Virus genome (UHGV): UHGV-0116964
DNA: 41,926 nucleotides
DNA from: a virus
Reading direction: 5' to 3' (one strand)
Part shown: positions 1 to 41,926 of the stretch, piece after piece
Layout: every line of letters starts with the position of its first letter
Numbering within the stretch: position 1 is the first letter of the stretch
The notes under the pieces: generated by a model
Told to the model about the DNA's origin: nothing
The model's input: only the letters and a program-made list of their open reading frames with translations
Databases searched by the model: none
Made by a program: the position numbers and the translations under genes

Positions 1-2
1 TT

Positions 3-41
3 TGTGTACACTTTTGTGTACCCAAAAACAAAAATGTGTAC
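3..41 (+). repeat. Three direct copies of TGTGTAC at the 5' end of int (about 3-9, 15-21, 35-41); possible integrase arm-type sites
   Basis: Copies read directly from the sequence; function inferred. Confidence 0.3.
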
Positions 42-48
42 CCATTCA

Positions 49-1242
49 ATGATCACCGACACAAAGCTCAGGAAGGCGCTCGGCAAGAAAAGAGATGATA
101 TCGAGATTATTTCTGATTCGCACGGGCTCAACGCCAGAATCAGCCAGGCCGGAAAAATATCATTTTTCTATCGGTATCGCTGGGCCGGTAAAGCGGTAAA
201 ACTCAATGTTGGTGATTATCCTGCAATGAGTATCACCCAGGCAAGAGAGCGTCGCCAACAATTCAGAAACTGGTTAACTGAGGGACTGGATCCGCGAGAG
301 CAGGTGAAGCTGGATAAGCAGACCCGACAGGAAGCGATGTCCGTTGCCGAAGCGTTCAATTACTGGATTGAAAGGCACTGTATCGCTAACGGGCTAGTTA
401 AAGTCGATTACTATCGCCAGGTGTTTGAGAAACATATCGCCGAACCGATGAAGAATGTCAAAGTCGATAACACAGCGAAAATGCACTGGATCAACGTCTT
501 CGATTCTATAGAAAGCAGGGTGATGGCTCATTACATGCTTTCGCTGTGCAAACGGGCGTTTAGGTTCTGCGTTAACAGAAGTGTGATCGCCTCAAACCCA
601 CTCGAGGGATTACTGCCATCTGATGTCGGGCAAAAGCCTAAAAAGAGAACTCGCAGGATGGACGATGACGATCTGCGCAAAATCTATCAGTGGTTGAAAA
701 GCCATATGTCGATAGAGTCCGTTTTCCTGGTGAAATTTATTATGCTTACCGGATGCCGTACGGCTGAGATTCGACTTAGTGAGAGATCATGGTTTCGATT
801 GGATGATAATGAGTGGGTCGTGCCTGCGGGCAGTTATAAAACTCGGGTACATATTAGAAGGGGACTCTCAGACGCCGCCGTTAACCTGGTCAGAAATCAC
901 CTCAAGAAAATAAACACCAATCACCTGGTGACTTCACAACGTAAAATTGATGGCGGGATCAAAGATTCGCCCGTTCATTCACCTGTGGCATCCAATTACG
1001 CCCGTTCTATTTGGAATGGAACAGGTATGGCAGAGTGGTCGCTTCATGATATGAGGCGGACGATAGCCACAAATCTCTCTGAGTTAGGTTGCCCGCCGCA
1101 CGTAATTGAAAAGCTGCTCGGGCATCAGATGGTGGGGGTTATGGCGCATTACAACCTTCATGACTATATCGATGATCAGAAACACTGGCTCCGCGTTTGG
1201 CAGAGCCATCTTGAAGAGATCATCGGAGAGCCCTTCAGTTAA
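49..1242 (+). CDS. int: Tyrosine integrase (P4-type)
   Basis: Track ORF 4..1242; N-terminus [10 protein letters not shown]... from the ATG at 49 resembles P4-family integrase starts; C-terminal catalytic region (HDMRRT...LLGH...MAHY) fits the tyrosine recombinase fold. Start could also be 34 or 4; no clear SD. Confidence 0.85.
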
Positions 1243-1436
1243 TTTATCTTCTTTTTATCCTCCCACTCTTTGATTGACTCAGAGCGCCAGCGGTTAGGGT
1301 TGCCGGGCCAGTCAGGGGGTGGGAACGGGCATACGAAGCCCCGAGGCATTGTGTCTGCACTTTGCCATGACCAAAGGGTTTTGCGTGAAATTTTGTAGCG
1401 ACTGGTCAGGTCTGACGTTACCAAAATATCATCCAT
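1239..1436 (-). CDS. xis: AlpA/Xis-like HTH excisionase-type regulator
   Basis: Track ORF 1239..1481; the internal ATG at 1436 has a GGAGAGAG SD and gives a ~66 aa protein with an AlpA-like ISRKTLWSW...IKEWE motif; convergent with int, 3' ends overlap by 4 bp. Confidence 0.6.
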
Positions 1437-1477
1437 AGCTCTCTCCAGTTGCCCGTTCGGGCCATTCAAAATCTTTT

Positions 1478-1720
1478 TCAACCAACCTGCCCGGGCAGGG
1501 AGCGGAGACGGCGCATGCCGGTCATCGCTGTGGCCACGTAGCTCGCCTTTCGGTTCACCACCTCCACCCAGACTTTCACGCCTTCAACCTTCACCGTATA
1601 AGTCTCTTTCATCTTGCTTCGCCCATAGTCGCCATATGTTTGCAAGTGAGCTGCCAGCGCGATGTCGCATGCTTGGCGAGCTAAAGGTGATTGCTTACTT
1701 CCTCGATTGATCAGTCGCAT
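1478..1720 (-). CDS. Hypothetical small phage protein (YdaC position of Rac)
   Basis: 80 aa ORF with AAGGAG SD 5 nt upstream of the ATG; no recognised domain. Confidence 0.55.
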   Translation of the reverse strand: MRLINRGSKQSPLARQACDIALAAHLQTYGDYGRSKMKETYTVKVEGVKVWVEVVNRKASYVATAMTGMRRLRSLPGQVG

Positions 1721-1758
1721 ATAATCTCCTTGAGGGAGGGTTACCCCTCCCGGTTTCG

Positions 1759-2877
1759 TCAGGCCACGTATTCCGGTTTCATATCCGCCAGGGTGATGCT
1801 GAATTGATCGTGCAGTTCATCGCCTAAGTGACGCTTTGAAGATGCAAGCATGCGCTCGGCTTCAGCGAACCGTTCGGCTGCATGCGGCTCGTCGGGCTGG
1901 GGCAGGGATTTAATAGCCTCCTCAACCTTGTTGCGTGCATCCACTAGGTAATAACGCTTTACGGCTTTGTTTTTCAGCTCGGTGAATAGTGCGGATCCCA
2001 GCGTAGCTTTCGCCGTTTCAATGTCGGCACGCAGCGATTTGGCGCTATCCACGTCCTGAGCAGATTCGATGCGTTCGCGGAAATCATCGGCAAGAGAGTC
2101 GACATTTACCGACGATTCCTGTGCGCTTTGCGTGGTTGTGACGGTGTCACCTGAGATATCAGCCAGGCTAACGCGTTGCGGCGTTGGGTTGATCTCTTTT
2201 TCTGTGCGCTGTTCAATCTCATCAGGGGTGTACACACCAAGAACAACTGCAGGGCAATACAGGCGCGCCCAGTATTTGAGTGCCAGATAAGCGATCTGCT
2301 GTTTCGGGTTTGATACCCAAAGTGGAGAATTACGTGTGATTACGCTGGAGAGGAAAACAGGCTCTCCCCAGGTGATATCACTTTCACCGCGAATAACGGC
2401 ACCTACCCGTACCGACAGTCCTTGTTCATCAGCACTTTCCCAACCGCGTACCATTTCTTTCTTGTCGTACGTCCCGCCACCTTTCGCAGGCTTTTTAACG
2501 GTTATCTCGCGGCTGCTGGCACATTTCGACCAGTCGCCCTCGTACTCATAGTGAAAGCGGCCAACGATGGCGTTTGAGCTGGAGATCACCGCATTAACCA
2601 GTTGCGCTTCGTATCCCAGGACACCGTTAACCAGGTGCGTCTTTTGCGCCACGGCGTAAGGGTTCATACCCCACTGCATCGCCTGCATGATGATGGCCAT
2701 GCAGTCTGCCGGATTGCCGCGGAGGTGCTCAGGCACCGTTACGGCTGCCTGTGCCATCAACCCGGCGACAGACTGAAGCTGGGTTAAAGCCTGCACGTTG
2801 AAAATGGCATTGCTGGCTGAGATCGTGTTTGGAGTCTGCTGTTCAGCGGTTACGATATTCGTGTTTTCCATCATCAT
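1759..2877 (-). CDS. recT: Single-strand annealing recombinase (RecT/Red-beta family)
   Basis: 372 aa; AIIMQAMQWGMNPY...GYEAQL resembles the Bet/RecT core (lambda Bet ALLIVANQYGLNPW); lies immediately downstream of the RecE-like exonuclease in the same operon. Confidence 0.7.
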   Translation of the reverse strand: MMMENTNIVTAEQQTPNTISASNAIFNVQALTQLQSVAGLMAQAAVTVPEHLRGNPADCMAIIMQAMQWGMNPYAVAQKTHLVNGVLGYEAQLVNAVISSSNAIVGRFHYEYEGDWSKCASSREITVKKPAKGGGTYDKKEMVRGWESADEQGLSVRVGAVIRGESDITWGEPVFLSSVITRNSPLWVSNPKQQIAYLALKYWARLYCPAVVLGVYTPDEIEQRTEKEINPTPQRVSLADISGDTVTTTQSAQESSVNVDSLADDFRERIESAQDVDSAKSLRADIETAKATLGSALFTELKNKAVKRYYLVDARNKVEEAIKSLPQPDEPHAAERFAEAERMLASSKRHLGDELHDQFSITLADMKPEYVA

Positions 2878-2882
2878 TCCCC

Positions 2883-5800
2883 TTATGCCTGAGTACGCAG
2901 CGCTTCAAGGCGGCGCAGGTCGAAGTCGTTCAGTTCGTCGGTGTAGTCAGCAGTGATTGGCGCTGGCCATTCACCTGTGTCGAATCCGGTTGCGATATTG
3001 CGCATCGCTTTGCGGTACTCGAGCATACCCAGCTCCAGTAGTTCAGCGGATGCCTCGATGATGGCGATCCAGTGGTAGTTCTCGTCTTTGTTGACGAAAA
3101 TCCAGAAGAACTGATCCAGCGCTGCGGTTTCGCAGTACATAGCCGCGCTCAGGTGATAATCACGTTCAATAATTTCCCGGTGTAGCCTGGCGCGCAGGCT
3201 TTCCTGCTTAACATTCCACATGCTGATGGTTTTCAGGTCAGCACCGATACGCACGCCGTCTAGGTCGATCTCAAGATCAGGGCGCACACGAACTTCCAGT
3301 CCCGTCTCCTCGTCAAAGCCAAAGTAGCTCACCTCAACGGCGCGGCTCGGGTGGGTTAGCAGCATGCCTGCGGTCGGGTGTGCCAGAAGCGCTTTTTGAA
3401 TATTCAGCGCGGTGCTCAGCTGCTGGCGGGTGACCAGCACTTTTCCTTCCGGGTTATCGCGCCAGGCATCCAGCAGTTCGTCGGCAAATACGGCATCTGG
3501 TTTGACTGCCTTCACGGCCTGGATCATGTCTGCTTTGGTACCGGACACTTTCAGTGGTGCCGGTTTCTGTGCTTCCTGAGCCACAAGGTCAGGGTTGATG
3601 ATTGCCAACTGCTCCAGCAGCGCGTCACGGCTGCCGCTGGTTTTAACCGGCGGCGGCAGGGTGGCGTTGTACTCTTTAATGCATGCCTTCATTGCCGTCG
3701 CCGTCTGCTTCTGGTCACCATCAATACGCTGGAAGTCAGCTGGCAGCGCCATATAGTTCTGTGCCGTTTCTTCCAGGTTAGCGCCAAGCGGAACCTGCGG
3801 CGGCAGGGTGGCGTTGTACTCTTCCAGTAACACCTTGATGTCGTCGGCAGACAGCAGCGCCGGCAGGCTGGCATTGTGCTCATCGATAAAGGCGCGCAGG
3901 GTCGCGGCCGTTGTGAATGCGCCTTCAGGGATCACCGGTTCAACGCTGAATTCTGCGTCCAGTAGTTCAGGCTGCAACGCCAGCGCATGCACCAAGTTGC
4001 CCATGTCCAGCACCGCTGAGCGCTCTTTGACGATGGTTTTCTCTACGTGGCGCGCATTGAAGTACATCAGCGAAACGCGCGCATCTTTCACCTGGGTTGA
4101 GCTGATGCCGTTGGCGGCGTGGTAAACCTCGTTTGGCAGCCCTTCATAGCGGCCTGGCTCGAAATAAGCGGGATAAACAACAGCTGGTTCGTCAGATTGC
4201 GCTTCTGGCTCGGTTTGTGCTGCAACTGGTTCGGTTTGGCTTACAGAATCGCTATTTTTGGCGACAGAATCCGTATTCTGGTTTACATCGTCCTTCTGGC
4301 TGGTATCTGACTCTTCACCAGACTCCAGACTGCTTTCGCCTGGCTGTACTTCATCACCAACATTTTTTTCATCACTGACAGTTTCTTGAACCTGCACATT
4401 GCTGGTGGTTTCCGTAGCCTGTTTCGTGCCATGAGTTGCTGAGTTCTGCAGTAAAGCCGTAACATCGAATATTCCGTTGCCGACATTTTTAACCAGTTCT
4501 TGTTCGGCTTTATGTGGTTGTGCTGTCGCTTCCTCTGCGCGGCGGCGTGCTTCTTCTTCACGTACGCGTTGCAGGTTCTCTTCGTGAGTGCAGAAGGATT
4601 TGCGCGGAGACTCCTTACCTTCAGGTTGGGGAATTTCCTGTGCTGCGGGTTCAGCCTCATGCAACGGCAATAACTCGACCGCGGAATTGAACGCGGCTGT
4701 CATGGTCTGGTTAACAAATTCCAGGTGAGCGACAGGAGTTAAATGAATATTTTCCGGTGCGATACGTACCAGGTTAAAAATAGCCGTGCGGTTAACACCC
4801 AGAACGCCTGGCTGATTGCGCAGGATGTTGCTCCATGATTTCCATGGTTCTTCTTTTTTGGTCACGATTTCTTTAGCGCGACGAAGAATGCTGCCCGGGA
4901 TCTCGAAGTGGTTGAAGTCCATAGGCAGAAGGGCACATGCAATCTCTAAATCGAGAGTGTCAAGGGTATGGTATGTATCAGGTCCACGGTCAGTGACGTA
5001 ACCGCCGTTGGCATTGGTTCCGGAATCAGTACGCTGCACACTACTGATGCGATTACCGGCGGCCCATTCGCGAACAAGGATACCGCGGTCGATGTGATCT
5101 GTAGCGAACCACAATTTCAAAAACTGGATTAAGGTTGCGAGTTCAGGGATTTTTCCATCGACAGGGAAGACTTTCTTAACGGCATTCACGACTTTATGAA
5201 TATCGTGCTCAATGGCTTTTTTGAATGCTTCCACATTCTCAGCTGCCAGCAGCAGGTTCTGGACGTACGCGTCATCGGTGTCCATCTCAAGGCGGACAAT
5301 CTCATTTTTCTGCCCTGCGTCGATGTGATAGAGATATTCACCATCACCGATGAACTGAGCCAGTACGCGCTGGCGGAATGGCAGGGTGGCAACAACGATC
5401 AGGTTCGGTTGCTGTGTCTGCTGGGATTGCTCTTCGGTATCGACTTCACCATCAACGACGCCACCTTCTGCCCGGCCGTTCTCGTCGGTCTGGATACCGT
5501 CCTCAACAGTGAGATCTTGACCAGTTGTAACGTCAGCAGCGTTGCTGGTTTCAGTTTTGAGCAACTGCAACTTACCACTGCGCCAGTCTTCTACCAGTTG
5601 ATTGCGGTCACCGGCATCGGTGTTCACCCAGTCAGACATGAATGCAGCGATCAATCTTGGTTCGTGCTCTTCGTCTGGTGTGAAAATGTCCTTAACCGCC
5701 CGAATCATTTTCCACTCAGCATTCAGGCTGAGTTTGGCGGTCGCGGGCACATCGTTCCTTGCCACAAGCAGGCTATGGAGATATGTATTGCCTTCATCCA

Positions 5801-6272
5801 GTGACATTTCGCTGGCAGCCAACTGCTGCTCTTTAGTGACGTGGGTTTGGTATTTATCGTTCATCAGATGGACGGCAAAGCGGACCGCTGGAGTACGGTT
5901 TTCAACCGGGACAATTTCGGACGCAGTCGCATCTTCAACGATTACGGTCGGAGTAGGTGTGTAGGGGGCGTCAACGGAACCAGTAGACACACCAGCGGCT
6001 TTTGGCAGCCAGGTGCGCCCATCGTCCTGAAGCTCGTAGCGATCACACCAGGTAAAATCAACTTCACCTTCTTTCGGCAGACCGTCGACAACTGGGAAAT
6101 CAGTGCGAATCGGTTTGGCGTAGTCCTTACCCCGACCTGTTTCGATACCTGCATCTTCCAGCGCAACATCCAGCATCAGATTGGCGCGAGCCTCGGTTTT
6201 AGCAGTGAACCAGACCACTGCATCTTGCTTTCCGGATTTCTGAGTGGCTTTAACCACATTAAAGAATTCCAT
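2883..6272 (-). CDS. recE: Exodeoxyribonuclease VIII (RecE-like) with long N-terminal extension
   Basis: 1129 aa; C-terminal ~300 aa has the RecE/lambda-Exo-like nuclease look; long acidic/low-complexity N-terminal region; gene order recE-recT as in Rac. Confidence 0.7.
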   Translation of the reverse strand: MEFFNVVKATQKSGKQDAVVWFTAKTEARANLMLDVALEDAGIETGRGKDYAKPIRTDFPVVDGLPKEGEVDFTWCDRYELQDDGRTWLPKAAGVSTGSVDAPYTPTPTVIVEDATASEIVPVENRTPAVRFAVHLMNDKYQTHVTKEQQLAASEMSLDEGNTYLHSLLVARNDVPATAKLSLNAEWKMIRAVKDIFTPDEEHEPRLIAAFMSDWVNTDAGDRNQLVEDWRSGKLQLLKTETSNAADVTTGQDLTVEDGIQTDENGRAEGGVVDGEVDTEEQSQQTQQPNLIVVATLPFRQRVLAQFIGDGEYLYHIDAGQKNEIVRLEMDTDDAYVQNLLLAAENVEAFKKAIEHDIHKVVNAVKKVFPVDGKIPELATLIQFLKLWFATDHIDRGILVREWAAGNRISSVQRTDSGTNANGGYVTDRGPDTYHTLDTLDLEIACALLPMDFNHFEIPGSILRRAKEIVTKKEEPWKSWSNILRNQPGVLGVNRTAIFNLVRIAPENIHLTPVAHLEFVNQTMTAAFNSAVELLPLHEAEPAAQEIPQPEGKESPRKSFCTHEENLQRVREEEARRRAEEATAQPHKAEQELVKNVGNGIFDVTALLQNSATHGTKQATETTSNVQVQETVSDEKNVGDEVQPGESSLESGEESDTSQKDDVNQNTDSVAKNSDSVSQTEPVAAQTEPEAQSDEPAVVYPAYFEPGRYEGLPNEVYHAANGISSTQVKDARVSLMYFNARHVEKTIVKERSAVLDMGNLVHALALQPELLDAEFSVEPVIPEGAFTTAATLRAFIDEHNASLPALLSADDIKVLLEEYNATLPPQVPLGANLEETAQNYMALPADFQRIDGDQKQTATAMKACIKEYNATLPPPVKTSGSRDALLEQLAIINPDLVAQEAQKPAPLKVSGTKADMIQAVKAVKPDAVFADELLDAWRDNPEGKVLVTRQQLSTALNIQKALLAHPTAGMLLTHPSRAVEVSYFGFDEETGLEVRVRPDLEIDLDGVRIGADLKTISMWNVKQESLRARLHREIIERDYHLSAAMYCETAALDQFFWIFVNKDENYHWIAIIEASAELLELGMLEYRKAMRNIATGFDTGEWPAPITADYTDELNDFDLRRLEALRTQA

Positions 6273-6411
6273 GTGAGATCCTCATTTTTGGGTGTTAGAA
6301 TCCCCGGACCATTGATAGCGCCCATTGGGTTAACTTTGGTTTTAATGTTGTTTCCGGTGTAACTTTGGTCGGTACCACCGGACGTAGATCCCGCCTTGCG
6401 CGGGTTTTACG

Positions 6412-6573
6412 TTAGCCTTCGTGAGCCATCTGGTCGTGCGAAGCGCAACGTTTGGAGCAATACTCTTTTTCTTTGCGCGCCAGCTGTGAGCCGTTGCGAT
6501 AGAGAAGGGTGCTCTTGATTACTTCCTCCGTTTTAACCGGCTTGCCGCAATATCCGCATTTCTTGTCTAACAT
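6412..6573 (-). CDS. Small zinc-binding protein (YdaE-like), 53 aa, absent from the ORF track
   Basis: My own translation: MLDKKCGYCGKPVKTEEVIKSTLLYRNGSQLARKEKEYCSKRCASHDQMAHEG; CxxC...CxxxC pairs; GGAGG SD 6 nt upstream; same slot as ydaE next to recE in Rac. Confidence 0.45.
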   Translation of the reverse strand: MLDKKCGYCGKPVKTEEVIKSTLLYRNGSQLARKEKEYCSKRCASHDQMAHEG

Positions 6574-6584
6574 GACATCCTCCG

Positions 6585-6791
6585 CTAGTGGCTGAGTCCA
6601 TGCCCCAGACCGTTCAGATAAACTTCAACCAGCAAATCCTTGGTGTAAGTCATTTCTACGCCGCGATGCAGATACAAACGTCCGCGAGCGTTAGCTGATG
6701 CCGTCCAGGTTGAGTCTTTGTGTTTGACGAGCATCCCCGGCTGAACTGCGCCGCGGTTTACTGTCTGTGTACCGTAGTGCTGATGAACCAT
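6585..6791 (-). CDS. Small early protein at the Kil position, 68 aa (track ORF extends to 6935 via a TTG start)
   Basis: Internal ATG at 6791 preceded by GGAGAA; first gene downstream of the OL-like operator; function not recognised. Confidence 0.4.
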   Translation of the reverse strand: MVHQHYGTQTVNRGAVQPGMLVKHKDSTWTASANARGRLYLHRGVEMTYTKDLLVEVYLNGLGHGLSH

Positions 6792-7036
6792 GATGTTCTC
6801 CAGTTTTTCTGAGTGAACTTCGCTGGTGGTGCCGCGGCGCTGATCTTCACGGTTGAGCGTTTTAACTCTGCAATTCACCACCGCGAAGCTCACTCTGTGC
6901 TTTGCCCTTGTCGCCAGGCTGGCGGAACGTTTCAAACCTACTGCGCGTTAATCTCACCACCTCATTCCGGTCTTCGTATGCCCCGGACGGCTTCTTCGTG
7001 GGCGTCCTGCTTTGGTGGTTGTGTTGATGGAGTAAT

Positions 7037-7072
7037 TAAACACAATGTTTATTTGCGTGTCAACATAATGAG
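7037..7072. promoter_or_regulatory. OL-like operator pair (TAAACACAATGTTTA ... CAACATAATG)
   Basis: Palindrome TAAACA-CAA-TGTTTA is near-identical to the OR site TAAACA-TAA-TGTTTA at about 9107; the two cores are 23 bp apart at both loci. Confidence 0.5.
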
Positions 7073-7175
7073 TGTTTTTATATAAACAAAAAGTTTAGTT
7101 GGTTGCGCTCGTTGGCACGAGTAGTATGTTTTATGGTCTATTTTGTGGTTATAAAAAAATCGATGAGGGTGAGTT

Positions 7176-7382
7176 ATGGATCGTGACGAACTGGAAGAAG
7201 ACCGCGCAGCGTTTATTGCGGGGGAGATTGGTGGCGCAGTTGTCAGTCTGATAGCTAACGGGATTGTGATCAGCCGCGATGCGATTGTGGATAGTCTAGA
7301 GGCTAAGCGCAGGGTAGTGGGAAACGTCATTCACAAGTGGGTATTGCGGGATGCGGTTGCTATGGTGAGAAAAGGGCAATAA
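7176..7382 (+). CDS. Hypothetical 68 aa protein, convergent with the cassette
   Basis: Track ORF with GAGGGTGAG SD; ends in the shared bidirectional terminator; no recognised domain. Confidence 0.5.
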   Translation: MDRDELEEDRAAFIAGEIGGAVVSLIANGIVISRDAIVDSLEAKRRVVGNVIHKWVLRDAVAMVRKGQ

Positions 7383-7412
7383 AAAACCCAGTTCGGTAAC
7401 TGGGTTATTGCT
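7381..7412. terminator. Bidirectional intrinsic terminator
   Basis: AACCCAGTT-CGGT-AACTGGGTT hairpin flanked by an A-run upstream and T-rich downstream; strongest on the minus strand, directly after cassette gene A. Confidence 0.6.
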
Positions 7413-7838
7413 TTATTCAACAGATGATGGGGGGGTCGGTGCTTTCTTAAAGATCGACCACTGAGAAATGTAGGTCAGCAACCTTGAGCTTAACTCGAGT
7501 TCTTTTCGTAATATTTCGTCATAACGTTTTTTTGCTGCTTGCATGGTCGCATCACTAGCGTGATTGTCATCCATAATGATCTTTAGCCTTTTCTTTTCTC
7601 GGCTTGAGCATATTGTAAATAACAGACCTGTAAATGACATTCCACCAAAATCCTTTAACGTTTTGATTACAAAAAGAAGAATCAAAGACAGAAAAGGAAC
7701 AGATCTGTAGGCCCAATCACGAAACTCACCGTCAGGAAAGAAGATAGGAATAGCATCTGTAGCATAACCACATATGAGGGAGACAATTAGAAAAGGTAGT
7801 CCATTTTTAGCTACATTTTTAACGTTATCGTTAGCCAT
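7413..7838 (-). CDS. Cassette gene A: ~141 aa membrane protein (hydrophobic N-terminal half, charged helical C-terminal tail)
   Basis: Track ORF 7413..7871; the ATG at 7838 has a GGGAAA SD and overlaps the gene B stop (ATGGCTAA); AT-rich codon usage. Confidence 0.6.
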   Translation of the reverse strand: MANDNVKNVAKNGLPFLIVSLICGYATDAIPIFFPDGEFRDWAYRSVPFLSLILLFVIKTLKDFGGMSFTGLLFTICSSREKKRLKIIMDDNHASDATMQAAKKRYDEILRKELELSSRLLTYISQWSIFKKAPTPPSSVE

Positions 7839-8214
7839 GATTTTTTCCCGAGAACGATTTCGAGTCAACATGTAACTTTTGTGTTTTGACTACATAATAC
7901 GCAAATCCAATCTTAACTAACCAATAAGCTACTGGTATGAGTGCTGCGTAAAGAGGGATATAGTACATAACCTTACCTCCTGTTAACCACACTATAACAC
8001 CTAGCATCACTATTAGCGCGACAGAAAATGCTTTCAGCCCAACACAGCTATCAGGATGTGAAACACTGTTCCTTAGCAACAATATCCTGGATTCATCAAG
8101 TGTGTAAGGAATATCGCCAACATGATTTTCGATTTTTGGGAAGGTCTCAAATACTTCAACCCGATCAATCGAAATAATTGAGCTTGATTGATGATCTAAG
8201 CAAACTGCAGCCAC
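7831..8214 (-). CDS. Cassette gene B: 127 aa protein with soluble N-terminal part and two C-terminal hydrophobic helices
   Basis: Track ORF; GTG start with GAGGG SD, 2 nt after the gene C stop; AT-rich. Confidence 0.6.
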   Translation of the reverse strand: MAAVCLDHQSSSIISIDRVEVFETFPKIENHVGDIPYTLDESRILLLRNSVSHPDSCVGLKAFSVALIVMLGVIVWLTGGKVMYYIPLYAALIPVAYWLVKIGFAYYVVKTQKLHVDSKSFSGKNHG

Positions 8215-8216
8215 TG

Positions 8217-8540
8217 TTATCCCTCTCGAACCTTTAGTGATACTCGGTTAGCAGCAAATGTGGCAATGAAACCACATTCTACACATATAACAGGGAATGC
8301 CCATATACCTCGGCCAGCTGAATGAGGTAGAGGAAGGGTAATTATTGCAGGATAGTCTTGACTATCTTCTCGTGGAGGAACTCCCCAAAGCGTATGCTTA
8401 CAAAGCGGACAGGCCATCTCGCCATGTTTTTCTTCGAGGCGTTGAAAATAATCTCGAAATTCTTGTCTTGATATTGATAGCGTCAATGCTGTTGTATTGA
8501 CACTTTCCTGACTTTTTTCTTCTTCAACCTGTTCGCCCAT
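8217..8540 (-). CDS. Cassette gene C: ~107 aa zinc-ribbon-like protein (CPLC...CVEC)
   Basis: Track ORF 8217..8552 (TTG start); internal ATG at 8540 with GAGAG SD; two CxxC pairs; acidic N-terminus. Confidence 0.55.
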   Translation of the reverse strand: MGEQVEEEKSQESVNTTALTLSISRQEFRDYFQRLEEKHGEMACPLCKHTLWGVPPREDSQDYPAIITLPLPHSAGRGIWAFPVICVECGFIATFAANRVSLKVREG

Positions 8541-8651
8541 CTCAGCTCTCAATATAATGATAATTAACTGGTAAGTGAATTTTGCATATCGTTAAGATGT
8601 ATCCCATTGGTACAGAAACATCTGAGGGGTAAGTAGCTTTTAACTACCGTG

Positions 8652-9047
8652 CTACTCACCATCCCCCTTAATCCGCCGTCCCATGTACTTGGCGTACAGT
8701 TCATCGAGTTCTTTCAACCGTAGAGATACGATCCGCAACATGTTCTGTTGTTCTTCTTCGTTTGGGAGTTGATTATAGAGTTCCAACAGTCTCCGTTCGT
8801 CGTGTCTCAAACCGTCCTTAGCATCCACGTCCTGACCTAGAACCCACTCAAGACTTACGCCTAGCGCATCGGCAAGTTTTATTGCTGAGCTTTTTCCTAT
8901 CGCTCCTCTGACAAACCAGTTGTTGACTGATTGTGCGCTCACACCACAGATTCTCGCTATATCCGCTTTGGATATGCGCTTCTTCTCGATGATTTCATTT
9001 AACCGCCGAACCTGCGGGTTATCTGTTTGGTGTGTGTTTTTTCTCAT
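8652..9047 (-). CDS. Prophage repressor, DicA/RacR-like HTH (XRE family)
   Basis: 131 aa; N-terminal HTH (ISKADIARICGVSAQSVNNW); C-terminal LLELYNQLPNEEE resembles the DicA tail; divergent from a cro-like gene across operator palindromes. Confidence 0.8.
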   Translation of the reverse strand: MRKNTHQTDNPQVRRLNEIIEKKRISKADIARICGVSAQSVNNWFVRGAIGKSSAIKLADALGVSLEWVLGQDVDAKDGLRHDERRLLELYNQLPNEEEQQNMLRIVSLRLKELDELYAKYMGRRIKGDGE

Positions 9048-9080
9048 ATATCAAGATTCTAAACTAAAAGTTTATCGCCT

Positions 9081-9121
9081 CAACATTCATAATGTTGACT
9101 TGAACATAAACATAATGTTTA
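9081..9121. promoter_or_regulatory. OR-like operator pair with divergent promoters
   Basis: CAACAT-tcata-ATGTTG (about 9081..9097) and TAAACA-TAA-TGTTTA (about 9107..9121); TTGACT -35 at about 9095 for the rightward promoter; TAGAAT -10 on the minus strand 7 nt before the repressor ATG (near-leaderless). Confidence 0.55.
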
Positions 9122-9150
9122 ATTTGGTTCGTTATTACTTGGAGCCAAAT

Positions 9151-9384
9151 ATGAAAGCACTTGATAAAGCAATATGCATCGTAGGGGGTGCAACCCGTTT
9201 AGCAGAAAAGCTCAATGTATCCCCAATGACGGTCAGTCACTGGCGTCACCGTGACAATGGATTCGTACCGGCTAACCGTGTCATTCCTATTTTCAATGCT
9301 ACAGGTGTAACTCCACATGAGTTACGCCCTGATTTGTACCTCAACCCTACGGATGGATTACCGGCTCAGGAAGCGAGGGCATAA
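9151..9384 (+). CDS. Cro-like HTH regulator (YdaS-type)
   Basis: 77 aa from the ATG at 9151 (GGAG SD); MKALDKAICIVGGATRLAEKLNVS...GFVPA pattern; divergent from the repressor. Confidence 0.7.
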   Translation: MKALDKAICIVGGATRLAEKLNVSPMTVSHWRHRDNGFVPANRVIPIFNATGVTPHELRPDLYLNPTDGLPAQEARA

Positions 9385-9386
9385 CC

Positions 9387-9926
9387 ATGCAGTCACTATC
9401 ACTTCATCAAAATAGCGGATATCAAACGGCTGCGATGATAAATCGCAATCAACCTGTCTCGGTAGATAAACATGACCAGATCCGCGATGCCGTTCGTGCG
9501 TGGGCGGGTGTAGATGGTCAGGATGTCGTTTCTGCTCTGATCATCGAAGAGTACCAGGCTCAAGGGGGAGACGAGATCACTTTCCCTGATGACCTCAGCC
9601 GACAGCGTCAGAAGCTTTTCCGCTTTCTGGATAACCATTTCAACAGCGAACGGTACCGCGAAAACGTTCGCCAGCTGACTCCGGCAATCCTCGCTGTCCT
9701 GCCGATTGAATACCGCAATCGTCTGCTACCAGAAGACAACGTAATGGCTCGTCTGGCAAGGCTGGAGAAGGAAACCAGCGAAGCGAAGATTGCTGTCGCA
9801 ATGGATGCGCCACGTCATCAGAAGCTGAAAGAGTTGAGCGAGGGGATCGTGGAGATGTATCGCGTTGACCCTGGGTTAACCGGTCCGTTGATGGAAATGG
9901 TGCAGATTATGCTGGGGGCTATATGA
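9387..9926 (+). CDS. YdaT-like (CII-position) protein
   Basis: 179 aa; immediately follows the YdaS-like gene as in Rac; family assignment from memory only. Confidence 0.5.
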   Translation: MQSLSLHQNSGYQTAAMINRNQPVSVDKHDQIRDAVRAWAGVDGQDVVSALIIEEYQAQGGDEITFPDDLSRQRQKLFRFLDNHFNSERYRENVRQLTPAILAVLPIEYRNRLLPEDNVMARLARLEKETSEAKIAVAMDAPRHQKLKELSEGIVEMYRVDPGLTGPLMEMVQIMLGAI

Positions 9927-10010
9927 CCGGTTCAAAAATGGCGAAAGCCGCGGTGCTCGAACACCAACGGCTTTCAGGTGCAAAAACAGTGCGTAATTGC
10001 GGAGAACAGT

Positions 10011-10919
10011 ATGTCAAACACCGCTGAAATAATCAATTTCCCAAATAAAACCGAACAACCGGGAGGTCGTATGGCCGACCTGTCGAACGGGTATACCAAG
10101 GTCGCTAACGAGATCCAACAGCTTAAGCCTCGCCTGAGACTGTCAGGCCGGGAATGGCAATGTTTTGAGGCGGTGATCTGGCTTACCTACGGCTGGAACA
10201 AGAAACAGGACCGCGTGACAAATACGGTTATTGCCGAGCTTACGGGCCTGAGCGATACGCATGTATCGGACGCGCTTAAGTCTCTCGCAGAACGCAAAAT
10301 CATCTTTTCACAGAAGCAGGGCATGATGAAAATCGTCGGTGTAAACACTGACCTTTCAGCATGGATTTTAGACAAACCGGAAACGGGAAGAAAATTCCCG
10401 AAAACGGGAAAATCCTTCCCGAAATCAGGAATAACCTTCCCGAAAACGGTAGACACCCAATACAAGAACAAGAACAGTATTAAAAGATCTTCGTCCGAGA
10501 ATTCTGACGAATCCTCTGACGCACGTCTGAAGAAATTTTTATCAACTCATCCTGAAGCTGCGGTCTACACACCATCCGGTGCGAAGTGGGGCTCTGCTGA
10601 AGACCTCGAGACAGCTAAGTGGATTTCCTCCAGGGTGAAGCTGATTAACCCAACCTGCAAAGCCCCGGACATGACCTCCTGGTCTAACACTGTTCGCCTG
10701 ATGCGCCAGATAGACGACCGGTCGCACCAGGACATCTGCGCGCTGTATGACTGGGCTAGCAAACACCACTTCTGGCAGACCAACATCCTGAGTCCCGAAA
10801 GCCTGCGTAAGCAGTGGGACAAGCTGACAATGCAGCGTAACGCCGGAGGTGAGCAGCGCGCTGTCAAGCCAGATCTGGACTTCAACAACACTGACTGGGC
10901 CTATGGGGTGATCCGATGA
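10011..10919 (+). CDS. Replication initiator O (lambda O-like)
   Basis: Track ORF 9978..10919; from the ATG at 10011 (GGAGAA SD) the N-terminus MSNTAEIINF...ADLSNGY matches lambda O MTNTAKILNF...ADLDDGY; iterons embedded in the gene. Confidence 0.8.
   Translation: MSNTAEIINFPNKTEQPGGRMADLSNGYTKVANEIQQLKPRLRLSGREWQCFEAVIWLTYGWNKKQDRVTNTVIAELTGLSDTHVSDALKSLAERKIIFSQKQGMMKIVGVNTDLSAWILDKPETGRKFPKTGKSFPKSGITFPKTVDTQYKNKNSIKRSSSENSDESSDARLKKFLSTHPEAAVYTPSGAKWGSAEDLETAKWISSRVKLINPTCKAPDMTSWSNTVRLMRQIDDRSHQDICALYDWASKHHFWQTNILSPESLRKQWDKLTMQRNAGGEQRAVKPDLDFNNTDWAYGVIR
10377..10454 (+). repeat. Origin iterons: four copies of TTCCCGAAAACGGGAA-like units at 21-bp spacing, followed by an AT-rich stretch
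   Basis: Units at about 10377, 10395, 10416, 10437; encode the FPKTG peptide repeats in O; same arrangement as lambda ori inside O. Confidence 0.6.
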
Positions 10920-11605
10920 AATCTCTTGCAGAGCAGATGCGTAACCACGACCGCGAGCAGATGAGCCGCATGGCCCATAACCTGCCAGAGCAGTACCAGG
11001 AGTGCGCGCCGGTCGAGCAGGTGGCGCAGGTATTCAACAAGCTGTTCAACGAGCTGCGCGCCGCGTTCCCGGCCAGCATGGCGAACTTCCGCACCCAGGA
11101 AGACCTGAACGAATTCCGCCGTCAGTGGCTGCTGGCGTTTCAGGAGAACGGGATCCACACCATGGCTCAGGTCGATGCCGGCATGCGCATTGCCCGCCGC
11201 CAGGAGCGCCCATTCCTGCCGTCGCCGGGCCAGTTCGTCGCCTGGTGCAAGCAGAGCGGCGGCGCGCTGGGCGTCAACGTTGACCAGGTGATCGCCGAAT
11301 ACTGGGACTGGCGTAACCGCTCGTTCGAATTCATCTCCAGCGAGCAATTTCCATGGTCGCAGCCGGTCATGTACCACATTTGCGTAGAATTGCGCCACCG
11401 CAGCACCGAGCGCCAGTTAACGCATGGTGAACTGGCACGCGAGGCAGGCGATCTGCTGGACATGTGGGAAAGGCGCGTCACCGAGGGTAAGCCAGTGCCG
11501 CCGGTACGCCGGGCTATTGCCGCACCAGCTGCCGAGCAAGGGCCGACGCCGATCCAGCTGCTGCTGGCCAAGTACAACCGCAACAAGTCGAACGGGATGG
11601 TGTGA
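10916..11605 (+). CDS. Replication protein P (helicase loader, lambda P-like)
   Basis: 229 aa; MKSLAEQMRNHDREQM...RPFLPSPGQFVAWC is near-identical in pattern to lambda P; ATGA overlap with O. Confidence 0.85.
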   Translation: MKSLAEQMRNHDREQMSRMAHNLPEQYQECAPVEQVAQVFNKLFNELRAAFPASMANFRTQEDLNEFRRQWLLAFQENGIHTMAQVDAGMRIARRQERPFLPSPGQFVAWCKQSGGALGVNVDQVIAEYWDWRNRSFEFISSEQFPWSQPVMYHICVELRHRSTERQLTHGELAREAGDLLDMWERRVTEGKPVPPVRRAIAAPAAEQGPTPIQLLLAKYNRNKSNGMV

Positions 11606-11664
11606 CATGAACATAACAATCCGTGAGCAGGTGCTGGCAGCCCTGCGCAACAACCCAGGGTTGA

Positions 11665-11847
11665 ACAACGCCAAACTGGCAGGGCTTCCCGGAGTGGTAC
11701 ATCATCGATCAGGACTATCGGGGGCAGAAGTACGCGAAGGACAAGCAGGTTGCGCGTTGTGGCAACGCAGTTCCGCCGCCATTCGCCGAGGCACTGGTGA
11801 GGGCTAATTTACCGGAGCTTTGTCAGCAGAAAGAGATCGCAGCTTAA
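11665..11847 (+). pseudogene. C-terminal fragment of a C5-cytosine DNA methyltransferase (motif IX-X remnant)
   Basis: One frame reads ...NWQGFPEWYIIDQDYRGQKYAKDKQVARCGNAVPPPFAEALVRANLPELCQQKEIAA*, matching QGFPD...GNAV; no N-terminal catalytic part upstream (abuts P). Confidence 0.4.
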
Positions 11848-11946
11848 TGTCCGAGTTTCAGAACATGGTGTAACAAATCCTGCTACTTCAATGACGTAGA
11901 TTCAAACCTGATATAATTAGGCTCTTCACAACACGAGGAGCCTAAA

Positions 11947-12183
11947 ATGCACCATTACATGATCCCTATCAACGGAACTGTTCACCTGATCAAGACTGAC
12001 TCTCTAATCCCTGAAGGGACTGAGTATAGCTTTGAAGGAGAAAGTCTAATCTGCGCTCATGCCACTTTTAAATCTGGGACGTATGGCTTCCTGATACCAA
12101 AGGGAAATCAGTTGAATAGAGAGCATGCGTTCTGGCATGTAAGTGGAATTCACCCTAATCCCCTGGGAATGGATAAATCGTAA
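11947..12183 (+). CDS. Hypothetical 78 aa protein (AT-rich insert between the two methyltransferase-tail repeats)
   Basis: Track ORF; no recognised domain. Confidence 0.4.
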   Translation: MHHYMIPINGTVHLIKTDSLIPEGTEYSFEGESLICAHATFKSGTYGFLIPKGNQLNREHAFWHVSGIHPNPLGMDKS

Positions 12184-12299
12184 TCCATAATATGCATGCC
12201 ATCGTCCTGAACATACGGTGGCATGCATCCGGCACTACAACAGAAACGTTAAAGTGCAAACAATACAATTCGAGCAATATTCAACCTGTCACAGATGGC

Positions 12300-12428
12300 G
12301 AATACCACCGCCATTTCGTGCATTCTGTGGTTTCTATTACCCATTGCGTTAATGCTGTCCAATCATCAGCTCGCTGAGGCGCTGGTTAGGGCTAACCTAC
12401 AGGAGCTTTGTCAGCAGAAACAAATAGC
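12300..12428 (+). pseudogene. Second, frameshifted copy of the methyltransferase C-terminal tail
   Basis: The 3' ~55 bp (...EALVRANLQELCQQKQIAA*) is a diverged direct repeat of 11790..11847; upstream HCVNAV resembles GNAV but in another frame. Confidence 0.35.
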
Positions 12429-12452
12429 GGCGTAATAAAACATCGCTAATTC

Positions 12453-12480
12453 AACCCGCTACGGCGGGTTTTCTTTTTTT
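12453..12480 (+). terminator. Intrinsic terminator
   Basis: AACCCGC-TACG-GCGGGTT hairpin followed by TTCTTTTTTT. Confidence 0.7.
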
Positions 12481-12542
12481 ACTACTGACAGAAAATTAAC
12501 AATTTGTGCTCTTAAAGCGTTGATCATTTCCGCGCATAGGTA

Positions 12543-12562
12543 TACTGTATAAAAACACAGTA
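12543..12562. promoter_or_regulatory. LexA (SOS) box TACTGTATAAAAACACAGTA
   Basis: CTGT-N8-ACAG; overlaps a candidate promoter (TTGATC ... TATACT) about 20 nt upstream of the dinI-like gene. Confidence 0.7.
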
Positions 12563-12580
12563 AATGCAATGGGGGCCATT

Positions 12581-12814
12581 ATGAAAGTTGAATTAACCAT
12601 TGATCGCATGAAAGAACTTCCTAAAGGCGCAGTACCAGCACTGGAGAAAGAACTGCTTAAGCGCCTGAATGATCACTATGACAATTGCAGGCTCACAATC
12701 CGCCGTGCCGGGGCCGATGGGTTAAGTGTTTTTGGTGGTGACAAGGACGATAAAAAGAAAATTGAATCAATCCTCCAGGATACCTGGGAAAGCGCTGACG
12801 ACTGGTTTTATTAG
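12581..12814 (+). CDS. dinI: DinI-like protein
   Basis: 77 aa from the ATG at 12581; C-terminal ESILQDTWESADDWF matches E. coli DinI (SEILQETWESADDWF); LexA box upstream. Confidence 0.85.
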   Translation: MKVELTIDRMKELPKGAVPALEKELLKRLNDHYDNCRLTIRRAGADGLSVFGGDKDDKKKIESILQDTWESADDWFY

Positions 12815-12931
12815 AATTGCGCTTAAGGCTGGCGCGCATTTTTCAGAATACCGCAATTTGCGTAACCCTCTGATGCTGCTGCCGACAATCTTTAATCGCG
12901 TCTGTTAGTCGCTCGAAGGGAGAACATAAAT

Positions 12932-13180
12932 GTGAGTGATTCAGCTTTGCAAACGTCAGAAGACAACTGGTATGACATTGTAAGAAGGTCTGACGGCTGC
13001 GTGGTGTTTAGCTTTCCTTCATCGGGCAGGCATCTAATTTATCGCGTCAATGGCATGGTTTCTATGCGGCCTTTGCTGGATGATGAAGAGGTCTTTACTC
13101 CTAATGGTTTTATGCAGTTTATTCACCGTCTCGGCTACCGGGTAACCCCACCTTCTGATAATATGAAATCAACGGTCTGA
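12932..13180 (+). CDS. Hypothetical protein
   Basis: Track ORF (GTG start); no recognised domain. Confidence 0.4.
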   Translation: MSDSALQTSEDNWYDIVRRSDGCVVFSFPSSGRHLIYRVNGMVSMRPLLDDEEVFTPNGFMQFIHRLGYRVTPPSDNMKSTV

Positions 13181-13214
13181 ACAACCGTAACCTACTGCGC
13201 CACGGAGAGAAACC

Positions 13215-13814
13215 ATGGCGCACGAACTACAACTCATCAAGCATTCCTCAGGAATCCTGATCCCCGCTACGCCGGAGACCAGTGATTTACTGCAATCAAA
13301 AATCAAACTCGGCTCCGTACTGGTGGCTGAGTTCCGGCAGGTACGCAACCCGGCCTTTCACCGTCGTTTCTTCGCGTTACTCAATCTCGGTTTCGAATAC
13401 TGGGAACCCACCGGCGGGGCAATCTCCTCCAACGAACGCAAGCTGGTAACCGGCTATGCCAAGTTCCTTGCCTCATTCGCGGGAAGTGAAGCAGCACTCC
13501 TGGATGCTGCTGAGCAATATCTGGACCGCATCGCCGATAAGCGTACTGGTAGCATCTGCGCCTGTAAGTCATTCGATGCATATCGTGCATGGGTCACTAT
13601 TGAGTCCGGCCATTACGACGCCATTCAGCTGCCTGACGGCACCCTCCGCAAACATCCCCGCAGTATCTCATTCGCAAATATGGATGAAACTGAGTTCCAG
13701 CAGCTGTACAAAGCCGCGCTCGATGTTCTGTGGCGATGGATACTCTCCCGATCATTTCGCAGTTGTGAAGAGGCAGAAAACGCCGCCGCCCAGCTGATGA
13801 GCTTTGCGGGGTGA
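13215..13814 (+). CDS. Conserved phage protein of unknown function (nin-region)
   Basis: 199 aa track ORF. Confidence 0.55.
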   Translation: MAHELQLIKHSSGILIPATPETSDLLQSKIKLGSVLVAEFRQVRNPAFHRRFFALLNLGFEYWEPTGGAISSNERKLVTGYAKFLASFAGSEAALLDAAEQYLDRIADKRTGSICACKSFDAYRAWVTIESGHYDAIQLPDGTLRKHPRSISFANMDETEFQQLYKAALDVLWRWILSRSFRSCEEAENAAAQLMSFAG

Positions 13815-14020
13815 TGGCGATGAAATTTTCCTGGTTCCACCATCACGAATGCACCACCGAACAGGCCGACGAGCTGGTGGAGAAATACCGGGCGCGCGGT
13901 GTAAAGACAGAGCGCAGCCTGAATCGCGACAACATCACCTGGACCGTCAGCGCGCAATTGCCGGAAGGCGATAACGCGCCTCGCCCGAGCCGGGTATGGC
14001 AAAGCAAGGCGTGGGGGTGA
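13811..14020 (+). CDS. Hypothetical small protein
   Basis: Track ORF, ATGA-coupled to the upstream gene. Confidence 0.4.
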   Translation: MMAMKFSWFHHHECTTEQADELVEKYRARGVKTERSLNRDNITWTVSAQLPEGDNAPRPSRVWQSKAWG

Positions 14021-14022
14021 GC

Positions 14023-14313
14023 ATGGCAAATTTACGCAAAGAGGCTCGTGGTCGTGATTGTCAGGTTCGAATTCCCGGCGTCTGCAACGGTAACCCGGAA
14101 ACGTCTGTACTGGCGCACATTCGCCTGGCCGGGTTATGTGGCACCGGAATCAAACCGCCTGATCTGATTGCCACCATTGCATGCTCTGCCTGTCACGACG
14201 AGATCGACCGCCGTACACATTTTGTCGATGCTGAGTATGCTAAAGAATGCGCGCTGGAAGGTATGGCGAGAACGCAGGTTATCTGGCTGAAAGAGGGGGT
14301 AATCAAGGCGTGA
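14023..14313 (+). CDS. YbcO-like cysteine-rich putative nuclease
   Basis: ~96 aa from the ATG at 14023 (GTGGGGG SD); [13 protein letters not shown]...[11 protein letters not shown] cysteine pattern; sits just before rusA as in DLP12. Confidence 0.6.
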
Positions 14314-14672
14314 ATACTTACAACATCACATTGCCCTGGCCGCCGAGCAATAACCGCTACTACCGCCATAATCGCGGGCGCACGCACATCAGCGCAGAAG
14401 GGCAGGCATACCGCGATAACGTCGCCCGAATCATTAAAAACGCAATGCTGGATATCGGTCTGGCTATGCCTGTGAAAATCCGCATTGAGTGCCACATGCC
14501 GGATCGCCGTCGCCGTGACCTGGATAATCTGCAAAAGGCCGCTTTTGACGCACTCACCAAAGCAGGTTTCTGGCTGGACGATGCTCAGGTCGTTGATTAT
14601 CGCGTTGTGAAGATGCCCGTTACCAAAGGTGGAAAGCTGGAACTGACAATCACCGGGCTGGAGGCCGTATGA
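14310..14672 (+). CDS. rusA: Holliday junction resolvase RusA
   Basis: GTG start; [35 protein letters not shown]...[28 protein letters not shown] is near-identical to E. coli RusA. Confidence 0.9.
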
Positions 14673-14805
14673 CATTTGAATCCTGTTTTTCCGATCACCT
14701 CCGCGTTCGCTGGCAGCGGCTTCGCTTATACCACTTTCCCGGCTCTGTGCTAACGGACTACCGGATACTGAAGAATTACGTGAAAACTTATGCTGGAGAA
14801 GCGCT

Positions 14806-15588
14806 ATGAACCTTGAAAACACAGTGAAATACCACTTCGCTAAATCCACACTGATTAGCGATTCTCCGCGCGCTACCGCCTCCGATTCACTGACCGGTAC
14901 CGACATAATGGCTGCCATGGGCATGACGCAGGAACGCGCCGCAATGGGTTACAGCGCCTTCCTCGGCAAGATGGGCATAAGCAATAACGACCGGGATCGG
15001 GCGATCGGTCTGCTGGCTGAGTACGCGATGACAAAATGCGACAAGGTTGCCGCACTGCGTAAGCTCGGTGCCGCGGTTAAACCTCAGGTGATGCACCAGT
15101 TGGCCACCTTCGCTTTTGAGGACTATTCCCGCAGCGCTGCCAGCGTGAAGCAGTGCGATTGTTGTGACGGTCAGGGCTTCATTGAGGCTGACGTGTTTAC
15201 CAATAAATTCCGTAAGCCAGAAGGGAAAATGACCGTGTCCGGGATGGTGAAGGTCAAAGAATCCATCAAAGTGCTATGCAAAAAGTGTAATGGCTCTGGT
15301 GTGGTTAGTGCTTCTTGCAGTGATTGCCATGGGCGCGGCAAGGCAGTGAACCAGGCTCTTACTGAGAAACAGGGCGTTCCTGTTCTGGCTGACTGTAAGC
15401 GCTGCGGAGGGCGTGGGTATGAACGACTTCCGTCGACTGAAGCCTATGCTGCTGTATGCCAGATTACTGACGCCATTAGCCTGGACACCTGGAAAAAGTC
15501 TGTTAAGCCATTCTACGACCTGCTGATCACGAAATTTGATATCGAAGAGTCCTGGGCCGAAAAACAGCTTAAGCAGATAACGCGGTAA
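14806..15588 (+). CDS. Late-gene antiterminator Q-like protein with four CxxCxGxG zinc-finger repeats
   Basis: 260 aa; position between rusA and the lysis genes; followed by a terminator about 100 nt downstream. Confidence 0.6.
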   Translation: MNLENTVKYHFAKSTLISDSPRATASDSLTGTDIMAAMGMTQERAAMGYSAFLGKMGISNNDRDRAIGLLAEYAMTKCDKVAALRKLGAAVKPQVMHQLATFAFEDYSRSAASVKQCDCCDGQGFIEADVFTNKFRKPEGKMTVSGMVKVKESIKVLCKKCNGSGVVSASCSDCHGRGKAVNQALTEKQGVPVLADCKRCGGRGYERLPSTEAYAAVCQITDAISLDTWKKSVKPFYDLLITKFDIEESWAEKQLKQITR

Positions 15589-15687
15589 CGCCTATAGCGA
15601 TAGCCTATGATTTTGTCTTGGGCTATTTACTTTTCCCGAATCTGTGTTAATTTTGTCCCAACGATGGGTTAATGCCTTCGTTTCAAG

Positions 15688-15715
15688 CCCTGCGGATAAC
15701 ACCGTGGGGTTTTTT
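15688..15715 (+). terminator. tR'-like intrinsic terminator downstream of Q
   Basis: CCCTGCGG-ATAACA-CCGTGGGG (two GU pairs) followed by TTTTTT. Confidence 0.5.
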
Positions 15716-15792
15716 GCGTTTCTGGAGACAGCAATACCAAGGTTCGAGACATTCAGGTAAAATTGATGCATTACAGGATGTGAGGTTGGGGA

Positions 15793-16362
15793 ATGAATAA
15801 TCTACCCGATGATTACTTTTTGGATGCGGACGACGAACTCGTTGCTTTTCTGGAGAAGCAGGGCGAGGATTGTATACGCGAAATTCACCAGTCCAACGCA
15901 CTAAACAAAGAAAATGGCCAGAAGTTATTGAGTATACTCATTGCTGGCGTGGGCTCGTCATTTTTGTTATTAACGCAACGTACAGGTTTTGATTACCTCA
16001 CCGCTGGAATGTCTGTTTTTTTAGTCTACTGGGCAATGTGTGCGGCTTATCTTGTTCGCTGCGTCCTCGTTGTAAGGTCACGAGCTCTCGTGTCATCGAC
16101 ACCCTATGCGCTTTACCATGATGGCTATAAAGGGTTTACTGAAGATGATTACACTGGTTTTGAGTCGAAAGGATTTTCAGGAAAGCGTTCAACATTGAAC
16201 GTCTTGCGGCGCTACCGGCTTGCGGATTTAACCAGAATGGCTGAAATGAGTAAAAAAGAGAATGCCAGAATAGGCCGAGAACTAGAAAGGGTAAGGATCG
16301 CTACAATCCTCACCCCTGTTTGTGCACTTGTAATCTCAGTACTTACTTACCTTTTTTTCTGA
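15793..16362 (+). CDS. Cargo membrane protein (3 predicted TM helices) at the Q-lysis junction
   Basis: 189 aa track ORF; AT-richer than neighbours; no recognised domain. Confidence 0.5.
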   Translation: MNNLPDDYFLDADDELVAFLEKQGEDCIREIHQSNALNKENGQKLLSILIAGVGSSFLLLTQRTGFDYLTAGMSVFLVYWAMCAAYLVRCVLVVRSRALVSSTPYALYHDGYKGFTEDDYTGFESKGFSGKRSTLNVLRRYRLADLTRMAEMSKKENARIGRELERVRIATILTPVCALVISVLTYLFF

Positions 16363-16492
16363 TGTTTTCAGCAGAATCGGCAACAAAGGTATAACCTGTC
16401 CTCAGATTTCTTTCGGCTGGCTGTGGAGCCGGTTTAGGCTGTGGTGCGGGTTGAGGCTTATTTTCTCCAGATGGTTTGTTTGATTCACTCAT
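16343..16492 (-). CDS. Small proline-rich ORF (49 aa), antisense, absent from the ORF track
   Basis: My translation: MSESNKPSGENKPQPAPQPKPAPQPAERNLRTGYTFVADSAENIRKKGK; GGAGAA SD 5 nt upstream; 3' end overlaps the 189 aa gene. Confidence 0.35.
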   Translation of the reverse strand: MSESNKPSGENKPQPAPQPKPAPQPAERNLRTGYTFVADSAENIRKKGK

Positions 16493-16584
16493 ATAATTCT
16501 CCATGTTTGATAGGGTTATTTTTGGCGATTTAACGATATCAAATACAGTGATTTGCTGCTAGAGCATGCACTTATCTATAACTC

Positions 16585-16610
16585 GCCCCGGCACCCGCTG
16601 GGGCTTTTTT
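16585..16610 (+). terminator. Intrinsic terminator
   Basis: GCCCCGG-CACCCG-CTGGGGC hairpin followed by TTTTTT. Confidence 0.55.
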
Positions 16611-16726
16611 ATTTCCGGCTCACGGTAATCATCCGCTACGTGCTTTGTTGATAAATCCAACCCGTGAAGCCTGAGCCTATTTCCCCTCATACCTGAGAGG
16701 ACTCACAGCAATTAAGAGGGGGCTAA

Positions 16727-17113
16727 ATGTCCGATCCAATTTCCGGTACTGGGCTGGCTGGTGGTGCCCTGACGGGTGCCAGTGTTTATGGACTGCTGAC
16801 CGGAACTGATTACGGCGTTGTATTTGGCGCATTTGCAGGGGCTGTATTCTACATAGCAACAGCAGCGGATCTGAGCGCATCGCGCCGACTGGCATATTTT
16901 ATCGTGTCGTATATTGCCGGGATCCTTTGCTCTGGGTTGGTTGGCTCCAAGCTGGCAAGCTTGACCGGATACAGTGATAAACCTCTGGATGCCATTGGTG
17001 CCGTAATCGTATCTGCTTTAGCCGTTAAGATCCTGACGTTCCTGAATAATCAGGATATCGGGTCGCTGGTGGCGCTCATAACGCGCCGGGGAGGTTCAGG
17101 TGGAGCTAAATGA
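16727..17113 (+). CDS. Holin (multi-TM, Gly/Ala-rich)
   Basis: 128 aa; AGAGGGGG SD; first gene of the lysis cassette. Confidence 0.6.
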   Translation: MSDPISGTGLAGGALTGASVYGLLTGTDYGVVFGAFAGAVFYIATAADLSASRRLAYFIVSYIAGILCSGLVGSKLASLTGYSDKPLDAIGAVIVSALAVKILTFLNNQDIGSLVALITRRGGSGGAK

Positions 17114-17381
17114 CCCGACAGCAACTATAAACGCGCTGTTATGTGCTTGTGTTGTTATTACTCTGATGTTTTATCGTCGTGGTGATTCGCGGCATCGTCC
17201 TTGGGTTTCACGTTTAGCCTGGCTGATTACTGTTACATACAGTGCTGTTCCGTTGGCCTATCTCTGTGGGATTTATCCCCATTCCTCATGGCCCATTATC
17301 GTGGCGAATACTATTTTTCTTTCCGTGCTGGTGGCCGTCAGAGGCAACGTTGCACGCCTGGTTGATCATCTGAGGCACTAA
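17100..17381 (+). CDS. Second holin-like / antiholin membrane protein
   Basis: 93 aa with 2-3 hydrophobic helices, between holin and endolysin. Confidence 0.5.
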   Translation: MELNDPTATINALLCACVVITLMFYRRGDSRHRPWVSRLAWLITVTYSAVPLAYLCGIYPHSSWPIIVANTIFLSVLVAVRGNVARLVDHLRH

Positions 17382-17995
17382 TGAACCAACAATTATTTCA
17401 AAAGGCGGCTGGTATCAGCGCCGGACTGGCTGTGCGCTGGTTTCAACCAGTAGATGCAGCGATGAAAGAATTCGGCATTACAGCACCCGCGGATCAGGCC
17501 ATGTTCATCGCTCAGGTAGGTCATGAGTCTGGTGGCTTTAGCGCTGTAGTTGAAAATTTGAACTACACACCATCTGCGCTGGTGGCGACGTTCGGAAAGA
17601 GGATCACACAGCAGCAGGCTGATGCCCTTGGCAGAACATCCGGACATGCAGCTCGTCAGGATGCTATTGCCAATCTGGTGTATAGCAACCGCCTGGGTAA
17701 CAAAGCGCCCGGCGACGGCTGGAAATATCGCGGCAGAGGGTTAATTCAAATCACTGGCCTCGACAATTATCGCACCTGCGGGGCTGCTCTGAAGTTAGAT
17801 TTGGTGACTTCACCTGAACAACTGGAACAGGAACTACAGGCTGCGCGCTCAGCTGCATGGTTCTACACCTCTAAAGGCTGCATGATCTACGGTGCCGATA
17901 TTAATCGTGTTACTCGCATCATTAACGGCGGTCTGAACGGTATTGAGGATCGTAAGGTCCGATACAACAAGGCGCGGGCGGCGCTGCTGGTATGA
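17381..17995 (+). CDS. Endolysin, glycoside hydrolase family 19-like
   Basis: 204 aa; FIAQVGHESGGF...YRGRGLIQITG...INGGLNG motifs typical of GH19 phage lysozymes. Confidence 0.8.
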   Translation: MNQQLFQKAAGISAGLAVRWFQPVDAAMKEFGITAPADQAMFIAQVGHESGGFSAVVENLNYTPSALVATFGKRITQQQADALGRTSGHAARQDAIANLVYSNRLGNKAPGDGWKYRGRGLIQITGLDNYRTCGAALKLDLVTSPEQLEQELQAARSAAWFYTSKGCMIYGADINRVTRIINGGLNGIEDRKVRYNKARAALLV

Positions 17996-18384
17996 AGATG
18001 AGTTATTGGGCGCTTATTTTAACGTTTATTGCTTGTATTGCTGGTGGTCTTGTCTGGTCAGCGAATCATTACCATGGAAAGTTTCTGGAGGAACAGCGGC
18101 GCGCTGACGATGCAGAACAGCGCGCTGATTCCTTTGAGACCATCACCGCGAATGTCCTGCGCACCGTAGCAATAACGAACATCATTCTGGAGACAAATCA
18201 ATATGCCAGGCAGCAGATCGCACTGGAGTCACAGAGAACCGAGAACGATATCAAGGCTGCTGTTGCGGATGATGATTGTGCTGTTCGTTTTGTGCCTTCT
18301 GGCGCAGTTAAGCGGCTGCACGACTACGCGAACGGTCTACGTTCCAGTTCCGGTGGTTCCGTTACCAGCCAACCTGACGGCTGA
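17992..18384 (+). CDS. Rz-like i-spanin
   Basis: 130 aa; N-terminal TM helix, then a charged coiled-coil region. Confidence 0.7.
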   Translation: MKMSYWALILTFIACIAGGLVWSANHYHGKFLEEQRRADDAEQRADSFETITANVLRTVAITNIILETNQYARQQIALESQRTENDIKAAVADDDCAVRFVPSGAVKRLHDYANGLRSSSGGSVTSQPDG

Positions 18385-18547
18385 AACACCCCAGCCAGAT
18401 TTACCCGATCCGTTTACGTGGGGAGCAAGCCTTAACCTGAATGTTGCGTTGTTGTCAGCGTTAGCACAGTGCAACAGGGATAAGGCTGATATCAGGACTT
18501 TCGAGAACAACAGGGCAGGACAAACAGATGGCACGATTAAACGTTGA
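18269..18547 (+). CDS. Rz1-like o-spanin lipoprotein, nested in Rz in another frame
   Basis: Internal ATG of track ORF 18203..18547; MMIVLFVLCLLAQLSGC lipobox; proline-rich. Confidence 0.7.
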   Translation: MMIVLFVLCLLAQLSGCTTTRTVYVPVPVVPLPANLTAETPQPDLPDPFTWGASLNLNVALLSALAQCNRDKADIRTFENNRAGQTDGTIKR

Positions 18548-18713
18548 AGTTATCCCACCAGACAGCGAGGTGCTGAACGGGATTTTTGCAGAGATTGAGC
18601 GCAAATATGCGCGTCAGCCGCTGACGCCAAAAGTAATTGATGAAATGCAACGCGAAGCGACGCGCCTTGTACGGCGAATGATAACCACAAAGGTTACGTT
18701 CGTCCGGGACTGA
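18528..18713 (+). CDS. Hypothetical small protein
   Basis: Track ORF; weak SD. Confidence 0.35.
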   Translation: MARLNVEVIPPDSEVLNGIFAEIERKYARQPLTPKVIDEMQREATRLVRRMITTKVTFVRD

Positions 18714-18767
18714 CATTACAGAAGCCCTTCACTGAGGGGCTTCGATAATGGAGCACTGGGATTATTC

Positions 18768-19388
18768 ATGAACAGACCACACCCACCAGCGCATTTTACG
18801 ATGCCACCTGACCCGAAGCCTTACATCAGCATAATGCCCGCCATTGACGTTGGCGAGTGGCTGAATCAGCACATCCTGAGCGATGAGGGTGACCTCTACA
18901 ACCCTGACCACCAGCATTTGCTTGAAGCGGATCTGTGCTTTCTCTGGGCGTCGAACACTTTCGAGAAGAAAGGGCGGTCCGTGCTGGGGCAGGCGGAAGA
19001 AGTGGCAATGCGGGCTGGAGGCTGGCAGAAAGCGCGGATGGAGCAGCAGATGTATGAATGGTTCGGCAGGGTGCCGCAGTTCATCATCACGCTGGCCGCC
19101 GATTACTGCTCGCAATGTTCCGATCTGGAATTCTGCGCGCTGATAGAGCACGAGCTTTATCACATCTGCCAAGCGACAGATGAATTTGGTGTGCCGAAGT
19201 TCACGCAGGAAGGGCAGCCAAAGCTGAAGCTGCGCGGCCATGACGTGGAAGAGTTTGTGGGCGTGGTTCGCCGTTACGGTGCGAGCCGTGATGTGCAGGA
19301 AATGATTGATGCGGCGAATCAGCCAGCGGAGGTTGCTCATCTCGATATTGCCAGAGCTTGCGGGACGTGCATGCTGCGACTGGCTTAA
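18768..19388 (+). CDS. Putative HExxH metallopeptidase-like phage protein
   Basis: 206 aa; IEHELYHI contains HExxH; cysteine pairs (CSQC, CGTC). Confidence 0.45.
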   Translation: MNRPHPPAHFTMPPDPKPYISIMPAIDVGEWLNQHILSDEGDLYNPDHQHLLEADLCFLWASNTFEKKGRSVLGQAEEVAMRAGGWQKARMEQQMYEWFGRVPQFIITLAADYCSQCSDLEFCALIEHELYHICQATDEFGVPKFTQEGQPKLKLRGHDVEEFVGVVRRYGASRDVQEMIDAANQPAEVAHLDIARACGTCMLRLA

Positions 19389-19418
19389 AACTGGACTGAA
19401 TAAGACGAATGGTGATTT

Positions 19419-19892
19419 ATGGCTGCATTAAAACCTGATGTGAAAGCCTTCATCATTCAGTCGCTTGCGTGCTATGACACGCCGACGCAGGTGGTTGAGG
19501 CTGTCCAAAAAGAATTCGGGATCAAGATCACCCGCCAGCAGGCTGAATCTCACGACCCCACGAAGGCCAGCGGTAAGACGCTCGCCAAAAAGTGGATCGA
19601 GATGTTCCACGCTACGCGCGAACGGTTCCTGACCGAAACCAGCGACATTCCGATCGCGAACAAATCCTATCGCCTCCGCGTGCTTGACCGCATGGCAACC
19701 AAAACCGAGGGGATGAAAAACTTCTCCCTGACGGCGCAGCTGATTGAACAGGCCGCGAAAGAGGTTGGCGACGCTTACACCAATAAGCTGAAGGTTGAAA
19801 GCACTGGCAAGGATGGCGGCCCGATCAAGACCGAGACGACCAACCTCACCGCAGATCAGGCCGCAGAGATTTACCGCAAGATGATGGGGTGA
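19419..19892 (+). CDS. Putative terminase small subunit
   Basis: 157 aa; immediately upstream of the large terminase; family not confirmed. Confidence 0.45.
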   Translation: MAALKPDVKAFIIQSLACYDTPTQVVEAVQKEFGIKITRQQAESHDPTKASGKTLAKKWIEMFHATRERFLTETSDIPIANKSYRLRVLDRMATKTEGMKNFSLTAQLIEQAAKEVGDAYTNKLKVESTGKDGGPIKTETTNLTADQAAEIYRKMMG

Positions 19893-19917
19893 TAGCCGCA
19901 TGTTGCGGCTATGGATT

Positions 19918-20130
19918 CTAGGCTTGTTTTGGTCGAGTAATACGGCCAAGAGCTTTAATTGCAGCGACTTTGACGTTGTGATTTAGATCCGAAGATAAAT
20001 CAAGTAAGCGATTTACATGAGCTGGCGTTGCTGAAGCACTCTCGCCGAGAGCATAAATTGCAGACAATTTTACTTCGTTGTTAAGGTCGTTGGTTAATTC
20101 CAACAACTTAGCGCTAACTGCTGGTGTCAT
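19918..20130 (-). CDS. Antisense HEAT-repeat mini-protein (~70 aa)
   Basis: Internal ATG of track ORF 19918..20178; perfect AGGAGG SD 4 nt upstream; two repeats of the form NxxVKxxAIxALGxI (PBS-lyase HEAT-like). Confidence 0.55.
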   Translation of the reverse strand: MTPAVSAKLLELTNDLNNEVKLSAIYALGESASATPAHVNRLLDLSSDLNHNVKVAAIKALGRITRPKQA

Positions 20131-20201
20131 AAAACCTCCTGTAATTGGTACATAAACAATATCAACTTTGTTACGCAAAAACTCAATGCCTGGAATTGTT
20201 T

Positions 20202-21824
20202 ATGCCTCTGCCGTTTGAATTCGATTTCAGAAACCCTGATTACCAGATGGTTTTTGAATGGCGGATGGAGCGCTTACAGCGCATTCGCCAGAACCCTGAA
20301 ATGCTGCCAGCACTAAAGCAGTTTTACCGCACCAACCCGGCACAGTTCATCATCGACTGGGGTATGACTACTGACCCGCGTAACATCGATTATGGCCTGC
20401 CGGTCACAATCCCTTTTCTGCTGTTCCCGAAACAGGAAGAGTGGATTCACTGGATCATTGAGCGGCGCGAACGACTGGAGAACGGCATCACCGAAAAGAG
20501 CCGCGAAATGGGGCTCAGTTGGACCGCGATCGGGCTGGCCTGCTCGCTTTGTCTCTTCAACAAAGAAATGGTTATCGGTTTCGGCTCCCGTAAAGAGGAA
20601 TACGTCGACAGCACCGGTGACCCGAAGGCGCTGTTCTGGAAGGCGCGAAAGTTCGTGGAAACACTGCCCATCGAGTTTCGTGGTTCGTGGGACGAGAAGA
20701 AGCATGCGCCGTATATGCGCGTTGAGTTTCCAGATACTGGCGCGGTTATCAAAGGCGAGGCTGGCGACAATATCGGACGTGGTGACCGTACCACGCTCTA
20801 CCTGGTGGATGAAGCTGCATTCCTCCAGCGTCCTCTGTTGATTGATGCGGCGCTGTCGCAAACCACCCGTTGCCGTATTGACCTGAGCTCGGTTAATGGC
20901 ATGGCGAACCCGTTCGCGCAGAAGCGCCACGGCGGAAAAATACCAGTATTCACGTTCCACTGGCGAGATGACCCGCGCAAGGATGAAGAGTGGTATCGCA
21001 GGGAGTGCGAGAAAATCGACAATCCGGTGGTGGTGGCGCAGGAACTTGACCTGAACTACAGCGCATCTGCGGAAGGCGTCCTGATCCCGTCCGACTGGGT
21101 ACAGGCTGCCGTCGACGCGCATATCAAACTTGGTATTCAGCCAACGGGCAAGCGACTGGGCGCGATGGACGTCGCCGACGAAGGCCGGGACAAAAATGCC
21201 TTTTCGACCCGTCACGGCTTCCTTCTGGAGAACGTGCGTGAATGGTCCGGCGTTGGCAGCGACATTTACCAGTCTGTTGAGAAGGTCTTCGGCTTTTGCG
21301 AACAGGACAACCTCGAAGAGTTTCGCTTCGACGAGGACGGCCTGGGTGCTGGCGTTCGCGGCGATGCGCGCGCCATCAACGAACTGCGTTACGCAGCGCG
21401 CCGACCGTCAATACTCGCCACACCGTTTCGTGGTAGCGGCGCGGTATTTGATCCGGACGATGAAGCGGTGCGCGGGGACAACGGACAGGCCGCACGCCTG
21501 AACAAGGACTTCTTCGCCAACGCCAAGGCCCAGAGCTGGTGGTGGCTACGCAAGCTTTTCCAGAACACCTATCGCGCCGTGGTTGAGGGCATGGCCTACA
21601 ACCCGGACGAAATCATCTCAATCAGCAGCGCCATGGCGAGCAAAGACAAACTCATCATTGAGCTGTCGCAGCCGACCTACTCCATTAATGGCGTGGGGAA
21701 AATCGTTGTTGATAAACAGCCTGATGGCACCAAGTCGCCGAACCTCGCCGACTCGGTGATGATCAGCTACGCGCCAATGAATTCAGCCCTGAACATCTGG
21801 GAGCTGCTAGGGAGACAGGCCTGA
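20202..21824 (+). CDS. Terminase large subunit
   Basis: Track ORF 20145..21824 (TTG); ATG at 20202; YLVDEAAF Walker-B-like and DVADEGRD nuclease-like motifs; precedes portal. Confidence 0.7.
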
Positions 21825-23293
21825 TGGCACGAAACAAACAAGCCCTGCGGCGAACGGCACAGGCCACCGCTGACGGCTACGAGAACTTCGTCGCCCGCGT
21901 TGGGATGCAGACGCCTAACCAGCATTCAGCATCGACCTACCGGGCGAACTTCACCAGCCGCAACCGCATGCTGGTGGAATGGTCATATCGCGGTTCGTGG
22001 GTTATCGGTGAAGCGGTCGACGCTATCCCGGACGATATGACCCGAAAGGGCATTCGCATCACTTCGGAGATTGACGCCAAAGACCGTGGCACCCTCGAAG
22101 CGCAACTGGATGAGTTGCAGATCTGGGATGCGCTGAACGACGTGCTGAAATGGTCGCGCCTCTACGGCGGCGCGGTCGGCTTCATCATGATCGAGGGGCA
22201 AGCACCAATGACCCCGCTGCGACTCGAAACCATTGGCGAGGGCAAGTTTAAGGGCATTCTCCCGCTCGACCGCTGGATGATTAACCCGGTGCTGACACGC
22301 CGCATTAAAGAGATGGGGCCGGACCTCGGCAAGCCTGAGTTTTACGACGTGGTGACCACCGCAACGGGCATTCCGGCCTGGCGCATCCATCACAGCCGCC
22401 TGATCCGCTTTGATGGCGTCACGCTGCCATTCCAGCAGAAGATGACCGAAAACGAATGGGGAATGTCGGTTGTAGAGCGTATCTGGGATCGGCTTACTGC
22501 GTTCGATAGCGCTACTGTCGGCGCGGCGCAGCTGGTCTATAAAGCGCATCTGCGTACCTATAGCGTGGAGAAGTTGCGCGAGCTTATCGCGCTTGGAGGC
22601 CCGGCGTTCGAAGCGTTGCTGAAGAACATCGACCTGATCCGCCAGTTCCAGAGCAATGAAGGTATGACGCTCATGGACTCGCGGGATAAGTTCGAAACCC
22701 ACCAGTACAGCTTTAGTGGTCTGGATGACATTCTTTCGCAGTTTGCTGAGCAGATCAGCGGTGCCGTTGGTATCCCGCTGGTACGCCTGTTCGGTCAATC
22801 CCCGAAAGGCTTCTCTACTGGTGATGCAGACCTCGCCAACTATTACGACCGGGTGAGCTCATTGCAGGAGCGCCGCTTACGACTGCCGATGCGCCGGATA
22901 CTGGACATTATGCACCGCTCGGAACTCGGAAAGCCGCTGCCGGACGATTTCACGTTTGAGTTTAACCCGCTATGGCAAATGTCAGACGTTGACCGATCAA
23001 CGGTGGCCGTAAACACCACCAACGCGATCAGTACCGCGCTGGGCGACGGATTGATGACGCGTAAGGCGGCGATGACCGACCTGCGCGAAAACTCTGACGT
23101 CACCGGCATCGGGGCATCCATTACCGACGAGGATATCGAGAATGCCGAAGACGAAGCGCCGCCAGGCATCGGCGAACTTGGCGACAAACCGCCAGAGCCG
23201 CCAGGCGGAGATCCGATATCGAACGAGCCTACGGCAGATAGCGCGGGCGGTCGGGGATATCGTAAATGGTCGCTACGATGGTTCAAACGATAG
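21824..23293 (+). CDS. Portal protein
   Basis: 489 aa; position after the terminase; acidic C-terminus. Confidence 0.7.
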   Translation: MARNKQALRRTAQATADGYENFVARVGMQTPNQHSASTYRANFTSRNRMLVEWSYRGSWVIGEAVDAIPDDMTRKGIRITSEIDAKDRGTLEAQLDELQIWDALNDVLKWSRLYGGAVGFIMIEGQAPMTPLRLETIGEGKFKGILPLDRWMINPVLTRRIKEMGPDLGKPEFYDVVTTATGIPAWRIHHSRLIRFDGVTLPFQQKMTENEWGMSVVERIWDRLTAFDSATVGAAQLVYKAHLRTYSVEKLRELIALGGPAFEALLKNIDLIRQFQSNEGMTLMDSRDKFETHQYSFSGLDDILSQFAEQISGAVGIPLVRLFGQSPKGFSTGDADLANYYDRVSSLQERRLRLPMRRILDIMHRSELGKPLPDDFTFEFNPLWQMSDVDRSTVAVNTTNAISTALGDGLMTRKAAMTDLRENSDVTGIGASITDEDIENAEDEAPPGIGELGDKPPEPPGGDPISNEPTADSAGGRGYRKWSLRWFKR

Positions 23294-23915
23294 CGTCACC
23301 GAAATAATGGATGCGCTGGAGCGCTACAGCGAAATCATCACCCCCTGGGCGACTAAGGTTGCTGAGAGCTTCACCGCCGACATTGCGCGCCAGAATGAAA
23401 AGCAGTGGCGTCAGCACAGCCGGAACATCAGCGCAGAGCTGCGCAACATGGTTGACCGCGCCCCGGTAGGCCAGGTGATGAAATCCATCGTTGCCGAGCA
23501 AATTAAGTACATTAAATCGCTGCCTCTTGAGGCCGCCGATCGGGTGTATGACATTCAGAACAAAGCCATCGAGGCTGTTGTGACTGGTGGCCGCGCTGAG
23601 CCATTCGCGAAAGAGATAGCTGCGTCCGGTGACGTGTCACGCTCGCGAGCGAACCTTATCGCCCGTACCGAGCTTGGACGCGCAACCGGCGCGCTCGATC
23701 AGGCGCGTGCGCTGTCAATCGGCTCGAATGGTTATATCTGGCGTACAGCCGAAGATGGCGACGTCCGGCATTCTCATCGGGAGATGGAAGGTAAGTTTGT
23801 CGAATGGGGCCGACCTCCAACGCTTGACGGTATGACCGGTCACGCTGGTGAGCTGCCGAACTGCCGCTGTTACAAAGAAATCGTCTTCCCCAACCCTCAT
23901 TCTTATCTCGCCTGA
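23142..23915 (+). CDS. Head morphogenesis protein (Mu F / SPP1 gp7 family)
   Basis: RTELGRATGALDQARALSIGSNGYIWRTAEDGDVRHSHREMEGKFVEWG motif; start may instead be the ATG at 23307, avoiding a 150-bp overlap with portal. Confidence 0.7.
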   Translation: MPKTKRRQASANLATNRQSRQAEIRYRTSLRQIARAVGDIVNGRYDGSNDSVTEIMDALERYSEIITPWATKVAESFTADIARQNEKQWRQHSRNISAELRNMVDRAPVGQVMKSIVAEQIKYIKSLPLEAADRVYDIQNKAIEAVVTGGRAEPFAKEIAASGDVSRSRANLIARTELGRATGALDQARALSIGSNGYIWRTAEDGDVRHSHREMEGKFVEWGRPPTLDGMTGHAGELPNCRCYKEIVFPNPHSYLA

Positions 23916-23929
23916 ATCGCAGGTAAACC

Positions 23930-25162
23930 ATGAAATATTTTTTCAATACCCGGCTGGGGGAAACCCGCTATCAGCTGGCTGACGGCTCGCTGTTGTGTAA
24001 AGACGTGCCGATAGGTCGAACGGGTAAGCAGCTCTACGGCGCTGCCGATCTGCCAAACCTCAAACCCGACAAGCTCGGTGAGATAGTCGTAACGCGTTCT
24101 CCTGAGCAGGTATTCCATCCGGCCACGCTCGCCTCATTCGAAGGGATGAGCATCACGATCCTGCATCCTGAAGATGAAAACGGGAATGTGCGGCTGGTAA
24201 ATCCCGAGAACTGGAAAGAGCTTGCGGTCGGGCATTTTCAGAACGTTCGGCGCGGGACTGGTGACCAGTCTGATTTGATGCTGGCAGACCTTATCGTCAA
24301 AGACGAAAGCGCCATTCAGCTTATCGAAGATGGTCTGCGCGAAGTGTCGTGCGGCTATGACGCGGAGTACGAGCAGACCGAGCCAGGTAAAGCCGAGCAG
24401 GTCGATATTACCGGAAACCATGTGGCTCTTGTCCCTAAAGGCAGAGCCGGAAATCGTTGTGCAATTGGAGACAGAGACACAATGGCAAATCAAAAGAAAA
24501 GCTGGTGGACCCGCATGCGCACGGCCATCAAAACGGGTGACGCTGACACCATGAACGAACTGCTGGACTCTGCGCCAGCGGCGGTAACGGGTGACGAAGG
24601 GGATCTGCCGAGCGGCGTTAACCTCAACATTAACCTTTCACCGCAGCAACCATTGCCGGACAAAAAGCCGGAAATGGGCGGAGATCCAACCGGCGACGGC
24701 GAGGACGATATCAAAACCTTGCTCAAAGCCCTGCTGGCTAAGCTCGAAGGAACTGCGACGGGCGATAACGACAATAAGCCTGACGAAAAAGACAAAAAAG
24801 ATCCGACCGGCGACGGCGAGGACGACGAAGAGGAAACCACGATTACCGGTGACTCTGCCTATCGTGCCGAGGTTATCGTCCCGGGTATCGATCTGAGCCG
24901 TAAGGTGAAACCGACCGCGTTCAAACGTGATGTGCTGGCTGCCGCTGACAAAACACTGGTTCGCCAGGTTGTCGGTGATGCGGATATCCGCAAATTGCCC
25001 AAGCAATCGGTAGATATGGCGTTTAACGCCGTGTCAGAGATTGCCAAAGGGCGAAACACCCGCAGCACCACGGGCGATGCACAACGTCCAAATATGGGCA
25101 TGACCAGCATCGCTTCCCTGAACAAACAAAACGCCGACTTCTGGTCTAACCGCAAAGGATAA
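23930..25162 (+). CDS. Scaffold/prohead-protease-like protein with acidic tandem repeats
   Basis: 410 aa; DPTGDGEDD peptide repeat; position between Mu F-like and capsid genes. Confidence 0.45.
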   Translation: MKYFFNTRLGETRYQLADGSLLCKDVPIGRTGKQLYGAADLPNLKPDKLGEIVVTRSPEQVFHPATLASFEGMSITILHPEDENGNVRLVNPENWKELAVGHFQNVRRGTGDQSDLMLADLIVKDESAIQLIEDGLREVSCGYDAEYEQTEPGKAEQVDITGNHVALVPKGRAGNRCAIGDRDTMANQKKSWWTRMRTAIKTGDADTMNELLDSAPAAVTGDEGDLPSGVNLNINLSPQQPLPDKKPEMGGDPTGDGEDDIKTLLKALLAKLEGTATGDNDNKPDEKDKKDPTGDGEDDEEETTITGDSAYRAEVIVPGIDLSRKVKPTAFKRDVLAAADKTLVRQVVGDADIRKLPKQSVDMAFNAVSEIAKGRNTRSTTGDAQRPNMGMTSIASLNKQNADFWSNRKG

Positions 25163-25166
25163 TCCA

Positions 25167-25670
25167 ATGACTGCATATCTGTACCGGATGCCTGTTGGCA
25201 TTGCCGGGGCTATCTCTCGCCCGCAGGACTTAACCGTCGAACCGGTGATCCTTAAATCCGCTAACGCCTTCGCTGCCTATGGTCTGGCTGGCAAATATGA
25301 CGCTGACGGCTTTTTCGTGCCGCTGGCGGACGGTGACACCGCCGACAAGGTGAAGGGGATCTACGTTCGTCCGTATCCGACCACATCGCAGCCAGACATG
25401 GTTCGCCAGGTGGGGACGGATAAGAACTTCCCGGGTGACGCCATGAAGCGTGGCTACATGACCGTTAATCTCGGTTCTGATTTTGATGCCAGCACCATCA
25501 AAAAAGGCGACCCGGTATACGTTGTCGTCTCCACTGATGAATCCATAAAAGTGCCGCTGGGCGGCTTCATGTCCACGTCCGTCAGTGGCAAAAACGTGGC
25601 GCTGACCAACGCCGAATTCACAGGGGCCGGTGACGCTAACGGCAATGTAGAAATCTCCTGGAAGATTTAA
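25167..25670 (+). CDS. Head structural / decoration-like protein
   Basis: 167 aa, immediately upstream of the capsid gene. Confidence 0.45.
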   Translation: MTAYLYRMPVGIAGAISRPQDLTVEPVILKSANAFAAYGLAGKYDADGFFVPLADGDTADKVKGIYVRPYPTTSQPDMVRQVGTDKNFPGDAMKRGYMTVNLGSDFDASTIKKGDPVYVVVSTDESIKVPLGGFMSTSVSGKNVALTNAEFTGAGDANGNVEISWKI

Positions 25671-25681
25671 GGAACAGACAA

Positions 25682-26623
25682 ATGATTACTTTTGATCAGG
25701 CAACCGTAGATAGCTCCGGTGCCTTTCTCATCGGGGAGCTGGAGCGACTCGACCAGACGCTGAACCTGCCTCTGGTGGGGTACACCTGGACCCGAGATAT
25801 TCAACTGCGTGAAGACGTGTCTATCGCAGATGACATTTCCAGCTGGACGAATACCAGCTTCGCCGCTGCGGGTACTGGTGCAAATCCGAATGGTAAAAAC
25901 TGGGTAGGCAAAGACTCCACCGCTATTGCTGGCGTGAACGTGGATATCAGCAAAGACGGCAATCCACTGAACCTCTGGGGTATGGAACTGGGCTGGACCG
26001 TTGTAGAGCTGGCAGCTGCTCAGCAGGTAGGCCGCCCGATTGATACCCAGAAGTACGACGGGATGCAGCTCAAATGGCAGATGGACAACGACGAGCAGGT
26101 TTACATCGGTGATGACGCACTCGGCCTGAAAGGTCTGGCAAACCTCGTCGGTGTGACGCTGAACAACGCGCCGAAGACCTGGGCGAACTCAACCAACGAC
26201 GAGATCCTCGATAGCGTGAACAGCATTCTGTCTAATGCCTGGGCAGCATCCGGTTATTCCATCGTGCCTTCTGATCTGCGCATTCCGCCAGAGCAGTATT
26301 CACTGCTGGCGAGCCGTAAGGTTTCCGAAGCGGGTAACCAGTCACTGCTGACCTATCTGGCTGTGAACACTATCGCTTTCCACCAGAACGGCGTTCCGCT
26401 TGAAATCAAAGCGGTCAAATGGCTGAAAGGGCGTGGGGTTGGCGGTAAAGACCGTATGATCGCCTACACCAACGACAAGAAATACGTGCGCTATCCGCTG
26501 GTGCCGTTGCAGAGCGTTCCTGTCCAGTATCGCGGTCTGTATCAGATTGCGACCTACTACGGCAAGCTCGGTGCGGTTGAGCCAGTGTACAAAGAAACCC
26601 TGTCCTACGTGGACGGTATCTGA
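25682..26623 (+). CDS. Major capsid protein
   Basis: 313 aa; position and size; no fold check possible. Confidence 0.6.
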   Translation: MITFDQATVDSSGAFLIGELERLDQTLNLPLVGYTWTRDIQLREDVSIADDISSWTNTSFAAAGTGANPNGKNWVGKDSTAIAGVNVDISKDGNPLNLWGMELGWTVVELAAAQQVGRPIDTQKYDGMQLKWQMDNDEQVYIGDDALGLKGLANLVGVTLNNAPKTWANSTNDEILDSVNSILSNAWAASGYSIVPSDLRIPPEQYSLLASRKVSEAGNQSLLTYLAVNTIAFHQNGVPLEIKAVKWLKGRGVGGKDRMIAYTNDKKYVRYPLVPLQSVPVQYRGLYQIATYYGKLGAVEPVYKETLSYVDGI

Positions 26624-26664
26624 TAACCAGAACGGCCCCGAAAGGGGCCAGAAGGGAACTGAAA

Positions 26665-27054
26665 ATGGCGAAAGAAAAGCTGGTTACCATCCATGTTCAC
26701 ACCCCGTTTACGCTGACGCTCGGCGATCAGTCAAAAAGGGAGTTTGGCCGGGGACGGCATAACGTACCGGAAGAGGTCGCGTCGCACTGGTTCACCCAGG
26801 CGCACTCCGAGCTTTCCGAAAGCGTGATTAGCGACACCGATGATCTGCAACCCATTATCGACAGCCTGCAAGCTCAGATTGCCGACAAAGATAAGCAGAT
26901 TATCGATAAAGATCAGTTGATTGCCGATCTGCGAGAAGCGCTGCTCAAGCTGCAAGAGCAGAACGACAGCCTGCAAGCGCAGATTGCTGCCGCCCAGACT
27001 GGCGGTAATGGGGCGAAAGATGCCAAAGAATCAAAGCCTGCCAACAGTAAGTGA
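26665..27054 (+). CDS. Coiled-coil head-associated protein
   Basis: 129 aa; heptad-like [32 protein letters not shown]. Confidence 0.45.
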
Positions 27055-27427
27055 TTTTCGGCGCGACTTTCCACAGTTTGCTGACCCTGCCAAATATCCC
27101 GAAGCACAAATCCAGTTTCGTCTGAATCTGGCTGATGTGCTGCTGAGCGAAAACGTCACCGGCAAAGAGTTGTTTCCGTACTTTGTCGAGTTGTTCGTGG
27201 CTCACTACATGACGCTCTGGGCGGCAGATAGCCGGGCAATGCTCGTCGGCGGCCCGGGTGGCTCAACCAATGGTGTTCAGTCCTCCAAGTCCGTTGACAA
27301 GGTAAGCGTCAGCTATGACACCAGCGCGACGCTAAACCCTGACGCAGGCTTCTGGAATAACACCCGATATGGCGCTGAATTTTATCAGCTGATCACGATG
27401 TTCGGTGCGGGCGGTCGCCAGCTATGA
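27020..27427 (+). CDS. Head-tail connector / neck protein (putative)
   Basis: Internal ATG of track ORF 26921..27427. Confidence 0.4.
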
Positions 27428-27978
27428 GTTTCAAAAGTGGTGTAACAACGAGGGTTGATAACGCTCAGGCCATTCTGGATGCGCTCCGGTCGCTAACCAA
27501 AAAGGATGTGCTGGTGGGCATCCCGGAAGAAGACAGCGAGCGTGAGGATGTTCCGTTTGGTAATGCCGGGATCGGTTACGTCAACGAATACGGCTCACCA
27601 GCGCAAAACATACCCCCACGCCCGCACCTGATCCCCGGCGTTAAATCCGTAGAGGAACAGACGGTGCCGCAGCTCAAAGCAGCGGCGCAGGCTGCGCTTG
27701 ATGGAAATGCGGCGGGTGCGGAAAGAGCGCTTAACCGCGCCGGAACGCTGGCCGCGAATGGTGTCAGGCGTTACATGACCATTACCGGCTTTACACCGCT
27801 TGCTGATAGCACCGTTGAAGCACGCGCACGCCGTGGGCGCAAAGGGGCAAAAGAGGAACTTGCGCGGCGCGCTGCTGGTGAGTCTCCTGGAACCGATCTG
27901 GTGAAACCGCTAATCGACACCGGGCAATATCGCAGAGCTATTACCCATATTGTGAGGGATAAAGATGCCGACTCTTGA
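27424..27978 (+). CDS. Neck / head completion protein (putative)
   Basis: 184 aa; ATGA-coupled. Confidence 0.45.
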
Positions 27979-28354
27979 TGTAACAGACGTGCTTTTTGAC
28001 CCCGATTTTTGCGACTTCAACCTGTGGGTAACGCGTCGCGCGCAAACGGTGGACGATGACGGGATCGGCAGCGACAGCGAAGTTAAAACGCAGTTTGCCG
28101 GGGTTGTTACTGTTGACCGCTCCCTGGAAAACCGCCGCATGCAGGCCGGGCAGGTTATCAGCGGCGCGATTCTCATCGTGACAACTGAGCGGCTGACGCA
28201 GGGGCAGACTGGCCGTGATGCCGATATCGTGACGTATCAGAACCGTGATTATCGCGTGACATTCGTCGACCCGTATACGGCTTACGGTGCTGGCTTCGTC
28301 CAGGCTCATTGTGAATTACTGCCGTTTGATGGGGGAACTCCCATTGAGCAATAA
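27965..28354 (+). CDS. Tail completion protein (putative)
   Basis: 129 aa track ORF. Confidence 0.45.
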   Translation: MPTLDVTDVLFDPDFCDFNLWVTRRAQTVDDDGIGSDSEVKTQFAGVVTVDRSLENRRMQAGQVISGAILIVTTERLTQGQTGRDADIVTYQNRDYRVTFVDPYTAYGAGFVQAHCELLPFDGGTPIEQ

Positions 28355-28892
28355 CACCAGCACAGAGCGCGGCTGGCTGATACCAACCAGTGGCGATCCG
28401 GATTATGACGAAGCGCTCGACAGGCTGCTAAGCCAGTGGATGCGCAATGTTTCCGGCTTGCCGTCTGGAATGGTTCGTCCGCGCTGGCAGAAAAATCAGC
28501 CGCCACAGCCACCCGTTGAAACGAACTGGTGCGCGTTTGGCGTTACCGGGTTGCTCATTGATAACAACCCTGCATTCACCAATCAGACCGACGAGGGCGC
28601 TCAGCTCTGGCGGCATGAAACGTTCGAGTGCATGGCGTCGTTCTATGGCCCGGCTGGTATGTCTTATGCGTCCCGTTTTCGCGATGGCATATCTGTCCCG
28701 CAAAACAATGCTGAGCTGAACGCGCTTGGTTTGTCTCTGGGCGACTATACCGGTCTGACCCCTTTCCCCGAACTTATCAACCAGCAATGGGTTCGCCGCT
28801 ACGACATGACGGTGCGCCTGCGCCGGAAGGTCGTGCGCGAGTACGGCATTAAATCGCTGGTGGAAGCGCCAGTCACCTTTTTTGGAGAATAA
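28329..28892 (+). CDS. Structural protein (putative)
   Basis: Internal ATG of track ORF 28287..28892. Confidence 0.4.
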   Translation: MGELPLSNNTSTERGWLIPTSGDPDYDEALDRLLSQWMRNVSGLPSGMVRPRWQKNQPPQPPVETNWCAFGVTGLLIDNNPAFTNQTDEGAQLWRHETFECMASFYGPAGMSYASRFRDGISVPQNNAELNALGLSLGDYTGLTPFPELINQQWVRRYDMTVRLRRKVVREYGIKSLVEAPVTFFGE

Positions 28893-28895
28893 ACT

Positions 28896-30056
28896 ATGAC
28901 GCAGGGCTTACCTGTATCCAACGTTGTAAACGTTGATGTGATCATCTCGCCGAAAGCGGCTACTGGTCGTAACTTCGGCGCGCTGCTGATCCTCGGTTCT
29001 TCCACTGTCATTCCGGTGCAGGAGCGCGTTCGCCTTTATGCGTCCGTTGAGGACATTGGCGAGGACTTCGGAGTCGACAGCCCGGAATATGAAGCGGCGC
29101 AGGTTTTCTTCAGCCAGTCGCCGAAGCCGACGCAGGTTTATGTTGGCCGCTGGGCGAAGACGCTGACCTCTTCCGAAGGTGGAAGCGTGGAAACCATCGT
29201 GCAAGCTGTTAATGCCTGCCTGCAGTATACCAACTGGTATGGGCTGGTTGTCGCTGATGATGTTGCTGATGGCGATGATGTGCTTGATGCTGACGACGTG
29301 ATTGAGGTTGCTAAACTCATCGAAGCGTCCAGCCTGAGCCGCATTTTCGGGGTAACGTCAGCCGACGCTGAGATCATCAGCACGACTTCGACGACCGATG
29401 TTGCGTCTAAATTAAAGGCCGGTAAGTATACCCGTACCTTTATTCAATATTCCACCAGCAGCCCTTATGCGGCGGTTTCAGCTTTCGGTCGCGCGTTTAC
29501 TGTCAATTTCAACGGCAGCAATACTACCATTACCCTGAAATTCAAACAGGAACCGAGCGTAACCTACGAAACGCTGACGGTAGGACAGGCGGCGGCTGTG
29601 GATGCGAAGAATGCGAACGTGTTCGTGTACTACGCCAACGACACGGCGATCCTGCAACAGGGTGTCATGGCGAACGGTGACTTCTTCGACGAGCGCCACG
29701 GGCTCGACTGGTTGCAGAACTACGTTCAGACCAACCTCTATAACCTGCTTTACACCAGCACCACCAAAATTCCGCAGACTGATGCCGGTGTGACCCGTCT
29801 GCTTTCCAACGTTGAACAGTCCATGGATCAGTCCGTCACGAATGGTCTGGTAGCGGCTGGCGTGTGGAATGGTGGCCCTATCGGACAGCTGAATTCCGGC
29901 GATACGCTGACCAAAGGCTATTACGTGTATGCGCAACCGCTGTCCGAACAGGCGCAGGCCGACCGCGAAGCGCGCAAAGCACCGTTAATCCAGGTGGCCT
30001 GTAAGCTGGCTGGCGCAGTTCATTATGCCGATGTGCAGATCAACGTGGTTCGCTAA
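28896..30056 (+). CDS. Tail sheath protein (putative)
   Basis: 386 aa; first gene of the sheath-tube-chaperone-tape measure order. Confidence 0.55.
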
Positions 30057-30066
30057 GGAGCGATAA

Positions 30067-30507
30067 ATGGCAACTTATTCTTTTCTCGATGTAACCGCGT
30101 CGCTCACCGGGCCGACCGGAGTTATCGATCTTGGTCAGGGTTCTGCGAACTCTGAGGAAGGTATCACCCAGACTATGGGCGGCAACAAGAACACCATGAC
30201 CATCGGTGCCGATGGCGAAGTGATGCACAGCCTGCACGCCGATAAGTCAGGCACCATTACGGTGACGCTGCTGAAAACCTCCCCGGTGAACAAGAAGCTG
30301 TCTCTGGCGTATAACGCGCAAAGCCAGTCCTCTGCCACCTGGGGAAATAACGTGATCGTCATTCGCAACACGGCATCGGGTGATATTTCTACTGCGCGTT
30401 CGTGTGCATTCCAGAAACAGCCTGATTTCAATAACGCCAAAGAGGGCGGAACCGTAGCCTGGGTATTCGATTGCGGCAAGATTGACCAGCTGCTCGGGGA
30501 GTTTTAA
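30067..30507 (+). CDS. Tail tube protein (putative)
   Basis: 146 aa, directly after sheath. Confidence 0.5.
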   Translation: MATYSFLDVTASLTGPTGVIDLGQGSANSEEGITQTMGGNKNTMTIGADGEVMHSLHADKSGTITVTLLKTSPVNKKLSLAYNAQSQSSATWGNNVIVIRNTASGDISTARSCAFQKQPDFNNAKEGGTVAWVFDCGKIDQLLGEF

Positions 30508-30510
30508 CGC

Positions 30511-30936
30511 ATGGAATTCGAAATTAAAGGCGTGAAATATCGCACCGCAAAGCTCAGCGTTTTCGAACAGCTGAAGGTGTCCCGAAAGCTGTTGCCGGTG
30601 CTGGCCGGGATGGTTTCTGACTTCCGGAGCGTTCAGGAGAAGATCAGCAGCAAAGACACCGAAGGCGCGATGGCTACCATCCTGCCAAAGATTGCCAATG
30701 CTGTGTCCGATCTGAGCGATGGCGACGTTGACGCTATCCTGTTCCCCTGCCTTTCCGTTGTTTCACGCGAGCACATGAAAGGCTGGGTGCCGGTCTGCCA
30801 GCATGGCGAAATGGCGTTTGACGATATCGACCTGCTGACCATGCTGCAACTGGTGGCGCGGGTGGTCGCCGACTCGCTGGGAAATTTTTTGCAAGGACTC
30901 CCTACCAGCGAGACGCCCACCCCGCCAGCGGAATAA
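30511..30936 (+). CDS. Tail assembly chaperone (short form)
   Basis: 141 aa; slippery heptamer near the 3' end with an open -1 frame downstream. Confidence 0.5.
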   Translation: MEFEIKGVKYRTAKLSVFEQLKVSRKLLPVLAGMVSDFRSVQEKISSKDTEGAMATILPKIANAVSDLSDGDVDAILFPCLSVVSREHMKGWVPVCQHGEMAFDDIDLLTMLQLVARVVADSLGNFLQGLPTSETPTPPAE

Positions 30937-31124
30937 CCTTCAACAGCCTGCCGGGCGGTGAAGACTTTATTCTTCGTCCGGCGCTTGCCTTCCATATTGA
31001 CCAGAAAGACCTTAACAGCGGTGCGGTAGACCTCTGCCGTATCGCGCTTCTCAATGACTACCTCGACATGCGCGAGGATAACGACGCCCGGGTAGATAAA
31101 TGGAGAGCGGCCAATGAGCGGTAA
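30882..31124 (+). other. Programmed -1 frameshift site (A_AAT_TTT) and -1 frame extension of the chaperone
   Basis: Heptamer AAATTTT at about 30882..30888; the -1 frame is open from there to a TAA at about 31122, with no start codon of its own until near its end. Confidence 0.5.
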
Positions 31125-33381
31125 CGCAGATACGATTAAAGACTTCCTTGTTTCGCTGGGATTCGATATCGATCAGGCTGGCGCTAATAAGTTTGAAGCC
31201 GTGCTGAAAGGCGTTACCGCAAACGTTCTGAAGGTCGGCGCGGTGGTGGAAGGCGCAGCGCTGAGCATTGTCGGATTTACCACCCAGATCGCGAATGGTC
31301 TGGATAAAATTTACTGGGCATCCCAACGGACGGGGGCCAGCGTCCAGGGCATCAAAGCGCTGGGCTATGCCGCGTCGCAAACCGGTGCCAGCGCCGAGTC
31401 GGCCATGTCCTCCCTCGAAGGGCTGGCCGGTTTCATGCGTAGCAATCCGGGGGCGGAAGGCTTCCTGAACCGTCTTGGTGTCCAGACCCGAGATGCCAGC
31501 GGAAAGATGCGTGATACTGCGGCCATCTTTACTGGCGTTGGGCAAAAGCTCAACAACATGCCGTATTACCGCGCGAAGCAATACGCGCAGATGCTTGGCA
31601 TCGATGAAAACACGCTGATGGCGATGCGGCGCGGCATGAATGGCTTTACCGCCGATTACCAGTCTATGCTGCAAAAGACTGGGTTCAACGCTGATAAGGC
31701 GGCTGTGCAGTCCAATAAATTCATGACGTCCATGCGCGGGCTTACGTCGCTGTTCGGCATTATGCGGGACAAGATCGGCTCAAACCTCGCTGGTGGTCTT
31801 GCTGGTTCGCTGGACAGCCTGCGGCGGCGCATCCTCGACAACTTCCCGAAGATTGAAGAGACGCTGACCAGAGTTATTAAAGGCGTGATCTGGCTTGCGA
31901 ACGCCTTCACGCGAATGGCGTGGCGGCTCATACAGGGCGCTGGCTCTGTCATTGACTGGTGGAAGCGTCTTGACGATGGCAGTAAAAATCTGCTGAAAAT
32001 ATTCGGTGCTCTACTTGTCGCATGGCGTCTGCTTAATTCTGCGTTCCTGAAATCCCCGATTGGAATTATCACCACGCTGATTCTGGCGATCGGATTACTC
32101 TATGACGATTATCAGACGTGGAAAGAAGGCGGTAAAAGCCTGATTGACTGGTCCAAGTGGGAGCCTGCAATAGAAAAGGCGAAAAAGGCAATTCTCTGGC
32201 TGCGCGATAAGCTTCTGGGGCTGAAAGATTCTGTTGGTGGATGGCAGAACTCGCTGGAAATTTTGGCTACTTTCATCGCTGGGGTATGGGTAACAAAAGT
32301 ATTGGGAGCATTCGCAAAAATATCCGGTCTTCCGATACCTCCATGGCTTAAATTATGGGGAGCGTATGCTGGTTACCTGGTTTCAGATCGTGAAAACATA
32401 AAAGCCAGTGCTAAATCATCTTTGGACTATACCAAAAGGAACATTGGTGATGCTCTTGCTACGGTTGGCATCAAAACCGACCTTGGGCGAAAAGATGTTA
32501 GCGAGGTAAGAGAATGGCCCGCATGGATGGATTGGCTGCATGGTGGCCCAGGTAAGATTATTCGTCAGGCGCAAAGCAATGGCGTCGTTTATGGCGATAA
32601 TGTTCAGCCTGACATTCCCGGGGCGGAACAGCATGTTCGTAGTAATGAAATTGCCCCGCATGAAAGAGATGAAATAAAAAACCGTCAGCAGGCTGCTAAT
32701 GGTTATCTTGAAAAAATCTCAGACGGGATTGCCAAAATCGGTAATTTATTTTTCTCCCCGGCTGGAGCTGCTGAAATCTCTCCAAATATATCGGGTGACC
32801 CCTCCCAGTTTGCGCAATCAGTCAAACGTCCACAGGCCACAGCCCAGGGCAAAGTATTGCTCGACTGGATGGGGCCAATGTTCAATAAACTTGAGTCGCT
32901 TTATCAACTTCCAGCTGGTCTATTGAAAAGTGTGGCGATAACCGAGTCAGGTGGTAACCAGTTCGCCATGTCCGGCGCGGGTGCAAAGGGGCTGTTCCAG
33001 TTCATGGATGGCACGGCGCGAGACATGGGCCTGCGTGGTAACGATGTGTTCGACCCGGAAAAGTCAGCTCAGGCAGCCGCTAAGTACCTTAGCCAGCTAT
33101 TGCGGCAGAACGGCGGAGACCTTAGCAAAGCACTTGCATCATATAACTGGGGAATCGGGAACGTTCAACGTTATGGAATGGGGCTAATGCCGCAGGAAAC
33201 GCGCAATTACATTCCGAAAGTAATGAGCAATATGCCCACCAGCGCCCCGGTGATTCAGCAGGAAACGAACATTAACATCCACGGCGTTTCCGATCCTCGC
33301 GAAGCTGCCCGTTTGACTGTTGACCGTCAAAAGGGTGTGAATTCACAGTTAACCCAGCAACTCCCCGCAGGACCGAGATAA
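31114..33381 (+). CDS. Tape measure protein with C-terminal lytic transglycosylase (SLT) domain
   Basis: 755 aa; ESGGNQFAMSGAGAKGLFQFMDGTARDMG is an SLT catalytic motif. Confidence 0.75.
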   Translation: MSGNADTIKDFLVSLGFDIDQAGANKFEAVLKGVTANVLKVGAVVEGAALSIVGFTTQIANGLDKIYWASQRTGASVQGIKALGYAASQTGASAESAMSSLEGLAGFMRSNPGAEGFLNRLGVQTRDASGKMRDTAAIFTGVGQKLNNMPYYRAKQYAQMLGIDENTLMAMRRGMNGFTADYQSMLQKTGFNADKAAVQSNKFMTSMRGLTSLFGIMRDKIGSNLAGGLAGSLDSLRRRILDNFPKIEETLTRVIKGVIWLANAFTRMAWRLIQGAGSVIDWWKRLDDGSKNLLKIFGALLVAWRLLNSAFLKSPIGIITTLILAIGLLYDDYQTWKEGGKSLIDWSKWEPAIEKAKKAILWLRDKLLGLKDSVGGWQNSLEILATFIAGVWVTKVLGAFAKISGLPIPPWLKLWGAYAGYLVSDRENIKASAKSSLDYTKRNIGDALATVGIKTDLGRKDVSEVREWPAWMDWLHGGPGKIIRQAQSNGVVYGDNVQPDIPGAEQHVRSNEIAPHERDEIKNRQQAANGYLEKISDGIAKIGNLFFSPAGAAEISPNISGDPSQFAQSVKRPQATAQGKVLLDWMGPMFNKLESLYQLPAGLLKSVAITESGGNQFAMSGAGAKGLFQFMDGTARDMGLRGNDVFDPEKSAQAAAKYLSQLLRQNGGDLSKALASYNWGIGNVQRYGMGLMPQETRNYIPKVMSNMPTSAPVIQQETNINIHGVSDPREAARLTVDRQKGVNSQLTQQLPAGPR

Positions 33382-33983
33382 TGGATATTTTATCAGCGAT
33401 TTTTCGCCAGCAATCACGGCGAATTGGCCTGCTGATCCCCAGCGTGGTCGTTTCCGAAAAGCATTCTGATGCGCTCGAAATTACTGAGCACCCGGTGGAG
33501 AAGCCAACAACGAATAGCGCCTCGGGTTTCATCGCCGATCATGCGTATAAGCGCCCCAGCGAAGTCACAATGGAATGCGGCTTCGCTGGGGGCGGTTCGT
33601 TGCTGGACTTCATTGATACATCTTCAATCGGCCTCAGCGCCGGACTGAGCCCGAAAGAGACCTATCAGCAACTGCTGGATCTCCAGTCCTCCCGGGTGCC
33701 GTTCGATGTGGTGACCGGGAAGCGGGTGTACAGCAATATGCTGGTGAGAGCCATCGAGGTGACAACGGACAAAACCAGCGAGAACGTGCTGAACTGCACG
33801 CTTACCCTGCGTGAAGTGATCATGTCGCAAACGCAGAGCGTTAGCGTTGCTGATAAATCAGATATGCAGGATGGCGTCAGCACATCGGCGGTGCAAAATT
33901 CCGGGACGAAATCCACTACACCGCCAAACGAATCTTTGCTGAGCCAGCTGGGCGGAAGCGTTACATCAGCATTCGGGGGATGA
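33381..33983 (+). CDS. Tail/baseplate protein (Mu N-position)
   Basis: 200 aa; ATGA-coupled to the tape measure gene. Confidence 0.45.
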   Translation: MDILSAIFRQQSRRIGLLIPSVVVSEKHSDALEITEHPVEKPTTNSASGFIADHAYKRPSEVTMECGFAGGGSLLDFIDTSSIGLSAGLSPKETYQQLLDLQSSRVPFDVVTGKRVYSNMLVRAIEVTTDKTSENVLNCTLTLREVIMSQTQSVSVADKSDMQDGVSTSAVQNSGTKSTTPPNESLLSQLGGSVTSAFGG

Positions 33984-33984
33984 T

Positions 33985-34290
33985 ATGCAGTTTAACGAAA
34001 TACCGCTTTCTCCTGACAATCAGCAGTTCCGCGTTTTGCTGGGCAATACTACGTATACGCTCAGGATCATCTGGCGCGATGCGGCTGGTTGGATTATGGA
34101 CGTGATGGATAGCGGCGGTGCCGCGCTTCTCTCTGGCGTACCTCTACTGACCGGCGTGAACCTTTTACGACAATTTCCACAGCTTGGCATTGATGGTGCG
34201 CTGGTGGTGGCGACCGATAAGGGCGCACCAGACGAGCCCACCAAAACCAACCTCGGCACATACAGCCACCTCATTTTCGTGCAGGAGTAG
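33985..34290 (+). CDS. Tail protein (putative)
   Basis: 101 aa track ORF. Confidence 0.4.
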   Translation: MQFNEIPLSPDNQQFRVLLGNTTYTLRIIWRDAAGWIMDVMDSGGAALLSGVPLLTGVNLLRQFPQLGIDGALVVATDKGAPDEPTKTNLGTYSHLIFVQE

Positions 34291-34292
34291 AA

Positions 34293-35357
34293 ATGTCTCT
34301 TAACTGGATGCGCCATTTTGAGTTGCAGCTGTTGGACCAGAACGGGCAGGGTATTTCCCTGTCTGATTTTAAGGTCACGTTCCAGATCGAGTGGGCAGAT
34401 ACACGCTGGCCGCGCGTGGCAAACGTGAAAATTTACAACCTTTCGACCGATACCACGAACAAGATACTGGGGCAGGAGTTTGCAAAAATTCGCATCATTG
34501 CCGGGTATGACGGTATTGCGCCGGATGTTGATGCGAGCCAGGTTGGTGTCGCCCGGGAGATTTCACCAGACCAGGTAGGGCAGGTGAACGGTCAGAACTA
34601 CGGCCTGATATTTGACGGTGATATTCGCTTCACCGTCACCGGGAAGGACAACATCACCGATTCCTGGGTGCTGATTCAGGCCATCAGTAACCACGAAGCG
34701 TTCCTCTACGCGACTACCATCACCACGCTTGCCGCTGGCTATACCGTTGCGGATCTGCACCGGGCGACGATGCAGGATTTCAACGCGTTCGGCGTGACAC
34801 AGGGCATTACCGGCGATTTTCCTGATACCGTGTTTCCTCGTGGCCGCGCGATTTACTCATCCAGCCGCAACGTGATGGATAATATTGCTGCGCAGTGCAA
34901 AGCGACATGGCAACTGGTGGATGGTCAGGTCCAGATGGTGCCGGAGGATAAATATATTCACGAAGCCATTGTGTTGAATGCCAATACTGGCCTGATCGGT
35001 ATGCCGCAACAAACGATGGGCGGCGGAGTAAACGTGCGGTGCCTGATAAACCCAAACATCCGTATTAATGGTCTTATCCAGCTCGATCAGGCTTCGGTGT
35101 ACCGCGCCACGCTCGGCAATAGCGAAATAGCACAGTCGCCCGGGCGTATCACCGAAACAGAAGAGAACGGCAACCGTGTGCTGACCGGCACGACGTCACA
35201 GGCTGCCAGCATTGCGACGGATGGCGTTTATATCGTCAAAGCTATCGACTATACTGGCGACACCAGAGGTCAGGCGTGGTACATGGATTTGATGTGTTTT
35301 GCGCGTGGCGCTCGTGATCTTTATAGCCCGAAAGCAATGCAAGGGACGACGAATTAG
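34293..35357 (+). CDS. Baseplate hub-like protein (putative)
   Basis: 354 aa track ORF. Confidence 0.45.
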   Translation: MSLNWMRHFELQLLDQNGQGISLSDFKVTFQIEWADTRWPRVANVKIYNLSTDTTNKILGQEFAKIRIIAGYDGIAPDVDASQVGVAREISPDQVGQVNGQNYGLIFDGDIRFTVTGKDNITDSWVLIQAISNHEAFLYATTITTLAAGYTVADLHRATMQDFNAFGVTQGITGDFPDTVFPRGRAIYSSSRNVMDNIAAQCKATWQLVDGQVQMVPEDKYIHEAIVLNANTGLIGMPQQTMGGGVNVRCLINPNIRINGLIQLDQASVYRATLGNSEIAQSPGRITETEENGNRVLTGTTSQAASIATDGVYIVKAIDYTGDTRGQAWYMDLMCFARGARDLYSPKAMQGTTN

Positions 35358-35369
35358 TGAGGTGGGGCC

Positions 35370-35714
35370 GTGAGACATTTACTTTGCACTGTTACCGTGT
35401 TCGCGGTGCTTATATCAGCACCCGCTTTTGCGGATCAGCAATGTGGTGATTTTAAAATCCATTGGGCAGATGATGGCTTAGCCAGAATCAATGGCGCAAA
35501 GCCAGAAATGCAAAAAATCACCTTCCTGAAAAACAAAGGCGATTATAACAATATCAAGATGGATTGGCGTATGGCTACCGATCAGCCTGGAAGATGGGTT
35601 GGTCTTGAGTACATCAATCGAAACGGCAAAGCCATTCTCAACGCACAGTGGTTGCAAGCCAGCATGGATTCGCCGCGTCAGTATGCAACATACGACTGCC
35701 GAAAAGTAAAATAG
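35370..35714 (+). CDS. Cargo secreted protein with signal peptide
   Basis: 114 aa; MRHLLCTVTVFAVLISAPAFA then DQQ (signal-peptidase-like AxA site); two cysteines; followed by an AT-rich island. Confidence 0.55.
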   Translation: MRHLLCTVTVFAVLISAPAFADQQCGDFKIHWADDGLARINGAKPEMQKITFLKNKGDYNNIKMDWRMATDQPGRWVGLEYINRNGKAILNAQWLQASMDSPRQYATYDCRKVK

Positions 35715-35732
35715 CCCGCCAGATAGGCGGGC
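35701..35732 (-). terminator. Intrinsic terminator for the minus-strand cargo gene (hairpin shared with the + gene)
   Basis: GCCCGCC-AGATA-GGCGGGC perfect 7-bp stem; U-tract only on the minus strand. Confidence 0.55.
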
Positions 35733-35737
35733 ATGCG

Positions 35738-36028
35738 TCAAAAATATTGAGCTTTAATTATAATAAACACAATAATTACGAACAGGATGTTTCTAATTAT
35801 TTTTTGCTTATGAGTAAGTTGTTTTTTTTCTGTCGATTTCCCGGGAGAGTAAAGGTTAGTGGTATGCGACAGCCCCGTGCCGGGAAGGCCATTTGTCATC
35901 TTTACGCCTTTTTTCCCGATGTTAATGGTGGAACCTTTACCACCAATTGAAGTGCTTACTCCGCTTTTATTAATGTTGATCGCGAGTCCGGGCGCAATCC
36001 GGATTCTTTTACGAAATCTAAATCCCAT
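35738..36028 (-). CDS. DUF4236-like protein with C-terminal TM anchor (antisense cargo gene)
   Basis: 96 aa; MGFRFRKRIRIAPGLAININKSGVSTSIGGKG matches the conserved DUF4236 N-terminus as I recall it; AGGAG SD 7 nt upstream. Confidence 0.6.
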   Translation of the reverse strand: MGFRFRKRIRIAPGLAININKSGVSTSIGGKGSTINIGKKGVKMTNGLPGTGLSHTTNLYSPGKSTEKKQLTHKQKIIRNILFVIIVFIIIKAQYF

Positions 36029-36215
36029 TTGTTACTCCTGTAGTCAATAATGCGATGGTGCAGGTCCACTCTATGGCGGCTTCATGGCTGAAATTGATTT
36101 TCAATGCTTACTTGTTGCAAACATATCCTAATACACCTTGTGAATGTGTGCCATTGCAGCGGAAAAGCCTTACTTCACACTGATGTAGCTTAGTTACTAA
36201 GAGATAATTGATACC

Positions 36216-36239
36216 AAACCAGCTTCGGCTGGTTTTTTT
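36216..36239 (+). terminator. Intrinsic terminator
   Basis: AAACCAGC-TTCG-GCTGGTTT perfect stem followed by a T-run, 12 nt before the next tail gene. Confidence 0.6.
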
Positions 36240-36250
36240 ATGGGGGTTTT

Positions 36251-36991
36251 ATGCCAATTCCAACTCAATCACAGATCGGCGGTGAGCAGCAGACCGCGCA
36301 GGCCATTGCCGATTCGGTGTCGACCCAGATGCGCGTAGCGATGCCCGGCATCATTCAGTCGTTCGATCCTGAGACTGTTACCTGCACAGTAGAGGTGGCG
36401 CTACGCGGTATTGTTGGCGATGGATCCACCGAATTAAAACCGCTGGTGGATGTGCCGGTCATCTTCCCGCGCGGCGGCGGTTGCACGCTGACCTTTCCGG
36501 TAAAAGAAGGCGACGAGTGCCTCCTGATTTTTGCTGACCGTTGCATCGATTTTTGGTGGCAGAGCGGCGGCGTTCAGGAGACCGTCGACCCGCGCCAGCA
36601 TGACTTATCTGATGCGTTCGCCATCGTTGGCCCGCAGTCGCAAGCACGGAAAATCAGCGGTATCAGTACCAGCGCCGCGCAGCTGCGAACCGATGATGGT
36701 GCGGCGTTTGTAGAAGTCGCCGCAGGACATAACATCACCATTAAAACACCGGGCCAGCTTACAGCTACGGCTGAAGGTGGAACGACAATCACATCCCCGA
36801 CTATCACGCTGAACGGCAACGTAACGATTAATGGCAACTTGTCTCAGGGAATGGGCGAAAGCGGCGGTACTGCGACGATGCTTGGGCCGGTGACGGTAAC
36901 GAATGACGTAACAGCTTCTGGTATCAGTGTCGCCACGCATAAACATGGCGGAGTACAGACTGGCGGGGGAACTACCGGAGGGCCGCAATAA
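36251..36991 (+). CDS. Baseplate spike / central protein (Mu gp45-like)
   Basis: 246 aa; Gly/Thr-rich C-terminal repeats typical of spike proteins. Confidence 0.55.
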   Translation: MPIPTQSQIGGEQQTAQAIADSVSTQMRVAMPGIIQSFDPETVTCTVEVALRGIVGDGSTELKPLVDVPVIFPRGGGCTLTFPVKEGDECLLIFADRCIDFWWQSGGVQETVDPRQHDLSDAFAIVGPQSQARKISGISTSAAQLRTDDGAAFVEVAAGHNITIKTPGQLTATAEGGTTITSPTITLNGNVTINGNLSQGMGESGGTATMLGPVTVTNDVTASGISVATHKHGGVQTGGGTTGGPQ

Positions 36992-37344
36992 TGCGATACC
37001 GTCGCGAAGATACTGAAGGCGATTACACTTTCGGCCAGGGTGACGATACTTTCCTTATCGACAGTCCGGAATGTGTCGCCCAGGCCGTAAAAACCCGTTT
37101 CGAGCTGTGGCGCGGTCAGTGGTTTCTCGATCTGACGGAAGGCACGCCGTATGTTCAGTCAGTGCTTGGGAAGCAGCGATCAGATGTCTACATCCTGGCT
37201 ATACGCGAACGCATACAGGATACACCGGGCGTTCTGTCGATTCTTTCCTTCGATACCAATTATGACGGCACCAGCCGTCGCGTCACCTTCACTTCCTCCA
37301 TTGACACAATCTACGGCCAGACGACTGTAACAAGCGAGGCATAA
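36991..37344 (+). CDS. Baseplate protein (putative)
   Basis: 117 aa; ATGA-coupled. Confidence 0.45.
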   Translation: MRYRREDTEGDYTFGQGDDTFLIDSPECVAQAVKTRFELWRGQWFLDLTEGTPYVQSVLGKQRSDVYILAIRERIQDTPGVLSILSFDTNYDGTSRRVTFTSSIDTIYGQTTVTSEA

Positions 37345-38544
37345 ATGGCTTTGAACCTCGACACGCTGGGGCTATCGGCAACGGTAACCGCCCAGGGGAT
37401 TAGTGCGCCTGATTACCAGACAATCCTAGATACACTGACCAGCTATTTCAGGCAGATTTACGGTAGTGATGCCTACCTCGAACCAGACAGCAAAGACGGG
37501 CAGATGGTCGCGCTGGTGGCTCTTGCCGTGCATGACGCTAACAACACCGCTATCGGGATCTACAACTCTTTTTCACCGACGACAGCGCAGGCCGCAGCGC
37601 TTAGCAGCAATGTGAAAATTAACGGGATCACGCGAAAAGTAGCGACAAACTCTACTGCTGACCTTCTGTTAACCGGTACGGCAGGCACGACTATCACGAA
37701 TGGCTCCGCACGGGATAAAAACGGCATTATCTGGAATTTTCCCGCAAGTGTAGCGATCGGCGTTGATGGTACTGTGCTGGTGACGGCCACATGTGCGAAT
37801 AGCGGTTCGGTTGCGGCGCTGGCCGGGACTATTACCACTATCAACACCCCGACCCGAGGTTGGGTGTCGGTAACCAATCCAGTTGCGGCTACTGTCGGTT
37901 CACCAGCCGAAACCGACGCAGAGCTGCGCATTCGGCAGGGGCAAAGCGTCGCGCTACCATCGATCACACCGTTTGAAGGTGTCGACGGTGCTATCGCTAA
38001 TGTTGCTGGCGTGACACGTCACAAACTATATGAGAACGACACTGGGGCAACCGACAGCAACGGGCTGCCGCCACACTCTATTTCCGCCATCGTCGATGGA
38101 GGGGATGTTACCGAGATAGCCCAAACAATCCGGGGGAGTAAAGGGCAGGGAACCGCAACTTACGGTACAACTTCTGTCACCGTGCCGGATACTTACGGTA
38201 ATCCTCACGTCATCAGTTTTTCGCGTTCTACCGATGTGCCAATTTTTGTAGCCATTACCCTGAAAGTTTTTACCGGGTATACATCTCAAATCGGCGAGCA
38301 GATAAAACAGGCTGTTGCCGATTATATAAATGGCCTGGCAATTGGCGATGACGTTCTGCTGAGTCGTATTTATTCCCCGGCAAACCTTGGCGTGGTAAGC
38401 GGAGGCAGTGCTCGCTATTACGACATTCAGGAGCTGCTCATCGGCAAATCCTCTGACTCAGTCGCAAGCGGAAATATCGATATTGCTTATGACGAATCTG
38501 CGTCATGCGTTGCGAGTCACGTCACTATCACGGTGACCTCATGA
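37345..38544 (+). CDS. Baseplate J-like protein
   Basis: 399 aa; size, position and ETDAELRIR motif fit the baseplate J family. Confidence 0.7.
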   Translation: MALNLDTLGLSATVTAQGISAPDYQTILDTLTSYFRQIYGSDAYLEPDSKDGQMVALVALAVHDANNTAIGIYNSFSPTTAQAAALSSNVKINGITRKVATNSTADLLLTGTAGTTITNGSARDKNGIIWNFPASVAIGVDGTVLVTATCANSGSVAALAGTITTINTPTRGWVSVTNPVAATVGSPAETDAELRIRQGQSVALPSITPFEGVDGAIANVAGVTRHKLYENDTGATDSNGLPPHSISAIVDGGDVTEIAQTIRGSKGQGTATYGTTSVTVPDTYGNPHVISFSRSTDVPIFVAITLKVFTGYTSQIGEQIKQAVADYINGLAIGDDVLLSRIYSPANLGVVSGGSARYYDIQELLIGKSSDSVASGNIDIAYDESASCVASHVTITVTS

Positions 38545-39221
38545 GCAAATACACCGAACTGATCACTAACTACCATGCTACCAAGCCACTCTTTTTTGAC
38601 CATATAGATCTGAGCACCCGCCCGCTGATTGATGTGTCCAGCACTATGTCAGGGCTTGTAACAGCCTTCGATATCGATACGGCGGTTGGCGTGCAACTCG
38701 ATATCCTCGGCCTGTGGATTGGGCGTAGTCGTATAGTCAGCCAGCCAATTAGCGGCGTTTATTTCAGCTGGGACACTGACGGGCTCGGATATGACCAGGG
38801 CATCTGGCAAGGGCCATATGATCCTGATTCTGGCTATACGACGCTGAGTGATGAGACGTACCGCATCATTCTGAAAGCGAAAATCGCTATCAACAACTGG
38901 GATGGTCGGAACGACTCTCTGCCTCCCATCCTTGACGCTGCTACCGCAGGCTCTGGACTGAAGATGCAGATCGTCGATAACCAGGACATGACGATATCGG
39001 TCTGGGTTTTTCCCGAGACTGATATTTCTGATGTGTCACTCGAACTGATAGCCGCTATCAAACAGGGTTATCTCACCGTTAAAGCTGCTGGTGTATGGGC
39101 TGGCGGCGTTGAAACACCCTCAGTCGAAACACCGTCCGAAGGAACAAAATTCTTTGGATTTGACATGGATAACGAATACATCGCCGGTTTTAATGACGGC
39201 GCATGGGGGAGATTACTTTAA
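38541..39221 (+). CDS. Baseplate/tail protein (Mu gp48-position)
   Basis: Internal ATG of track ORF 38505..39221; ATGA-coupled. Confidence 0.5.
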   Translation: MSKYTELITNYHATKPLFFDHIDLSTRPLIDVSSTMSGLVTAFDIDTAVGVQLDILGLWIGRSRIVSQPISGVYFSWDTDGLGYDQGIWQGPYDPDSGYTTLSDETYRIILKAKIAINNWDGRNDSLPPILDAATAGSGLKMQIVDNQDMTISVWVFPETDISDVSLELIAAIKQGYLTVKAAGVWAGGVETPSVETPSEGTKFFGFDMDNEYIAGFNDGAWGRLL

Positions 39222-39847
39222 TGGCTGGAACTAATGATTTTAAAGCGTTTGCGACAGATGCTAATGCAAATGTTACCTCGCAGGAGGAATGGGAGACGCT
39301 AACCGCACTGAAGAAAGGATTCTCCTCGGGTAAAGCATCCAGCGCACAGGTCAGTAAAGCGCTGCGCCAACCGTCGACGATGGCGGCTGTACTGGGGCAG
39401 TTTATCGCGAACGCCGAACTGGACGCGCTCGATGATGGTGACGTTGATGGACTGGTGGCAAAGCTGGCGACAGCGATTACCACAAACCTTGGTTTAGGAG
39501 AAGCGGCGAAAAGGGATGTGGGCACAGGAGATAATCAGATACCGGATATGGGAGCATTCGCTTCTGGTTCGGGATGGTTCAGGCTACCAGGTGGATATAT
39601 TGTTCAGTTTGGCACTTTTTCAGGAAACACGACCCGCTTTATCAGTGGACACTTCCCTATACCATTCCCTAATCAGCCGATGGTTTCAGTCAGTGTTATG
39701 TCTGATGCCGTTCAGTCAGACCCGTCGAATCCTGCCCCGCAGGTTTTGTCTGTAAATTTTGAACATATCAGTAATTCAGCGTGGCGTGTGGCAACCAGTG
39801 ATATCTCACAGCAATACAGATTCAGTTATATTTCGATAGGACGGTAG
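39221..39847 (+). CDS. Tail fibre protein (constant N-terminal ~93 aa plus current variable C-terminus)
   Basis: Internal ATG of track ORF 39203..39847; crossover site lies in codons ~88-94. Confidence 0.6.
   Translation: MAGTNDFKAFATDANANVTSQEEWETLTALKKGFSSGKASSAQVSKALRQPSTMAAVLGQFIANAELDALDDGDVDGLVAKLATAITTNLGLGEAAKRDVGTGDNQIPDMGAFASGSGWFRLPGGYIVQFGTFSGNTTRFISGHFPIPFPNQPMVSVSVMSDAVQSDPSNPAPQVLSVNFEHISNSAWRVATSDISQQYRFSYISIGR
39477..39502. promoter_or_regulatory. Invertase crossover site 1 (TTACCACAAACCTTGGTTTAGGAGAA)
   Basis: AAACC-TT-GGTTT core as in hix/gix/cix sites; inverted partner at about 41293. Confidence 0.6.
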
Positions 39848-39849
39848 AA

Positions 39850-40290
39850 ATGCAGAAATATATTTTCAGTGCCGATAAAAATGCGTTTTTCCCTGTGGAG
39901 CTTAAAATCGCTTATCAGGAATCCGGCGAATGGCCCGATGATGGAATCGAAATTGACGACACTGTTGCCGCCGAATTTATGAAGGAAGCACCAGAAGGAA
40001 AATACAGAGGTGTCATCGACGGAATGCCAGCATGGATTGATATTCCACCGCCAACTCATGAGGAACAAATTGCCGCAGCCGAACTGGAAAAGCAGCAATT
40101 GATTAATCAGGCCAACGATTATATGAACAGTAAACAATGGCCTGGTAAAGCGGCTATTGGTCGTCTGAAAGGTGACGAGCTGGCGCAATATAATTTGTGG
40201 CTGGATTATCTGGACGCACTGGAGCTGGTCGATACTTCCGGTGCGCCAGATATTGAATGGCCTACACCTCCGGCAGTTCAGGCCAGATGA
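39850..40290 (+). CDS. Tail fibre assembly protein (Tfa/U-like)
   Basis: 146 aa; C-terminal DIEWPTPP motif. Confidence 0.75.
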   Translation: MQKYIFSADKNAFFPVELKIAYQESGEWPDDGIEIDDTVAAEFMKEAPEGKYRGVIDGMPAWIDIPPPTHEEQIAAAELEKQQLINQANDYMNSKQWPGKAAIGRLKGDELAQYNLWLDYLDALELVDTSGAPDIEWPTPPAVQAR

Positions 40291-40870
40291 CATCCGGCGC
40301 GGTGCTGGTATCTGTTGCCGTCACCGCGTCAATGTAATCCAGCACAGCGTTAAGGCGGGTTGTTTCTGCCTGCGTCAGTTTACGTCCGGCCTGCAATTTC
40401 AGTTGAATCAGACTGATGGAAGCCATAGCAGCATCAATCAGCGACTGGCGCTGTGCTTCTGCCGCGTCTACTGCGGCGCTATATTGTGCCTCGGTATCGG
40501 TCACCCATTTCTCTCCATCCCATTTATCGTATGGCGTTAATGGGGCGATAGTGGTGGTTCCTTCCGGGTATTCTCCCAACTGTGAAATAGTCACAGGTTT
40601 GCCAGTAGCCGTGCTGTAAACGGTTTCGCCGCGATGGTCTGCAACGTATTCCCAACCGGTCAAATCAGCCGTCCGGCAGACAGCAAAGCCGTCCTTTTTG
40701 CTGATTGGCGCATCCACGCATGAATTGCCTGGAACGCCAACGCCAACGGGAAGATATTCTAACGATGCGGAAGTAAACTCCATCGTTTCTCCGTTGTAGT
40801 TGTAAACAGTGATAAAGCCAGCTTCCGTGGCGAACCCGTTTTCATCCAGGGTGATTTCTTTTGTGGTCAT
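40262..40870 (-). CDS. Alternative tail fibre assembly protein (U'-like)
   Basis: 202 aa on the opposite strand; C-terminal DVIWPELP motif; 3' ends of the two assembly genes overlap. Confidence 0.75.
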   Translation of the reverse strand: MTTKEITLDENGFATEAGFITVYNYNGETMEFTSASLEYLPVGVGVPGNSCVDAPISKKDGFAVCRTADLTGWEYVADHRGETVYSTATGKPVTISQLGEYPEGTTTIAPLTPYDKWDGEKWVTDTEAQYSAAVDAAEAQRQSLIDAAMASISLIQLKLQAGRKLTQAETTRLNAVLDYIDAVTATDTSTAPDVIWPELPEV

Positions 40871-41292
40871 TATACTGCCCTTACAATGTAGTTGAATGCA
40901 ATGTTGCGCGGACGGGTTTCTGAACCACCTGGCGCGTTGGTCGCTATAGTTTTCAAGTTAATTCTCGCGCCAGTGGCATCAGCCCCCACGACGTATGGGC
41001 CGCCCGTTCCGTCTGGACCAGTCGCCCCCCATATTTCTTGGAAATAGTGGTCGTGGGCTTTAAACGTATCACTTTGTAACGAAAGGATTGTTCGCCCTGA
41101 ATCCACACCACGCCCGTCATCCCAGCCACGAATGAATTCACCGCGTAAATCAGGCAATTTATTTGTCGGGTAAGCCTTTGCCAGTTCCGGGTATTCTTCA
41201 GCAGAAAAATCCGCACCATTGCATTTCAGCCAGCCTGTTGGCGGTGTGGCTGAAGGCCACGGAACAGGCACCCCAACAGGTAATGCTGAGCC
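40870..41292 (-). CDS. Alternative tail-fibre C-terminal segment (Sv'-like), expressed only after inversion
   Basis: Track ORF 40870..41325; begins inside crossover site 2; tail-collar-like motifs; shares GLGE with the constant-part junction. Confidence 0.6.
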   Translation of the reverse strand, partial: GSALPVGVPVPWPSATPPTGWLKCNGADFSAEEYPELAKAYPTNKLPDLRGEFIRGWDDGRGVDSGRTILSLQSDTFKAHDHYFQEIWGATGPDGTGGPYVVGADATGARINLKTIATNAPGGSETRPRNIAFNYIVRAV

Positions 41293-41318
41293 TTCTCCCA
41301 AACCAACCTTTTTTATAA
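41293..41318. promoter_or_regulatory. Invertase crossover site 2 (TTCTCCCAAACCAACCTTTTTTATAA)
   Basis: Matches the reverse complement of site 1 at 20 of 26 positions, including the central AA. Confidence 0.55.
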
Positions 41319-41377
41319 CCATCAAAAATCTGGTGATGCTTCGCCGTTTCTCCTGTTTTCATAACAGGAGAAATCCC

Positions 41378-41926
41378 ATGATTTACGGTTATGCCCGAGT
41401 ATCAACAAACCACCAGGACACTGAATTGCAACTAACGGCGCTCAAGTCAGCGGGTTGTGAGAAAATTTTTGAAGAGCATGCCAGCGGGAGGAAATCGAAT
41501 CGGCCGGTTCTAAAACGGCTGATCGCCACTATGCAGCCGGGGGATGAACTGGTGGTCTGGAAGCTGGACAGGATAGGCCGCAACGTTCTGCATGCGCTGT
41601 TGATGTTCCAGCAGTTACAGGAAAAGGGTATCAACTTCCGCAGTATTACCGATGGCGTGGATCTCAAAACAGCCAGCGGCCGCTATAACTTTCGTAACAT
41701 CCTTTCCGCAGCACAATATGAATCTGATCTTAATAGCGAACGTACCTTAGCAGGGCTGGCCGTAGCCAGGGCAAAAGGGCGAGTTGGTGGTCGCAGGCCT
41801 AAGTTCACGGATGAGCAATGGTGGGAAATGGGGGAGCGGATGGCAACCGGTGAATCACGACAAAGCGTATCAAAAACATATGGAGTAGGGCTCTCAACTC
41901 TGTATAAAAAGTTTCCAGCTAGCTGA
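41378..41926 (+). CDS. Serine DNA invertase (Hin/Gin/Cin/Pin family)
   Basis: Internal ATG of track ORF 41219..41926 with AGGAG SD; MIYGYARVSTNHQDTELQ...GRRPKF is the resolvase/invertase catalytic N-terminus with a C-terminal HTH. Confidence 0.9.
   Translation: MIYGYARVSTNHQDTELQLTALKSAGCEKIFEEHASGRKSNRPVLKRLIATMQPGDELVVWKLDRIGRNVLHALLMFQQLQEKGINFRSITDGVDLKTASGRYNFRNILSAAQYESDLNSERTLAGLAVARAKGRVGGRRPKFTDEQWWEMGERMATGESRQSVSKTYGVGLSTLYKKFPAS

Follow-up and report, generated by a model that had tools for sequence, protein, structure and literature searches.

The window analysed here, the whole 41,926-nucleotide stretch of the virus genome UHGV-0116964, carries the same short palindrome on either side of a repressor gene, which raises the question of whether these are the left and right operators of a lambda-like switch and which protein would act at them. 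The sequence evidence set out below indicates that the palindromes are very probably OL and OR operators bound by the 131-aa repressor of a Rac/Gifsy-like E. coli prophage; the design of such a switch is well known, while this immunity type is uncharacterised. Coordinates are collected in Table 1.

Table 1. Putative operators, predicted promoters and neighbouring features of the immunity region and the LexA-dinI-irsA module.
Feature	Position	Strand	Description
kil, cell-division inhibitor	6585-6791	-	first gene of leftward operon; phrog_294, E 2e-34; from annotation
PL leader	6792-7030	-	about 240 nt; common to different immunity types; long hairpin just upstream of kil
Predicted PL	7035-7063	-	TTGACA (7063-7058), 17 bp, TTTAAT (7040-7035); toward kil-ydaE-recE-recT
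OL1	7037-7051	.	TAAACACAATGTTTA; overlaps PL -10; seen in 79 related loci, outer pentamers invariant
OL2	7060-7074	.	TCAACATAATGAGTG; half-consensus; 23 bp to OL1 and 23 bp to OL3
OL3	7083-7097	.	TAAACAAAAAGTTTA
Conserved non-coding element	7122-7159	+	right of OL3; kept in 41/57 distinct variants
68-aa ORF	7176-7382	+	convergent with cargo; position of sieB in Rac; phrog_3975, E 1e-33
Bidirectional intrinsic terminator	7385-7406	.	divides repressor/cargo transcript from OL/PL
Cargo cassette, three ORFs	7413-8552	-	36-41% GC
Cassette ORFs	7413-7871 and 7831-8214	-	hydrophobic segments
Cassette ORF	8217-8552	-	two CxxC motifs
131-aa repressor	8652-9047	-	N-terminal HTH_3, no peptidase domain; GtgR/GfoR-type
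Predicted PRM	9056-9083	-	TTGAGG (9083-9078), 16 bp, TAGAAT (9061-9056)
OR3	9060-9074	.	TAAACTAAAAGTTTA; within PRM spacer
OR2	9084-9098	.	CATTCATAATGTTGA; abuts PRM -35, overlaps PR -35
Predicted PR	9095-9123	+	TTGACT, 17 bp, TTTAAT
OR1	9107-9121	.	TAAACATAATGTTTA; perfect palindrome; overlaps PR -10
Cro analogue, 77 aa	9151-9384	+	YdaS family; PF15943, E 8e-16; PDB 3bd1 Cro
CII analogue	9387-9926	+	YdaT family; PF06254; phrog_163; 38% identity to CP-933P YdaT
LexA box	12545-12560	+	CTGTATAAAAACACAG; 20 bp upstream of dinI
dinI	12581-12814	+	from annotation
82-aa ORF	12932-13180	+	antirepressor position, between dinI and irsA homologue
irsA/DUF1367 homologue	13215-13814	+	84% identical to Gifsy irsA

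Operator sites and promoters

The first-pass annotation had placed matching 15-mers near 7037 and 9107, each with a second CAyAATG core 23 bp away, and had likened the arrangement to the OR and OL of lambda. The motif search that it proposed recovered both 15-mers, as OL1 and OR1, and found four exact matches to TAAAC-N5-GTTTA in the window where 0.02 were expected, a count that none of 100 shuffles reached; all four are confined to the OL and OR clusters. The paired cores lie exactly 23 bp apart on each side (7041 and 7064, 9088 and 9111), but the count of two sites per side had to be raised to three, as O3 is present in both clusters. The resulting order is O1-O2-O3, repressor, O3-O2-O1, with a spacing of 23-24 bp, mirrored around the repressor gene and overlapping promoters, and the comparison with lambda geometry stands. 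By itself CAyAATG is not enriched in the window (17 found, 13.5 expected), and in relatives the middle site conserves TCAAC and ..ATGA rather than this core; on both grounds, the second applying to OL2, it was rejected as the defining motif. The register of O2 is ambiguous, and the site can be read as a 15-mer in the 23/24-bp phase or as a 19-bp palindrome at 9080-9098.

The TCAAC arm of OL2 is the -35 hexamer of PL on the opposite strand. Both PL hexamers are conserved across related loci, as are the TTG and TAxAAT of PRM, and only 8 nt, without a Shine-Dalgarno sequence, separate PRM from the repressor ATG. The predicted -10 of PL and PR is without the A at -11 that is usually essential, and a consensus promoter scan, which accepts only -10 hexamers with A at position 2, missed both promoters for that reason; TAATTx was considered as an alternative -10 but discarded, as its last base is not constant among relatives. 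In the conserved element to the right of OL3, a TAGAT-like box (TAGTAT) stands at a fixed +24 from O3 and is followed by ...GGTCTATT..TGGTTATAAAAA, and the element is likely a rightward promoter or 5' UTR. Rfam gave no match at gathering score over 6000-10000, and the search for a YdaT-type site, TTGATT-N6-AATCAA, gave four matches against 2.1 expected, none of them convincing.

Conservation among related loci

The comparison covered 84 loci with a repressor at least 93% identical, among which there are 48 distinct OR and 57 distinct OL sequences. The OR sites are retained at a fixed offset in 83 of the 84, and a pair of OL sites 46 bp apart is found in 79 of these 83, at 391-2880 bp past the repressor stop codon; in the remaining four the contigs stop 0-854 bp after the repressor gene. 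Absence of the 7037 copy from phages with the same repressor had been named beforehand as an observation that would count against control of both sides by one repressor, and what the relatives show is its presence in the 79 loci. There is little or no variation in the site blocks (OR1 is unchanged in 47 of the 48 distinct OR sequences, with a single T-to-C change in locus L077), and the 6-8-bp spacers between them vary freely.

The likeness of the two regions might instead reflect common descent of PL and PR as duplicated promoters, in which case the palindromes would belong to the promoters and not be bound by a repressor. On each side the -35 is indeed within or adjoining O2 and the -10 within or adjoining O1, and part of the conservation could therefore be promoter function. 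We nevertheless consider this explanation very improbable: in 79 loci O3 is conserved, always 46 bp from O1, although it lies outside PL; those outer pentamers of O1 that do not belong to the -10 hardly vary; and the motif switches as a unit with repressor type (described below) with TTGAC left unchanged. It is hardly credible that a nucleoid protein of the host binds the palindromes, or that they serve for recombination at the boundaries of mosaic modules. They are AT-rich, and OL1 falls exactly at the start of the sequence common to all immunity types, but a host-factor site would not change with the type of phage repressor, and six constant sites separated by variable spacers, with helical-phase spacing over promoters, make the pattern of operators.

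Immunity types and the repressor

At least five immunity types occur in this repressor family, and each has a distinctive palindrome that is found at OR as well as at OL. They include TAAAT-N5-GGTTTA / TAAACC..ATTTA (L005, PHB10), GTAAAGC-N3-xTTTAC (L039, mEp237, ST846phi9.2), TTAAG-N7-CTTAA (L014, SEN34) and ATAAAG/C..TTTAT (Kp4865-4). Related repressors with a different helix-turn-helix are accompanied by a different palindrome at OL and OR alike, and a paralogue 64% identical to the repressor differs from it mainly in the helix-turn-helix (HTH). Wherever the cro-proximal repressor differs, OL and OR change jointly to another palindrome, and this joint switching in at least five types is the operator specificity for the cognate repressor by which heteroimmunity is recognised. 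Together with the OL copy in 79 of 83 loci, it supports the earlier suggestion that one repressor serves both sides.

The sites could in principle be bound by the YdaS-type Cro only, the 131-aa protein acting elsewhere or differently. The operators vary with Cro as closely as with the repressor, and the HTH segment of Cro is retained among loci with this operator set; because both proteins co-vary with the sites, comparative data cannot separate binding by one from binding by the other. Two loci, L005 and L039, have the 131-aa gene without these sites, but the operators that they do have fit the cro-proximal paralogue, which is what a separate operator set for each repressor would predict. In characterised lambdoid switches, that of CP-933P included, repressor and Cro share sites (PMC8630535), and the right operator of Gifsy-2 is shifted by GtgR (PMC3121763). 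Binding by Cro only is in our judgement very improbable, and we retain the 131-aa repressor as the most likely protein at these sites.

The 131-aa gene of L005 and L039 is a second HTH gene whose own operators are absent from the locus, and copies 72% and 60% identical in phages mEp237 and SEN34 are likewise without their own operators. In all four cases another repressor is the cro-proximal one, and the gene follows it after 20-30 bp. It is possible, though doubtful, that the 131-aa repressor is here also cargo, with two repressors per PRM transcript and immunity to a second, heteroimmune phage group. The two repressors of L005 are near-identical in the C-terminal domain, so a common antirepressor, or mixed oligomers, might be conceivable. 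A literature search for orphan second repressors gave nothing relevant, and one for mEp237 matched DOI strings only.

Proposed switch

In the switch that we propose, dimers of the 131-aa repressor would bind 15-bp palindromes with the consensus TAAACAT-A-ATGTTTA. OR1 and OR2 would cover PR, the promoter for cro, the ydaT-like gene, O and P, with OR3 inside PRM, and OL1 and OL2, about 2 kb to the left of the repressor, would cover PL. Because the palindrome is best in O1, agrees with the consensus in one half of O2 and is reduced to the outer pentamers in O3, we infer that O1 and O2 would be filled first, and cooperatively, turning PR and PL off. O2, whose centre is some 42-44 bp upstream of the PRM start, could then stimulate repressor synthesis, and O3 could limit it, possibly aided by looping between OL and OR; the YdaS-type Cro would be expected at the same sites. 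The repressor message is predicted to be leaderless or nearly so and probably runs on through the cargo genes to the terminator at 7385-7406, which would shield kil against read-through. The cargo may not depend on PRM, since a promoter-like site precedes the cassette at 8579-8551. Induction would proceed as in the Gifsy phages, through a LexA-controlled dinI-antirepressor-irsA operon (12545-13814), a route suggested because the repressor is without an autocleavage domain.

Comparison with known switches

In lambda the order is OL1-3, rexB-rexA-cI, OR3-1 and cro, with 17-bp sites, a leaderless repressor message, about 2 kb between OL and OR, and cargo followed by a terminator between the repressor gene and OL. 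The window shares with it three mirrored operators per side at 23-24 bp, O1 and O2 over PL and PR, O2 beside the PRM -35 and O3 inside PRM, the cargo and terminator between repressor and OL, the distance of about 2 kb and a predicted leaderless repressor message. It differs in its 15-bp sites, in the YdaS type of its Cro and the YdaT type of its CII, and in having no N gene, PL leading through the 240-nt leader to kil. Whereas cleavable repressors like lambda cI and LexA have a C-terminal S24 peptidase domain with an Ala-Gly site and a Ser/Lys dyad, Pfam found no such domain in the 131-aa protein, with HTH families the only matches, and RecA-mediated cleavage is therefore not expected; no PDB relatives of this protein were found.

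A characterised analogue in layout is CP-933P / Sp12 of E. coli O157:H7, for which footprints, a leaderless repressor gene, repression of PL/OL by PaaR2 and YdaS, and four inverted repeats in OR have been reported (PMC8630535). Both systems have a short non-cleavable CI analogue, an OR with repeated palindromes (about 100 bp in CP-933P), PL and OL1-3 beyond a cargo downstream of the repressor (paaA2-parE2 in CP-933P), a small convergent ORF adjoining OL, and a YdaS-type Cro and YdaT-type CII downstream of PR. The YdaT proteins are homologous (E 2e-12). PaaR2 is an analogue of the repressor and not a homologue (BLASTP E 3.5), the window Cro has no pairwise similarity to CP-933P YdaS (E 0.42), and the operator half-site is GTTTAGTAA in CP-933P as against ATGTTTA in the window. 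Equating the convergent ORF of CP-933P with the 68-aa ORF was rejected, as the two are unrelated.

Homology of the repressor itself leads to the Gifsy phages, where the repressors of Gifsy-1, -2 and -3 (GfoR, GtgR and GfhR) are subject to LexA-controlled antirepressors (PMC3121763). The 131-aa protein aligns to Gifsy-2 GtgR over its full length (27% identity, E 1e-9, residues 1-117 aligned), and the two are of similar size (a class of about 130-140 aa), with an N-terminal HTH and no cleavage motif. The order LexA box, dinI, irsA, downstream of the replication genes and with a small ORF before the irsA homologue, is that of Gifsy-2. The window differs from Gifsy in its operators and immunity specificity, and the 82-aa ORF at the antirepressor position is not similar to GftA and belongs to another family; its co-occurrence with the repressor could be followed in only eight loci, those in which the 5-kb flanks extend to dinI. 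Gifsy-2 of LT2, unlike the window, lacks a slot for cargo between repressor and OL, and its OL/OR repeats were not resolved by the repeat finder.

Gene order and strands are the same as in the Rac prophage of E. coli K-12 (kilR, sieB, ydaF, ydaG, racR, ydaS, ydaT), with a rightward gene (sieB in Rac) beside the control region nearest kil and with cargo encoded on the same strand as the repressor. RacR is longer, at 158 aa against 131 aa, the kil leader has no nucleotide similarity to Rac, and the Rac small RNA KilS has no detectable counterpart.

The accessory gene slot

The interval from repressor to OL, which the first-pass annotation had defined as a slot for prophage-expressed genes, is a highly variable cargo slot among the relatives: it has 51 distinct lengths in 80 loci and holds 144 ORF clusters of unrelated cargo, nearly all of which, large ORFs included, lies on the repressor strand. 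The slot also contains the small convergent ORF and the bidirectional terminator. Cargo in relatives includes BstA, HicAB, kinases and SIR2, and the candidates for defence or toxin functions are BstA, HipA-like, SIR2, PD-T4-6, HicB and PDC, with a BstA homologue in the same slot in one relative.

A slot for accessory genes downstream of a prophage repressor has been described previously; in BTP1 cI-bstA, defence or accessory genes lie directly downstream of the repressor and are transcribed from its promoter (PMC8585504, PMC7067206), with cargo expression in the lysogen demonstrated (PMC7067206). For the mosaic hotspot between repressor and N, both papers cite Degnan 2007. The cargo in the window is likewise directly downstream of the repressor, but unlike that of BTP1 its three-gene cassette matches no described defence family, and Pfam, PADLOC and PHROG gave no informative match.

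Significance for lambdoid immunity

These results leave the current understanding of lambdoid switches unchanged. What they provide is an operator map, six sites and three predicted promoters, for an uncharacterised Gifsy/Rac-like immunity type that is present in E. coli, Citrobacter, Klebsiella and Raoultella. The related repressors with changed operators form a small natural series for studying how immunity specificity evolves, and the bracketed slot is a defined place in which to search for prophage-borne defence genes, the unclassified three-gene cassette included.

Probable Operator Sites and Their Conservation

The first-pass annotation had described two copies of a 15-mer palindrome, TAAACA-yAA-TGTTTA, each with a CAyAATG core 23 bp away, and read them as left (OL) and right (OR) operators; both 15-mers and both cores were found exactly where it had placed them. 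The core is not enriched by itself, however (17 occurrences versus 13.5 expected), and the part of this second site, O2, that is conserved in relatives is a different one, TCAAC plus ..ATGA. The palindrome TAAAC-N5-GTTTA has exactly four matches in the 41.9 kb, versus 0.02 expected, and no shuffled sequence gave four. All four fall within the OL and OR clusters, which reveals a third site on each side (7083-7097 and 9060-9074) that was overlooked when two were proposed. The clusters mirror each other about the repressor gene when both are read away from it, with centre-to-centre spacings of 23/23 bp in OL and 24/23 bp in OR.

Features of the immunity region and neighboring genes (window positions)
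Feature	Position	Strand or direction	Details
recE	2883-6272	minus	order int, recT, recE, ydaE, kil, all minus strand
isrB-like match	6314-6410	plus	between recE and ydaE
kil	6585-6791	minus
PL leader	6792-7030	minus	240 nt
Predicted PL	7063 to 7035	leftward	TTGACA-17-TTTAAT
OL (O1-O3)	7037-7097	minus	outward from repressor: TAAACTTTTTGTTTA - CACTCATTATGTTGA - TAAACATTGTGTTTA
Non-coding element	7122-7159		right of OL3; xAGTAT, then GTTTTnnGGTCTATTnTnTGGTTATAAAAA
Predicted terminator	7385-7406	bidirectional
Cassette, three genes	7413-8552	minus
Repressor gene, 131 aa	8652-9047	minus
Predicted PRM	9083-9056	toward repressor gene	TTGAGG-16-TAGAAT
OR (O1-O3)	9060-9121	plus	outward from repressor: TAAACTAAAAGTTTA - CATTCATAATGTTGA - TAAACATAATGTTTA
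Predicted PR	9095 to 9123	rightward	TTGACT-17-TTTAAT
LexA box	12545-12560		20 bp upstream of dinI homologue
82-aa ORF	12932-13180		phrog_340, unknown function; between dinI and irsA homologues

The comparison set comprised 85 loci encoding close repressor relatives and several annotated prophages and phages. In 83 of the 84 loci with a repressor at least 93% identical, the OR pair is present at an unchanged distance from the ATG. Absence of the 7037 copy beside the same repressor had been named as evidence against the operator reading; the OL pair, 46 bp apart, was found 391 to 2880 bp past the repressor stop codon in 79 of the 83 OR-bearing loci, and the contigs of the remaining four end 0-854 bp after the repressor gene. 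Comparison of 48 distinct OR and 57 distinct OL sequences showed little or no change within the three site blocks, against free variation in the 6-8-bp spacers and outer flanks, and Klebsiella phage ST974-OXA48phi18.2 follows this pattern.

In loci whose cro-proximal repressor is another member of this family, both operator sets have changed in concert: the OL and OR palindromes are TAAAT-N5-GGTTTA / TAAACC..ATTTA in comparison locus L005 and phage PHB10, GTAAAGC-N3-xTTTAC in locus L039, mEp237 and ST846-OXA48phi9.2, TTAAG-N7-CTTAA in locus L014 and SEN34, and a further variant in Kp4865-4. The paralogue in L005 shares 64% identity with the window repressor; most differences fall in the helix-turn-helix, and the C-terminal domains are nearly the same. 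Cro proteins of loci with the window's operators (60% to 100% identity) keep the segment SxMT(V/I)SHW(R/K)xR, a segment that is different in L039 and L014. The sequence shared by every immunity type starts directly after the PL -10, where the border of a lambdoid immunity module would be expected. The palindromes are real and, judging from these sequence comparisons, the OL/OR interpretation is well supported.

Tandem HTH repressor genes were observed in L005 (2837-3665), L039 (4514-5396), L007 (mEp237; 3014-3893) and L098 (SEN34; 3090-3902), where a window-type 131-aa repressor (98-99% identity in L005 and L039, 72% in mEp237, 60% in SEN34) is encoded 20-30 bp behind a different, cro-proximal repressor and only the operators of the latter are present. 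This arrangement, found in 1 of 12 E. coli genomes carrying the window-type repressor, could confer dual immunity.

Predicted Promoters and Non-Coding Elements

PL and PR are alike in having the -35 inside O2 and the -10 overlapping O1. One reservation is that their -10, TTTAAT, is without the usual A at -11, though it is kept in relatives; a shifted alternative, TAATTx, was rejected, being, unlike TTTAAT, not conserved there. The predicted PRM has O3 in its spacer and a -35 abutted by O2, and is separated from the repressor ATG by only 8 nt, without a Shine-Dalgarno. Measured from the likely PRM start, the centre of O2 lies about 42-44 bp upstream, and that is where lambda repressor acts to activate PRM. 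We infer repressor binding, looping and the promoter starts.

In the conserved non-coding element beside OL, 41 of 57 distinct variants have xAGTAT at a constant +24 relative to O3. The element is retained ahead of small convergent ORFs from at least three unrelated families and probably serves as a rightward promoter or 5' UTR. O3 would be centred near -44 of this putative promoter, so that activation by OL3-bound repressor is conceivable. The PL leader is conserved among different immunity types and in 87 E. coli genomes; directly ahead of the kil ribosome-binding site it has a hairpin with a 20-bp stem (z = -2.2). A small RNA, KilS, is annotated in the equivalent kilR leader of K-12 Rac, with which the window leader shares no sequence similarity. 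The isrB match in Rfam was sub-threshold (28.6 bits; E 0.025; gathering score 35). Gifsy-2 encodes a small RNA named IsrB-1 (PMC7067206).

Gene Layout, Repressor Family and Induction

Several E. coli strains carry, next to kch and cls, chromosomal prophages that match the 2.5 kb around the operators and repressor with 100% identity. Beyond kil come a control region, a plus-strand 68-aa ORF, a terminator, and three cargo ORFs and the HTH gene on the minus strand, then a second control region and the plus-strand genes cro (YdaS-type), a cII analogue (YdaT-type), O and P; the layout is the same in Rac (K-12) and Gifsy-2. In an identical E. coli prophage, L001, the O-like replication gene (L001:12112-13020, ~window 10011-10919) and the Q-like antiterminator (L001:16866-17675, ~window 14765-15574) are RefSeq pseudogenes with internal stops, so this prophage may be defective; window ORF 9978-10919 is open.

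HTH_3 is the sole domain of the repressor, for which no relatives of solved structure were found. Its alignment with Gifsy-2 GtgR is full-length (27% identity, E 1e-9); it has no similarity to CP-933P PaaR2 and by family belongs with the Gifsy repressors. Gifsy prophages are induced via a LexA-controlled dinI-antirepressor-irsA operon (PMC3121763), and the window has the same order: its only perfect LexA box precedes a dinI homologue, the 82-aa ORF, and a homologue 84% identical to Gifsy irsA. The 82-aa ORF occupies the antirepressor position but is unrelated to GftA, so its putative antirepressor role is a matter of position only.

The closest analogue studied by experiment is CP-933P, the locus of which was itself inspected in this analysis. 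There, PaaR2, encoded by a leaderless gene, footprints a 97-bp OR; the paaA2-parE2 cargo is followed by PL and OL1-3; and the roles of Cro and CII fall to YdaS and YdaT (PMC8630535).

Cargo Between the Repressor Gene and OL

The slot between repressor gene and OL is highly variable, with 51 distinct lengths from repressor stop to OL3 among 80 loci and 144 ORF clusters among relatives. With few exceptions the large ORFs share the strand of the repressor gene, and a small convergent ORF adjoins OL in most loci. Slot representatives match BstA, HipA-like kinases, SIR2, the PD-T4-6 kinase, HicB, several PADLOC candidate systems and IS1; HicAB occupies the slot of E. coli WEM25. In ST974-OXA48phi18.2 an IS1 is inserted in the slot (L006:2769-3495), and the repressor gene is annotated 'putative repressor Cro'. 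The hotspot is already known from the literature: the repressor-downstream position is mosaic and houses rexAB and bstA, with cI-bstA forming one operon (PMC8585504, PMC7067206).

The window cassette has 36-41% GC versus 50-55% in its flanks and encodes three proteins, none matching a Pfam or PADLOC family: one has two CxxC motifs, the others hydrophobic segments. It is rare, being present in 5 of the 5426 complete E. coli genomes, and its sole phage homologues are in PHB10, there too directly behind a related repressor. The terminator is predicted to end both the cargo transcript, the expression of which is presumed, and that of the 68-aa ORF. We regard the cassette as a candidate module for exclusion or abortive infection of an uncharacterised kind. 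The switch would work like those of CP-933P and lambda, and the region belongs among ordinary lambdoid immunity regions, with an uncharacterised immunity type.

What the first reader, a model, noticed from the sequence alone, without database searches (positions are those of the whole stretch)
7413..8552. AT-rich three-gene cassette in the rexAB/sieB slot: candidate novel exclusion or defence system
Three translationally coupled minus-strand genes lie directly downstream of the repressor gene and inside the OL-OR interval, the position of rexAB in lambda and sieB in Rac/P22. Gene C is a ~107 aa acidic zinc-ribbon-like protein. Gene B (127 aa) has a soluble N-terminal domain and two hydrophobic helices. 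Gene A (~141 aa) has a hydrophobic N-terminal half and a charged helical tail. The B/A junction is ATGGCTAA, the C/B gap is 2 nt, and the operon ends in a strong hairpin with a U-tract. The block is clearly AT-richer than the surrounding phage DNA, indicating separate acquisition. I do not recognise any of the three proteins, though gene A could be a distant SieB analogue.
Basis: inference. Interest (0 to 1): 0.8.

Follow-up and report, generated by a model that had tools for sequence, protein, structure and literature searches.

The report
Uncharacterised repressor-linked prophage membrane cassette
Directly behind the repressor gene of a Rac-like E. coli prophage, where phage lambda carries rexAB, sit three conserved genes of unknown function (a small zinc-ribbon protein and two small membrane proteins) that match no known defence system and are a good but untested candidate for a new phage-exclusion system.

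Summary
Three tightly packed minus-strand genes follow the repressor gene inside the OL-OR interval and end in a strong terminator: C 8217-8540 (107 aa), B 7831-8214 (127 aa) and A 7413-7838 (141 aa). The block is 40% GC against 52-54% in the flanks. All three genes are under purifying selection. They stay in the same order in all 18 related loci, from E. coli, Klebsiella, Cedecea, related IMG/VR viral contigs and phage PHB10. There they sit behind two different repressor architectures and next to different replication and recombination modules.

None of the three proteins matches Pfam, NCBIfam, PADLOC, the PDB, or lambda RexA, RexB or SieB.

C belongs to a wider zinc-ribbon family (phrog_4293, four invariant Cys). 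This family is usually the first gene after a prophage repressor in Enterobacterales and Pseudomonas. Its partners vary: one single-pass coiled-coil membrane protein, two membrane proteins as here, or two soluble proteins.

The best reading is a cassette expressed in the lysogen that works like Rex, with a cytoplasmic zinc-ribbon regulator and membrane effectors. Function is inferred, not shown. The suggested SieB analogy is not supported.

The parts
8217..8540 (-). Gene C: 107-aa acidic cytoplasmic zinc-ribbon protein. It is the first gene of the cassette and belongs to the phrog_4293 family.
   Evidence: ORF. RefSeq calls it as WP_124062403. It matches phrog_4293 at E 3.7e-7. Cys44/47/86/89 are invariant in 36 family members. 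The AF2 model has pLDDT 71.7, with helices followed by beta strands. Only generic zinc-ribbon fold matches were found.
7831..8214 (-). Gene B: 127-aa inner-membrane protein. It has a ~55-aa N-terminal soluble region with the invariant motif PKIENxxGDIPY, a TM hairpin and a short basic tail.
   Evidence: ORF with GTG start, 2 nt after the C stop. Family alignment A2. KD hydropathy peaks at 57-75 and 82-109. AF2 helices at 58-77 and 82-112; the rest has low confidence.
7413..7838 (-). Gene A: 141-aa inner-membrane protein. It has two hydrophobic segments, then a charged tail of about 65 aa that is probably helical and ends in a conserved PxPP.
   Evidence: ORF; its ATG overlaps the B stop (ATGGCTAA). 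Family alignment A3. Hydropathy. No Pfam, PADLOC or NCBIfam hit.
7375..7411 (.). Intrinsic terminator hairpin that ends the cassette. It also scores as a terminator on the + strand, for the convergent ORF 7176-7382.
   Evidence: -16.2 kcal/mol, z = -4.7.
8541..8651 (-). 111-nt spacer between the repressor stop and the C start. No terminator is predicted on the minus strand. There is one weak promoter-like site at 8579..8551.
   Evidence: The equivalent spacers in related loci are 18-111 nt; the Cedecea locus, about 255 nt with a small YoaK-like ORF in it, is the exception.
8652..9047 (-). Prophage repressor: 131 aa, HTH_3 / CI-type, with no Peptidase_S24 domain. It is the presumed source of the transcript that carries C-B-A.
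   Evidence: Pfam HTH_3 2.9e-8 and Phage_CI_repr 1.6e-5. phrog_8.
7034..7097 (.). OL/PL region, with two copies of the 15-bp operator palindrome.
   Evidence: repeats D1 and I1.
9060..9124 (.). OR/PR-PRM region, with two copies of the same palindrome. It mirrors OL.
   Evidence: repeats D1 and I1.

Best explanation
C-B-A is an accessory ('moron') operon of a Rac-like lambdoid prophage. It is probably transcribed together with the repressor in the lysogen.

It probably encodes a small inner-membrane complex that faces the cytoplasm. B and A are each a two-helix membrane hairpin whose extra-membrane parts are predicted to lie in the cytoplasm. C is a soluble zinc-ribbon protein.

Most likely mechanism: it works like lambda RexAB. 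C would be the cytoplasmic regulatory subunit. It would either sense a cue from a superinfecting phage, or act as a labile inhibitor that is lost when that phage shuts off host expression. B and A would be the effectors that compromise the membrane or arrest growth, aborting the infection.

Shown: gene anatomy, tight coupling, conservation as a unit, mobility between immunity regions, the membrane and zinc-ribbon architecture, and C as the constant partner of variable second components.

Inferred: expression in the lysogen, a C-B/A interaction, the trigger, the membrane-damaging output, and the anti-phage role itself.
For: 1. Slot. The cassette is on the repressor's strand, 111 nt downstream, with no predicted terminator in between and one strong terminator after A. 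It lies inside the OL-OR interval, like rexAB in lambda. The literature describes the repressor-to-N interval as a hotspot for lysogen-expressed accessory and abortive-infection genes such as rexAB and bstA (PMC7067206; PMC8585504).

2. Conserved unit. The C-B-A order was found in all 18 related loci. These carry either a 125-131-aa HTH-only repressor or a 228-240-aa HTH+S24 CI, and different replication and recombination modules. The cassette GC is 7-12 points below its flanks in these loci. pN is well below pS for all three genes.

3. Soluble plus membrane architecture. This is the logic of RexA/RexB. RexB-type effectors cause membrane damage when stimulated (abstract of PMC12894663).

4. 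C as a constant module. In at least 13 of about 20 distinct contexts, a C-family gene is the first gene after a repressor (the 143-aa upstream gene of L040 has no Pfam match and is counted as a repressor on position alone). The downstream partners vary. Some loci have one protein with an N-domain, one TM helix and a coiled coil (L026-28, L031, L033-36, L039, L044). Some have two membrane proteins (this clade, L038, L046). Some have two soluble proteins (L009, L020-25, L040). I read a constant small component with swappable output components as typical of defence systems; that comparison is from my own knowledge.

5. One soluble-partner cassette lies at a prophage end beside tail-fibre genes, another classical moron slot.
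Against: - There is no experimental or transcript evidence.
- No component hits PADLOC.
- There is no homology to RexA, RexB or SieB.
- C's fold gives only generic zinc-ribbon matches.
- B's N-terminal region is modelled with low confidence, and A was not modelled.
- Position behind a repressor also fits non-defence morons.
- The cassette is rare: 5 of 5426 complete E. coli genomes.
- In the single-partner relatives the coiled coil would be periplasmic if the N-terminus is cytoplasmic. That does not obviously fit a purely cytoplasmic sensing model.
Confidence: 0.4

Rival explanations
1. Superinfection exclusion at the inner membrane. B and A, held or regulated by C, would block DNA entry of incoming phages instead of killing or arresting the cell. 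P22 SieA, T4 Imm and the lactococcal Sie2009 proteins encoded next to repressor genes act this way (from my own knowledge of those systems).
For: The cassette has two small inner-membrane proteins and is presumably expressed in the lysogen next to the repressor. The single-partner relatives have a long C-terminal coiled coil that would face the periplasm if the N-terminus is cytoplasmic. That location suits interference with the injection machinery.
Against: In B and A the predicted periplasmic exposure is tiny: a loop of about 4 residues in B and about 12 in A. A conserved cytoplasmic zinc-ribbon partner is not a feature of the known Sie proteins that I recall. One branch of the C family has only soluble partners, and these cannot act at the membrane.
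Confidence: 0.2
2. A non-defence accessory or regulatory module. Options include a membrane-toxin/inhibitor addiction pair that stabilises the prophage, a modulator of the lysis-lysogeny switch or of induction, or a lysogenic-conversion function that alters envelope physiology.
For: C comes first and is acidic, and small membrane proteins follow. This resembles an antitoxin-first toxin-antitoxin layout. Tight linkage to repressor genes of several types could reflect a role in the switch itself. A has two TM segments and a charged C-terminal tail, an outline that I recall for class II holins.
Against: The cassette sits behind unrelated repressors, with and without an S24 domain. This argues for promoter sharing, not a specific protein partnership. 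Some family members lie away from any repressor (L023, L027, L033, L046). The cassette is far from the lysis genes. Most prophages with the same backbone lack it: the phage DNA search matched only the flanks, and few E. coli genomes carry it. So it is dispensable.
Confidence: 0.3
3. The ORFs are chance reading frames or decaying remnants in AT-rich filler DNA.
For: The ORFs are short, the DNA is AT-rich, and no family annotation exists.
Against: All three are conserved at 47-75% amino-acid identity with invariant motifs across genera. Synonymous sites are saturated while pN is 0.16-0.34. Start/stop coupling is conserved. Synteny holds in 18 of 18 loci.
Confidence: 0.02

Closest known systems
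Lambda RexA/RexB (abortive-infection exclusion system)
   Same: The genomic slot is identical: directly downstream of the repressor gene, on the same strand, inside the OL-OR interval and ended by a terminator. It also combines a soluble cytoplasmic component with small multi-helix inner-membrane protein(s). It is an AT-rich moron.
   Different: There is no sequence relationship. It has three genes, not two. The soluble component is a 107-aa zinc ribbon, not the 279-aa RexA. The membrane part is two separate 2-TM proteins, not one 144-aa protein with several hydrophobic segments (RexB; sequence). Function is untested.
SieB (lambda, P22, Rac)
   Same: A small prophage-encoded protein from the immunity-proximal early-left region with hydrophobic segments. 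Its role is exclusion or abortive infection.
   Different: Gene A does not match the Pfam library at E<=1, and A, B and C score about zero against lambda SieB. In lambda, sieB lies outside the OL-OR interval on the opposite strand. Here the ORF with that orientation is 7176-7382, which is itself unrelated to SieB.
BstA (Salmonella phage BTP1)
   Same: It is encoded immediately downstream of the prophage repressor and presumably shares its promoter, and this architecture is conserved across hosts (PMC8585504).
   Different: BstA is described as a single protein that localises to sites of phage DNA replication. There is no sequence similarity by library search, and BstA is not described as having membrane components.
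phrog_4293 / C-family zinc-ribbon proteins (uncharacterised)
   Same: Gene C is a member. The match is E 3.7e-7. A profile search found 46 clusters at 50% identity, two of them spurious repeat proteins. The four Cys are invariant and W80 and P70 nearly so, and lengths are about 100-110 aa. Most members are the first gene after a repressor.
   Different: Other branches pair with different partners: a single-pass coiled-coil membrane protein, or two soluble proteins including phrog_5954. Homology between B or A and those partners could not be shown.

Membership tests
RexAB | A RexA homologue is present | tested here: not met
   No Pfam hit for C, B or A at E<=1 beyond sub-threshold noise. BLASTP and HMM scores against lambda RexA are about 0 bits.
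RexAB | A RexB homologue is present (about 144 aa, multi-pass membrane protein) | tested here: not met
   The A3 and A2 HMMs score 1.1 and -3.0 bits against lambda RexB. A and B each have two TM segments.
RexAB | Located downstream of the repressor, same strand, inside the OL-OR interval | tested here: met
   compared with the lambda map.
RexAB | Expressed in the lysogen and excludes superinfecting phages by loss of membrane potential | not testable with these tools
   This needs RNA-seq of the lysogen, plaque assays and membrane-potential assays.
SieB | Sequence homology to SieB | tested here: not met
   No Pfam family for gene A at E<=1. No meaningful alignment to lambda SieB.
Known or candidate defence systems (PADLOC-DB v2.0.0) | Any component matches a defence-system model | tested here: not met
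   There are 0 families for C, B and A at E<=1. The partner proteins of the soluble-partner cassettes gave no significant match; the single hit (PDC-S05, E 0.0099, 14 bits) is noise.
C family (phrog_4293 zinc-ribbon proteins) | Profile match, CxxC...CxxC with conserved Trp and Pro, length about 100-110 aa | tested here: met
C family (phrog_4293 zinc-ribbon proteins) | First gene after a prophage repressor, tightly coupled to downstream partner gene(s) | tested here: met
   Window. Relatives. Exceptions: L023, L027, L033 and L046.
Zinc-ribbon fold | Two CxxC knuckles on beta hairpins that coordinate zinc | tested here: inconclusive
Class II holin (as an analogy for gene A) | Two TM domains with both termini in the cytoplasm, a charged C-terminal tail, and a location in the lysis cassette | tested here: inconclusive
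   Two hydrophobic segments and a charged tail are present. The gene is in the immunity region, not a lysis module. No holin family matched.

The most novel reading that the evidence does not exclude
The C-type zinc-ribbon protein defines a previously unrecognised, modular family of prophage systems in Enterobacterales and Pseudomonas. The systems usually ride on the repressor transcript. A constant small cytoplasmic sensor or regulator is combined with interchangeable outputs: a single-pass coiled-coil membrane protein, a pair of hairpin membrane proteins as in this window, or a soluble pair whose larger member (Y) carries a conserved WHYHxG...HPPF motif. On this reading the family is a new anti-phage defence family with no homology to any catalogued system.
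Probability: 0.35. Interest if true: 0.75.

Novelty: new variant of a known kind. Interest (0 to 1): 0.6.

Why it matters
The repressor-proximal slot of temperate phages has already yielded RexAB and BstA, but most of what sits there is unannotated.

This work defines a conserved three-gene unit. More usefully, it defines a small zinc-ribbon hallmark gene that flags related cassettes behind repressors in several genera.

If the cassettes are anti-phage systems, the hallmark gene gives a search handle for a family that current defence-finding tools miss. It would also provide a compact Rex-like system of about 1.1 kb in which the roles of soluble regulator and membrane effector can be separated. 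That bears on the long-unresolved mechanism of Rex-type exclusion.

If they are not defence systems, they are still a recurrent module that probably travels on the repressor transcript and would be relevant to prophage-host physiology.

Tried and rejected
- **Library searches.** Pfam, NCBIfam, PADLOC and PHROGs on C, B and A gave only phrog_4293 for C. The sub-threshold hits (Rad50 zinc hook, DUF7156) are noise.
- **Structure of B.** The model has pLDDT 55 and only the TM hairpin is confident, so it was not used for fold search.
- **Is B's N-terminal region homologous to that of the single-pass partners?** hhalign aligns 21 columns over a shared IEN-x-(D/G)G-x-x-x-Y motif, with P 0.003 and probability 7-11%. 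The B-family HMM ranks these partners 1st, 3rd and 4th of 489 ORFs, but at E 0.4-2. The reverse search ranks B 7th of 228. I treat this as suggestive only.
- **Other partner comparisons.** B against the small soluble partner X, A against the coiled-coil partners, and A and B against the L038 membrane pair showed no detectable homology.
- **Internal PLIT-like promoter before gene A.** The TTGACT at 7863-7868 resembles the PL/PR -35 regions. It is not conserved in other cassettes and falls in the codons for a conserved HVDS peptide. Rejected.
- **Spurious family hits.** The 751-aa and 1980-aa hits in the C-family search are a cystatin-repeat protein and an Ig-like repeat protein.
- **RNA families.** Rfam found none in the window.
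- **Literature.** Searches for the accessions, PHROG ids, phage names and keyword combinations found nothing on this family.
- **The search for related loci.** Narrower subsets worked.

Full report
**1. What is in the sequence**

The window carries a Rac-like lambdoid early region. On the minus strand lie RecE (2883-6272), a YdaE-family gene and a KilR-like ORF. A 131-aa HTH-only repressor (8652-9047, minus) faces a YdaS-like cro gene (9151-9384, plus), a YdaT-like gene, and O/P-type replication genes.

Three ORFs lie between the repressor and the leftward operator region, on the repressor's strand:

| Gene | Coordinates | Product | Start |
|---|---|---|---|
| C | 8217-8540 | 107 aa | ATG (a TTG at 8552 is an unlikely alternative) |
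| B | 7831-8214 | 127 aa | GTG |
| A | 7413-7838 | 141 aa | ATG |

- The C stop and the B start are 2 nt apart. The A start overlaps the B stop as ATGGCTAA.
- RefSeq annotates exactly these three genes as hypothetical proteins in five E. coli chromosomes.
- The operon ends in a hairpin at 7385-7406 followed by a T-tract. The fold is -16.2 kcal/mol with z = -4.7.
- The same hairpin also scores as a terminator for the convergent plus-strand ORF 7176-7382.
- No terminator is predicted on the minus strand in the 111 nt between the repressor and C.
- A 15-bp palindrome TAAACAnnnTGTTTA occurs twice at 7037/7083 and twice at 9060/9107. These copies lie within a 43-nt inverted repeat.
- These sites define OL and OR and place the cassette inside the immunity interval, where lambda has rexB-rexA.
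- The cassette is 40.1% GC, against 52-54% around it.

**2. Are these real genes?**

Yes. Each protein has a small family of homologues confined to Enterobacteriaceae: Klebsiella, Enterobacter, Kluyvera, Cedecea and E. coli. Identities are 47-75% and each family has blocks of invariant residues.

Between divergent cassettes the synonymous sites are saturated (pS 0.65-0.85), while pN is 0.16-0.34.

tblastn found C, B and A in that order and immediately adjacent in all 18 related loci fetched. One of these is the sequenced Escherichia phage PHB10. An 8-nt overlap between the B stop and the A start recurs in four divergent versions.

**3. The proteins**

- **C** is acidic (pI 5.3) and soluble. 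It has CxxC...CxxC. The AF2 model is moderate (pLDDT 71.7): a disordered N-terminus, two helices, then beta strands around the cysteine knuckles.
- **B** has an N-terminal region of about 55 residues with the invariant motif PKIENxxGDIPY. A hairpin of two transmembrane (TM) helices follows, joined by an invariant GG-x-VMYYIPLY turn, and then a lysine-rich tail.
- **A** has a basic N-terminus and two hydrophobic segments separated by a loop of about 12 residues. A charged tail of about 65 residues follows and ends in a conserved PxPP.

By the positive-inside rule (my inference), almost all extra-membrane mass of B and A faces the cytoplasm, where C is.

None of the three matches any of the following:
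- Pfam, NCBIfam or PADLOC.
- PDB sequences.
- Any solved or viral predicted fold beyond generic zinc ribbons.
- Lambda RexA, RexB or SieB.

The only library hit is C to phrog_4293, a family of unknown function.

**4. Context elsewhere**

The triad is always directly downstream of a prophage repressor, but not the same repressor.
- E. coli, PHB10 and three IMG/VR viral contigs use a 125-131-aa HTH-only repressor.
- The Klebsiella and Cedecea loci use a 228-240-aa HTH+Peptidase_S24 CI.
- The adjacent replication modules differ: O/P, DnaB-type and IstB-type. So do the recombination modules: RecE/RecT, RecT/YqaJ and others.
- In these loci the cassette is 7-12 GC points below its surroundings.

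This is the signature of a mobile moron that repeatedly occupies one slot. The cassette is rare: 5 of 5426 complete E. coli genomes and one sequenced phage.

**5. A wider family**

A profile search with C found 46 clusters at 50% identity. Two are spurious repeat proteins. The rest are proteins of about 100-110 aa with four invariant Cys and a near-invariant Trp and Pro.

Named members come from Yersinia, Pectobacterium, Kosakonia, Pseudescherichia and Metapseudomonas. All are annotated as hypothetical.

I looked at about 20 distinct contexts. In at least 13, the C-family gene is the first gene after a repressor, 18-111 nt downstream, and overlaps or abuts the next gene (one of the 13, L040, has an upstream gene with no Pfam match that I take to be the repressor). 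Three partner arrangements recur:

| Arrangement | Partner gene(s) | Loci |
|---|---|---|
| i | One protein of 137-187 aa: acidic N-terminal region, one TM helix, long C-terminal coiled coil | L026 (Pseudomonas phage Aurca01), L027, L028, L031, L033-36, L039, L044 |
| ii | Two membrane proteins | The window's clade; architecture only in L038 and L046 |
| iii | Two soluble proteins: X (about 90-105 aa) and Y (about 124-135 aa, phrog_5954, motif WHYHxG...HPPF) | Yersinia phage vB_YenM_30.14 (L009), L020-25, L040 |

Sources.

There are exceptions to the repressor linkage.
- L023 sits beside tail-fibre genes at a prophage end.
- L027 and L033 sit among lipoprotein-like ORFs.
- L046 sits beside a VasI-like gene.

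All the cassettes examined are AT-richer than their flanks.

A short IEN-x-(D/G)G motif is shared between B and the N-terminal regions of the arrangement (i) partners. It lies at a similar distance before the membrane segment. The statistics are weak: hhalign P 0.003, and HMM E 0.4-2. I therefore report it as a lead, not as homology.

**6. How it most likely works**

Facts:
- The operon is on the repressor's strand with no intervening terminator.
- It encodes a soluble zinc-ribbon protein and two cytoplasm-facing hairpin membrane proteins.
- The unit is conserved and mobile.
- The zinc-ribbon component is constant while the second component varies.

The literature identifies this interval as a common site of lysogen-expressed accessory loci, with rexAB and bstA as abortive-infection examples (PMC7067206; PMC8585504). 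It also shows that a RexB-type membrane effector damages the membrane when stimulated by its soluble partner (PMC12894663).

My best explanation, at confidence about 0.4, is a Rex-like system. C would be the cytoplasmic regulatory subunit, acting either as a sensor or as a labile inhibitor. B and A would be the membrane effectors whose activation stops a superinfecting phage at the cost of the cell's energy state.

Rivals:
- **Inner-membrane block to DNA entry** (about 0.2). The tiny predicted periplasmic exposure of B and A and the existence of soluble-partner relatives count against it.
- **Non-defence role** (about 0.3). Examples are an addiction module, a modulator of induction, or an envelope-conversion function.
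- **Chance ORFs.** This is excluded.

**7. Comparison with what is known**

The cassette works like RexAB in slot and in component logic, but it fails every sequence-based membership test for RexA, RexB and SieB. It also fails for all PADLOC models. Gene A as a SieB analogue is not supported.

C is a member of the uncharacterised phrog_4293 family. No paper in the searchable library mentions these proteins or PHROG ids; the only term matches were to an unrelated 'PHB10'.

**8. Verdict**

The cassette is a genuine, conserved and uncharacterised prophage module in the rex slot. It is best described as a new variant of the known kind, namely repressor-linked prophage exclusion or accessory cassettes. 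Its proteins are unrelated to any catalogued system.

The added value of this stage is the recognition of the C-type zinc ribbon as a hallmark gene with interchangeable partners. Function remains inferred. Interest is 0.6.

Noticed in passing
window 7176-7382 (+): A 68-aa ORF runs convergent to the cassette and appears to share its terminator hairpin. It matches phrog_3975 (unknown function) at E 1.4e-33 over its full length, has one hydrophobic stretch at residues 14-32, and lies in DNA with a strong positive GC skew (about 0.4). As I recall the Rac map, its orientation matches that of sieB in Rac, but it is unrelated to SieB. It accompanies only the E. coli version of the cassette, and the DNA around it also matches Salmonella phage SW-37.
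   Followed up: partly
window 7034-7097 and 9060-9124: The operator architecture consists of four copies of the palindrome TAAACAnnnTGTTTA, two on each side spaced 46-47 bp apart, within a 43-nt inverted repeat that mirrors PL and PR. This is two sites per side, not the three of lambda.
   Followed up: partly
window 8652-9047 (-): The repressor is only 131 aa and has no Peptidase_S24 domain. Induction therefore cannot work by RecA-stimulated self-cleavage and presumably needs an antirepressor or another route. Its C-terminal half is conserved with the 129-aa and 136-aa repressors that precede C-family cassettes in L028 and L038.
   Followed up: no
L009 3980-4979; L024 3998-4961; L040 3001-3951; L020 1-1024; L023 2626-3589: This is a sister three-gene cassette: a C-like zinc ribbon, X (about 90-105 aa) and Y (about 124-135 aa, phrog_5954, conserved WHYHxG...HPPF motif). 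All three proteins are soluble and uncharacterised and give no significant PADLOC hit. It lies behind cI in Yersinia phage vB_YenM_30.14 and in Kosakonia, and once beside tail-fibre genes.
   Followed up: partly
L026 3968-4818 (Pseudomonas phage Aurca01, PP179334): The C-family gene directly after cI is not annotated in the GenBank record. It is followed by a 170-aa protein with one TM helix and a coiled coil.
   Followed up: partly
L001 8712-9620 (about window 10011-10919): RefSeq marks the replication (O-like) gene of the identical prophage in strain EC17CM13 as a pseudogene with an internal stop. In the window, an uninterrupted 313-aa ORF spans 9978-10919. I did not check whether the two sequences differ.
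   Followed up: no
window 10900-11800: The replication-protein-P region is 61-65% GC, about 10 points above the window mean. Long overlapping ORFs occur in several frames here, as expected for GC-rich DNA. This looks like another mosaic joint.
   Followed up: no
L002 5307-5405: In the Cedecea prophage a 32-aa YoaK-family ORF lies between the CI gene and gene C. It lengthens the spacer to about 255 nt.
   Followed up: no

What the first reader, a model, noticed from the sequence alone, without database searches (positions are those of the whole stretch)
10377..10500. Replication origin iterons embedded in the O gene
Four units resembling TTCCCGAAAACGGGAA (each an inverted repeat) recur at 21-bp spacing inside the O-like gene, followed by an AT-rich stretch, as in lambda ori. 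At the protein level they encode the FPKTG peptide repeats in the O linker.
Basis: seen in the sequence. Interest (0 to 1): 0.4.

Follow-up and report, generated by a model that had tools for sequence, protein, structure and literature searches.

The report
Phage phi80-type replication origin, already known
The repeats are the replication origin of a lambda-like phage, sitting inside its own initiator gene; the sequence is base-for-base identical to the long-known origin of phage phi80, so it is real but ordinary.

Summary
Four 16-bp units lie at exact 21-bp spacing (starts 10374, 10395, 10416, 10437). The two inner units are good 6+4+6 palindromes (TTCCCG-AAAA-CGGGAA) and the two outer half-sites are degenerate. 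An A-rich, low-GC stretch follows at 10453-10490. All of it lies inside a lambda-O-family initiator gene (10011-10919), and a lambda-P-family gene follows directly (10916-11605). In frame, the units encode KPETGRK/FPKTGKS/FPKSGIT/FPKTVDT just after the Pfam O domain.

Window 10341-10560 is 100% identical to phage phi80 gene 15. The phi80 GenBank record annotates four gp15-binding sites at exactly these positions.

All 29 diverged relatives with a readable array (27 prophage loci from the genome scan plus phages PHB10 and Meifeng) keep the repeats at 21-bp steps. Twenty-eight show all four units. The cut contig L033 shows three strong units and a weak first. L032 has a 1-bp deletion that truncates O.

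Synonymous variation collapses about 20-fold across the iterons and AT-rich stretch (0.40 to 0.02), although the encoded peptide is less conserved than the DNA-binding domain. So the DNA, not the peptide, is under selection.

Inferred mechanism: initiator dimers bind the iterons, the A-rich stretch unwinds, and the P-like protein delivers DnaB. Novelty: already known. Interest is low.

The parts
10011..10919 (+). Initiator gene, lambda O family (phi80 gene 15 type), 302 aa. The true start is ATG 10011, with GGAG at 10001-10004, not the GTG at 9978 given by the mechanical ORF list.
   Evidence: ORF. Pfam Phage_rep_O, E 5.9e-25. 99.7% identical to phi80 gene 15 and 99.8% to mEp237 O. The phi80 CDS start maps to 10011. 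39% identical to lambda O.
10374..10389 (.). Iteron 1, AAACCGGAAACGGGAA. The left half-site is degenerate, and it is degenerate in every relative.
   Evidence: Coincides with phi80 'protein_bind gp15' at L001 2874-2888.
10395..10410 (.). Iteron 2, TTCCCGAAAACGGGAA, a perfect 6+4+6 palindrome.
   Evidence: Coincides with phi80 'protein_bind gp15' at L001 2894-2909.
10416..10431 (.). Iteron 3, TTCCCGAAATCAGGAA.
   Evidence: Coincides with phi80 'protein_bind gp15' at L001 2915-2930.
10437..10452 (.). Iteron 4, TTCCCGAAAACGGTAG. The right half-site is degenerate, and it is degenerate in nearly every relative.
   Evidence: Coincides with phi80 'protein_bind gp15' at L001 2936-2950.
10453..10490 (.). 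A-rich, low-GC stretch; the inferred site of first strand opening.
   Evidence: GC 0.32 and 53% A on the top strand. Synonymous variation is almost nil in relatives. Occupies the same position as lambda's A+T-rich region.
10490..10520 (.). Conserved right-hand segment of the origin, shared with lambda (CTTCGTCCGAGAATTCTGACGAATCCTCTGA).
   Evidence: 100% megablast matches to lambda-type phages over query 513-543, which is window 10490-10520 (H19-H25). Aligns with lambda. Synonymous variation is reduced, 0.16 against 0.40.
10916..11605 (+). Helicase-loader gene, lambda P family (phi80 gene 14 type), overlapping the O stop codon.
   Evidence: Pfam Phage_lambda_P, E 1.9e-49. 47% identical to lambda P. 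Annotated as protein 14 / P in phi80 and mEp237.
9095..9123 (+). Candidate rightward early promoter (pR-like), TTGACT-17-TTTAAT. It would transcribe cro-like, cII-like, O and P, and so run through the origin.
   Evidence: Read by eye. Not called by the consensus scan, which requires A at position 2 of the -10 hexamer. Inferred only.

Best explanation
This is the phage's theta-replication origin, of the phi80 specificity type, embedded in its own initiator gene.

Inferred mechanism, by homology with lambda:
1. Dimers of the O-like initiator bind, through the N-terminal winged-helix-type domain, to the four dyad-symmetric sites. The exact 21-bp spacing (two helical turns) puts them on one face of the helix.
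2. The phased A-tracts and the bound protein bend or wrap the DNA into an 'O-some'.
3. On supercoiled DNA, the stress opens the adjacent A-rich stretch (10453-10490).
4. The C-terminal half of O recruits the P-like protein carrying host DnaB helicase to the opened DNA. Host chaperones then release DnaB.
5. Rightward transcription from the early promoter supplies O and P and activates the origin.

Shown here: the anatomy, the identity to phi80, the family membership of both genes, and DNA-level purifying selection on the site.
Inferred: binding, bending, unwinding, helicase loading and transcriptional activation.
For: (1) Identity. Window 10341-10560 is 100% identical to phi80 and mEp237. The whole O gene is 99.7-99.8% identical to those of the plaque-forming phages phi80, HK225 and mEp237. 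The four units coincide with the four 'protein_bind gp15' features of JX871397.

(2) Genes. O family and P family by Pfam, and by pairwise comparison with lambda O and P.

(3) Same architecture as the annotated lambda ori: four 18-bp dyad-symmetric iterons inside O, an A-rich stretch, then a shared right-hand segment.

(4) Conservation. All 29 relatives with a readable array (27 prophage loci plus PHB10 and Meifeng; Enterobacter, Klebsiella, Pectobacterium, Morganella, Xenorhabdus, Photobacterium and others; 71-99% protein identity) keep the array in the same place at 21-bp steps. Twenty-eight show four units.

(5) DNA-level constraint. Synonymous pair diversity is 0.404 in codons 1-121 and 0.438 in codons 171-302. 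It is 0.020 in the iteron codons 122-148 (Mann-Whitney p 7e-13) and 0.023 in the AT-rich codons 149-159 (p 3e-7). Amino-acid conservation in those segments is lower than in the N-terminal domain, 0.82 and 0.80 against 0.90. The four-fold codons CCG, ACG and GGA inside the units are essentially invariant.

(6) Where the site does change, it changes at the cost of the peptide. In Morganella and Photobacterium, TTC>TTA (F>L) and GGA>GTA (G>V) turn FPKTG into LPKTV while keeping the dyad TTACCG-N4-CGGTAA.

(7) A-tracts in the array are phased near 10.5 bp; 0 of 2000 shuffles reach the AA power at that period. This fits the intrinsic bend described for lambda iterons (PMC5043065).

(8) Mechanism of the family. 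[quoted passage not shown] Two iterons plus the AT-rich tract are the minimal unit for unwinding (PMC7466680).
Against: Binding, unwinding and origin firing are inferred from homology and from an annotation.

I could not open the primary phi80 papers (Grosschedl & Hobom 1979; Moore et al. 1979; Rotman et al. 2012). I therefore cannot say whether gp15 binding to these four sites was ever footprinted, or only inferred from comparison with lambda.

The AT-rich stretch is milder than lambda's (GC 0.32 against 0.21). The consensus promoter scan did not call a rightward promoter upstream.
Confidence: 0.93

Rival explanations
1. The repeat is a protein feature only. On this view a heptad-repeat linker (FPKTGKS)n in the O protein arose by duplication, and the DNA has no cis-acting role.
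For: The units are in codon phase 0 and encode a 7-residue peptide repeat rich in P, K, T and G. The segment lies between the two conserved halves of O.
Against: Synonymous sites are about 20 times less variable here than in the rest of the gene, while the amino acids are more variable. That is the opposite of what selection on the protein gives. Relatives change F>L and G>V but keep the DNA dyad. The same constraint continues into the non-repetitive A-rich stretch. The same sites are annotated as gp15-binding in phi80.
Confidence: 0.02
2. The palindromes act as RNA or single-strand hairpins, such as an attenuator or terminator in the O mRNA or in an antisense transcript, rather than as protein-binding sites in duplex DNA.
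For: The RNA of 10365-10465 folds at -32.8 kcal/mol, z = -5.15. Unit 2 read on the minus strand is scored as a terminator-like hairpin plus T-run.
Against: Any array of palindromes gives such a z-score. Terminator-like hits in the region are at chance level, 4 found against 3.5 expected. Across 25 distinct arrays, arm positions change on one side without compensation. In unit 3, pair 3/14 is A:G in 7 arrays and pair 5/12 is C:A in 7. The outer arms of units 1 and 4 are invariably non-complementary yet invariant. That fits half-site recognition, not a stem. No Rfam family matches the window.
Confidence: 0.02
3. The origin sequence is intact but belongs to a replication module that is not used in this element. 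Either it is a cryptic or defective prophage, or the mosaic phage relies on another origin.
For: The window is a mosaic of an mEp237-like early region and an Omnitron/SEN34-like late region. Defective copies do exist in relatives: L032 has a frameshift inside the array. The same segment also persists in the phi80 remnant of DH5alpha.
Against: O and P are full-length open reading frames, 99.7-99.8% identical to those of plaque-forming phages. The repressor, cro-like, cII-like, O and P gene order is complete. No second initiator was seen near the module, but the rest of the window was not searched for one.
Confidence: 0.04

Closest known systems
ori of bacteriophage phi80 (inside gene 15; records X13065 and JX871397)
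   Same: Identical sequence over at least 220 bp, including all four sites, the A-rich stretch and the right-hand segment. Same host gene (99.7%) and same downstream gene 14.
   Different: Nothing within the origin. The surrounding phage differs. Upstream of base 10001 the window follows mEp237, not phi80. It has a different immunity region, with YdaS/YdaT-type cro-like and cII-like genes, and unrelated late genes.
ori-lambda (four iterons ITN1-4, 39034-39118, plus the A+T-rich region, inside gene O)
   Same: Position inside the initiator gene at the domain boundary (residues 122-149 here, about 117-145 in lambda). Four dyad-symmetric sites with a central A4. An A-rich stretch on the P-proximal side. 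A homologous right-hand segment containing GAGAATTCTG. A P-family gene downstream.
   Different: The half-site sequence differs: TTCCCG/CGGGAA here against ATCCCTC/GAGGGA in lambda. The site is 16 bp rather than 18-19 bp. Spacing is a strict 21 bp, against 20, 24 and 23 bp in lambda. The AT-rich stretch is less extreme. The N-terminal half of O is diverged accordingly. From my own knowledge (Furth & Yates 1978, not opened here), lambda-phi80 hybrids showed that origin specificity follows the N-terminal half of O.
Origins of Shiga-toxin phages 933W and P27
   Same: Lambda-type origin inside O, with iterons plus an AT-rich tract (PMC7466680).
   Different: Those origins have six lambda-type iterons. 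This one has four of the phi80 type.
Iteron origins of plasmids (P1, F, R6K, RK2, pSC101)
   Same: An array of initiator-binding repeats phased with the helix next to an A+T-rich region (PMC5043065).
   Different: Plasmid iterons are asymmetric direct repeats bound by initiator monomers and lie outside the initiator gene. Here the sites are dyad-symmetric and lie inside the gene.

Membership tests
Lambdoid phage origin (ori-lambda type) | Lies inside the O-family initiator gene, at the junction between the N-terminal DNA-binding part and the C-terminal part. | tested here: met
   Phage_rep_O covers residues 20-118 of the 302-aa protein. The repeats encode residues 122-149. The C-terminal half aligns with lambda O.
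Lambdoid phage origin (ori-lambda type) | An array of about four repeated 16-19-bp sites, each with internal dyad symmetry. | tested here: met
   Four units at 21-bp steps. The inner two have 6/6 and 5/6 complementary arms, and the outer half-sites are degenerate.
Lambdoid phage origin (ori-lambda type) | An A+T-rich, strand-asymmetric stretch directly to the right of the last iteron. | tested here: met
   10453-10490 has GC 0.32 and 53% A on the top strand, in the lowest 2% of 38-nt windows for GC. It is weaker than lambda's 0.21.
Lambdoid phage origin (ori-lambda type) | A right-hand segment homologous to that of lambda ori. | tested here: met
   10490-10520 is 100% identical to lambda-type phages (H19-H25) and aligns with lambda 39160-39190.
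Lambdoid phage origin (ori-lambda type) | A P-family helicase-loader gene immediately downstream of O. | tested here: met
   PF06992, E 1.9e-49. 47% identical to lambda P. Its start overlaps the O stop codon.
Lambdoid phage origin (ori-lambda type) | Rightward early transcription (pR) running through or near the origin. | tested here: inconclusive
   The gene order (repressor on the minus strand, then cro-like, cII-like, O and P on the plus strand) fits. TTGACT-17-TTTAAT at 9095-9123 was seen by eye, but the consensus scan did not call it.
Lambdoid phage origin (ori-lambda type) | The cis-acting DNA is itself under selection, not only the encoded protein. | tested here: met
   Synonymous diversity is 0.02 in the origin against 0.40-0.44 in the flanks, across 28 distinct sequences.
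Lambdoid phage origin (ori-lambda type) | The cognate O protein binds the iterons, and the fragment supports O/P-dependent replication. | not testable with these tools
   This needs footprinting and a replication assay. Only the 'protein_bind gp15' annotation in JX871397 is available.
phi80 specificity type of lambdoid origin | Sequence identity with phi80 gene 15 and its four annotated gp15 sites. | tested here: met
   100% identity over 220 bp. The sites map to 10375-10389, 10395-10410, 10416-10431 and 10437-10451.
Plasmid-type iteron origin (monomer-binding direct repeats) | Asymmetric direct repeats bound by initiator monomers, located outside the initiator coding sequence. | tested here: not met
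   The units are dyad-symmetric and lie inside the coding sequence. The review PMC5043065 draws this contrast.

The most novel reading that the evidence does not exclude
Within this phi80-type family there may be a natural specificity sub-variant. The Morganella (L030) and Photobacterium (L033) copies carry a symmetric change in both half-sites of most of their units (TTCCCG..CGGGAA to TTACCG..CGGTAA). They also carry substitutions in the helix-turn-helix region of the initiator (E76D, S81N, D87N, Q101R). If the two are coupled, this would be a minimal co-evolved initiator/iteron pair, useful for mapping which residue reads base 3/14. A second unexplained regularity is that the outermost half-sites are degenerate yet invariant in all relatives, which hints at a required asymmetry of the complex.
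Probability: 0.15. Interest if true: 0.25.

Novelty: already known. Interest (0 to 1): 0.1.

Why it matters
It matters little as a discovery. The phi80 origin was sequenced in the late 1970s and is annotated in GenBank, and the same segment sits in 126 of 5426 complete E. coli genomes, including DH5alpha.

It is useful for annotating this window. It fixes the origin, the true start of the initiator gene, and the replication-specificity type (phi80 type, not lambda type) of a mosaic phage whose late genes are unrelated to phi80.

The comparative result is a clean textbook illustration of a cis-element embedded in a coding sequence: synonymous variation drops about 20-fold exactly over iterons plus AT-rich stretch, while the peptide drifts. 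It also delimits the functional origin to about 10374-10520.

Tried and rejected
- Rfam scan of the whole window: no hit. No described RNA family explains the palindromes, and no oop-type model matched upstream of O.
- RNA folding of the array gave z = -5.15. I rejected this as evidence for an RNA element. Palindromic arrays fold by construction, and arm changes in relatives are uncompensated.
- The terminator-like hit on the minus strand at unit 2 was rejected, because the count in the region is at chance level.
- Two 3-mismatch matches to the iteron elsewhere in the window (24201, 28670) are isolated, weak single matches with no repeat array around them. I did not take them as extra binding sites.
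- The phi80 genome paper could not be opened by PMC id or DOI. The Lula paper says nothing about the origin. A search for 'gene 15 / gene 14' gave nothing relevant.
- PDB sequence search with the initiator gave only a marginal match (E 0.0088) to an unrelated metal-dependent regulator's helix-turn-helix. No solved structure of this family is available to model the contacts.

Full report
**What is in the sequence**

Reading 10200-10700 and tabulating it in 21-nt register gives four units:
- 10374-10389 AAACCGGAAACGGGAA
- 10395-10410 TTCCCGAAAACGGGAA
- 10416-10431 TTCCCGAAATCAGGAA
- 10437-10452 TTCCCGAAAACGGTAG

The start-to-start spacing is exactly 21 bp. Unit 2 is a perfect 6+4+6 palindrome and unit 3 has 5 of 6 arm pairs. 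Unit 1 has a degenerate left arm and unit 4 a degenerate right arm. The neighbouring registers match the unit at only 3-4 of 16 positions, so the array has four members.

Tandem Repeats Finder reports period 21, 3.5 copies, score 90, and the repeat finder reports the same family. The 16-mer with up to 3 mismatches is found 5 times in 41.9 kb, against 0.42 expected. No shuffle out of 100 reached 5, and the three best matches are these.

Directly after unit 4, 10453-10490 has GC 0.32 and 53% A on the top strand. Only 2% and 0.4% of 38-nt windows of the window are as extreme.

**The gene that holds it**

The mechanical ORF is 9978-10919. The real start is ATG 10011, preceded by GGAG. This is where phi80 gene 15 starts once its record is mapped onto the window, and it gives a 302-aa protein.

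Pfam places Phage_rep_O (E 5.9e-25) on residues 20-118 of that protein. The protein is 39% identical to lambda O end to end. The next gene, 10916-11605, overlaps the O stop codon. It is Phage_lambda_P (E 1.9e-49) and 47% identical to lambda P.

Upstream lie an HTH repressor on the minus strand, a YdaS-type cro-like gene and a YdaT-type cII-like gene. This is the lambdoid early-right operon order.

The units start in codon phase 0 and encode KPETGRK, FPKTGKS, FPKSGIT and FPKTVDT at residues 122-149.

**What it is**

Megablast of the O gene against phage records finds mEp237 (99.8%, full length), phi80 (99.7%) and HK225 (99.5%). An alignment of 10340-10560 with phi80 and mEp237 is identical over the shared stretch, window 10341-10560.

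The phi80 genome record JX871397 carries four 'protein_bind gp15' features inside gene 15 ('similar to lambda O'), followed by gene 14 ('similar to lambda P'). With the offset fixed (window = locus + 7501), they fall at 10375-10389, 10395-10410, 10416-10431 and 10437-10451. These are exactly the four units. The finding is therefore the origin of replication of phi80 type, already described and annotated.

**Comparison with lambda**

NC_001416 annotates four 18-bp iterons at 39034-39118 inside O: ATCCCTCAAAACGAGGGA and variants, spaced 20, 24 and 23 bp. They are followed by a 42-nt stretch of GC 0.21 and 62% A.

The window has the same order of parts at the same place in the protein, but a different half-site (TTCCCG against ATCCCTC) and strict 21-bp phasing. 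To the right of the A-rich stretch, the two phages share TCGTC.GAGAATTCTG.CGAATCCTCTGAC. That piece is 100% identical to several lambda-type phages (H19-H25).

So the specificity part differs and the right-hand part is common. This matches the known modular structure of lambdoid origins. From my own knowledge (Furth & Yates 1978; Grosschedl & Hobom 1979; Moore et al. 1979; not opened here), lambda-phi80 hybrid O proteins showed that origin recognition follows the N-terminal half of O and P interaction the C-terminal half.

One scan of one-genome-per-species contigs with the N-terminal 170 residues returned 27 prophage loci, at 71-99% protein identity. They come from Enterobacter, Klebsiella, Citrobacter, Kluyvera, Pectobacterium, Pantoea, Yokenella, Morganella, Xenorhabdus, Photobacterium and others. 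Two diverged phages, PHB10 and Hafnia phage Meifeng, were added.

All 29 show the array in the same place at 21-bp steps:
- 28 show four units.
- The 569-bp contig L033 shows three strong units and a weak first.
- L032 has one 20-bp step, which is a frameshift that truncates O. It is evidently a decaying copy.

The repeats are thus not absent in related O genes.

**DNA or protein?**

I aligned 28 distinct sequences by codon. For each column I measured how often two sequences that share the majority amino acid use different codons.

| Codons | Segment | Synonymous diversity | p vs N-domain |
|---|---|---|---|
| 1-121 | N-terminal domain | 0.404 | reference |
| 122-148 | iterons | 0.020 | 7e-13 |
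| 149-159 | A-rich stretch | 0.023 | 3e-7 |
| 160-170 | right-hand segment | 0.159 | 0.0055 |
| 171-302 | C-terminal part | 0.438 | not lower |

The four-fold codons CCG, ACG and GGA inside the units are invariant in 26-28 of 28 sequences. Four-fold codons just upstream use three or four codons each.

Amino-acid conservation runs the other way: 0.90 in the N-domain, 0.82 in the iterons and 0.80 in the A-rich part. The Morganella and Photobacterium copies even turn FPKTG into LPKTV while keeping a dyad TTACCG-N4-CGGTAA.

Selection therefore acts on the DNA sequence, over about 10374-10520. That is what a cis-acting origin embedded in a gene predicts, and it excludes the 'peptide repeat only' reading.

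**Details of the site**

Across 25 distinct arrays, the core CCG (positions 4-6) and CGG (11-13) are nearly invariant. Position 3 tolerates C or A, and its mirror position 14 tolerates G or T. Positions 7 and 10 in the spacer vary.

The left arm of unit 1 (AAACCG) and the right arm of unit 4 (CGGTAG) are degenerate in all relatives, yet invariant as such.

A-tracts in the array recur near every 10.5 bp; 0 of 2000 shuffles reach the AA power at that period. This fits the intrinsic bend reported for lambda iterons (PMC5043065).

**Mechanism (inferred)**

For lambda, the reviews read here state the following:
- The iterons bind O dimers.
- O binding to supercoiled DNA opens the neighbouring ~40-bp A+T-rich region.
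- The iteron DNA is bent and bends further on binding.
- Two iterons plus the AT-rich tract are the minimal unit for unwinding, and the AT-rich tract is dispensable for O binding (PMC7466680; PMC3349717).

By homology of both proteins and of the site architecture, the same sequence of events is the best explanation here.

**Rivals**

An RNA-hairpin role is suggested only by a fold z-score of -5.15 and one terminator-like hit on the minus strand. Both are automatic consequences of palindromes. Terminator-like hits in the region are at chance level, arm changes in relatives are uncompensated, and no Rfam family matches.

A 'silent remnant' reading cannot be excluded by sequence alone. However, O and P are intact and nearly identical to those of plaque-forming phages.

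**Context**

The window is a mosaic. Bases 1-16683 resemble the early region of mEp237 and HK225. Bases 18714-41822 resemble Citrobacter phage Omnitron and SEN34-type late genes. The same origin segment is present in 126 of 5426 complete E. coli genomes, including DH5alpha, which carries a phi80 remnant.

**Verdict**

The feature is the already known phi80-type lambdoid origin. Interest is low. The only mildly new items are the quantitative synonymous-site footprint that delimits the origin, and a possible half-site and initiator sub-variant in one lineage.

Noticed in passing
window 9082-9123: The intergenic region between the divergent repressor (8652-9047, minus strand) and the YdaS-type cro-like gene (9151-9384) holds a pR-like promoter, TTGACT(9095-9100)-17-TTTAAT(9118-9123). 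It also holds two copies of CATAATGTT (9088-9096, 9111-9119) that look like operators. The consensus scan missed the promoter.
   Followed up: partly
window 9944-9979: A strong hairpin lies between the cII-like gene and the O start (minus-strand RNA 9935-10005 folds at -26.9 kcal/mol, z -3.76). It sits where phi80 has M3 RNA and lambda has oop, but it has no sequence similarity to either and is identical in mEp237. A minus-strand promoter-like site lies at 9935-9906. There is no Rfam hit.
   Followed up: partly
window 9151-9926: The cro and cII positions are occupied by YdaS-family (E 7.6e-16) and YdaT-family (E 1.9e-25) proteins, not by lambda-type Cro and CII. So a phi80-type replication module is joined to a different immunity module.
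   Followed up: no
whole window: The genome is a mosaic. Bases 1-16683 are about 97% identical to mEp237 and HK225 early genes. Bases 18714-41822 are 96-99% identical to Citrobacter phage Omnitron and resemble SEN34-type myovirus late genes. The window length (41926) nearly equals the Omnitron record (41923).
   Followed up: partly
L032 1864-1941 (Kluyvera genomosp. 3): A one-base deletion inside the iteron array (a 20-bp step between units 2 and 3) frameshifts and truncates O at residue 146. This looks like a decaying prophage copy.
   Followed up: yes
L027 about 1949-2010 (Pectobacterium odoriferum): The O gene diverges completely from all the others just after the A-rich stretch, and the gene is shorter (807 nt). 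This looks like a recombination joint at the origin that swaps the C-terminal half.
   Followed up: no
L030 1376-1454 (Morganella morganii); L033 231-309 (Photobacterium indicum): The iterons carry a symmetric half-site change (TTACCG-N4-CGGTAA). The initiator carries substitutions E76D, S81N, D87N and Q101R. This is a single lineage, and single TTACCG half-sites also occur in relatives without these substitutions.
   Followed up: partly
window 4235-4277, 16419-16458, 26875-26928: Other short tandem repeats were reported by Tandem Repeats Finder: period 21 x 2.0, period 18 x 2.2 and period 21 x 2.6. They were not examined.
   Followed up: no

Follow-up and report, generated by a model that had tools for sequence, protein, structure and literature searches.

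The model of Hendrix, Juhala and Clark for the mosaicism of lambdoid phages reportedly features "morons" as well as short conserved sequences at module edges that are reused for homologous exchange. In phage lambda, the nin5 deletion removes non-essential DNA from the nin region and is viable. Phage mEp237 (NC_019704/JQ182730), a relative of phi80 and HK225, has an intact ren gene, a 65-aa gene and 123 methylase codons; gp46 was annotated as a truncated "C-5 cytosine-specific DNA methylase", i.e., a 134-aa ORF starting at an upstream GTG, and the depositors noted its likeness to the C-terminus of methylases only. Intact orphan enzymes of 650 to 715 aa are encoded by Klebsiella phage 5 LV-2017 (ARB15725), the IMG/VR contig IMGVR_UViG_2541047941_000003, and prophages of E. 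coli H5/H6 and ST536. These enzymes contain motifs I, IV, and VI and a long variable middle, and their genes occupy the same genomic position before dinI/ninB as the gene remnants described here.

Here, we analyzed this position in the UHGV virus genome UHGV-0116964 (from here on, the window; 41,926 nt), which is an E. coli lambdoid prophage of the phi80/mEp237-like type. Altogether, it is highly likely that the DNA between P and dinI/ninB is the scar of two separate recombination events and does no enzymatic work. The region represents ordinary prophage gene decay at a mosaic joint; its remnants are already known from the annotation of methylase fragments in the mEp237 record and, in related genomes, by PGAP, and beyond annotation its importance is small. 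The window and mEp237 are 99.7 to 100% identical over the DNA that they share, and both have a gene for a 78-aa protein (ORF78; gp47 in mEp237), whose promoter is annotated in mEp237, followed by a methyltransferase remnant (tail 2), a terminator, and dinI. However, the junction in the window differs from that in mEp237, and the window keeps only 27 codons of ren and 55 codons of the methylase (tail 1). Tail 1 and the last 55 residues of the intact enzymes share between 91% (Klebsiella phage) and 100% (IMG/VR contig) identity, whereas motifs I, IV, and VI and the variable middle are missing from the window. Moron-like features of the window are a small gene of lower GC content between genes that are adjacent in relatives, the sharp mosaic joints, and the reuse of short conserved sequences at module edges for homologous exchange, and a promoter is predicted for the small gene; unlike in the moron model, the boundary sequence is a pseudogene fragment rather than an intergenic linker, and the cassette lacks a canonical terminator. 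As in lambda nin5, the stretch from P to the nin/Q genes has lost several kilobases of non-essential DNA with retention of viability. A nin5-like loss of terminators was considered and rejected; because intrinsic terminators in the deleted segment do not exceed chance and the one at 12453-12480 is still present, no nin5-like gain of N independence is expected.

The locus lies between the replication gene P, which carries the annotation replication protein P both in mEp237 and in RefSeq entries for E. coli, and dinI or, further downstream, ninB (13215-13814) (Table 1). Many complete E. coli chromosomes, e.g., AR_0118, share it at 100% identity, and at 99 to 100% identity, the arrangement is present in ~30 complete E. 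coli genomes and ~13 IMG/VR contigs. The early region of the window (1-16683) is ~96 to 97% identical to mEp237/HK225-like phages, with roughly half of the query aligning. In relatives of the ancestral type (Klebsiella phage 5 LV-2017 and L051), dinI is the gene immediately 3' of the methyltransferase gene. The strong terminator upstream of dinI directly follows the stop codon of tail 2. We also observed that TACTGTATAAAAACACAGTA, which presumably represents a near-consensus LexA box (CTGT-N8-ACAG), overlaps the predicted dinI promoter.

Table 1. Features of the locus between P and dinI in the window
Feature	Position	Strand	Description
Replication gene P	10916..11605	+	Intact, phi80 gene 14 type; 229-aa ORF; left flank
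ren-like winged-helix gene, 5' end	11607..11687	+	Codons 1-27; truncated by deletion; 114 aa when intact
Chimeric 66-aa ORF	11607..11807	+	ren codons 1-27, then 39 out-of-frame codons across tail 1
Deletion junction	11679..11687	+	Single retained copy of the 9-nt repeat GCAGGGCTT; from three-way sequence comparison
Tail 1	11680..11847	+	Last 55 codons and stop codon (11845-11847) of a C5-cytosine methyltransferase
Predicted ORF78 promoter	11891..11917	+	-35 ATGACG (11891-11896), extended -10 TGATATAAT (11909-11917)
ORF78	11947..12183	+	78 aa; small orphan gene; phrog_30079 (PHROG E 7e-49)
Spacer	12184..12330	+	Travels with the ORF78 cassette
Inverted repeat	12192..12228	+	14-nt arms ATGCATGCCATCGT / ACGGTGGCATGCAT, 9-nt loop, no T-run; directly 3' of ORF78
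Tail 2	12331..12435	+	Decayed ~35 codons, 3' end of a second methyltransferase allele; CVNAVQSS / LAEALVRANLQELCQQKQIAA, then stop
Intrinsic terminator	12453..12480	+	Same sequence 3' of the methyltransferase stop codon in intact relatives
LexA-box-like palindrome	12543..12562	+	TACTGTATAAAAACACAGTA; upstream of dinI
dinI homologue	12581..12814	+	Intact; Pfam DinI E 3.8e-26

Tail 1 derives from a phage C5-cytosine methyltransferase with a full length of ~650 to 715 aa. Its peptide (QGFPEWY...CGNAVPPPFAEALVRANLPELCQQKEIAA) is encoded in a frame different from that of the ATG at 11607, and 50 of its 55 residues (91%) agree with the C-terminus (residues 661-715) of the methylase of 715 aa that Klebsiella phage 5 LV-2017 encodes (11680-11844; tblastn against the whole window, E 1.6e-27). 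Moreover, tail 1 equals codons 598-652 of the intact L021 gene throughout (100%), and the end of the mEp237 gp46 fragment encoding its last 55 residues equals tail 1 except for one nucleotide. This 134-aa fragment, which contains tail 1, matches positions 270-320 of the 324 positions of Pfam PF00145. The motifs kept in tail 1 are the end of motif IX (QGFP, as QGFPEWY) and motif X (GNAV, as CGNAVPPPF). In the frame of tail 1, stop codons are located immediately upstream, and no ORF of at least 30 aa with an ATG, GTG, or TTG start spans 11680-11847. An earlier note on this DNA had recognized a methyltransferase C-terminus directly after P without a catalytic half, which agrees with these findings, but it missed the 5' end of a ren-like gene at 11607-11687 that is fused to tail 1. 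The ren codons 1-27 are identical to those of mEp237 gp44 and of ren in L021. The intact 114-aa product matches Pfam HTH_24 and phrog_142, the family of the Ren-like exclusion protein; at 11607 in the window, only codons 1-27 are present and the remainder is out of frame, so that the winged-helix domain of ~110 aa is incomplete. The resulting 66-aa ORF has no match in Pfam or NCBIfam and is a by-product of the deletion described below; it is listed as hypothetical protein WP_001299077.1 in the PGAP annotation of identical E. coli genomes.

The comparison with related prophages carrying an intact gene, as suggested in the earlier note, revealed how tail 1 was formed. IMG/VR was scanned with a 19-nt motif from the tail, and 44 contigs were classified; prophages with an intact gene were found, and the closest of these is IMGVR_UViG_2541047941_000003 (loci L021 and L049), which encodes a methyltransferase of 652 aa (E 6.5e-14 and 52.3 bits for TIGR00675 dcm, under the curated cut-off of 100.65). 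A single mismatch (2,234 nt, 99.96% identity) separates window 9454-11687 from L021 1-2234, and window 11679-12001 corresponds to L021 5809-6131 with no mismatches in 323 nt (100%). The L021 segment missing from the window comprises the rest of ren, six small ORFs, and the first 597 methyltransferase codons. The six ORFs are the 65-aa gene as annotated in mEp237 (extendable to 84 aa from an upstream GTG in the ORF listing), followed by ORFs of 125, 80, 67, 107, and 85 aa; we note that the latter five (L021 2689-4097) are missing from both the window and mEp237. In L021, 9-nt direct repeats GCAGGGCTT are located at 2226-2234 and 5809-5817, with a start-to-start distance of 3,583 nt. Because these repeats bound the missing segment and one copy is left in the window, we conclude that tail 1 was left by a microhomology-mediated loss of 3,583 bp, most likely in a single deletion, which joined ren codon 27, out of frame, to methyltransferase codon 598. 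In this way, the lineage of the window (~30 complete E. coli genomes) lost both an orphan C5-methyltransferase and a ren-like gene. The reverse, i.e., that the L021 type arose from the window type by insertion, is implausible, as two interrupted ORFs would have had to be rebuilt exactly. mEp237 has a different junction, at which an imperfect 13-nt repeat marks a deletion of 2,865 bp that overlaps the one in the window and is independent of it.

Based on tblastn with the 715-aa enzyme, only residues 661-715 and 695-715 are matched in the 41.9-kb window, and no methylase is found elsewhere in it. In the L021 protein, motif I (FxGxG, AdoMet binding) is present as FAGGG (34), motif IV with the catalytic cysteine (PC) as SPDC (100), and motif VI as ENV (141), followed by QGFP (598) and GNAV (625). 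Motifs I, IV, and VI are absent from the window; with these motifs gone, the prophage is predicted to be unable to methylate DNA, and no methyltransferase activity would be expected from the window.

Tail 2 has a different origin. The sequence at 12371-12436 repeats 11783-11848 over 66 nt with 55/66 identities (83%; blastn E ~1e-11) and a spacing of 588 nt, close to the second copy of ~55 bp that had been placed ~585 bp to the right of the first. Weaker homology extends to the left as far as ~12331, which is also where homology to KL53 starts. Just upstream of the 66-nt repeat, a degenerate GNAV-like segment (CVNAV) lies in another frame, as the earlier note had pointed out; the source of this frameshift is one extra A at 12368, which is specific to the window lineage and missing in the relatives L040, L052, and L016, where tail 2 is in frame for ~32 to 35 codons (CVNAVQSSLAEALV...). 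A 46-aa ORF at 12295-12435 with a hydrophobic N-terminus was rejected as a gene, as it is due solely to the lineage-specific +1 A. In KL53 and MSB1_9D, PGAP annotates the equivalents of tail 2 as a "DNA methyltransferase" pseudogene without an N-terminus. The intact alleles in L051 and L024 naturally end in sequence of the tail 2 type, and the terminator and DNA that follow them are the same as in the window. The order intact methyltransferase, ORF78, tail 2, and dinI is found in L040, L052, and L021 and L049; in L016, it can be followed up to tail 2, and in L050 the genes are arranged alike, with a methyltransferase gene of at least 490 open codons that is cut by the end of the locus. In the relatives with the cassette and tail 2, the upstream gene has roughly 650 to 750 open codons. 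In L051 and Klebsiella phage 5 LV-2017, the methyltransferase gene is directly before dinI without ORF78. The coexistence of ORF78 and tail 2 with an intact upstream methyltransferase in relatives argues that tail 2 predates the loss of the catalytic half and that the insertion of ORF78 did not inactivate the gene from which tail 1 derives. We infer that tail 2 is the scar where the promoter-ORF78 cassette joined the DNA next to dinI. Tail 2 and the spacer are 83 to 86% identical to L016 (tail 2, 83%) versus 98% for ORF78; this faster evolution is as would be expected of dead DNA. The spacer (12184-12330) has no similarity to methylases, and a query spanning 12176-12372 is present only in genomes with the same cassette.

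The AT-rich ORF of 78 aa that had been noticed between the tails is indeed present, with a GC content of 43.9% compared with 40.4% for its promoter region, 52.3% for the window, and 62.8% for P. The ORF78 homologues amount to a handful of proteins of 75 to 78 aa that share MHHY...HPNPL. The reading frame is open in nine of nine nucleotide variants, and the ORF78 segment is the most conserved part of the region. Relative to the homologue in MSB1_9D (42% protein identity), the differences by codon position are 30/27/58, i.e., biased toward the third position. Taken together, the sequence comparisons indicate that ORF78 is a real orphan gene; it was acquired separately. A word-indexed protein search with ORF78 returned two close clusters only, and an exhaustive HMMER search returned four credible relatives in addition to spurious repeat proteins; Pfam, NCBIfam, and PADLOC gave no match, and a fold comparison gave none of significance. 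The single-sequence AlphaFold model is mediocre (pLDDT 62); the protein can be described as an all-beta orphan with conserved MHHY and HPNPL ends. For annotation, PGAP's 66-aa "hypothetical protein" is a deletion chimera, while the real gene, ORF78, is left without annotation in all identical E. coli RefSeq genomes; its MSB1_9D homologue and mEp237 gp47 are annotated.

In the predicted ORF78 promoter, which is annotated in mEp237, ATGACG is located 15 nt upstream of the extended -10; a stricter consensus scan did not flag it. In MSB1_9D, the block around the predicted promoter and leader (11891-11946) is nearly invariant and conserved better than the ORF. A GGCTC...GAGCC hairpin (11920-11942) overlaps the ORF78 Shine-Dalgarno sequence GAGGAG. 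This hairpin is a weak candidate for masking the ribosome binding site, as its 5' arm could be located before the transcription start and the likely transcript folds weakly. Directly downstream of ORF78, no canonical terminator was found in the window, and the only candidate is the hairpin formed by the inverted repeat at 12192-12228, which may act as a weak transcript end or stabilizer; the MSB1_9D homologue is followed by a GC-rich hairpin and a T-run that are terminator-like by eye. ORF78 is missing between the same neighbors in L051, Klebsiella phage 5 LV-2017, AR_0119, and L013, and the cassette occupies an accessory hot spot beside an orphan methyltransferase gene and dinI. We consider it rather doubtful that the promoter-ORF78 cassette encodes a new small host-directed or anti-defense/superinfection-exclusion protein, with the methyltransferase 3' end, which is always found before it, serving as a "handle" of homology for its exchange among lambdoid prophages.

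A 19-nt block, GGAGCTTTGTCAGCAGAAA, is identical in the two tails. AR_0119 and the IMG/VR locus L013 have the same ren-tail junction as the window and a single tail. In AR_0119, this tail equals tail 1 up to 11832, then has all five tail-2-type bases (11833-11844), and is directly before the terminator and dinI; ORF78 is gone. This form is the outcome that would be expected of a crossover between the tails within GGAGCTTTGTCAGCAGAAA. In MSB1_9D, a tail-2-type tail is joined to the module with the ORF78 homologue, and in KL53 a mixed tail precedes dinI. Thus, both tails are still usable as a substrate for homologous recombination, and one such crossover deletes ORF78. The series from the intact gene to the truncated gene and then to the tail-to-tail crossover that removed ORF78 illustrates stepwise mosaic decay in textbook fashion.

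Among 5,426 complete E. coli genomes, a near-full-length gene is present in only four; one (CUWW10) has the mEp237 form, ~30 have the form in the window, and ~4 to 5 have the AR_0119 form. The 3' ends retained next to dinI or ORF78 have at least 12 different lengths, from ~27 to ~137 codons. However, the survey of truncated tails was seeded with the 19-nt motif from the tail itself and is, therefore, silent on whether tails are preferentially retained. A published study (PMC2614495) describes that McrBC kills cells whose genome is methylated by an incoming C5-methyltransferase. We speculate that the frequent decay of the gene in E. coli may come about because foreign m5C is attacked by McrBC-type nucleases, making the enzyme costly; the decay series may, accordingly, reflect counter-selection of foreign m5C methylation in this species. 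In L011 (IMGVR_UViG_2847583173_000005), a 27-codon tail precedes dinI and a methylase fragment of ~155 codons is located 1.2 to 1.7 kb further upstream; this is a more complex rearrangement of the same methyltransferase gene.

Based on these comparisons, we suggest the following history. The ancestor would have had an orphan C5-methyltransferase gene, the terminator, and dinI. In the first event, which is likely the older of the two, this ancestor would have recombined with a phage carrying a methyltransferase gene followed by the promoter-ORF78 cassette. The right join would have been illegitimate, ~35 codons before the stop codon of the resident allele (B). The product would have been an intact methyltransferase gene (A), ORF78, a remnant of allele B of ~105 nt (tail 2), the terminator, and dinI. 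Subsequently, tail 2 would have drifted, gaining the +1 frameshift in the window lineage. The direction and mechanism of this event are read from present-day arrangements and may have differed. The second and recent event is the 3,583-bp deletion shown above between the GCAGGGCTT repeats, at the expense of ren codons 28-114, the six small ORFs, and methyltransferase codons 1-597; what it left is ren codon 27 running into tail 1 in a different frame. ORF78 and dinI are both intact, each with its own predicted promoter.

The earlier note had proposed a single methyltransferase gene that was disrupted by insertion or recombination, leaving two pseudogene tails and a new small gene. That the tails are methyltransferase remnants generated by deletion and recombination, and that the small ORF is a separate acquisition, is borne out by our analyses. 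A single event that split one gene is not, as the tails come from two alleles that are 83% identical and the catalytic half was lost in a separate 3,583-bp deletion. In the version of this idea in which the ORF78 cassette inserted near the 3' end with duplication of the target, both tails would have arisen at once and the gene would have been inactivated in the same step. The tails do form direct repeats flanking the cassette, as such an insertion would predict. However, identity between the repeats reaches only 83%, and different intact alleles naturally end in one or the other type; moreover, relatives with the cassette and tail 2 keep a full-length upstream gene, and the catalytic half was removed by a separate deletion whose left end lies within ren. 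We therefore regard a single insertion as highly improbable. Tail 2 could conceivably also stem from an old duplication within the locus, with later divergence and gene conversion. With regard to the second event, we had initially read the window as mEp237 minus 718 bp and replaced this reading by the single 3,583-bp deletion after the intact gene in L021 was found. Two sequential deletions, i.e., one of 2,865 bp of the mEp237 type and then one of 718 bp between the same 9-nt repeats, would leave a junction that by itself looks the same as that left by one deletion. The window and mEp237 differ by exactly 718 bp at GCAGGGCTT, 2,865 and 718 add up to 3,583, and the mEp237 form exists in the E. 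coli genome CUWW10, all of which fit this route. It is less parsimonious, however, as it invokes two events where one suffices, and the flanks in the window are closer to L021 (1/2,234 and 0/323 mismatches) than to mEp237 (26/2,388 and 3/1,222), and we consider it unlikely.

Could the tails have been kept for a function, e.g., as a selected recombination "linker" through which cassettes are swapped, an RNA element, or a translated peptide? The many lengths of the tails at the left edge of the dinI and ORF78 modules and the crossovers inside the tail in AR_0119 and MSB1_9D would be in line with this idea. In contrast, their apparent retention is an ascertainment effect of seeding the search with the tail motif, an Rfam scan of 11300-13300 gave noise only (anti-hemB, E 0.44), tail 1 is without an in-frame start, and tail 2 is frameshifted and evolves faster than its neighbors. 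A selected function of the tails is, thus, very unlikely. There is a negligible chance that errors in sequencing or assembly produced the frameshifts and the truncation and that the strain has an intact gene; the same junction and the extra A at 12368 are present in dozens of independently assembled complete genomes and in IMG/VR contigs, the recurrence of the arrangement in ~30 complete genomes and ~13 IMG/VR contigs argues that it is not an artefact, and the phage mEp237 record likewise counts against this explanation. Accordingly, we favor gene decay by two separate recombination events.

Several observations concern the surroundings of the locus. An 82-aa ORF at 12932-13180, between dinI and ninB, belongs to phrog_340 and is conserved in mEp237 and related prophages. 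The 179-aa ORF at 9387-9926 is CII-like in the mEp237 annotation and assigned to the YdaT family by PGAP. A 142-aa database protein (P0003) consists of the N-terminal part of this 179-aa protein and the last 60 residues of ORF78, which points to a further genome in which O, P, and the tails were lost in a separate deletion of ~2.4 kb. Finally, the prophage is mosaic beyond this locus, with a late region from ~18.7 kb (18714-25000) that is 98.9% identical to Citrobacter phage Omnitron and 88 to 90% identical to SEN34-type phages.

Follow-up and report, generated by a model that had tools for sequence, protein, structure and literature searches.

A probable LexA-repressed induction operon of the Gifsy type, dinI–gfoA–irsA, in an Escherichia coli lambdoid prophage

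A candidate promoter overlapped by a LexA box and followed by a dinI homologue in an E. coli prophage is best explained as the start, with promoter-operator and leading gene, of a Gifsy-type induction operon under LexA repression, dinI–gfoA–irsA, in which an antirepressor inactivates a non-cleavable repressor; a probability of roughly 0.85 is assigned to this explanation. The system itself is already known from the Gifsy phages (Lemire, Figueroa-Bossi, Bossi 2011, PMC3121763), and the present analysis is a re-identification together with a modest comparative generalisation. The anatomy of the locus, the homology of its products and their conservation among related loci are direct observations. 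A first-pass annotation of the same DNA had described an SOS-controlled dinI gene. Both the SOS control and the identity of DinI stood up, whereas dinI as the functional unit and main payload did not; the next gene (12932-13180) had been missed.

The Gifsy operon

The Gifsy operon of Salmonella comprises a dinI homologue, an antirepressor gene and an irsA homologue, and is LexA-dependent (Lemire, Figueroa-Bossi, Bossi 2011, PMC3121763). The antirepressor gene (gfoA, gfhA or gftA) is small and has a non-canonical GUG or UUG start codon (PMC3121763). Placing araC-PBAD in the position of the Gifsy LexA box region makes induction dependent on arabinose, and the small GUG/UUG open reading frame (ORF) alone induces a Gifsy prophage (PMC3121763). 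In the characterised homologues the small antirepressor is needed for induction (PMC3121763, PMC5322425). The Gifsy repressors are short (about 130-150 amino acids), resemble the N-terminal domain of CI only, and remain uncleaved on induction; repressor and antirepressor form stable complexes, and the repressor is displaced from DNA (PMC3121763). GfoA inactivates the heteroimmune repressors GfoR and GfhR, and cross-talk and non-cognate pairs are documented, e.g. FsoA of Fels-1 acts on Gifsy-2 (PMC3121763). Lemire et al. explicitly predicted that the antirepressor system would extend to Escherichia prophages (PMC3121763). A single SNP in the -10 element of Gifsy-1 PdinI-gfoA abolishes phage production (Owen et al., PMC5322425), and the three Gifsy dinI genes show 4.6- to 23-fold SOS induction with nalidixic acid (Mérida-Floriano et al., PMC8072944). 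Every defining feature of the Gifsy-type module that can be tested on sequence, namely the box, the palindrome, the non-ATG ORF, the DUF1367 gene and the short repressor, is present in the DNA described here.

Genomic context and distribution

The window, i.e. the whole stretch of 41,926 nucleotides that was analysed, is an E. coli lambdoid prophage containing integrase, RecE/RecT, an immunity region, O/P, nin-type genes, a Q-like antiterminator, and lysis and head genes. The locus has replication gene P (10916-11605) on one side and the gene for the Q-like antiterminator (14806-15588) on the other, in agreement with its earlier placement in the nin region. The third gene of the putative operon is an irsA homologue (13215-13814, plus strand) encoding a DUF1367 protein of 199 amino acids (Pfam PF07105, E=9.3e-93), which is syntenic with STM2620 of Gifsy-1. 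Gifsy-1 (STM2621 dinI, STM2621.1n, STM2620), SEN34 and mEp237 share this gene order, and in each of these phages a small ORF that is unannotated or called 'hypothetical' follows the dinI homologue and is itself followed by the DUF1367 gene.

Over the 541 bp that surround the finding, the window shares 99.6% identity with mEp237, an isolated phage in which the identity of the module is 99.2-99.6%. Of 5426 complete E. coli genomes, 52 have one chromosomal copy of the 781-bp module (12440-13220); in mEp237 and about 50 E. coli genomes the identity is 99-100%. In the window, the three ORFs, the box and the promoter are each intact. The antirepressor is annotated as 'hypothetical' in all E. coli RefSeq matches, and the protein falls in PHROG 340, whose label is 'unknown function'; what automated annotation displays is therefore dinI alone, and the probable induction switch goes unnoticed.

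The promoter, the LexA box and the upstream terminator

The candidate promoter, PdinI (12520-12546, plus strand), was read from the sequence and consists of a -35 hexamer TTGATC (12520-12525) and a -10 hexamer TATACT (12541-12546) separated by a 15-nt spacer. The first base of the -35 hexamer, 12520, is also the base at which the first-pass annotation began its feature. A sigma-70 consensus scan that allowed spacers of 16-18 nt did not call PdinI because its spacer is 15 nt long. The LexA (SOS) box, TACTGTATAAAAACACAGTA (12543-12562, plus strand), overlaps the -10 hexamer, as had been proposed, and ends 18 nt before the ATG of dinI. This 20-mer has a single copy in the 41.9-kb window and appeared in none of 100 dinucleotide-preserving shuffles. 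It is likewise the sole match to CTGT-N8-ACAG across the window and the only site there with three or fewer mismatches to the palindromic consensus TACTG(TA)5CAGTA, where none would be expected. All three of its mismatches fall in the central spacer, while the CTGT/ACAG arms and the flanking TA are perfect. The distance to the start codon matches the published geometry of the Gifsy dinI genes, for which a single box is listed at '19 bp' from the ATG (PMC8072944).

An intrinsic terminator was located by a terminator scan on the plus strand 5' of the SOS promoter (12453-12480), which bears out the earlier remark that a strong terminator lies just upstream. It is composed of a G+C-rich hairpin of 7 bp (12453-12470; AACCCGC-TACG-GCGGGTT) and the T run that follows it (TTCTTTTTTT). 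The element folds at -12.8 kcal/mol (z=-5.2), and none of 200 shuffles folded as well. The same hairpin is found in the same place in Gifsy-1, SEN34, and Klebsiella and Citrobacter phages, and a terminator-like palindrome before the LexA box has been described for the Gifsy phages (PMC3121763). Such a terminator would block leaky read-through from the early-right region into the antirepressor gene.

The dinI gene

The dinI homologue (12581-12814, plus strand) encodes 77 amino acids from an ATG start, with a Shine-Dalgarno sequence GGGGG (12571-12575) five bases 5' of the ATG. The earlier description of the product as a DinI homologue is confirmed by Pfam DinI PF06183 (E=3.8e-26; 91.6 bits against a cut-off of 24.2), in which profile positions 1-63 of 63 are covered, and by E. 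coli DinI of PDB entry 1GHH (E=9.5e-18). The acidic C-terminal helix, ILQ-TWESADDWF, is kept, such that IESILQDTWESADDWF in the window protein aligns with ISEILQETWESADDWF in 1GHH; this helix has been implicated in the interaction with RecA (Voloshin et al. 2001, as cited in PMC3121763). The NCBIfam equivalog for chromosomal DinI, NF007893, gave 91.4 bits, which is below its cut-off of 111, and the window protein is therefore a phage paralogue of chromosomal DinI and not its orthologue. The name given by PGAP is 'DinI family protein'. The protein falls in PHROG 189, in which it matches the second half only (positions 71-148 of 151).

The putative antirepressor gene

An 82-amino-acid ORF with a GTG start (12932-13180, plus strand) follows dinI and is the candidate gene for a GfoA-type antirepressor, the presumed trigger of induction. 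Published gfoA primers match the window at 19 of 21 nt (12935-12955) and at 35 of 40 nt (13123-13162). The ends of gfoA were deduced from the lambda-Red primers in Table S1 of PMC3121763: the 5' primer, ATG-AGTAATTCAGCTTTGCAAAAG, translates to MSNSALQK, and the end of the 3' tagging primer translates to ...RRLGYRVTPPSD. The window ORF encodes MSDSALQT...HRLGYRVTPPSDN. SEN34 and several Salmonella-type loci in IMG/VR contain the exact gfoA 5' 21-mer together with the TTG start that PMC3121763 describes, and the window protein differs from the SEN34/Salmonella protein at 6 of 82 residues. Salmonella homologues that begin MSNSALQK are 90% identical. From the primer-derived ends of gfoA and these close Salmonella homologues, the product is assigned as a putative GfoA-type antirepressor.

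Database homologues of the protein come from Salmonella, Citrobacter, Enterobacter, Klebsiella and E. coli, and all are named 'hypothetical'. Searches of the protein against Pfam and NCBIfam returned no family. A GftA-type identity was also considered and was ruled out: BLASTP of the protein against GftA of LT2 Gifsy-1 gave no similarity, and the ORF is therefore not of the GftA type. An AlphaFold2 model of the protein, with four strands and a single helix, has a moderate pLDDT of 67, and Foldseek matched this model to no PDB entry at E<2.

The repressor and the immunity region

The presumed target of the antirepressor is a prophage repressor of 131 amino acids (8652-9047, minus strand), which in Pfam matches HTH families only, without Peptidase_S24. 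Divergent from it, on the plus strand in the early-right region, are a Cro analogue of the YdaS family (9151-9384; Pfam PF15943, E=7.6e-16) and a CII analogue of the YdaT family (9387-9926; Pfam PF06254, E=1.9e-25). Repressors of the lambda CI type are marked by an S24 peptidase domain at the C-terminus that contains a cleavage site; the window repressor has none. A tblastn search of the whole window with LexA, lambda CI and UmuD found no S24-like region at E<2, and the PGAP annotation of a near-identical prophage in E. coli LR-33 lists no S24 protein.

The repressor is 27% identical to GftR/GtgR over 127 amino acids (E=1e-9). Its N-terminus, MRKNTHQ, resembles that of GfoR, MKEKTHQ, and its C-terminus, AKYMGRRIKGDGE, resembles that of GfhR, AKYMSRRIKGEGA; the GfoR and GfhR ends were deduced from primers. 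The best NCBIfam match, below the cut-off, is DicA, the group that Lemire et al. named for these repressors (PMC3121763). Judged by the primer-derived termini, the 27% identity to GtgR and the HTH-only composition, the protein is placed as a probable member of the GfoR/GfhR group.

Antirepressor and repressor alleles vary in their pairing. The window gfoA allele (at least 98% identity) was found in 51 E. coli genomes and the window repressor allele in 12, and the same gfoA allele is paired with several repressor alleles. In LR-33, a gfoA gene that is 100% identical in DNA sits beside a repressor with GfoR-like termini (MKEKT..., ...EKYMKGRIRSQGD). When the repressors paired with the window gfoA allele were aligned, with homologues from LR-33 and mEp237, the C-terminal halves were 73-77% identical and the HTH halves 47-51% identical. 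This pattern suggests that the antirepressor may target the repressor through its conserved C-terminal half, and it fits one antirepressor serving heteroimmune repressors, as GfoA does with GfoR and GfhR.

Conservation among related loci

The survey covered 11 records of phages and 80 loci from IMG/VR in which close relatives of DinI are encoded. The 5' end of a CTG-N10-CAG box lies 37-39 nt before the dinI ATG in 86 of the 87 loci with enough upstream sequence; the sole exception is SW-37, in which a half-site is mutated and dinI is frameshifted. The related LexA boxes comprise 27 sequence variants in which the half-sites are invariant and only the spacer varies. Among 68 distinct related promoters, the PdinI hexamers and spacing are kept in 42, and the -35 TTGA and -10 TATACT are at least 95% conserved and always 15 nt apart.

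An ORF of 60-96 amino acids follows dinI in all 92 loci (78 GfoA-like, 9 GftA-like and 5 in two further BLAST clusters that still match PHROG 340). Non-canonical start codons prevail among the 67 distinct downstream coding sequences, with 61 GTG, 3 TTG and 3 ATG (64 of 67 GTG or TTG), and none of the 67 has an in-frame ATG within codons 2-15. The start of dinI is ATG in 71 of 73 distinct coding sequences. These counts generalise the non-canonical start noted by Lemire et al. and suggest that there may be selection for weak translation of the antirepressor.

The spacer between dinI and the antirepressor gene

The spacer of 117 nt (12815-12931, plus strand) contains a weak hairpin (12818-12836), a Shine-Dalgarno sequence GGGAG (12918-12922) and, at its 3' end, an ATGTGA start-stop (12930-12935) that overlaps the GTG start of the antirepressor gene. 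The terminator-like hairpin directly after dinI folds no better than shuffles (z=-0.34) and so provides no evidence that dinI and the antirepressor gene are separated; its sequence is also present in Gifsy-1, where co-transcription was demonstrated. A promoter scan between dinI and the antirepressor ORF predicted no sigma-70-like site, and the missing internal promoter is consistent with co-transcription of the two genes.

A structured RNA element in the spacer was considered and found to be unsupported. Rfam searches at gathering thresholds returned nothing for the whole window, and what matched around the locus was at chance level only; the 117-nt spacer as a whole is no more stable than its shuffles (z=+0.42). 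When 23 distinct long spacers were folded together with RNAalifold, the consensus was a weak hairpin in which CCCTTTG pairs with the Shine-Dalgarno region (-8.2 kcal/mol), with no compensatory pairs or covariation. Exceptional conservation of the spacer was also rejected. The spacer is more similar than the dinI coding sequence in the comparison with Gifsy-1 and SEN34 only (81-89% vs 66-80%), whereas in the Klebsiella/PHB10 loci the spacer is 56-61% identical and the dinI coding sequence 66-71%. The higher identity to Gifsy-1 and SEN34 probably reflects mosaic ancestry.

The length of the spacer is bimodal among related loci: it is 35-47 nt in one class and 104-121 nt in the other, to which the window, Gifsy and some Klebsiella phages belong. 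A tentative and rather doubtful proposal is that the near-universal GUG/UUG start, the long spacer of 104-121 nt and, in this allele, the AUG-UGA start-stop form a selected 'throttle' on the antirepressor relative to DinI, which would set the SOS threshold and the delay of induction, with DinI timing LexA cleavage through RecA filaments. A possible CCCT/AGGG anti-Shine-Dalgarno pairing and the weak hairpin after dinI are the parts of such a throttle proposed in the long form of the spacer. At the other end of the operon, no intrinsic terminator is predicted before 15685, so the SOS transcript may possibly extend to the Q antiterminator gene.

Alternative explanations

The conservation of the DinI fold determinants and of the acidic C-terminal helix, and the position of dinI beside the box in every related locus, which indicates that dinI is under selection, would be expected if the locus were a self-contained, SOS-inducible dinI 'moron' whose product is the payload, damping the coprotease activity of RecA and tuning either induction or the SOS response of the host. 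This explanation is nevertheless quite unlikely. An antirepressor-type ORF stands directly downstream of dinI in every one of the 92 loci, with no promoter-like site between them, and the repressor lacks an autocleavage domain on which RecA could act. The earlier suggestion that DinI could dampen RecA coprotease activity, applied to cleavage of the repressor, does not suit this phage: its repressor is an HTH-only protein and the window holds no S24 domain. Deletion of dinI with a scoring of phage release, which had been suggested as a check, has its counterpart in the Gifsy phages, where non-polar dinI deletions in Gifsy-1 and Gifsy-3 caused no significant change in the level or rate of induction (PMC3121763, data not shown). 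Some regulatory role for dinI is suspected by Lemire et al. (PMC3121763). DinI is presumably useful, given its conservation, and is probably an accessory protein that modulates RecA filaments, not the trigger of induction.

It is also conceivable, though very unlikely, that the operon is present but that its antirepressor is ineffective on the repressor of the same prophage, and either acts only in trans on other resident prophages or belongs to a non-functional mosaic relic. The pairing of one gfoA allele with several repressor alleles, the window repressor being in only 12 of the genomes, points in this direction, as do the cross-talk and non-cognate pairs documented for the Gifsy phages. 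The paired repressors, however, share their C-terminal half and differ mainly in the HTH half. Decay in such a locus looks like SW-37, whereas in the window nothing in the box, the promoter or the three ORFs is disrupted.

Proposed mechanism

LexA binding, co-transcription and antirepressor–repressor binding in this prophage are taken from the Gifsy experiments, and the scheme would operate as follows. In the lysogen, LexA of the host would occupy the box over the -10 element of PdinI and keep the operon off, and the upstream terminator would stop read-through from the early-right operon. DNA damage would lead to RecA-stimulated cleavage of LexA and thereby to transcription of dinI–gfoA–irsA. 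The 82-amino-acid antirepressor would then be made from its weak GUG start and accumulate, with DinI co-expressed as an accessory. The antirepressor would bind the short, non-cleavable repressor and strip it from its operators, allowing the lytic programme to proceed.

Comparison with known systems

The closest relatives of the locus are the dinI-gfoA(gfhA)-irsA operons of Gifsy-1 and Gifsy-3 in Salmonella Typhimurium ATCC14028. Shared features include the terminator, the box over the -10 element, the distance between box and ATG, the gene order, the GfoA-type antirepressor, the short GfoR/GfhR-type repressor and the YdaS/YdaT-like early-right region. The window differs in that its host is E. 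coli, its antirepressor gene starts with GTG instead of the TTG of Gifsy, and its box spacer is ATAAAAAC, as compared to GTTTATAT in the Gifsy-1/Gifsy-3 system. The HTH half of the window repressor has also diverged, and the immunity of the prophage therefore presumably differs from that of Gifsy-1 and Gifsy-3. The dinI-gftA-irsA operon of Gifsy-2 (and of LT2 Gifsy-1), which is paired with GtgR/GftR, has the same architecture, and its 117-nt spacer is 81% identical; its antirepressor, however, belongs to another family (PHROG 4847, as compared to PHROG 340 in the window, with no BLASTP similarity), and its repressor is only 27% identical.

A coupling of a LexA-controlled antirepressor to a DinI-like sequence is also seen in Tum of coliphage 186 and in the split tum/dinI of PSP3 and Fels-2. 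In the P2-like phage 186 there is one fused protein with the antirepressor first, whereas the lambdoid window has separate genes with dinI first. Chromosomal E. coli DinI (1GHH) belongs to the same fold family, aligns over residues 1-76, keeps the ILQ(E/D)TWESADDWF helix, and is LexA-controlled, as is predicted for the window gene. It is 47% identical (K-12 sequence, in agreement with the 1GHH chain), and the window gene differs from it in being phage-borne and at the head of a putative induction operon.

Autocleavage of lambda CI or P22 C2 and the module in the window would both couple prophage induction to the SOS response. In contrast to CI and C2, the window repressor has no S24 domain, and SOS would be read through LexA and the antirepressor, which would make induction reversible in principle and would permit cross-talk between prophages. 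The window prophage, mEp237 and roughly 1% of the complete E. coli genomes would carry LexA/antirepressor induction rather than lambda-style cleavage of the repressor.

Candidate promoter region and possible extent of the SOS transcript

Directly 5' of the -35 element (12520-12525) of PdinI, the candidate LexA-controlled promoter of the dinI–antirepressor–irsA operon, lies a conserved block, TTAACAATTTGTGCTCTTAAAGCG (12496-12519). The pattern TTTGTGC.CTTAAA is retained in most of 68 distinct related promoters, with divergence farther upstream, and the block could be an UP-like element or the site of another regulator. Only one of the related loci lacks an intact LexA box, namely that of Salmonella phage SW-37 (L004, 1100-1400), which reads GTGTACAGTGTTTATATACAGTA. 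The dinI gene of this phage is also frameshifted, and the two lesions together suggest that the SW-37 module is undergoing decay.

Farther upstream, 12295-12435 holds an ORF of 46 aa, hydrophobic in its N-terminal half (MANTTAISCILWFLLPIALML...), which stops shortly 5' of the terminator that precedes dinI. Pfam and PHROG searches with this ORF returned no match, and it is not annotated in phage mEp237 or in the near-identical prophage of E. coli LR-33; it may not be a true gene. On the plus strand, no intrinsic terminator is predicted from the weak hairpin following dinI up to 15685-15712 (12837-15712), where a predicted terminator is placed just 3' of the Q-like antiterminator gene (14806-15588). 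Barring Rho termination, transcription begun under SOS might in principle extend as far as Q.

The dinI–antirepressor junction

The spacer between the dinI stop and the antirepressor start, measured in the IMG/VR loci (L012-L091) and the phage loci, is either 35-47 nt or 104-121 nt long, giving two length classes. Spacers of the long class are associated with antirepressors from three or more sequence clusters; the long form therefore travels with dinI, not with the antirepressor.

At the start of the GfoA-type antirepressor gene, an AUG-UGA "start-stop" mini-ORF, ATGTGA (12930-12935), overlaps the GTG start at 12932. Since the Shine-Dalgarno sequence GGGAG (12918-12922) sits 7 nt from the mini-ORF AUG and 9 nt from the antirepressor GUG, the AUG could rival the GUG for initiation. 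Among the related loci compared, the start-stop is found in the window and other mEp237-type loci and also in L040 and L059, and is absent from the Gifsy and Klebsiella loci.

Repressor alleles and operator-like repeats

Repressor alleles were compared from the window (8652-9047, minus strand) and two related loci (L093, 9333-9719; L001, 1170-2049). Where the gfoA allele is the same, the repressors paired with it are conserved in the C-terminal half (73-77% identity) and have diverged in the HTH half (47-51%). Among E. coli genomes, the repressor allele of the window is present in 12 and its antirepressor allele in 51. The 104-bp repressor/cro intergenic region holds the operator-like repeats AACATTCATAATGTT (9082-9096) and AACATAAACATAATGTT (9104-9120). 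In mEp237, whose module is near-identical, gp38 and gp39 are two tandem paralogous repressor-like genes.

Follow-up and report, generated by a model that had tools for sequence, protein, structure and literature searches.

A convergent two-gene cargo unit between the late terminator tR′ and the holin genes of virus genome UHGV-0116964

Between the Q-type antiterminator gene and the lysis genes of UHGV-0116964, the genome of an E. coli prophage of which we analysed a stretch of 41,926 nucleotides (the window), lies a mobile cargo unit of two genes. One, ORF189, encodes a predicted inner-membrane protein of 189 aa, and the other is a small ORF on the opposite strand that converges on it and encodes a basic protein rich in proline and glutamine. 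Both the cargo status and the mobility of this pair were observed by comparison with related loci. As to function, our best guess, a tentative one put forward as a single proposal, is that an accessory (“moron”) module of two genes, self-contained and moving horizontally, has been placed between tR′ and the lysis cassette, and that the pair consists of a membrane effector and a small antagonist which, governed by a convergent-transcription toggle, may serve in phage conflict.

The slot and its flanking signals

The left neighbour of the slot is a Q-type late antiterminator gene of 260 aa (14806-15588, plus strand; PF03589, E=2e-45; phrog_127, E=6e-104), annotated as “antitermination protein” in E. 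coli AR_0119. Downstream of it, positions 15626-15675 (plus strand) align column for column with the lambda late promoter pR′ (TTTACT-N15/16-TTAATT) and the start of the 6S RNA, with CAACGATGGGTTAAT identical in both; the lambda pR′ elements used for this assignment are well established. The parts so assigned are a -35 hexamer TTTACT at 15626-15631, a -10 hexamer TTAATT at 15647-15652 and a transcription start near 15660. A consensus promoter scan of 14500-17500 made no call, pR′ included. The promoter and initial transcribed region are followed by terminator 1, an intrinsic terminator equivalent to tR′ (15685-15718, plus strand), which combines an 11-bp stem (15685-15712) with a T-run and has a folding energy of -17.7 kcal/mol (z -2.8).

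A second terminator lies at 16585-16612, just past the candidate promoter of the small gene, with an 8-bp stem at 16585-16604 (seven GC pairs) followed by a T-run. The initial annotation had called this terminator strong; its folding energy is -17.5 kcal/mol (z -3.1). It is terminator-like on the plus strand only, and the same position holds a plus-strand terminator in nearly all related loci. An Rfam search of 15400-16900 returned no family and one sub-threshold match, to NsiR1, over terminator 2. The right neighbours of the slot are two tandem holin genes on the plus strand (16727-17113, 128 aa, PF16931; 17100-17381, 93 aa, PF05449), an unusual double-holin cassette that is followed by a GH19 endolysin and an Rz-like spanin. 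ORF189 and the small ORF are flanked by the lambda-like pR′/tR′ on one side and the second terminator on the other, 5′ of the two holins, and every element of the initial annotation (Q, the terminators, ORF189, the antisense ORF and the holin) was recovered where it had been placed.

The view that this is a cargo slot, also put forward at that time, is supported by comparison with phages mEp237 and HK225 and with E. coli KL53. All three keep the left backbone through tR′, up to 15727, and the right backbone at 16600-16681, which starts inside terminator 2, with 80-93% identity over 15400-15727 and 16600-16681. What stands between the flanks differs among them: a 213-aa ORF, an antisense 136-aa ORF, or a 254-bp stretch in which no gene is convincing. 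The insert in the window, a module of ~0.87 kb, has a GC content of 44.2%, against 52-53% for the Q gene, the lysis genes and the window as a whole.

In lambdoid phages, the slot between Q and the lysis genes is occupied by cargo such as stx in Stx phages and the porin genes lc and nmpC in PA-2 and DLP12. The pair resembles these morons in lying at the identical place, 3′ of Q, pR′ and tR′ and 5′ of the holin, in combining conserved flanks with swapped content and deviant base composition, and in having its own terminator and candidate promoters. It differs from them in that its content is unrelated to the described cargo, that it also fills other slots, and that it is built of two genes that converge and overlap, the first lying on the late strand and the second antisense to it.

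Two conserved genes in a fixed arrangement

ORF189 (15793-16362, plus strand; phrog_11870, E=6e-84) is preceded by a GAGG Shine-Dalgarno sequence and is a real gene. Its homologues form ~115 clusters at 90% identity in Enterobacterales, nearly all of them 189 aa long and spread over many genera, and ~105 more distant representatives lie beyond those clusters. A dN/dS of ~0.08 indicates strong purifying selection. The description of the product as a three-TM protein was reproduced by the three hydrophobic helices computed here (~45-61, 69-95 and 166-189), the first of which is marginal on the Kyte-Doolittle scale (~1.54). Hydropathy and charge suggest a layout in which an acidic cytoplasmic N-terminal helix is followed by a TM1-TM2 hairpin, next by a basic loop and helix in the cytoplasm and, at the C-terminus, by TM3, with almost no predicted periplasmic exposure and ~120 cytoplasmic residues. 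The AF2 model of the protein has a mean pLDDT of 83, and conservation peaks in the acidic N-terminal helix on the cytoplasmic side, which leads into TM1.

The small ORF (16343-16492, minus strand; phrog_14506, E=5e-26; PGAP call WP_162842358.1) encodes a 49-aa protein (MSESNKP...VADSAENIRKKGK). The antisense frame is open over 16343-16504 (53 aa), and the conserved start is the ATG at 16492, the same as that chosen by PGAP. The earlier characterisation of this ORF as proline-rich, with a good Shine-Dalgarno sequence and overlapping ORF189, agrees with its eight prolines, with a GGAG 6 nt 5′ of the ATG and with the 20 nt by which its 3′ end overlaps that of ORF189 at this locus. Only the C-terminal ~20 residues of the protein are well conserved ([DR][FN]xxxRxxVGDSA[DE]xxRKKxK, containing the motif VGDSA[DE]..RKK), and the N-terminal two thirds are low-complexity and P/Q-rich; with a pI of 9.9, the product is best described as cytoplasmic, largely disordered and basic. 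The small ORF is a conserved protein-coding gene and not a chance ORF. Its frame is open in 80 of 80 related IMG/VR loci, though tblastn misses 14 of these, where nucleotide identity is low, and pS exceeds pN in 560 of 561 pairs, with a relaxed dN/dS of ~0.49. With the small protein itself as query, a search for homologues returned only 15 close relatives.

In all 80 IMG/VR loci, one of which (L079) is N-terminally truncated, the small ORF is convergent with ORF189 and the two genes overlap at their 3′ ends by 20-35 nt. Gene callers recover the same convergent arrangement in three relatives at 24-30% identity (L091, L092 and L093), whose small proteins are N-terminally P/Q-rich in two of three cases and have a tail that reads ..DS[AV].. 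or ..RDGFTVDKIQKR. We count the obligate pairing and the convergent geometry as observed, though L088, a locus of the P2-like clade whose ORF160 is the same as that of L090, has no convincing small ORF, so that the partner may not be needed there.

The pair has been inserted next to a variety of genes. Among 49 non-redundant upstream neighbours, four Q-like PHROG families account for 17, 8, 7 and 2, and the downstream neighbours include the holin families phrog_20, 126, 198 and 217 together with diverse endolysins and spanins. In most loci, the pair lies immediately 5′ of holin genes. One sub-clade occupies a cargo island before the tape-measure gene, beside Rha/Ant-like genes, and a distant clade occupies the P2-like S-V slot; in L091 the pair adjoins cI/cro, and in L093 it resides in a chromosomal island near gmk-rpoZ-spoT. 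In total, the accessory locations in which the module is found, among temperate phages and islands, are of at least five kinds. These various Q and lysis backgrounds and additional slots show that the pair moves as one cargo unit, and they answer in the negative the question, raised with the initial annotation, of whether its homologues always sit between Q and lysis genes. ORF189 runs in the same direction as the late genes in each of the three late-operon slots of phages (Q-lysis, tail and P2 S-V). This co-orientation also fits a purely late, lytic-cycle function, a point counter to a role in phage conflict.

The module is sparsely distributed. This allele occurs at ≥80% coverage in 6 of 5,426 complete E. 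coli genomes, and only eight module loci, three of them decayed, were found among 185,579 species-representative genomes. A conserved third gene was considered and dropped, the 270-285-aa neighbours in L085, L091 and L092 being mutually unrelated. The genes flanking the pair in the P2-like clade were likewise dropped as a displaced lysis cassette, since they encode soluble acidic proteins with no PHROG match. Look-up of the truncated homologues P0113 and P0033 returned no record.

Neither protein had been recognisable to the initial annotation, and library searches did not change this. The PHROG families of the pair, phrog_11870 for ORF189 and phrog_14506 for the small ORF, are both annotated as unknown function. 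Neither protein was matched in Pfam at E≤10, in NCBIfam, or in the PADLOC-DB v2 defence models at E≤1, and sequence-profile searches of the PDB and searches of BFVD gave no match. A Pfam search with 73 ORF189 family members yielded noise only, with four sub-threshold DUF matches (E ~0.005), and no SLATT or other 2-3 TM effector domain of Pfam was matched by the query or by these 73 members. The pair was not mentioned in literature searched by topic, accession and PHROG number, nor in the DefensePredictor supplements. By the libraries searched, it appears to belong to no known family.

Candidate promoters and a proposed switch

Each of the two genes is preceded by a -10-like element that may function as its own promoter, as judged from conservation and position. 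For ORF189, the candidate is the conserved CATTCAGGTAAAAT at 15750-15763 (plus strand), which includes TAAAAT at 15758-15763. A TAAAAT-like hexamer lies 28-36 nt 5′ of the ORF189 start in 37 of 54 non-identical upstream regions, copies from the tail slot included, and is absent from the other 17; the candidate has no conserved or recognisable -35. Elsewhere in the window, the CATTCAGGTAAAAT motif has one match with two mismatches, which is within chance expectation.

For the small gene, the candidate promoter-leader at 16493-16541 (minus strand) comprises an extended -10, TGATATCGT (16541-16533), a conserved leader (TAAATCGCCAAAA...) and the GGAG Shine-Dalgarno sequence. In 28 of 34 non-redundant loci, the element, TGnTAT(C/T)GT, keeps a fixed distance of 37-44 nt to the ATG of the small ORF; it occurs once in the window. 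The 30-nt promoter-leader block has a mean pairwise identity of 77%, the highest among the stretches compared (60% for the 5′ end of the small ORF and 71% for the first 180 nt of ORF189). At least ten other, unrelated cargo genes in the same slot have this promoter-leader, so its conservation tells little about this module specifically, and the idea that it is specific to the module was dropped.

The working that we tentatively propose starts in the lysogen, where the leftward extended -10 promoter would express the small gene. Between 16343 and 15589 no minus-strand terminator was found, and we therefore propose that the leftward transcript continues antisense through ORF189, where it would damp the weak promoter of ORF189 as well as any transcription leaking past tR′. 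The small protein may also bind ORF189 and so hold the effector in check. This balance would flip on induction, or when an infecting phage disturbs host transcription. On induction, Q-modified polymerase from pR′ would pass tR′, ORF189 and terminator 2 and overrun the leftward promoter, leaving ORF189 in excess to act on the inner membrane. The most likely role of ORF189 would then be in phage-versus-phage conflict, as superinfection exclusion or abortive infection, with a role in lysis unlikely. Activity of the promoters, antisense control, antagonism between the two proteins, membrane action and a role in defence are all inferred. Counting against the conflict reading are the lack of a PADLOC match, the lack of detected homology to SieA or SieB, the candidate ORF189 promoter with no -35 and no counterpart in 17 of 54 upstream regions, the consensus scan that made no call, the L088 locus, and the sharing of the promoter-leader with unrelated cargo.

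The proposed logic has partial precedents among membrane-acting prophage proteins. SieB of P22 and lambda, an exclusion protein of the abortive-infection type with 192 aa and N-terminal hydrophobic helices, is reportedly controlled both by Esc, an inhibitor encoded internally, and by the small antisense RNA sas, in work attributed to Ranade and Poteete (1993). Both systems would then join a membrane effector to an antagonist and to control by antisense if the logic proposed for the ORF189 pair is correct, but Esc is an in-frame truncation of SieB encoded in the PL operon, whereas the small ORF is a separate convergent gene. No homology to SieB was detected (hhalign probability 0.2%). SieB is expressed from the prophage and stops macromolecular synthesis in superinfecting phages in mid-cycle (PMC10883804). 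P22 SieA is a prophage-expressed inner-membrane protein of 162-164 aa with three predicted TM domains that blocks DNA injection, and SieA types share <30% identity among themselves (PMC10883804). Like ORF189, it is the product of a prophage accessory gene, in the range of ~160-190 aa, with three predicted TM helices and no signal peptide; unlike ORF189, which has a convergent small partner and a large conserved cytoplasmic part, it is solitary and encoded in the immI region. Homology to P22 SieA was not detected either, the profile of the 73-sequence ORF189 family scoring an hhalign probability of 0.2% against it.

Two further comparisons concern location and gene arrangement. HK97 gp15 is a moron that blocks DNA entry; its place in the tail operon is immediately ahead of the tape-measure gene. 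It is a predicted inner-membrane exclusion protein (PMC10883804). Both gp15 and ORF189 are membrane-protein morons, and one sub-clade of the pair is likewise found just before the tape-measure gene, but gp15 is a single small protein without a partner; the comparison is one of location and description. The type I pairs txpA/RatA and bsrG/SR4 of Bacillus prophages have 3′-overlapping convergent antisense RNAs. They share with the present pair the convergent 3′ overlap, a membrane product on one strand and the prophage location, but combine toxins of <60 aa with non-coding antitoxins, whereas here a protein of 189 aa stands opposite a conserved antisense-coded protein, an arrangement outside the type I definition of a toxin of <60 aa and a non-coding antisense antitoxin.

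Alternative functions and significance

A wider reading, which we regard as possible but doubtful, is that the pair founds a new two-component, membrane-acting class of phage-conflict systems, either abortive infection/exclusion or toxin-antitoxin-like, and that the promoter-leader is a general plug-and-play expression cassette serving many unrelated cargo genes where Q meets the lysis genes in enterobacterial prophages. The class would be defined by obligate convergent 3′-overlapping genes, in which a small disordered antagonist, expressed in the lysogen, and an antisense transcript gate a three-TM effector, and the switch would be Q-dependent transcriptional interference or infection-induced loss of the antagonist.

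Among explanations other than phage conflict, lysogenic conversion survives best, unlikely as we consider it. The module would change the envelope or membrane (stress, colicin, antibiotic or serum tolerance, transport or signalling) and so help the lysogen independently of phages. The moron anatomy of the region, with its own candidate signals, deviant GC and swap slot, and the occurrence of the module in many Enterobacterales genera are in keeping with this, as is the fact that the Q-lysis slot classically bears virulence or fitness cargo such as stx. On the other hand, the sequence gives no pointer to a specific physiological activity, near-nil periplasmic exposure is ill-suited to surface-modifying factors, and the sparse distribution is more typical of fast-turnover conflict genes.

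Distinctly less probable is a selfish toxin-antitoxin module that does nothing beyond stabilising the prophage, with ORF189 as the membrane toxin and the small gene supplying a labile protein and/or antisense-RNA antidote. Its appeal lies in the arrangement, a convergent, 3′-overlapping pair that sets a small disordered partner opposite a membrane protein and so resembles txpA/RatA and bsrG/SR4. In the Leclercia locus L105, moreover, ORF189 is frameshifted and the small ORF intact, the order of decay expected of a toxin and its antidote, in this single case. Plasmids, where addiction modules thrive, argue against a generic plasmid-type addiction module, as only 2 of 72,556 plasmid records carry this one; nor is a 189-aa “toxin” with large conserved cytoplasmic parts expected when type I toxins measure <60 aa, and L088 has the membrane protein without a clear partner.

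We give little credence to a role in lysis timing, in which ORF189 would be holin- or antiholin-like, the small protein its inhibitor, and the pair a tuner of the firing of the two holins. Such a role could be read from the position of the pair, mostly directly 5′ of holins and co-oriented with the late operon, from the likeness of a small antagonist to holin/antiholin logic and from the double-holin cassette of the window; class I holins also have three TM helices. Searches of the holin and antiholin families of Pfam (E≤10) and PHROGs left ORF189 unmatched, however, while the two downstream genes matched holin families strongly. Holins of at least four unrelated families follow the pair, which is also found far from lysis genes (tape-measure, P2-like S-V, cI and chromosomal-island settings), close backbones such as KL53 lyse with no cargo in the slot, and a protein of 189 aa with ~120 cytoplasmic residues would be an atypical holin. 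The cargo reading of the initial annotation, to which a holin or antiholin identity of ORF189 was the acknowledged threat, stands up to this comparison.

Least credible is that ORF189 is the only protein that matters and that the small-ORF region is an antisense RNA or promoter with an incidental frame: the promoter-leader, not the coding part, does hold the best-conserved nucleotides, and the coding part is relaxed and largely low-complexity, but the frame stays open even where tblastn fails, pS exceeds pN almost throughout, the specific C-terminal motif is kept, the start codon and Shine-Dalgarno sequence lie at a fixed distance from the leader, and the distant modules, too, have a small protein whose composition is similar.

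Among the main reservoirs of anti-phage and host-modifying functions yet to be discovered are prophage accessory slots, and the present module is a clean candidate from such a slot, being compact, under strong purifying selection and annotated in no library searched. Should it do nothing measurable, it would be an ordinary moron. The obligate convergent overlap of a late-strand and an antisense gene is an unusual architecture, one that suggests a built-in lysogenic/lytic switch. Finally, as the leader of the small gene also lies 5′ of at least ten unrelated cargo genes, it may serve as a tag with which to mine the sequences of enterobacterial prophages for cargo that is expressed in the lysogen.

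A convergent gene pair at the Q-lysis junction

The window is an approximately 40-kb E. coli prophage, and the AR_0119 prophage between kch and yciI matches it at 95-99% identity in mosaic blocks; mosaic blocks at 82-99% identity to the same prophage were also seen. At the right end of the window (41293-41926, and also about 36200-39300) there is a 99.7% match to the part of the AR_0119 prophage that carries a recombinase-family (invertase-type) gene; there this part adjoins oppositely oriented gp53-like tail-fibre gene segments, suggesting an invertible host-range segment. Genes for a DUF1367 protein, YbcO, RusA and YlcG lie, in this order, upstream of the gene for the 260-aa Q antiterminator (14806-15588, PF03589). 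The two genes studied here follow, and 3' of them are holins of PF16931 (128 aa) and PF05449 (three TM segments, 93 aa) at 16727-17381, a GH19 endolysin and then Rz-type spanins. The tandem holin genes come from different families, share a 14-nt overlap and precede the endolysin, which makes the cassette an unusual one with two holins. All elements listed for the junction by the initial annotation (Q, terminators, three-TM ORF, antisense ORF with a Shine-Dalgarno sequence, holin) were found in place.

ORF189 (15793-16362, + strand), which starts 75 nt past the terminator tR', belongs to phrog_11870, a PHROG of unknown function. A search of 5.8 billion proteins yielded 115 homologue clusters, nearly all exactly 189 aa long, with 43-94% identity; all are unnamed and from Enterobacterales (Klebsiella, Cedecea, Salmonella, Proteus, Citrobacter, Yersinia, Pectobacterium, Edwardsiella, Morganella, Serratia, Pantoea and others). 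The best-conserved part is the N-terminal stretch of about 62 residues (DDYFLDADDELVxFLEKQGEDCIREIxQSN..NKENG.KLLSILI.G.GSSFLLLTQ). An AlphaFold2 model (mean pLDDT 83) gives a long three-helix bundle with helices at 14-62, 68-92 and 134-188, the hydrophobic segments lie at about 45-61, 69-95 and 166-189, and the charge is -8 before TM1 and +5 (15 K+R) in residues 93-167; from this arrangement both soluble parts are predicted to be cytoplasmic, with almost nothing periplasmic. The initial annotation recognised neither protein and proposed structure or HMM searches: Pfam, NCBIfam and PADLOC returned no match for either protein, a PDB sequence-profile search and BFVD returned none, and Rfam returned no family. 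The papers and supplements searched contained no mention of the accessions or PHROG numbers.

The small ORF (16343-16492, - strand; phrog_14506, also of unknown function) is open from 16504, with a conserved and PGAP-called start at 16492 that gives a 49-aa P/Q-rich protein and is preceded by GGAG 6 nt upstream. The final 20 nt of the small ORF are shared with the 3' end of ORF189. The same opposite-strand arrangement, with a 3' overlap of 20-35 nt, was found in 80 of 80 related IMG/VR loci, 66 through tblastn and the others through the motif MS[EQ]xNKP - P/Q-rich - [DR][FN]xxxRxxVGDSA[DE]xxRKKxK; in one of the copies, L079, the N terminus is truncated. By the Nei-Gojobori method, ORF189 has a dN/dS of about 0.08, and the small ORF, outside the overlap, one of about 0.49. 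Both are real genes.

Late promoter, terminators and a shared leftward leader

The stretch after Q aligns with the lambda late promoter (TTTACT-N15/16-TTAATT), and the initial transcribed sequence that follows, CAACGATGGGTTAAT, is identical to that of lambda; 15626-15675 is accordingly assigned to pR', with a transcription start near 15660. The terminator tR' is a + strand hairpin at 15685-15712 with a T-run (dG -17.7 kcal/mol), and a second terminator at 16585-16604 reads on the + strand only (dG -17.5); a + strand terminator also comes after the pair in nearly all related loci. On the minus strand, no terminator was detected from the small ORF as far as tR', so a leftward transcript would be antisense to ORF189. 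Upstream of ORF189, CATTCAGGTAAAAT (15750-15763) is a conserved motif, and a TAAAAT-like hexamer lies 28-36 nt 5' of the start in 37 of 54 distinct upstream regions, tail-slot copies included; no conserved -35 was found among the regions compared. A two-mismatch copy of this motif, CATTCTGGTTAAAT, occurs on the antisense strand inside ORF189 (16226-16239, -). The count of such copies is within chance expectation (2 found vs 0.29 expected, with 6 of 100 shuffles reaching 2).

Among the nucleotide stretches compared, the best conserved is the block upstream of the small gene, TGATATCGTTAAATCGCCAAAA...GGAGAATT..ATG (16541-16490, minus strand), with a mean pairwise identity of 77%; the opening 30 nt of the small ORF reach 60% and the opening 180 nt of ORF189 71%. 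In form it is a putative extended -10 promoter, TGnTATYGT with a varying n position, and in 28 of 34 non-redundant loci its distance to the ATG is fixed at 37-44 nt. Scanning IMG/VR with the leader sequence yielded at least 120 stretches, and a longer element was present in 63 loci (L106-L184 range), about half of them with the small ORF and ORF189. In the remainder it occupies the same place, leftward and downstream of Q-like genes, 110-500 nt (more in a few) from the lysis genes, and the ORFs at the same distance after it are unrelated leftward cargo: an 80+ aa MASFTVRVELVG... protein (10 loci), DUF2441-like proteins of 177-180 aa (8 loci), a 67-aa zinc-ribbon protein (7 loci) and several unknown proteins of 148-170 aa. 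As the same element stands ahead of other cargo, the small gene appears to use a shared cargo promoter-leader of the Q-lysis junction. A CCAGA-N6-7-TCTGG palindrome with its centre near -41 is found in many copies of the element and is degenerate in the window. A generic promoter scan called no promoter in the region, and we infer these promoters from conservation and consensus.

Mobility and distribution of the module

Flanks at 15400-15727 and 16600-16681 are common to phages mEp237 and HK225 and strain KL53 around other content, which delimits the insert to 15728-16599. The slot holds a late-strand 213-aa ORF in mEp237 (L002, 2555-3196, +), an antisense 136-aa ORF in HK225 (L003, 2245-2655, -) and a 254-bp stretch lacking a convincing gene in E. 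coli KL53 (L004, 2214-2467). Each of these versions ends in its own terminator, of which the 3' half and T-run are shared. These swapped contents between shared flanks, the GC content of the insert (44% vs 52% in its neighbours) and the movement of the pair as a unit support the cargo reading of the initial annotation, and establish a self-contained, mobile two-gene accessory module. By megablast, the insert is present at ≥ 80% coverage in only 6 of 5,426 complete E. coli genomes, with 241 sharing parts of the region, and the module is rare among sequenced phage isolates (5 of 50,697). Sampling one genome per species gave 8 copies, with ORF189 broken in 3. In Leclercia adecarboxylata NCTC13032 (L105, 3001-3867) a frameshift interrupts the ORF189 homologue after about 70 codons, and the convergent small ORF (MSEQNKPQGENKPQ...VGDSADSVIEHIKKQQK) is intact; in Yersinia pekkanenii (L103) and Symbiopectobacterium (L104) ORF189 is truncated and the small ORF was not found.

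The initial annotation proposed to check whether homologues always sit between Q and lysis genes; they do not, and also occupy tail-operon, P2-like S-V, cI/cro and gmk-rpoZ-spoT locations. One sub-clade (L042-L047, L050) occupies a cargo island beside Rha/Ant-like genes, immediately ahead of the tape-measure gene. A profile search of 1.84 billion representatives gave 105 relatives in three clades; clade C resides in the S-V slot of P2-like phages, a clade B member (ORF172, P0160) lies beside a cI/cro pair in L091, and ORF175 (P0144) of L093, which groups with the window's own clade, lies in an island adjoining gmk-rpoZ-spoT with Bro-N, DUF2513 and SSB genes. The membrane proteins of L091, L092 and L093 share 24-30% identity with ORF189, and there too gene callers place a small convergent gene with an overlap of 21-30 nt, its product N-terminally P/Q-rich in two of the three loci and with a related tail in all three; no conserved third gene was found among the loci compared. 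On the metagenome contigs L093 and L094 (about 1-5500), ORF175 and a 64-aa convergent gene share the island with HATPase_c_3 and RNase_T genes as well, and this content may mark a defence or mobile island. The distant relative ORF160 is located between S and V in P2-like phages with a GC content of about 63-65%. In L090 a 47-aa antisense ORF rich in proline (1380-1523, -) overlaps the ORF160 3' end by 19 nt; L088 (4100-4350) has an identical ORF160 and a shorter gap lacking this ORF.

Candidate function

A late-strand membrane protein opposed by a lysogen-type leftward promoter for a small protein and antisense transcript suggests a switch. Such a promoter would drive the small conserved protein and the antisense transcript, and product and RNA would together restrain ORF189; late transcription, or disturbed host transcription, would tip the balance toward ORF189; the protein, once freed, would target the inner membrane from its cytoplasmic face. 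The sparse, patchy, partly decayed distribution and residence in accessory slots fit conflict genes, and we tentatively favor a phage-conflict module. Its closest functional analogies are P22 SieA and HK97 gp15, membrane proteins that block DNA entry, and SieB/Esc/sas, SieB acting later by halting macromolecular synthesis mid-cycle (PMC10883804). They serve only as analogies, as sequence comparison of ORF189 with P22 SieA and SieB placed it in neither family (hhalign probability 0.2%).

Conversion of host physiology by the module is an unlikely alternative to phage conflict. Prophage addiction ranks below it and is doubtful, since the module occurs in only 2 of 72,556 plasmid records, a near-absence that argues against a generic addiction module. 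Next comes a role of the pair in lysis timing, the outcome that the initial annotation named as refuting cargo. Upstream neighbours in IMG/VR loci fall into four Q-like PHROG families (17, 8, 7 and 2 of 49 non-redundant), and among the genes downstream are holins from four PHROG families, spanins and endolysins of several families; the independence of the pair from holin type, and even from lysis genes, argues against a lysis component. pS exceeds pN in 560 of 561 small-ORF pairs, and a small ORF acting only as RNA is the least probable of these readings.

The module is a prophage moron whose two genes, each from an uncharacterised family, overlap convergently in an unusual and obligate arrangement; its function, tentatively phage conflict, is sharply testable.

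Follow-up and report, generated by a model that had tools for sequence, protein, structure and literature searches.

The gene at 18768..19388 of the window (the whole stretch of virus DNA that was analysed, positions 1-41926) encodes a protein of the PF18894 metallopeptidase family and, judged from sequence comparison, is inherited together with the DUF2280 gene that follows it as a two-gene unit, not as a stray passenger. The partner gene occupies the position of the small terminase subunit, and we consider the chances even that the protein is a late cytoplasmic zinc metallohydrolase that works alongside the small terminase of the DUF2280 type when packaging is initiated.

The gene and the motifs of its product comprise:

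18768..19388, plus strand, gene of the PF18894 protein, ATG to TAA, 206 aa
18900..18917, plus strand, NPDHxH block, N45-P-D-H48-Q-H50, candidate half of a second metal site
19107..19118, plus strand, C114-S-Q-C117, a lineage-specific CxxC of enterobacterial relatives
19149..19163, plus strand, HExxH motif, H128-E129-L-Y-H132, within IEHELYHI, residues 126-133
19236..19256, plus strand, GHDxEE block, G157-H158-D159-V-E161-E162-F163, 26 residues past HExxH and just before the helix 164-170
19359..19370, plus strand, C-terminal CxxC, C198-G-T-C201, conserved family-wide

The earlier note had described a 206-residue open reading frame (ORF) at 18768-19388 that carries IEHELYHI, had called its product metallopeptidase-like and had placed it between lysis and packaging genes; the ORF was found exactly so, a profile search identified the product as PF18894 "PhageMetallopep" (E=5.9e-43), and the placement holds, with the lysis cassette and a 61-aa ORF upstream and DUF2280, the large terminase subunit (TerL) and the portal gene downstream. 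The annotated ATG is supported by the N-terminal RPxPP (R3, P4, P6 and P7), which is conserved in homologues. An opposite-strand ORF of 192 residues (18762..19340) is without support and was treated as a shadow ORF. With a pI of 5.1, a net charge of about -12 and no hydrophobic stretch, the metallopeptidase-family protein is acidic and is predicted to be soluble and cytoplasmic.

The match to PF18894 is full-length (profile positions 2-134 of 134), reaches 146.6 bits against a cut-off of 23.7 bits and is the sole Pfam match of the protein at E<=1. Taken alone, HExxH is weak evidence because the string arises in 2.8% of shuffles of the PF18894 protein from the window; conservation in homologues and the score against the Pfam profile make it more than chance. 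The protein passes the gathering threshold, carries the conserved HExxH and is of phage or prophage origin, as expected of the family. As an annotation, an HExxH metallopeptidase-like phage protein is ordinary, the family being already known and curated. Clustered at 90% identity it comprises 3,246 groups, and at 50% identity 885. Homologues are present in 144 phage records and over 580 viral contigs, and the sources that carry a name belong almost entirely to Proteobacteria and their phages, including Enterobacterales, Pseudomonas, Acinetobacter, Burkholderia, Vibrio, Rhizobium/Ensifer, Sphingomonas and Sideroxydans. A search of NCBIfam with the window protein gave no match. The literature searched for PF18894, phage metallopeptidase, DUF2280, COG4900 and JBD44 yielded no functional study, nor was a published peptidase assay found for the PF18894 family; a 2026 paper lists a PF18894 gene of Burkholderia phages among accessory genes.

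Escherichia coli LR-33 carries the same DNA (99.9% identity over 1.5 kb), where the RefSeq product is "putative metallopeptidase" WP_001619345.1, and among 5,426 complete E. coli genomes 170 have the region, with the gene under the same RefSeq name. Over the stretch tested, Citrobacter phage Omnitron (41,923 bp) is 97.5% identical to the window. The window opens with an integrase ORF (4-1242) and continues through RecE/RecT, replication, antiterminator, lysis, packaging and contractile-tail-like genes, an order that matches the prophage beside kch in E. coli LR-33; scans of the whole window for tRNA genes and Rfam families gave no match.

The immediate neighbourhood of the gene comprises:

18528-18713, plus strand, 61-aa basic ORF, pI 9.5, matching phrog_12811 end to end (E=2.1e-35), hypothetical in RefSeq
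18721..18743, plus strand, hairpin with a 10-bp stem and a 3-nt loop, inside the 54 nt that separate the 61-aa ORF from the metallopeptidase gene, at the lysis/packaging boundary
19419..19892, plus strand, DUF2280 gene, 157 aa, pI 9.1, PF10045 at E=9e-50, beginning 30 nt past the metallopeptidase stop
19918-20178, minus strand, HEAT-repeat ORF, 86 aa, Pfam HEAT_2 at E=3.3e-8, RefSeq 'HEAT repeat domain-containing protein'
20145..21824, plus strand, TerL, PHROG 2 'terminase large subunit' at E=2.4e-31, RefSeq 'TerL protein'

The upstream side carries two holins, a GH19 endolysin, Rz with an embedded Rz1/LysC and the 61-aa ORF, which overlaps the end of the Rz1/LysC reading frame, and the downstream side carries DUF2280, the reverse-strand HEAT ORF, TerL and the portal gene. 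The TerL ORF as called begins at a TTG 57 nt before the RefSeq start (20202), and its product found no match in Pfam-A at E<=0.01. The DUF2280 protein is annotated as 'terminase small subunit' in the record of Burkholderia phage Magia and is listed under 'unknown function' in PHROG 546; a PDB search with it gave no meaningful match.

The order of the metallopeptidase and DUF2280 genes is preserved across a wide range of divergence. Among 80 close viral loci, whose metallopeptidases are 72-100% identical to the window protein, a same-strand DUF2280 gene comes next in 79 and lies further downstream in the remaining one, and a first pass over all 80 gave a gap of 12-33 nt between the two genes. 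In 101 distant loci DUF2280 is the next gene in 83, and a further 10 have it no more than 1.2 kb away. The order metallopeptidase, DUF2280, TerL is found in Pseudomonas phage JBD44 (gp16-gp17-gp18) and Acinetobacter phage Acba_13, and separate gene calls with Pfam labels recover PhageMetallopep, DUF2280 and TerL in metagenomic phages and in prophages of Ensifer, Sideroxydans and Sphingomonas, with the portal called in four of five. Counted by genus in 50,697 phage records, the two genes occur equally often, for example 62/62 in Acinetobacter, 44/44 in Pseudomonas, 8/8 in Vibrio and 7/7 in Burkholderia; in records linearised at the terminase (Oslo, Magia), DUF2280 is the first gene and the metallopeptidase the last. 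At least three loci have no DUF2280 (L004, L116 and L132): there the next gene is a different short ORF, with the N-terminus MARGGKRPGAGRK or a close variant, followed by TerL, and this ORF looks like another small-terminase type.

The two proteins also diverge together. Pairwise identities of the metallopeptidases correlate with those of the DUF2280 proteins (Pearson 0.80, Spearman 0.81) but not with those of TerL (Spearman 0.07). When two metallopeptidases share at least 70% identity, their DUF2280 proteins are at least 50% identical in 98% of pairs, whereas their TerL-position proteins fall below 25% identity in 68%. A long ORF stands at the TerL position in 159 of 163 loci. BLASTP leaves these ORFs in three or more unconnected clusters (66, 56 and 26 members), and their Pfam types vary, (i) Terminase_3, (ii) Terminase_6N/6C or (iii) none. 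TerL keeps the third place in this gene order, but its lineage, as these clusters portray it, is exchangeable. DUF2280 proteins are conserved over their first ~125 residues and variable at the C-terminus; together with the three or more unrelated TerL clusters that follow, this variability suggests a recombination junction inside or just after DUF2280. In the literature searched no description of the tight metallopeptidase-DUF2280 unit was found, the gene being treated as accessory.

The dependence is one-sided, and it holds for a large subfamily that includes the window protein. A set of 181 near-identical Salinibacter ruber phage records carries DUF2280 and gives no tblastn match to the metallopeptidase, so DUF2280 can function without the metallopeptidase; in Salinibacter phage 4_20 (locus L183; OR896284.1, 2932-3980) the ORF upstream of DUF2280 encodes a hydrophobic 172-aa protein with no Pfam match. 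The most divergent members of the family, at 32-35% identity (Bordetella phage PHB04 and loci L099, L101 and L102), are not adjacent to a terminase.

The region upstream of the unit is variable, with 84 clusters of neighbours in 87 distant loci, a count that the crude picking of ORFs may inflate. In several prophages a ~400-nt non-coding gap precedes the metallopeptidase gene, which marks it as the first gene of the late structural operon. Its GC content in the window (0.57) resembles that of the packaging genes (0.55-0.61), the lysis genes lying at 0.50-0.53. The hairpin at 18721-18743 folds with -25.5 kcal/mol for a 71-nt context (z = -5.97); it is not a canonical terminator because it has no U-tract, and the promoter and terminator scan around the gene stayed at background level and did not call it. 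Exact copies of the hairpin occur in the closest relatives only, in locus L039 about 500 nt further upstream, and it may be an RNA-stability or module-boundary element. On the other side of DUF2280, the region of the HEAT ORF has a GC content of 0.425, the lowest of the profiled 16.5-22.5 kb and a real compositional outlier, and the ORF matches the PADLOC HEAT-ARM model weakly (E=1.7e-4). TerL starts ~760-810 nt past the metallopeptidase stop in the window and ~500 nt past it in related loci with the same TerL type; given this longer distance, the HEAT ORF looks like a passenger that splits the terminase gene pair.

These features of the locus bear on a different reading, in which the protein would be a host- or defence-directed protease that cleaves a bacterial protein late in infection, for host takeover or anti-defence, and whose gene would stand at the lysis/packaging junction only because inserted genes are tolerated there. 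Its position at a module boundary behind highly variable neighbours, the accessory status given to it in the literature, the Salinibacter phages that have DUF2280 without a tblastn match to it, the location of its most distant relatives elsewhere, and the reverse-strand HEAT ORF, which displays the capacity of the region to take up passenger genes, all speak for such a role. Passengers, however, are usually patchy, whereas this gene has stayed immediately ahead of the small-terminase gene in some 90% of the roughly 180 loci, points the same way as DUF2280 with 12-33 nt between the two, shares the GC content of the packaging genes and has co-diverged with DUF2280 while TerL was swapped. In addition, the PADLOC defence models gave no significant match to the window protein, the best (E=0.013 over 30 residues) not being meaningful. 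We regard this host-directed role as rather unlikely.

The residues that define the protein were examined in an alignment of full-length homologues, 128 diverse sequences with 35-55% identity to the window protein, which discloses the family signature NPDHxH ... HExxH ... GHDxEE ... CGxC. The motif on which the earlier note had built its reading is kept in 127-128 of the 128 sequences (H128 and E129 in 128/128, H132 in 127/128). The GHDxEE block retains H158 in 128/128, D159 in 93% and E161 in 97%; the NPDHxH block retains N45 in 88%, H48 in 126/128 and H50 in 123/128; and at the C-terminus C198 is kept in 127/128, G199 in 98% and C201 in 113/128. The "paired cysteines" of the earlier note are only half right: C198xxC201 is family-wide, and C114xxC117 is not a family feature, its cysteines being found in only 24-25 of the 128 homologues and invariant in 15 close (enterobacterial) relatives. 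From this pattern we infer that H128 and H132 are zinc ligands and that E129 is the general base, or catalytic glutamate; the candidate for the third zinc ligand lies in the GHDxEE block and would be H158, or D159/E161. The cluster of H48/H50 and C198xxC201 is probably a structural zinc site or a tether of the C-terminal tail; alternatively, C198xxC201 may belong to a tail that reaches the active site.

An AlphaFold2 model built with a 132-sequence alignment is of very high confidence (mean pLDDT 95.3, pTM 0.88, with pLDDT dropping to 86 and then 56 across the last 16 residues). The predicted structure displays a zincin core, comprising (i) a beta-sheet, (ii) a backing helix and (iii) an active-site helix with HExxH, and so provides the fold that the earlier note had left to a structure search. 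Neither objection that the earlier note had foreseen, a missing zincin-like fold or a motif not conserved among homologues, is thus borne out. The protein superposes on minimal zincins over ~88 residues in each case, nearly all of these roughly 105-residue enzymes. Foldseek gave no significant match in the PDB (best E 0.79) and found in BFVD only other "putative phage metallopeptidase" proteins together with weak matches to Bacillus phage G; sequence and profile searches of the PDB with the window protein likewise returned no meaningful match. The model thus predicts a zincin core inside a protein about twice the size of a minimal zincin, with no close solved relative.

Comparison with the minigluzincins or mini-zincins (projannalysin 4jix, proabylysin 4jiu, selecase 4qhf and Acel_2062 3e11) highlights a common core fold, but no sequence similarity to the window protein, even with a profile at E<=10. 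The minigluzincins are archaeal or bacterial cellular proteins that consist of a stand-alone catalytic domain of ~100 residues, whereas the window protein, encoded in a phage packaging module, has 206 residues, adds N-terminal (1-55) and C-terminal (165-206) elements that bear H48/H50 and C198xxC201, and has its candidate third ligand 26 residues past the motif; it therefore stands outside that group.

Another reading would make the protein a DNA-dependent protease of the SprT/Spartan/Wss1 kind, which would strip covalently or tightly bound proteins from concatemeric phage DNA so that the terminase can load and translocate. Members of those families display a SprT-like or WLM signature and a DNA-binding element, whereas the window protein has neither: no SprT-like or WLM Pfam match was found at E<=1, and the protein is acidic (pI 5.1) and without a helix-turn-helix extension. 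The next invariant histidine lies 26 residues past HExxH, and the corresponding spacing in Spartan and Wss1 is much shorter; moreover, other minimal zincins score above Spartan in the structural comparison. We hold this role to be improbable. Still less probable, in our judgement, is a non-peptidase function for the predicted fold and its candidate metal-binding residues, either as a zincin-fold hydrolase that acts on nucleic acid, like YbeY, or as a non-catalytic zinc-binding factor of terminase assembly.

A transposase, as the PHROG 513 label has it (also on the records of JBD44 gp16, phiPSA1, ZF40, VBM1 and PHB04), was rejected on domain content, no transposase or DNA-binding domain being found in the window protein at E<=1, and a lysis accessory enzyme, as the position behind the lysis cassette of the window might suggest, was rejected since neither a signal peptide nor a membrane segment is present in the protein and the gene does not consistently adjoin lysis genes; both are extremely improbable. 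About 25% of the diverse homologues carry an N-terminal extension of 50-115 aa, helix-turn-helix-like and with weak, below-threshold matches to HTH_Tnp_1, and the 'transposase' label probably stems from this similarity. The PHROG 513 and GenBank label is almost certainly wrong and merits correction. The proposal that the extension is a fused DUF2280 was rejected (hhalign probability 0.25%), and phages with an extended homologue still carry a separate DUF2280 gene. A prohead protease was rejected on context, the downstream head module having candidates of its own, a 'phage minor head protein' and a DUF2213 gene.

An accessory role in packaging is the most likely one because the gene heads the conserved block and is inherited as a unit with DUF2280. 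The earlier note, which had seen no obvious lysis or packaging component in the protein and had proposed the cleavage of host or phage regulators, is partly supported: family, motif and fold stand, and the gene is now tied to its small-terminase-position neighbour by order and co-divergence. The analysis establishes to which family the protein belongs, that its motif is conserved, which fold is predicted for it, and how its gene is ordered and has diverged with DUF2280; the metal ligands, the peptidase activity, the link with packaging and any substrate are inferred. The protein would be a catalytically competent zinc metallohydrolase, presumably a peptidase, built on a minimal zincin core and soluble in the cytoplasm. 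Its gene, the first of the block metallopeptidase, DUF2280 and TerL, would be transcribed together with the late packaging genes, and the enzyme would assist DUF2280-type small terminases when DNA packaging begins.

The simplest mechanism would be the cleavage or trimming of the small-terminase-like partner, by analogy with ImmA/IrrE. In ImmA/IrrE-type systems, the protease cleaves its adjacent DNA-binding partner, and the ICEBs1 ImmA/ImmR and Deinococcus IrrE/DdrO pairs resemble the present one in that the gene of a small HExxH protease adjoins the co-inherited gene of a small basic, probable DNA-binding protein. The resemblance is one of arrangement: ImmA/IrrE belong to another Pfam family, the window protein has no Peptidase_M78 match at E<=1, the gene order differs, and the partner is a repressor in those systems and a small-terminase-position protein here. 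Alternatively, the enzyme may clear away a protein that obstructs the packaging substrate.

Proteolysis is well known in phage head maturation; we know of no case in terminase function. Tentatively, and with more doubt than confidence, the PF18894 proteins may form a class of terminase accessory factors that has so far escaped notice. Each would be a zinc metalloprotease paired obligatorily with the DUF2280-type small terminase, in many Proteobacteria phages, and would control packaging initiation by cleaving the small-terminase-like protein or one that occludes the packaging site. The fixed partnership with DUF2280 makes the function of this large family (885 clusters at 50% identity) experimentally approachable. 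Should the link be functional, DNA packaging in many temperate phages that infect Enterobacterales, Pseudomonas, Acinetobacter, Burkholderia, Vibrio and Rhizobiales would include a regulatory step that is new.
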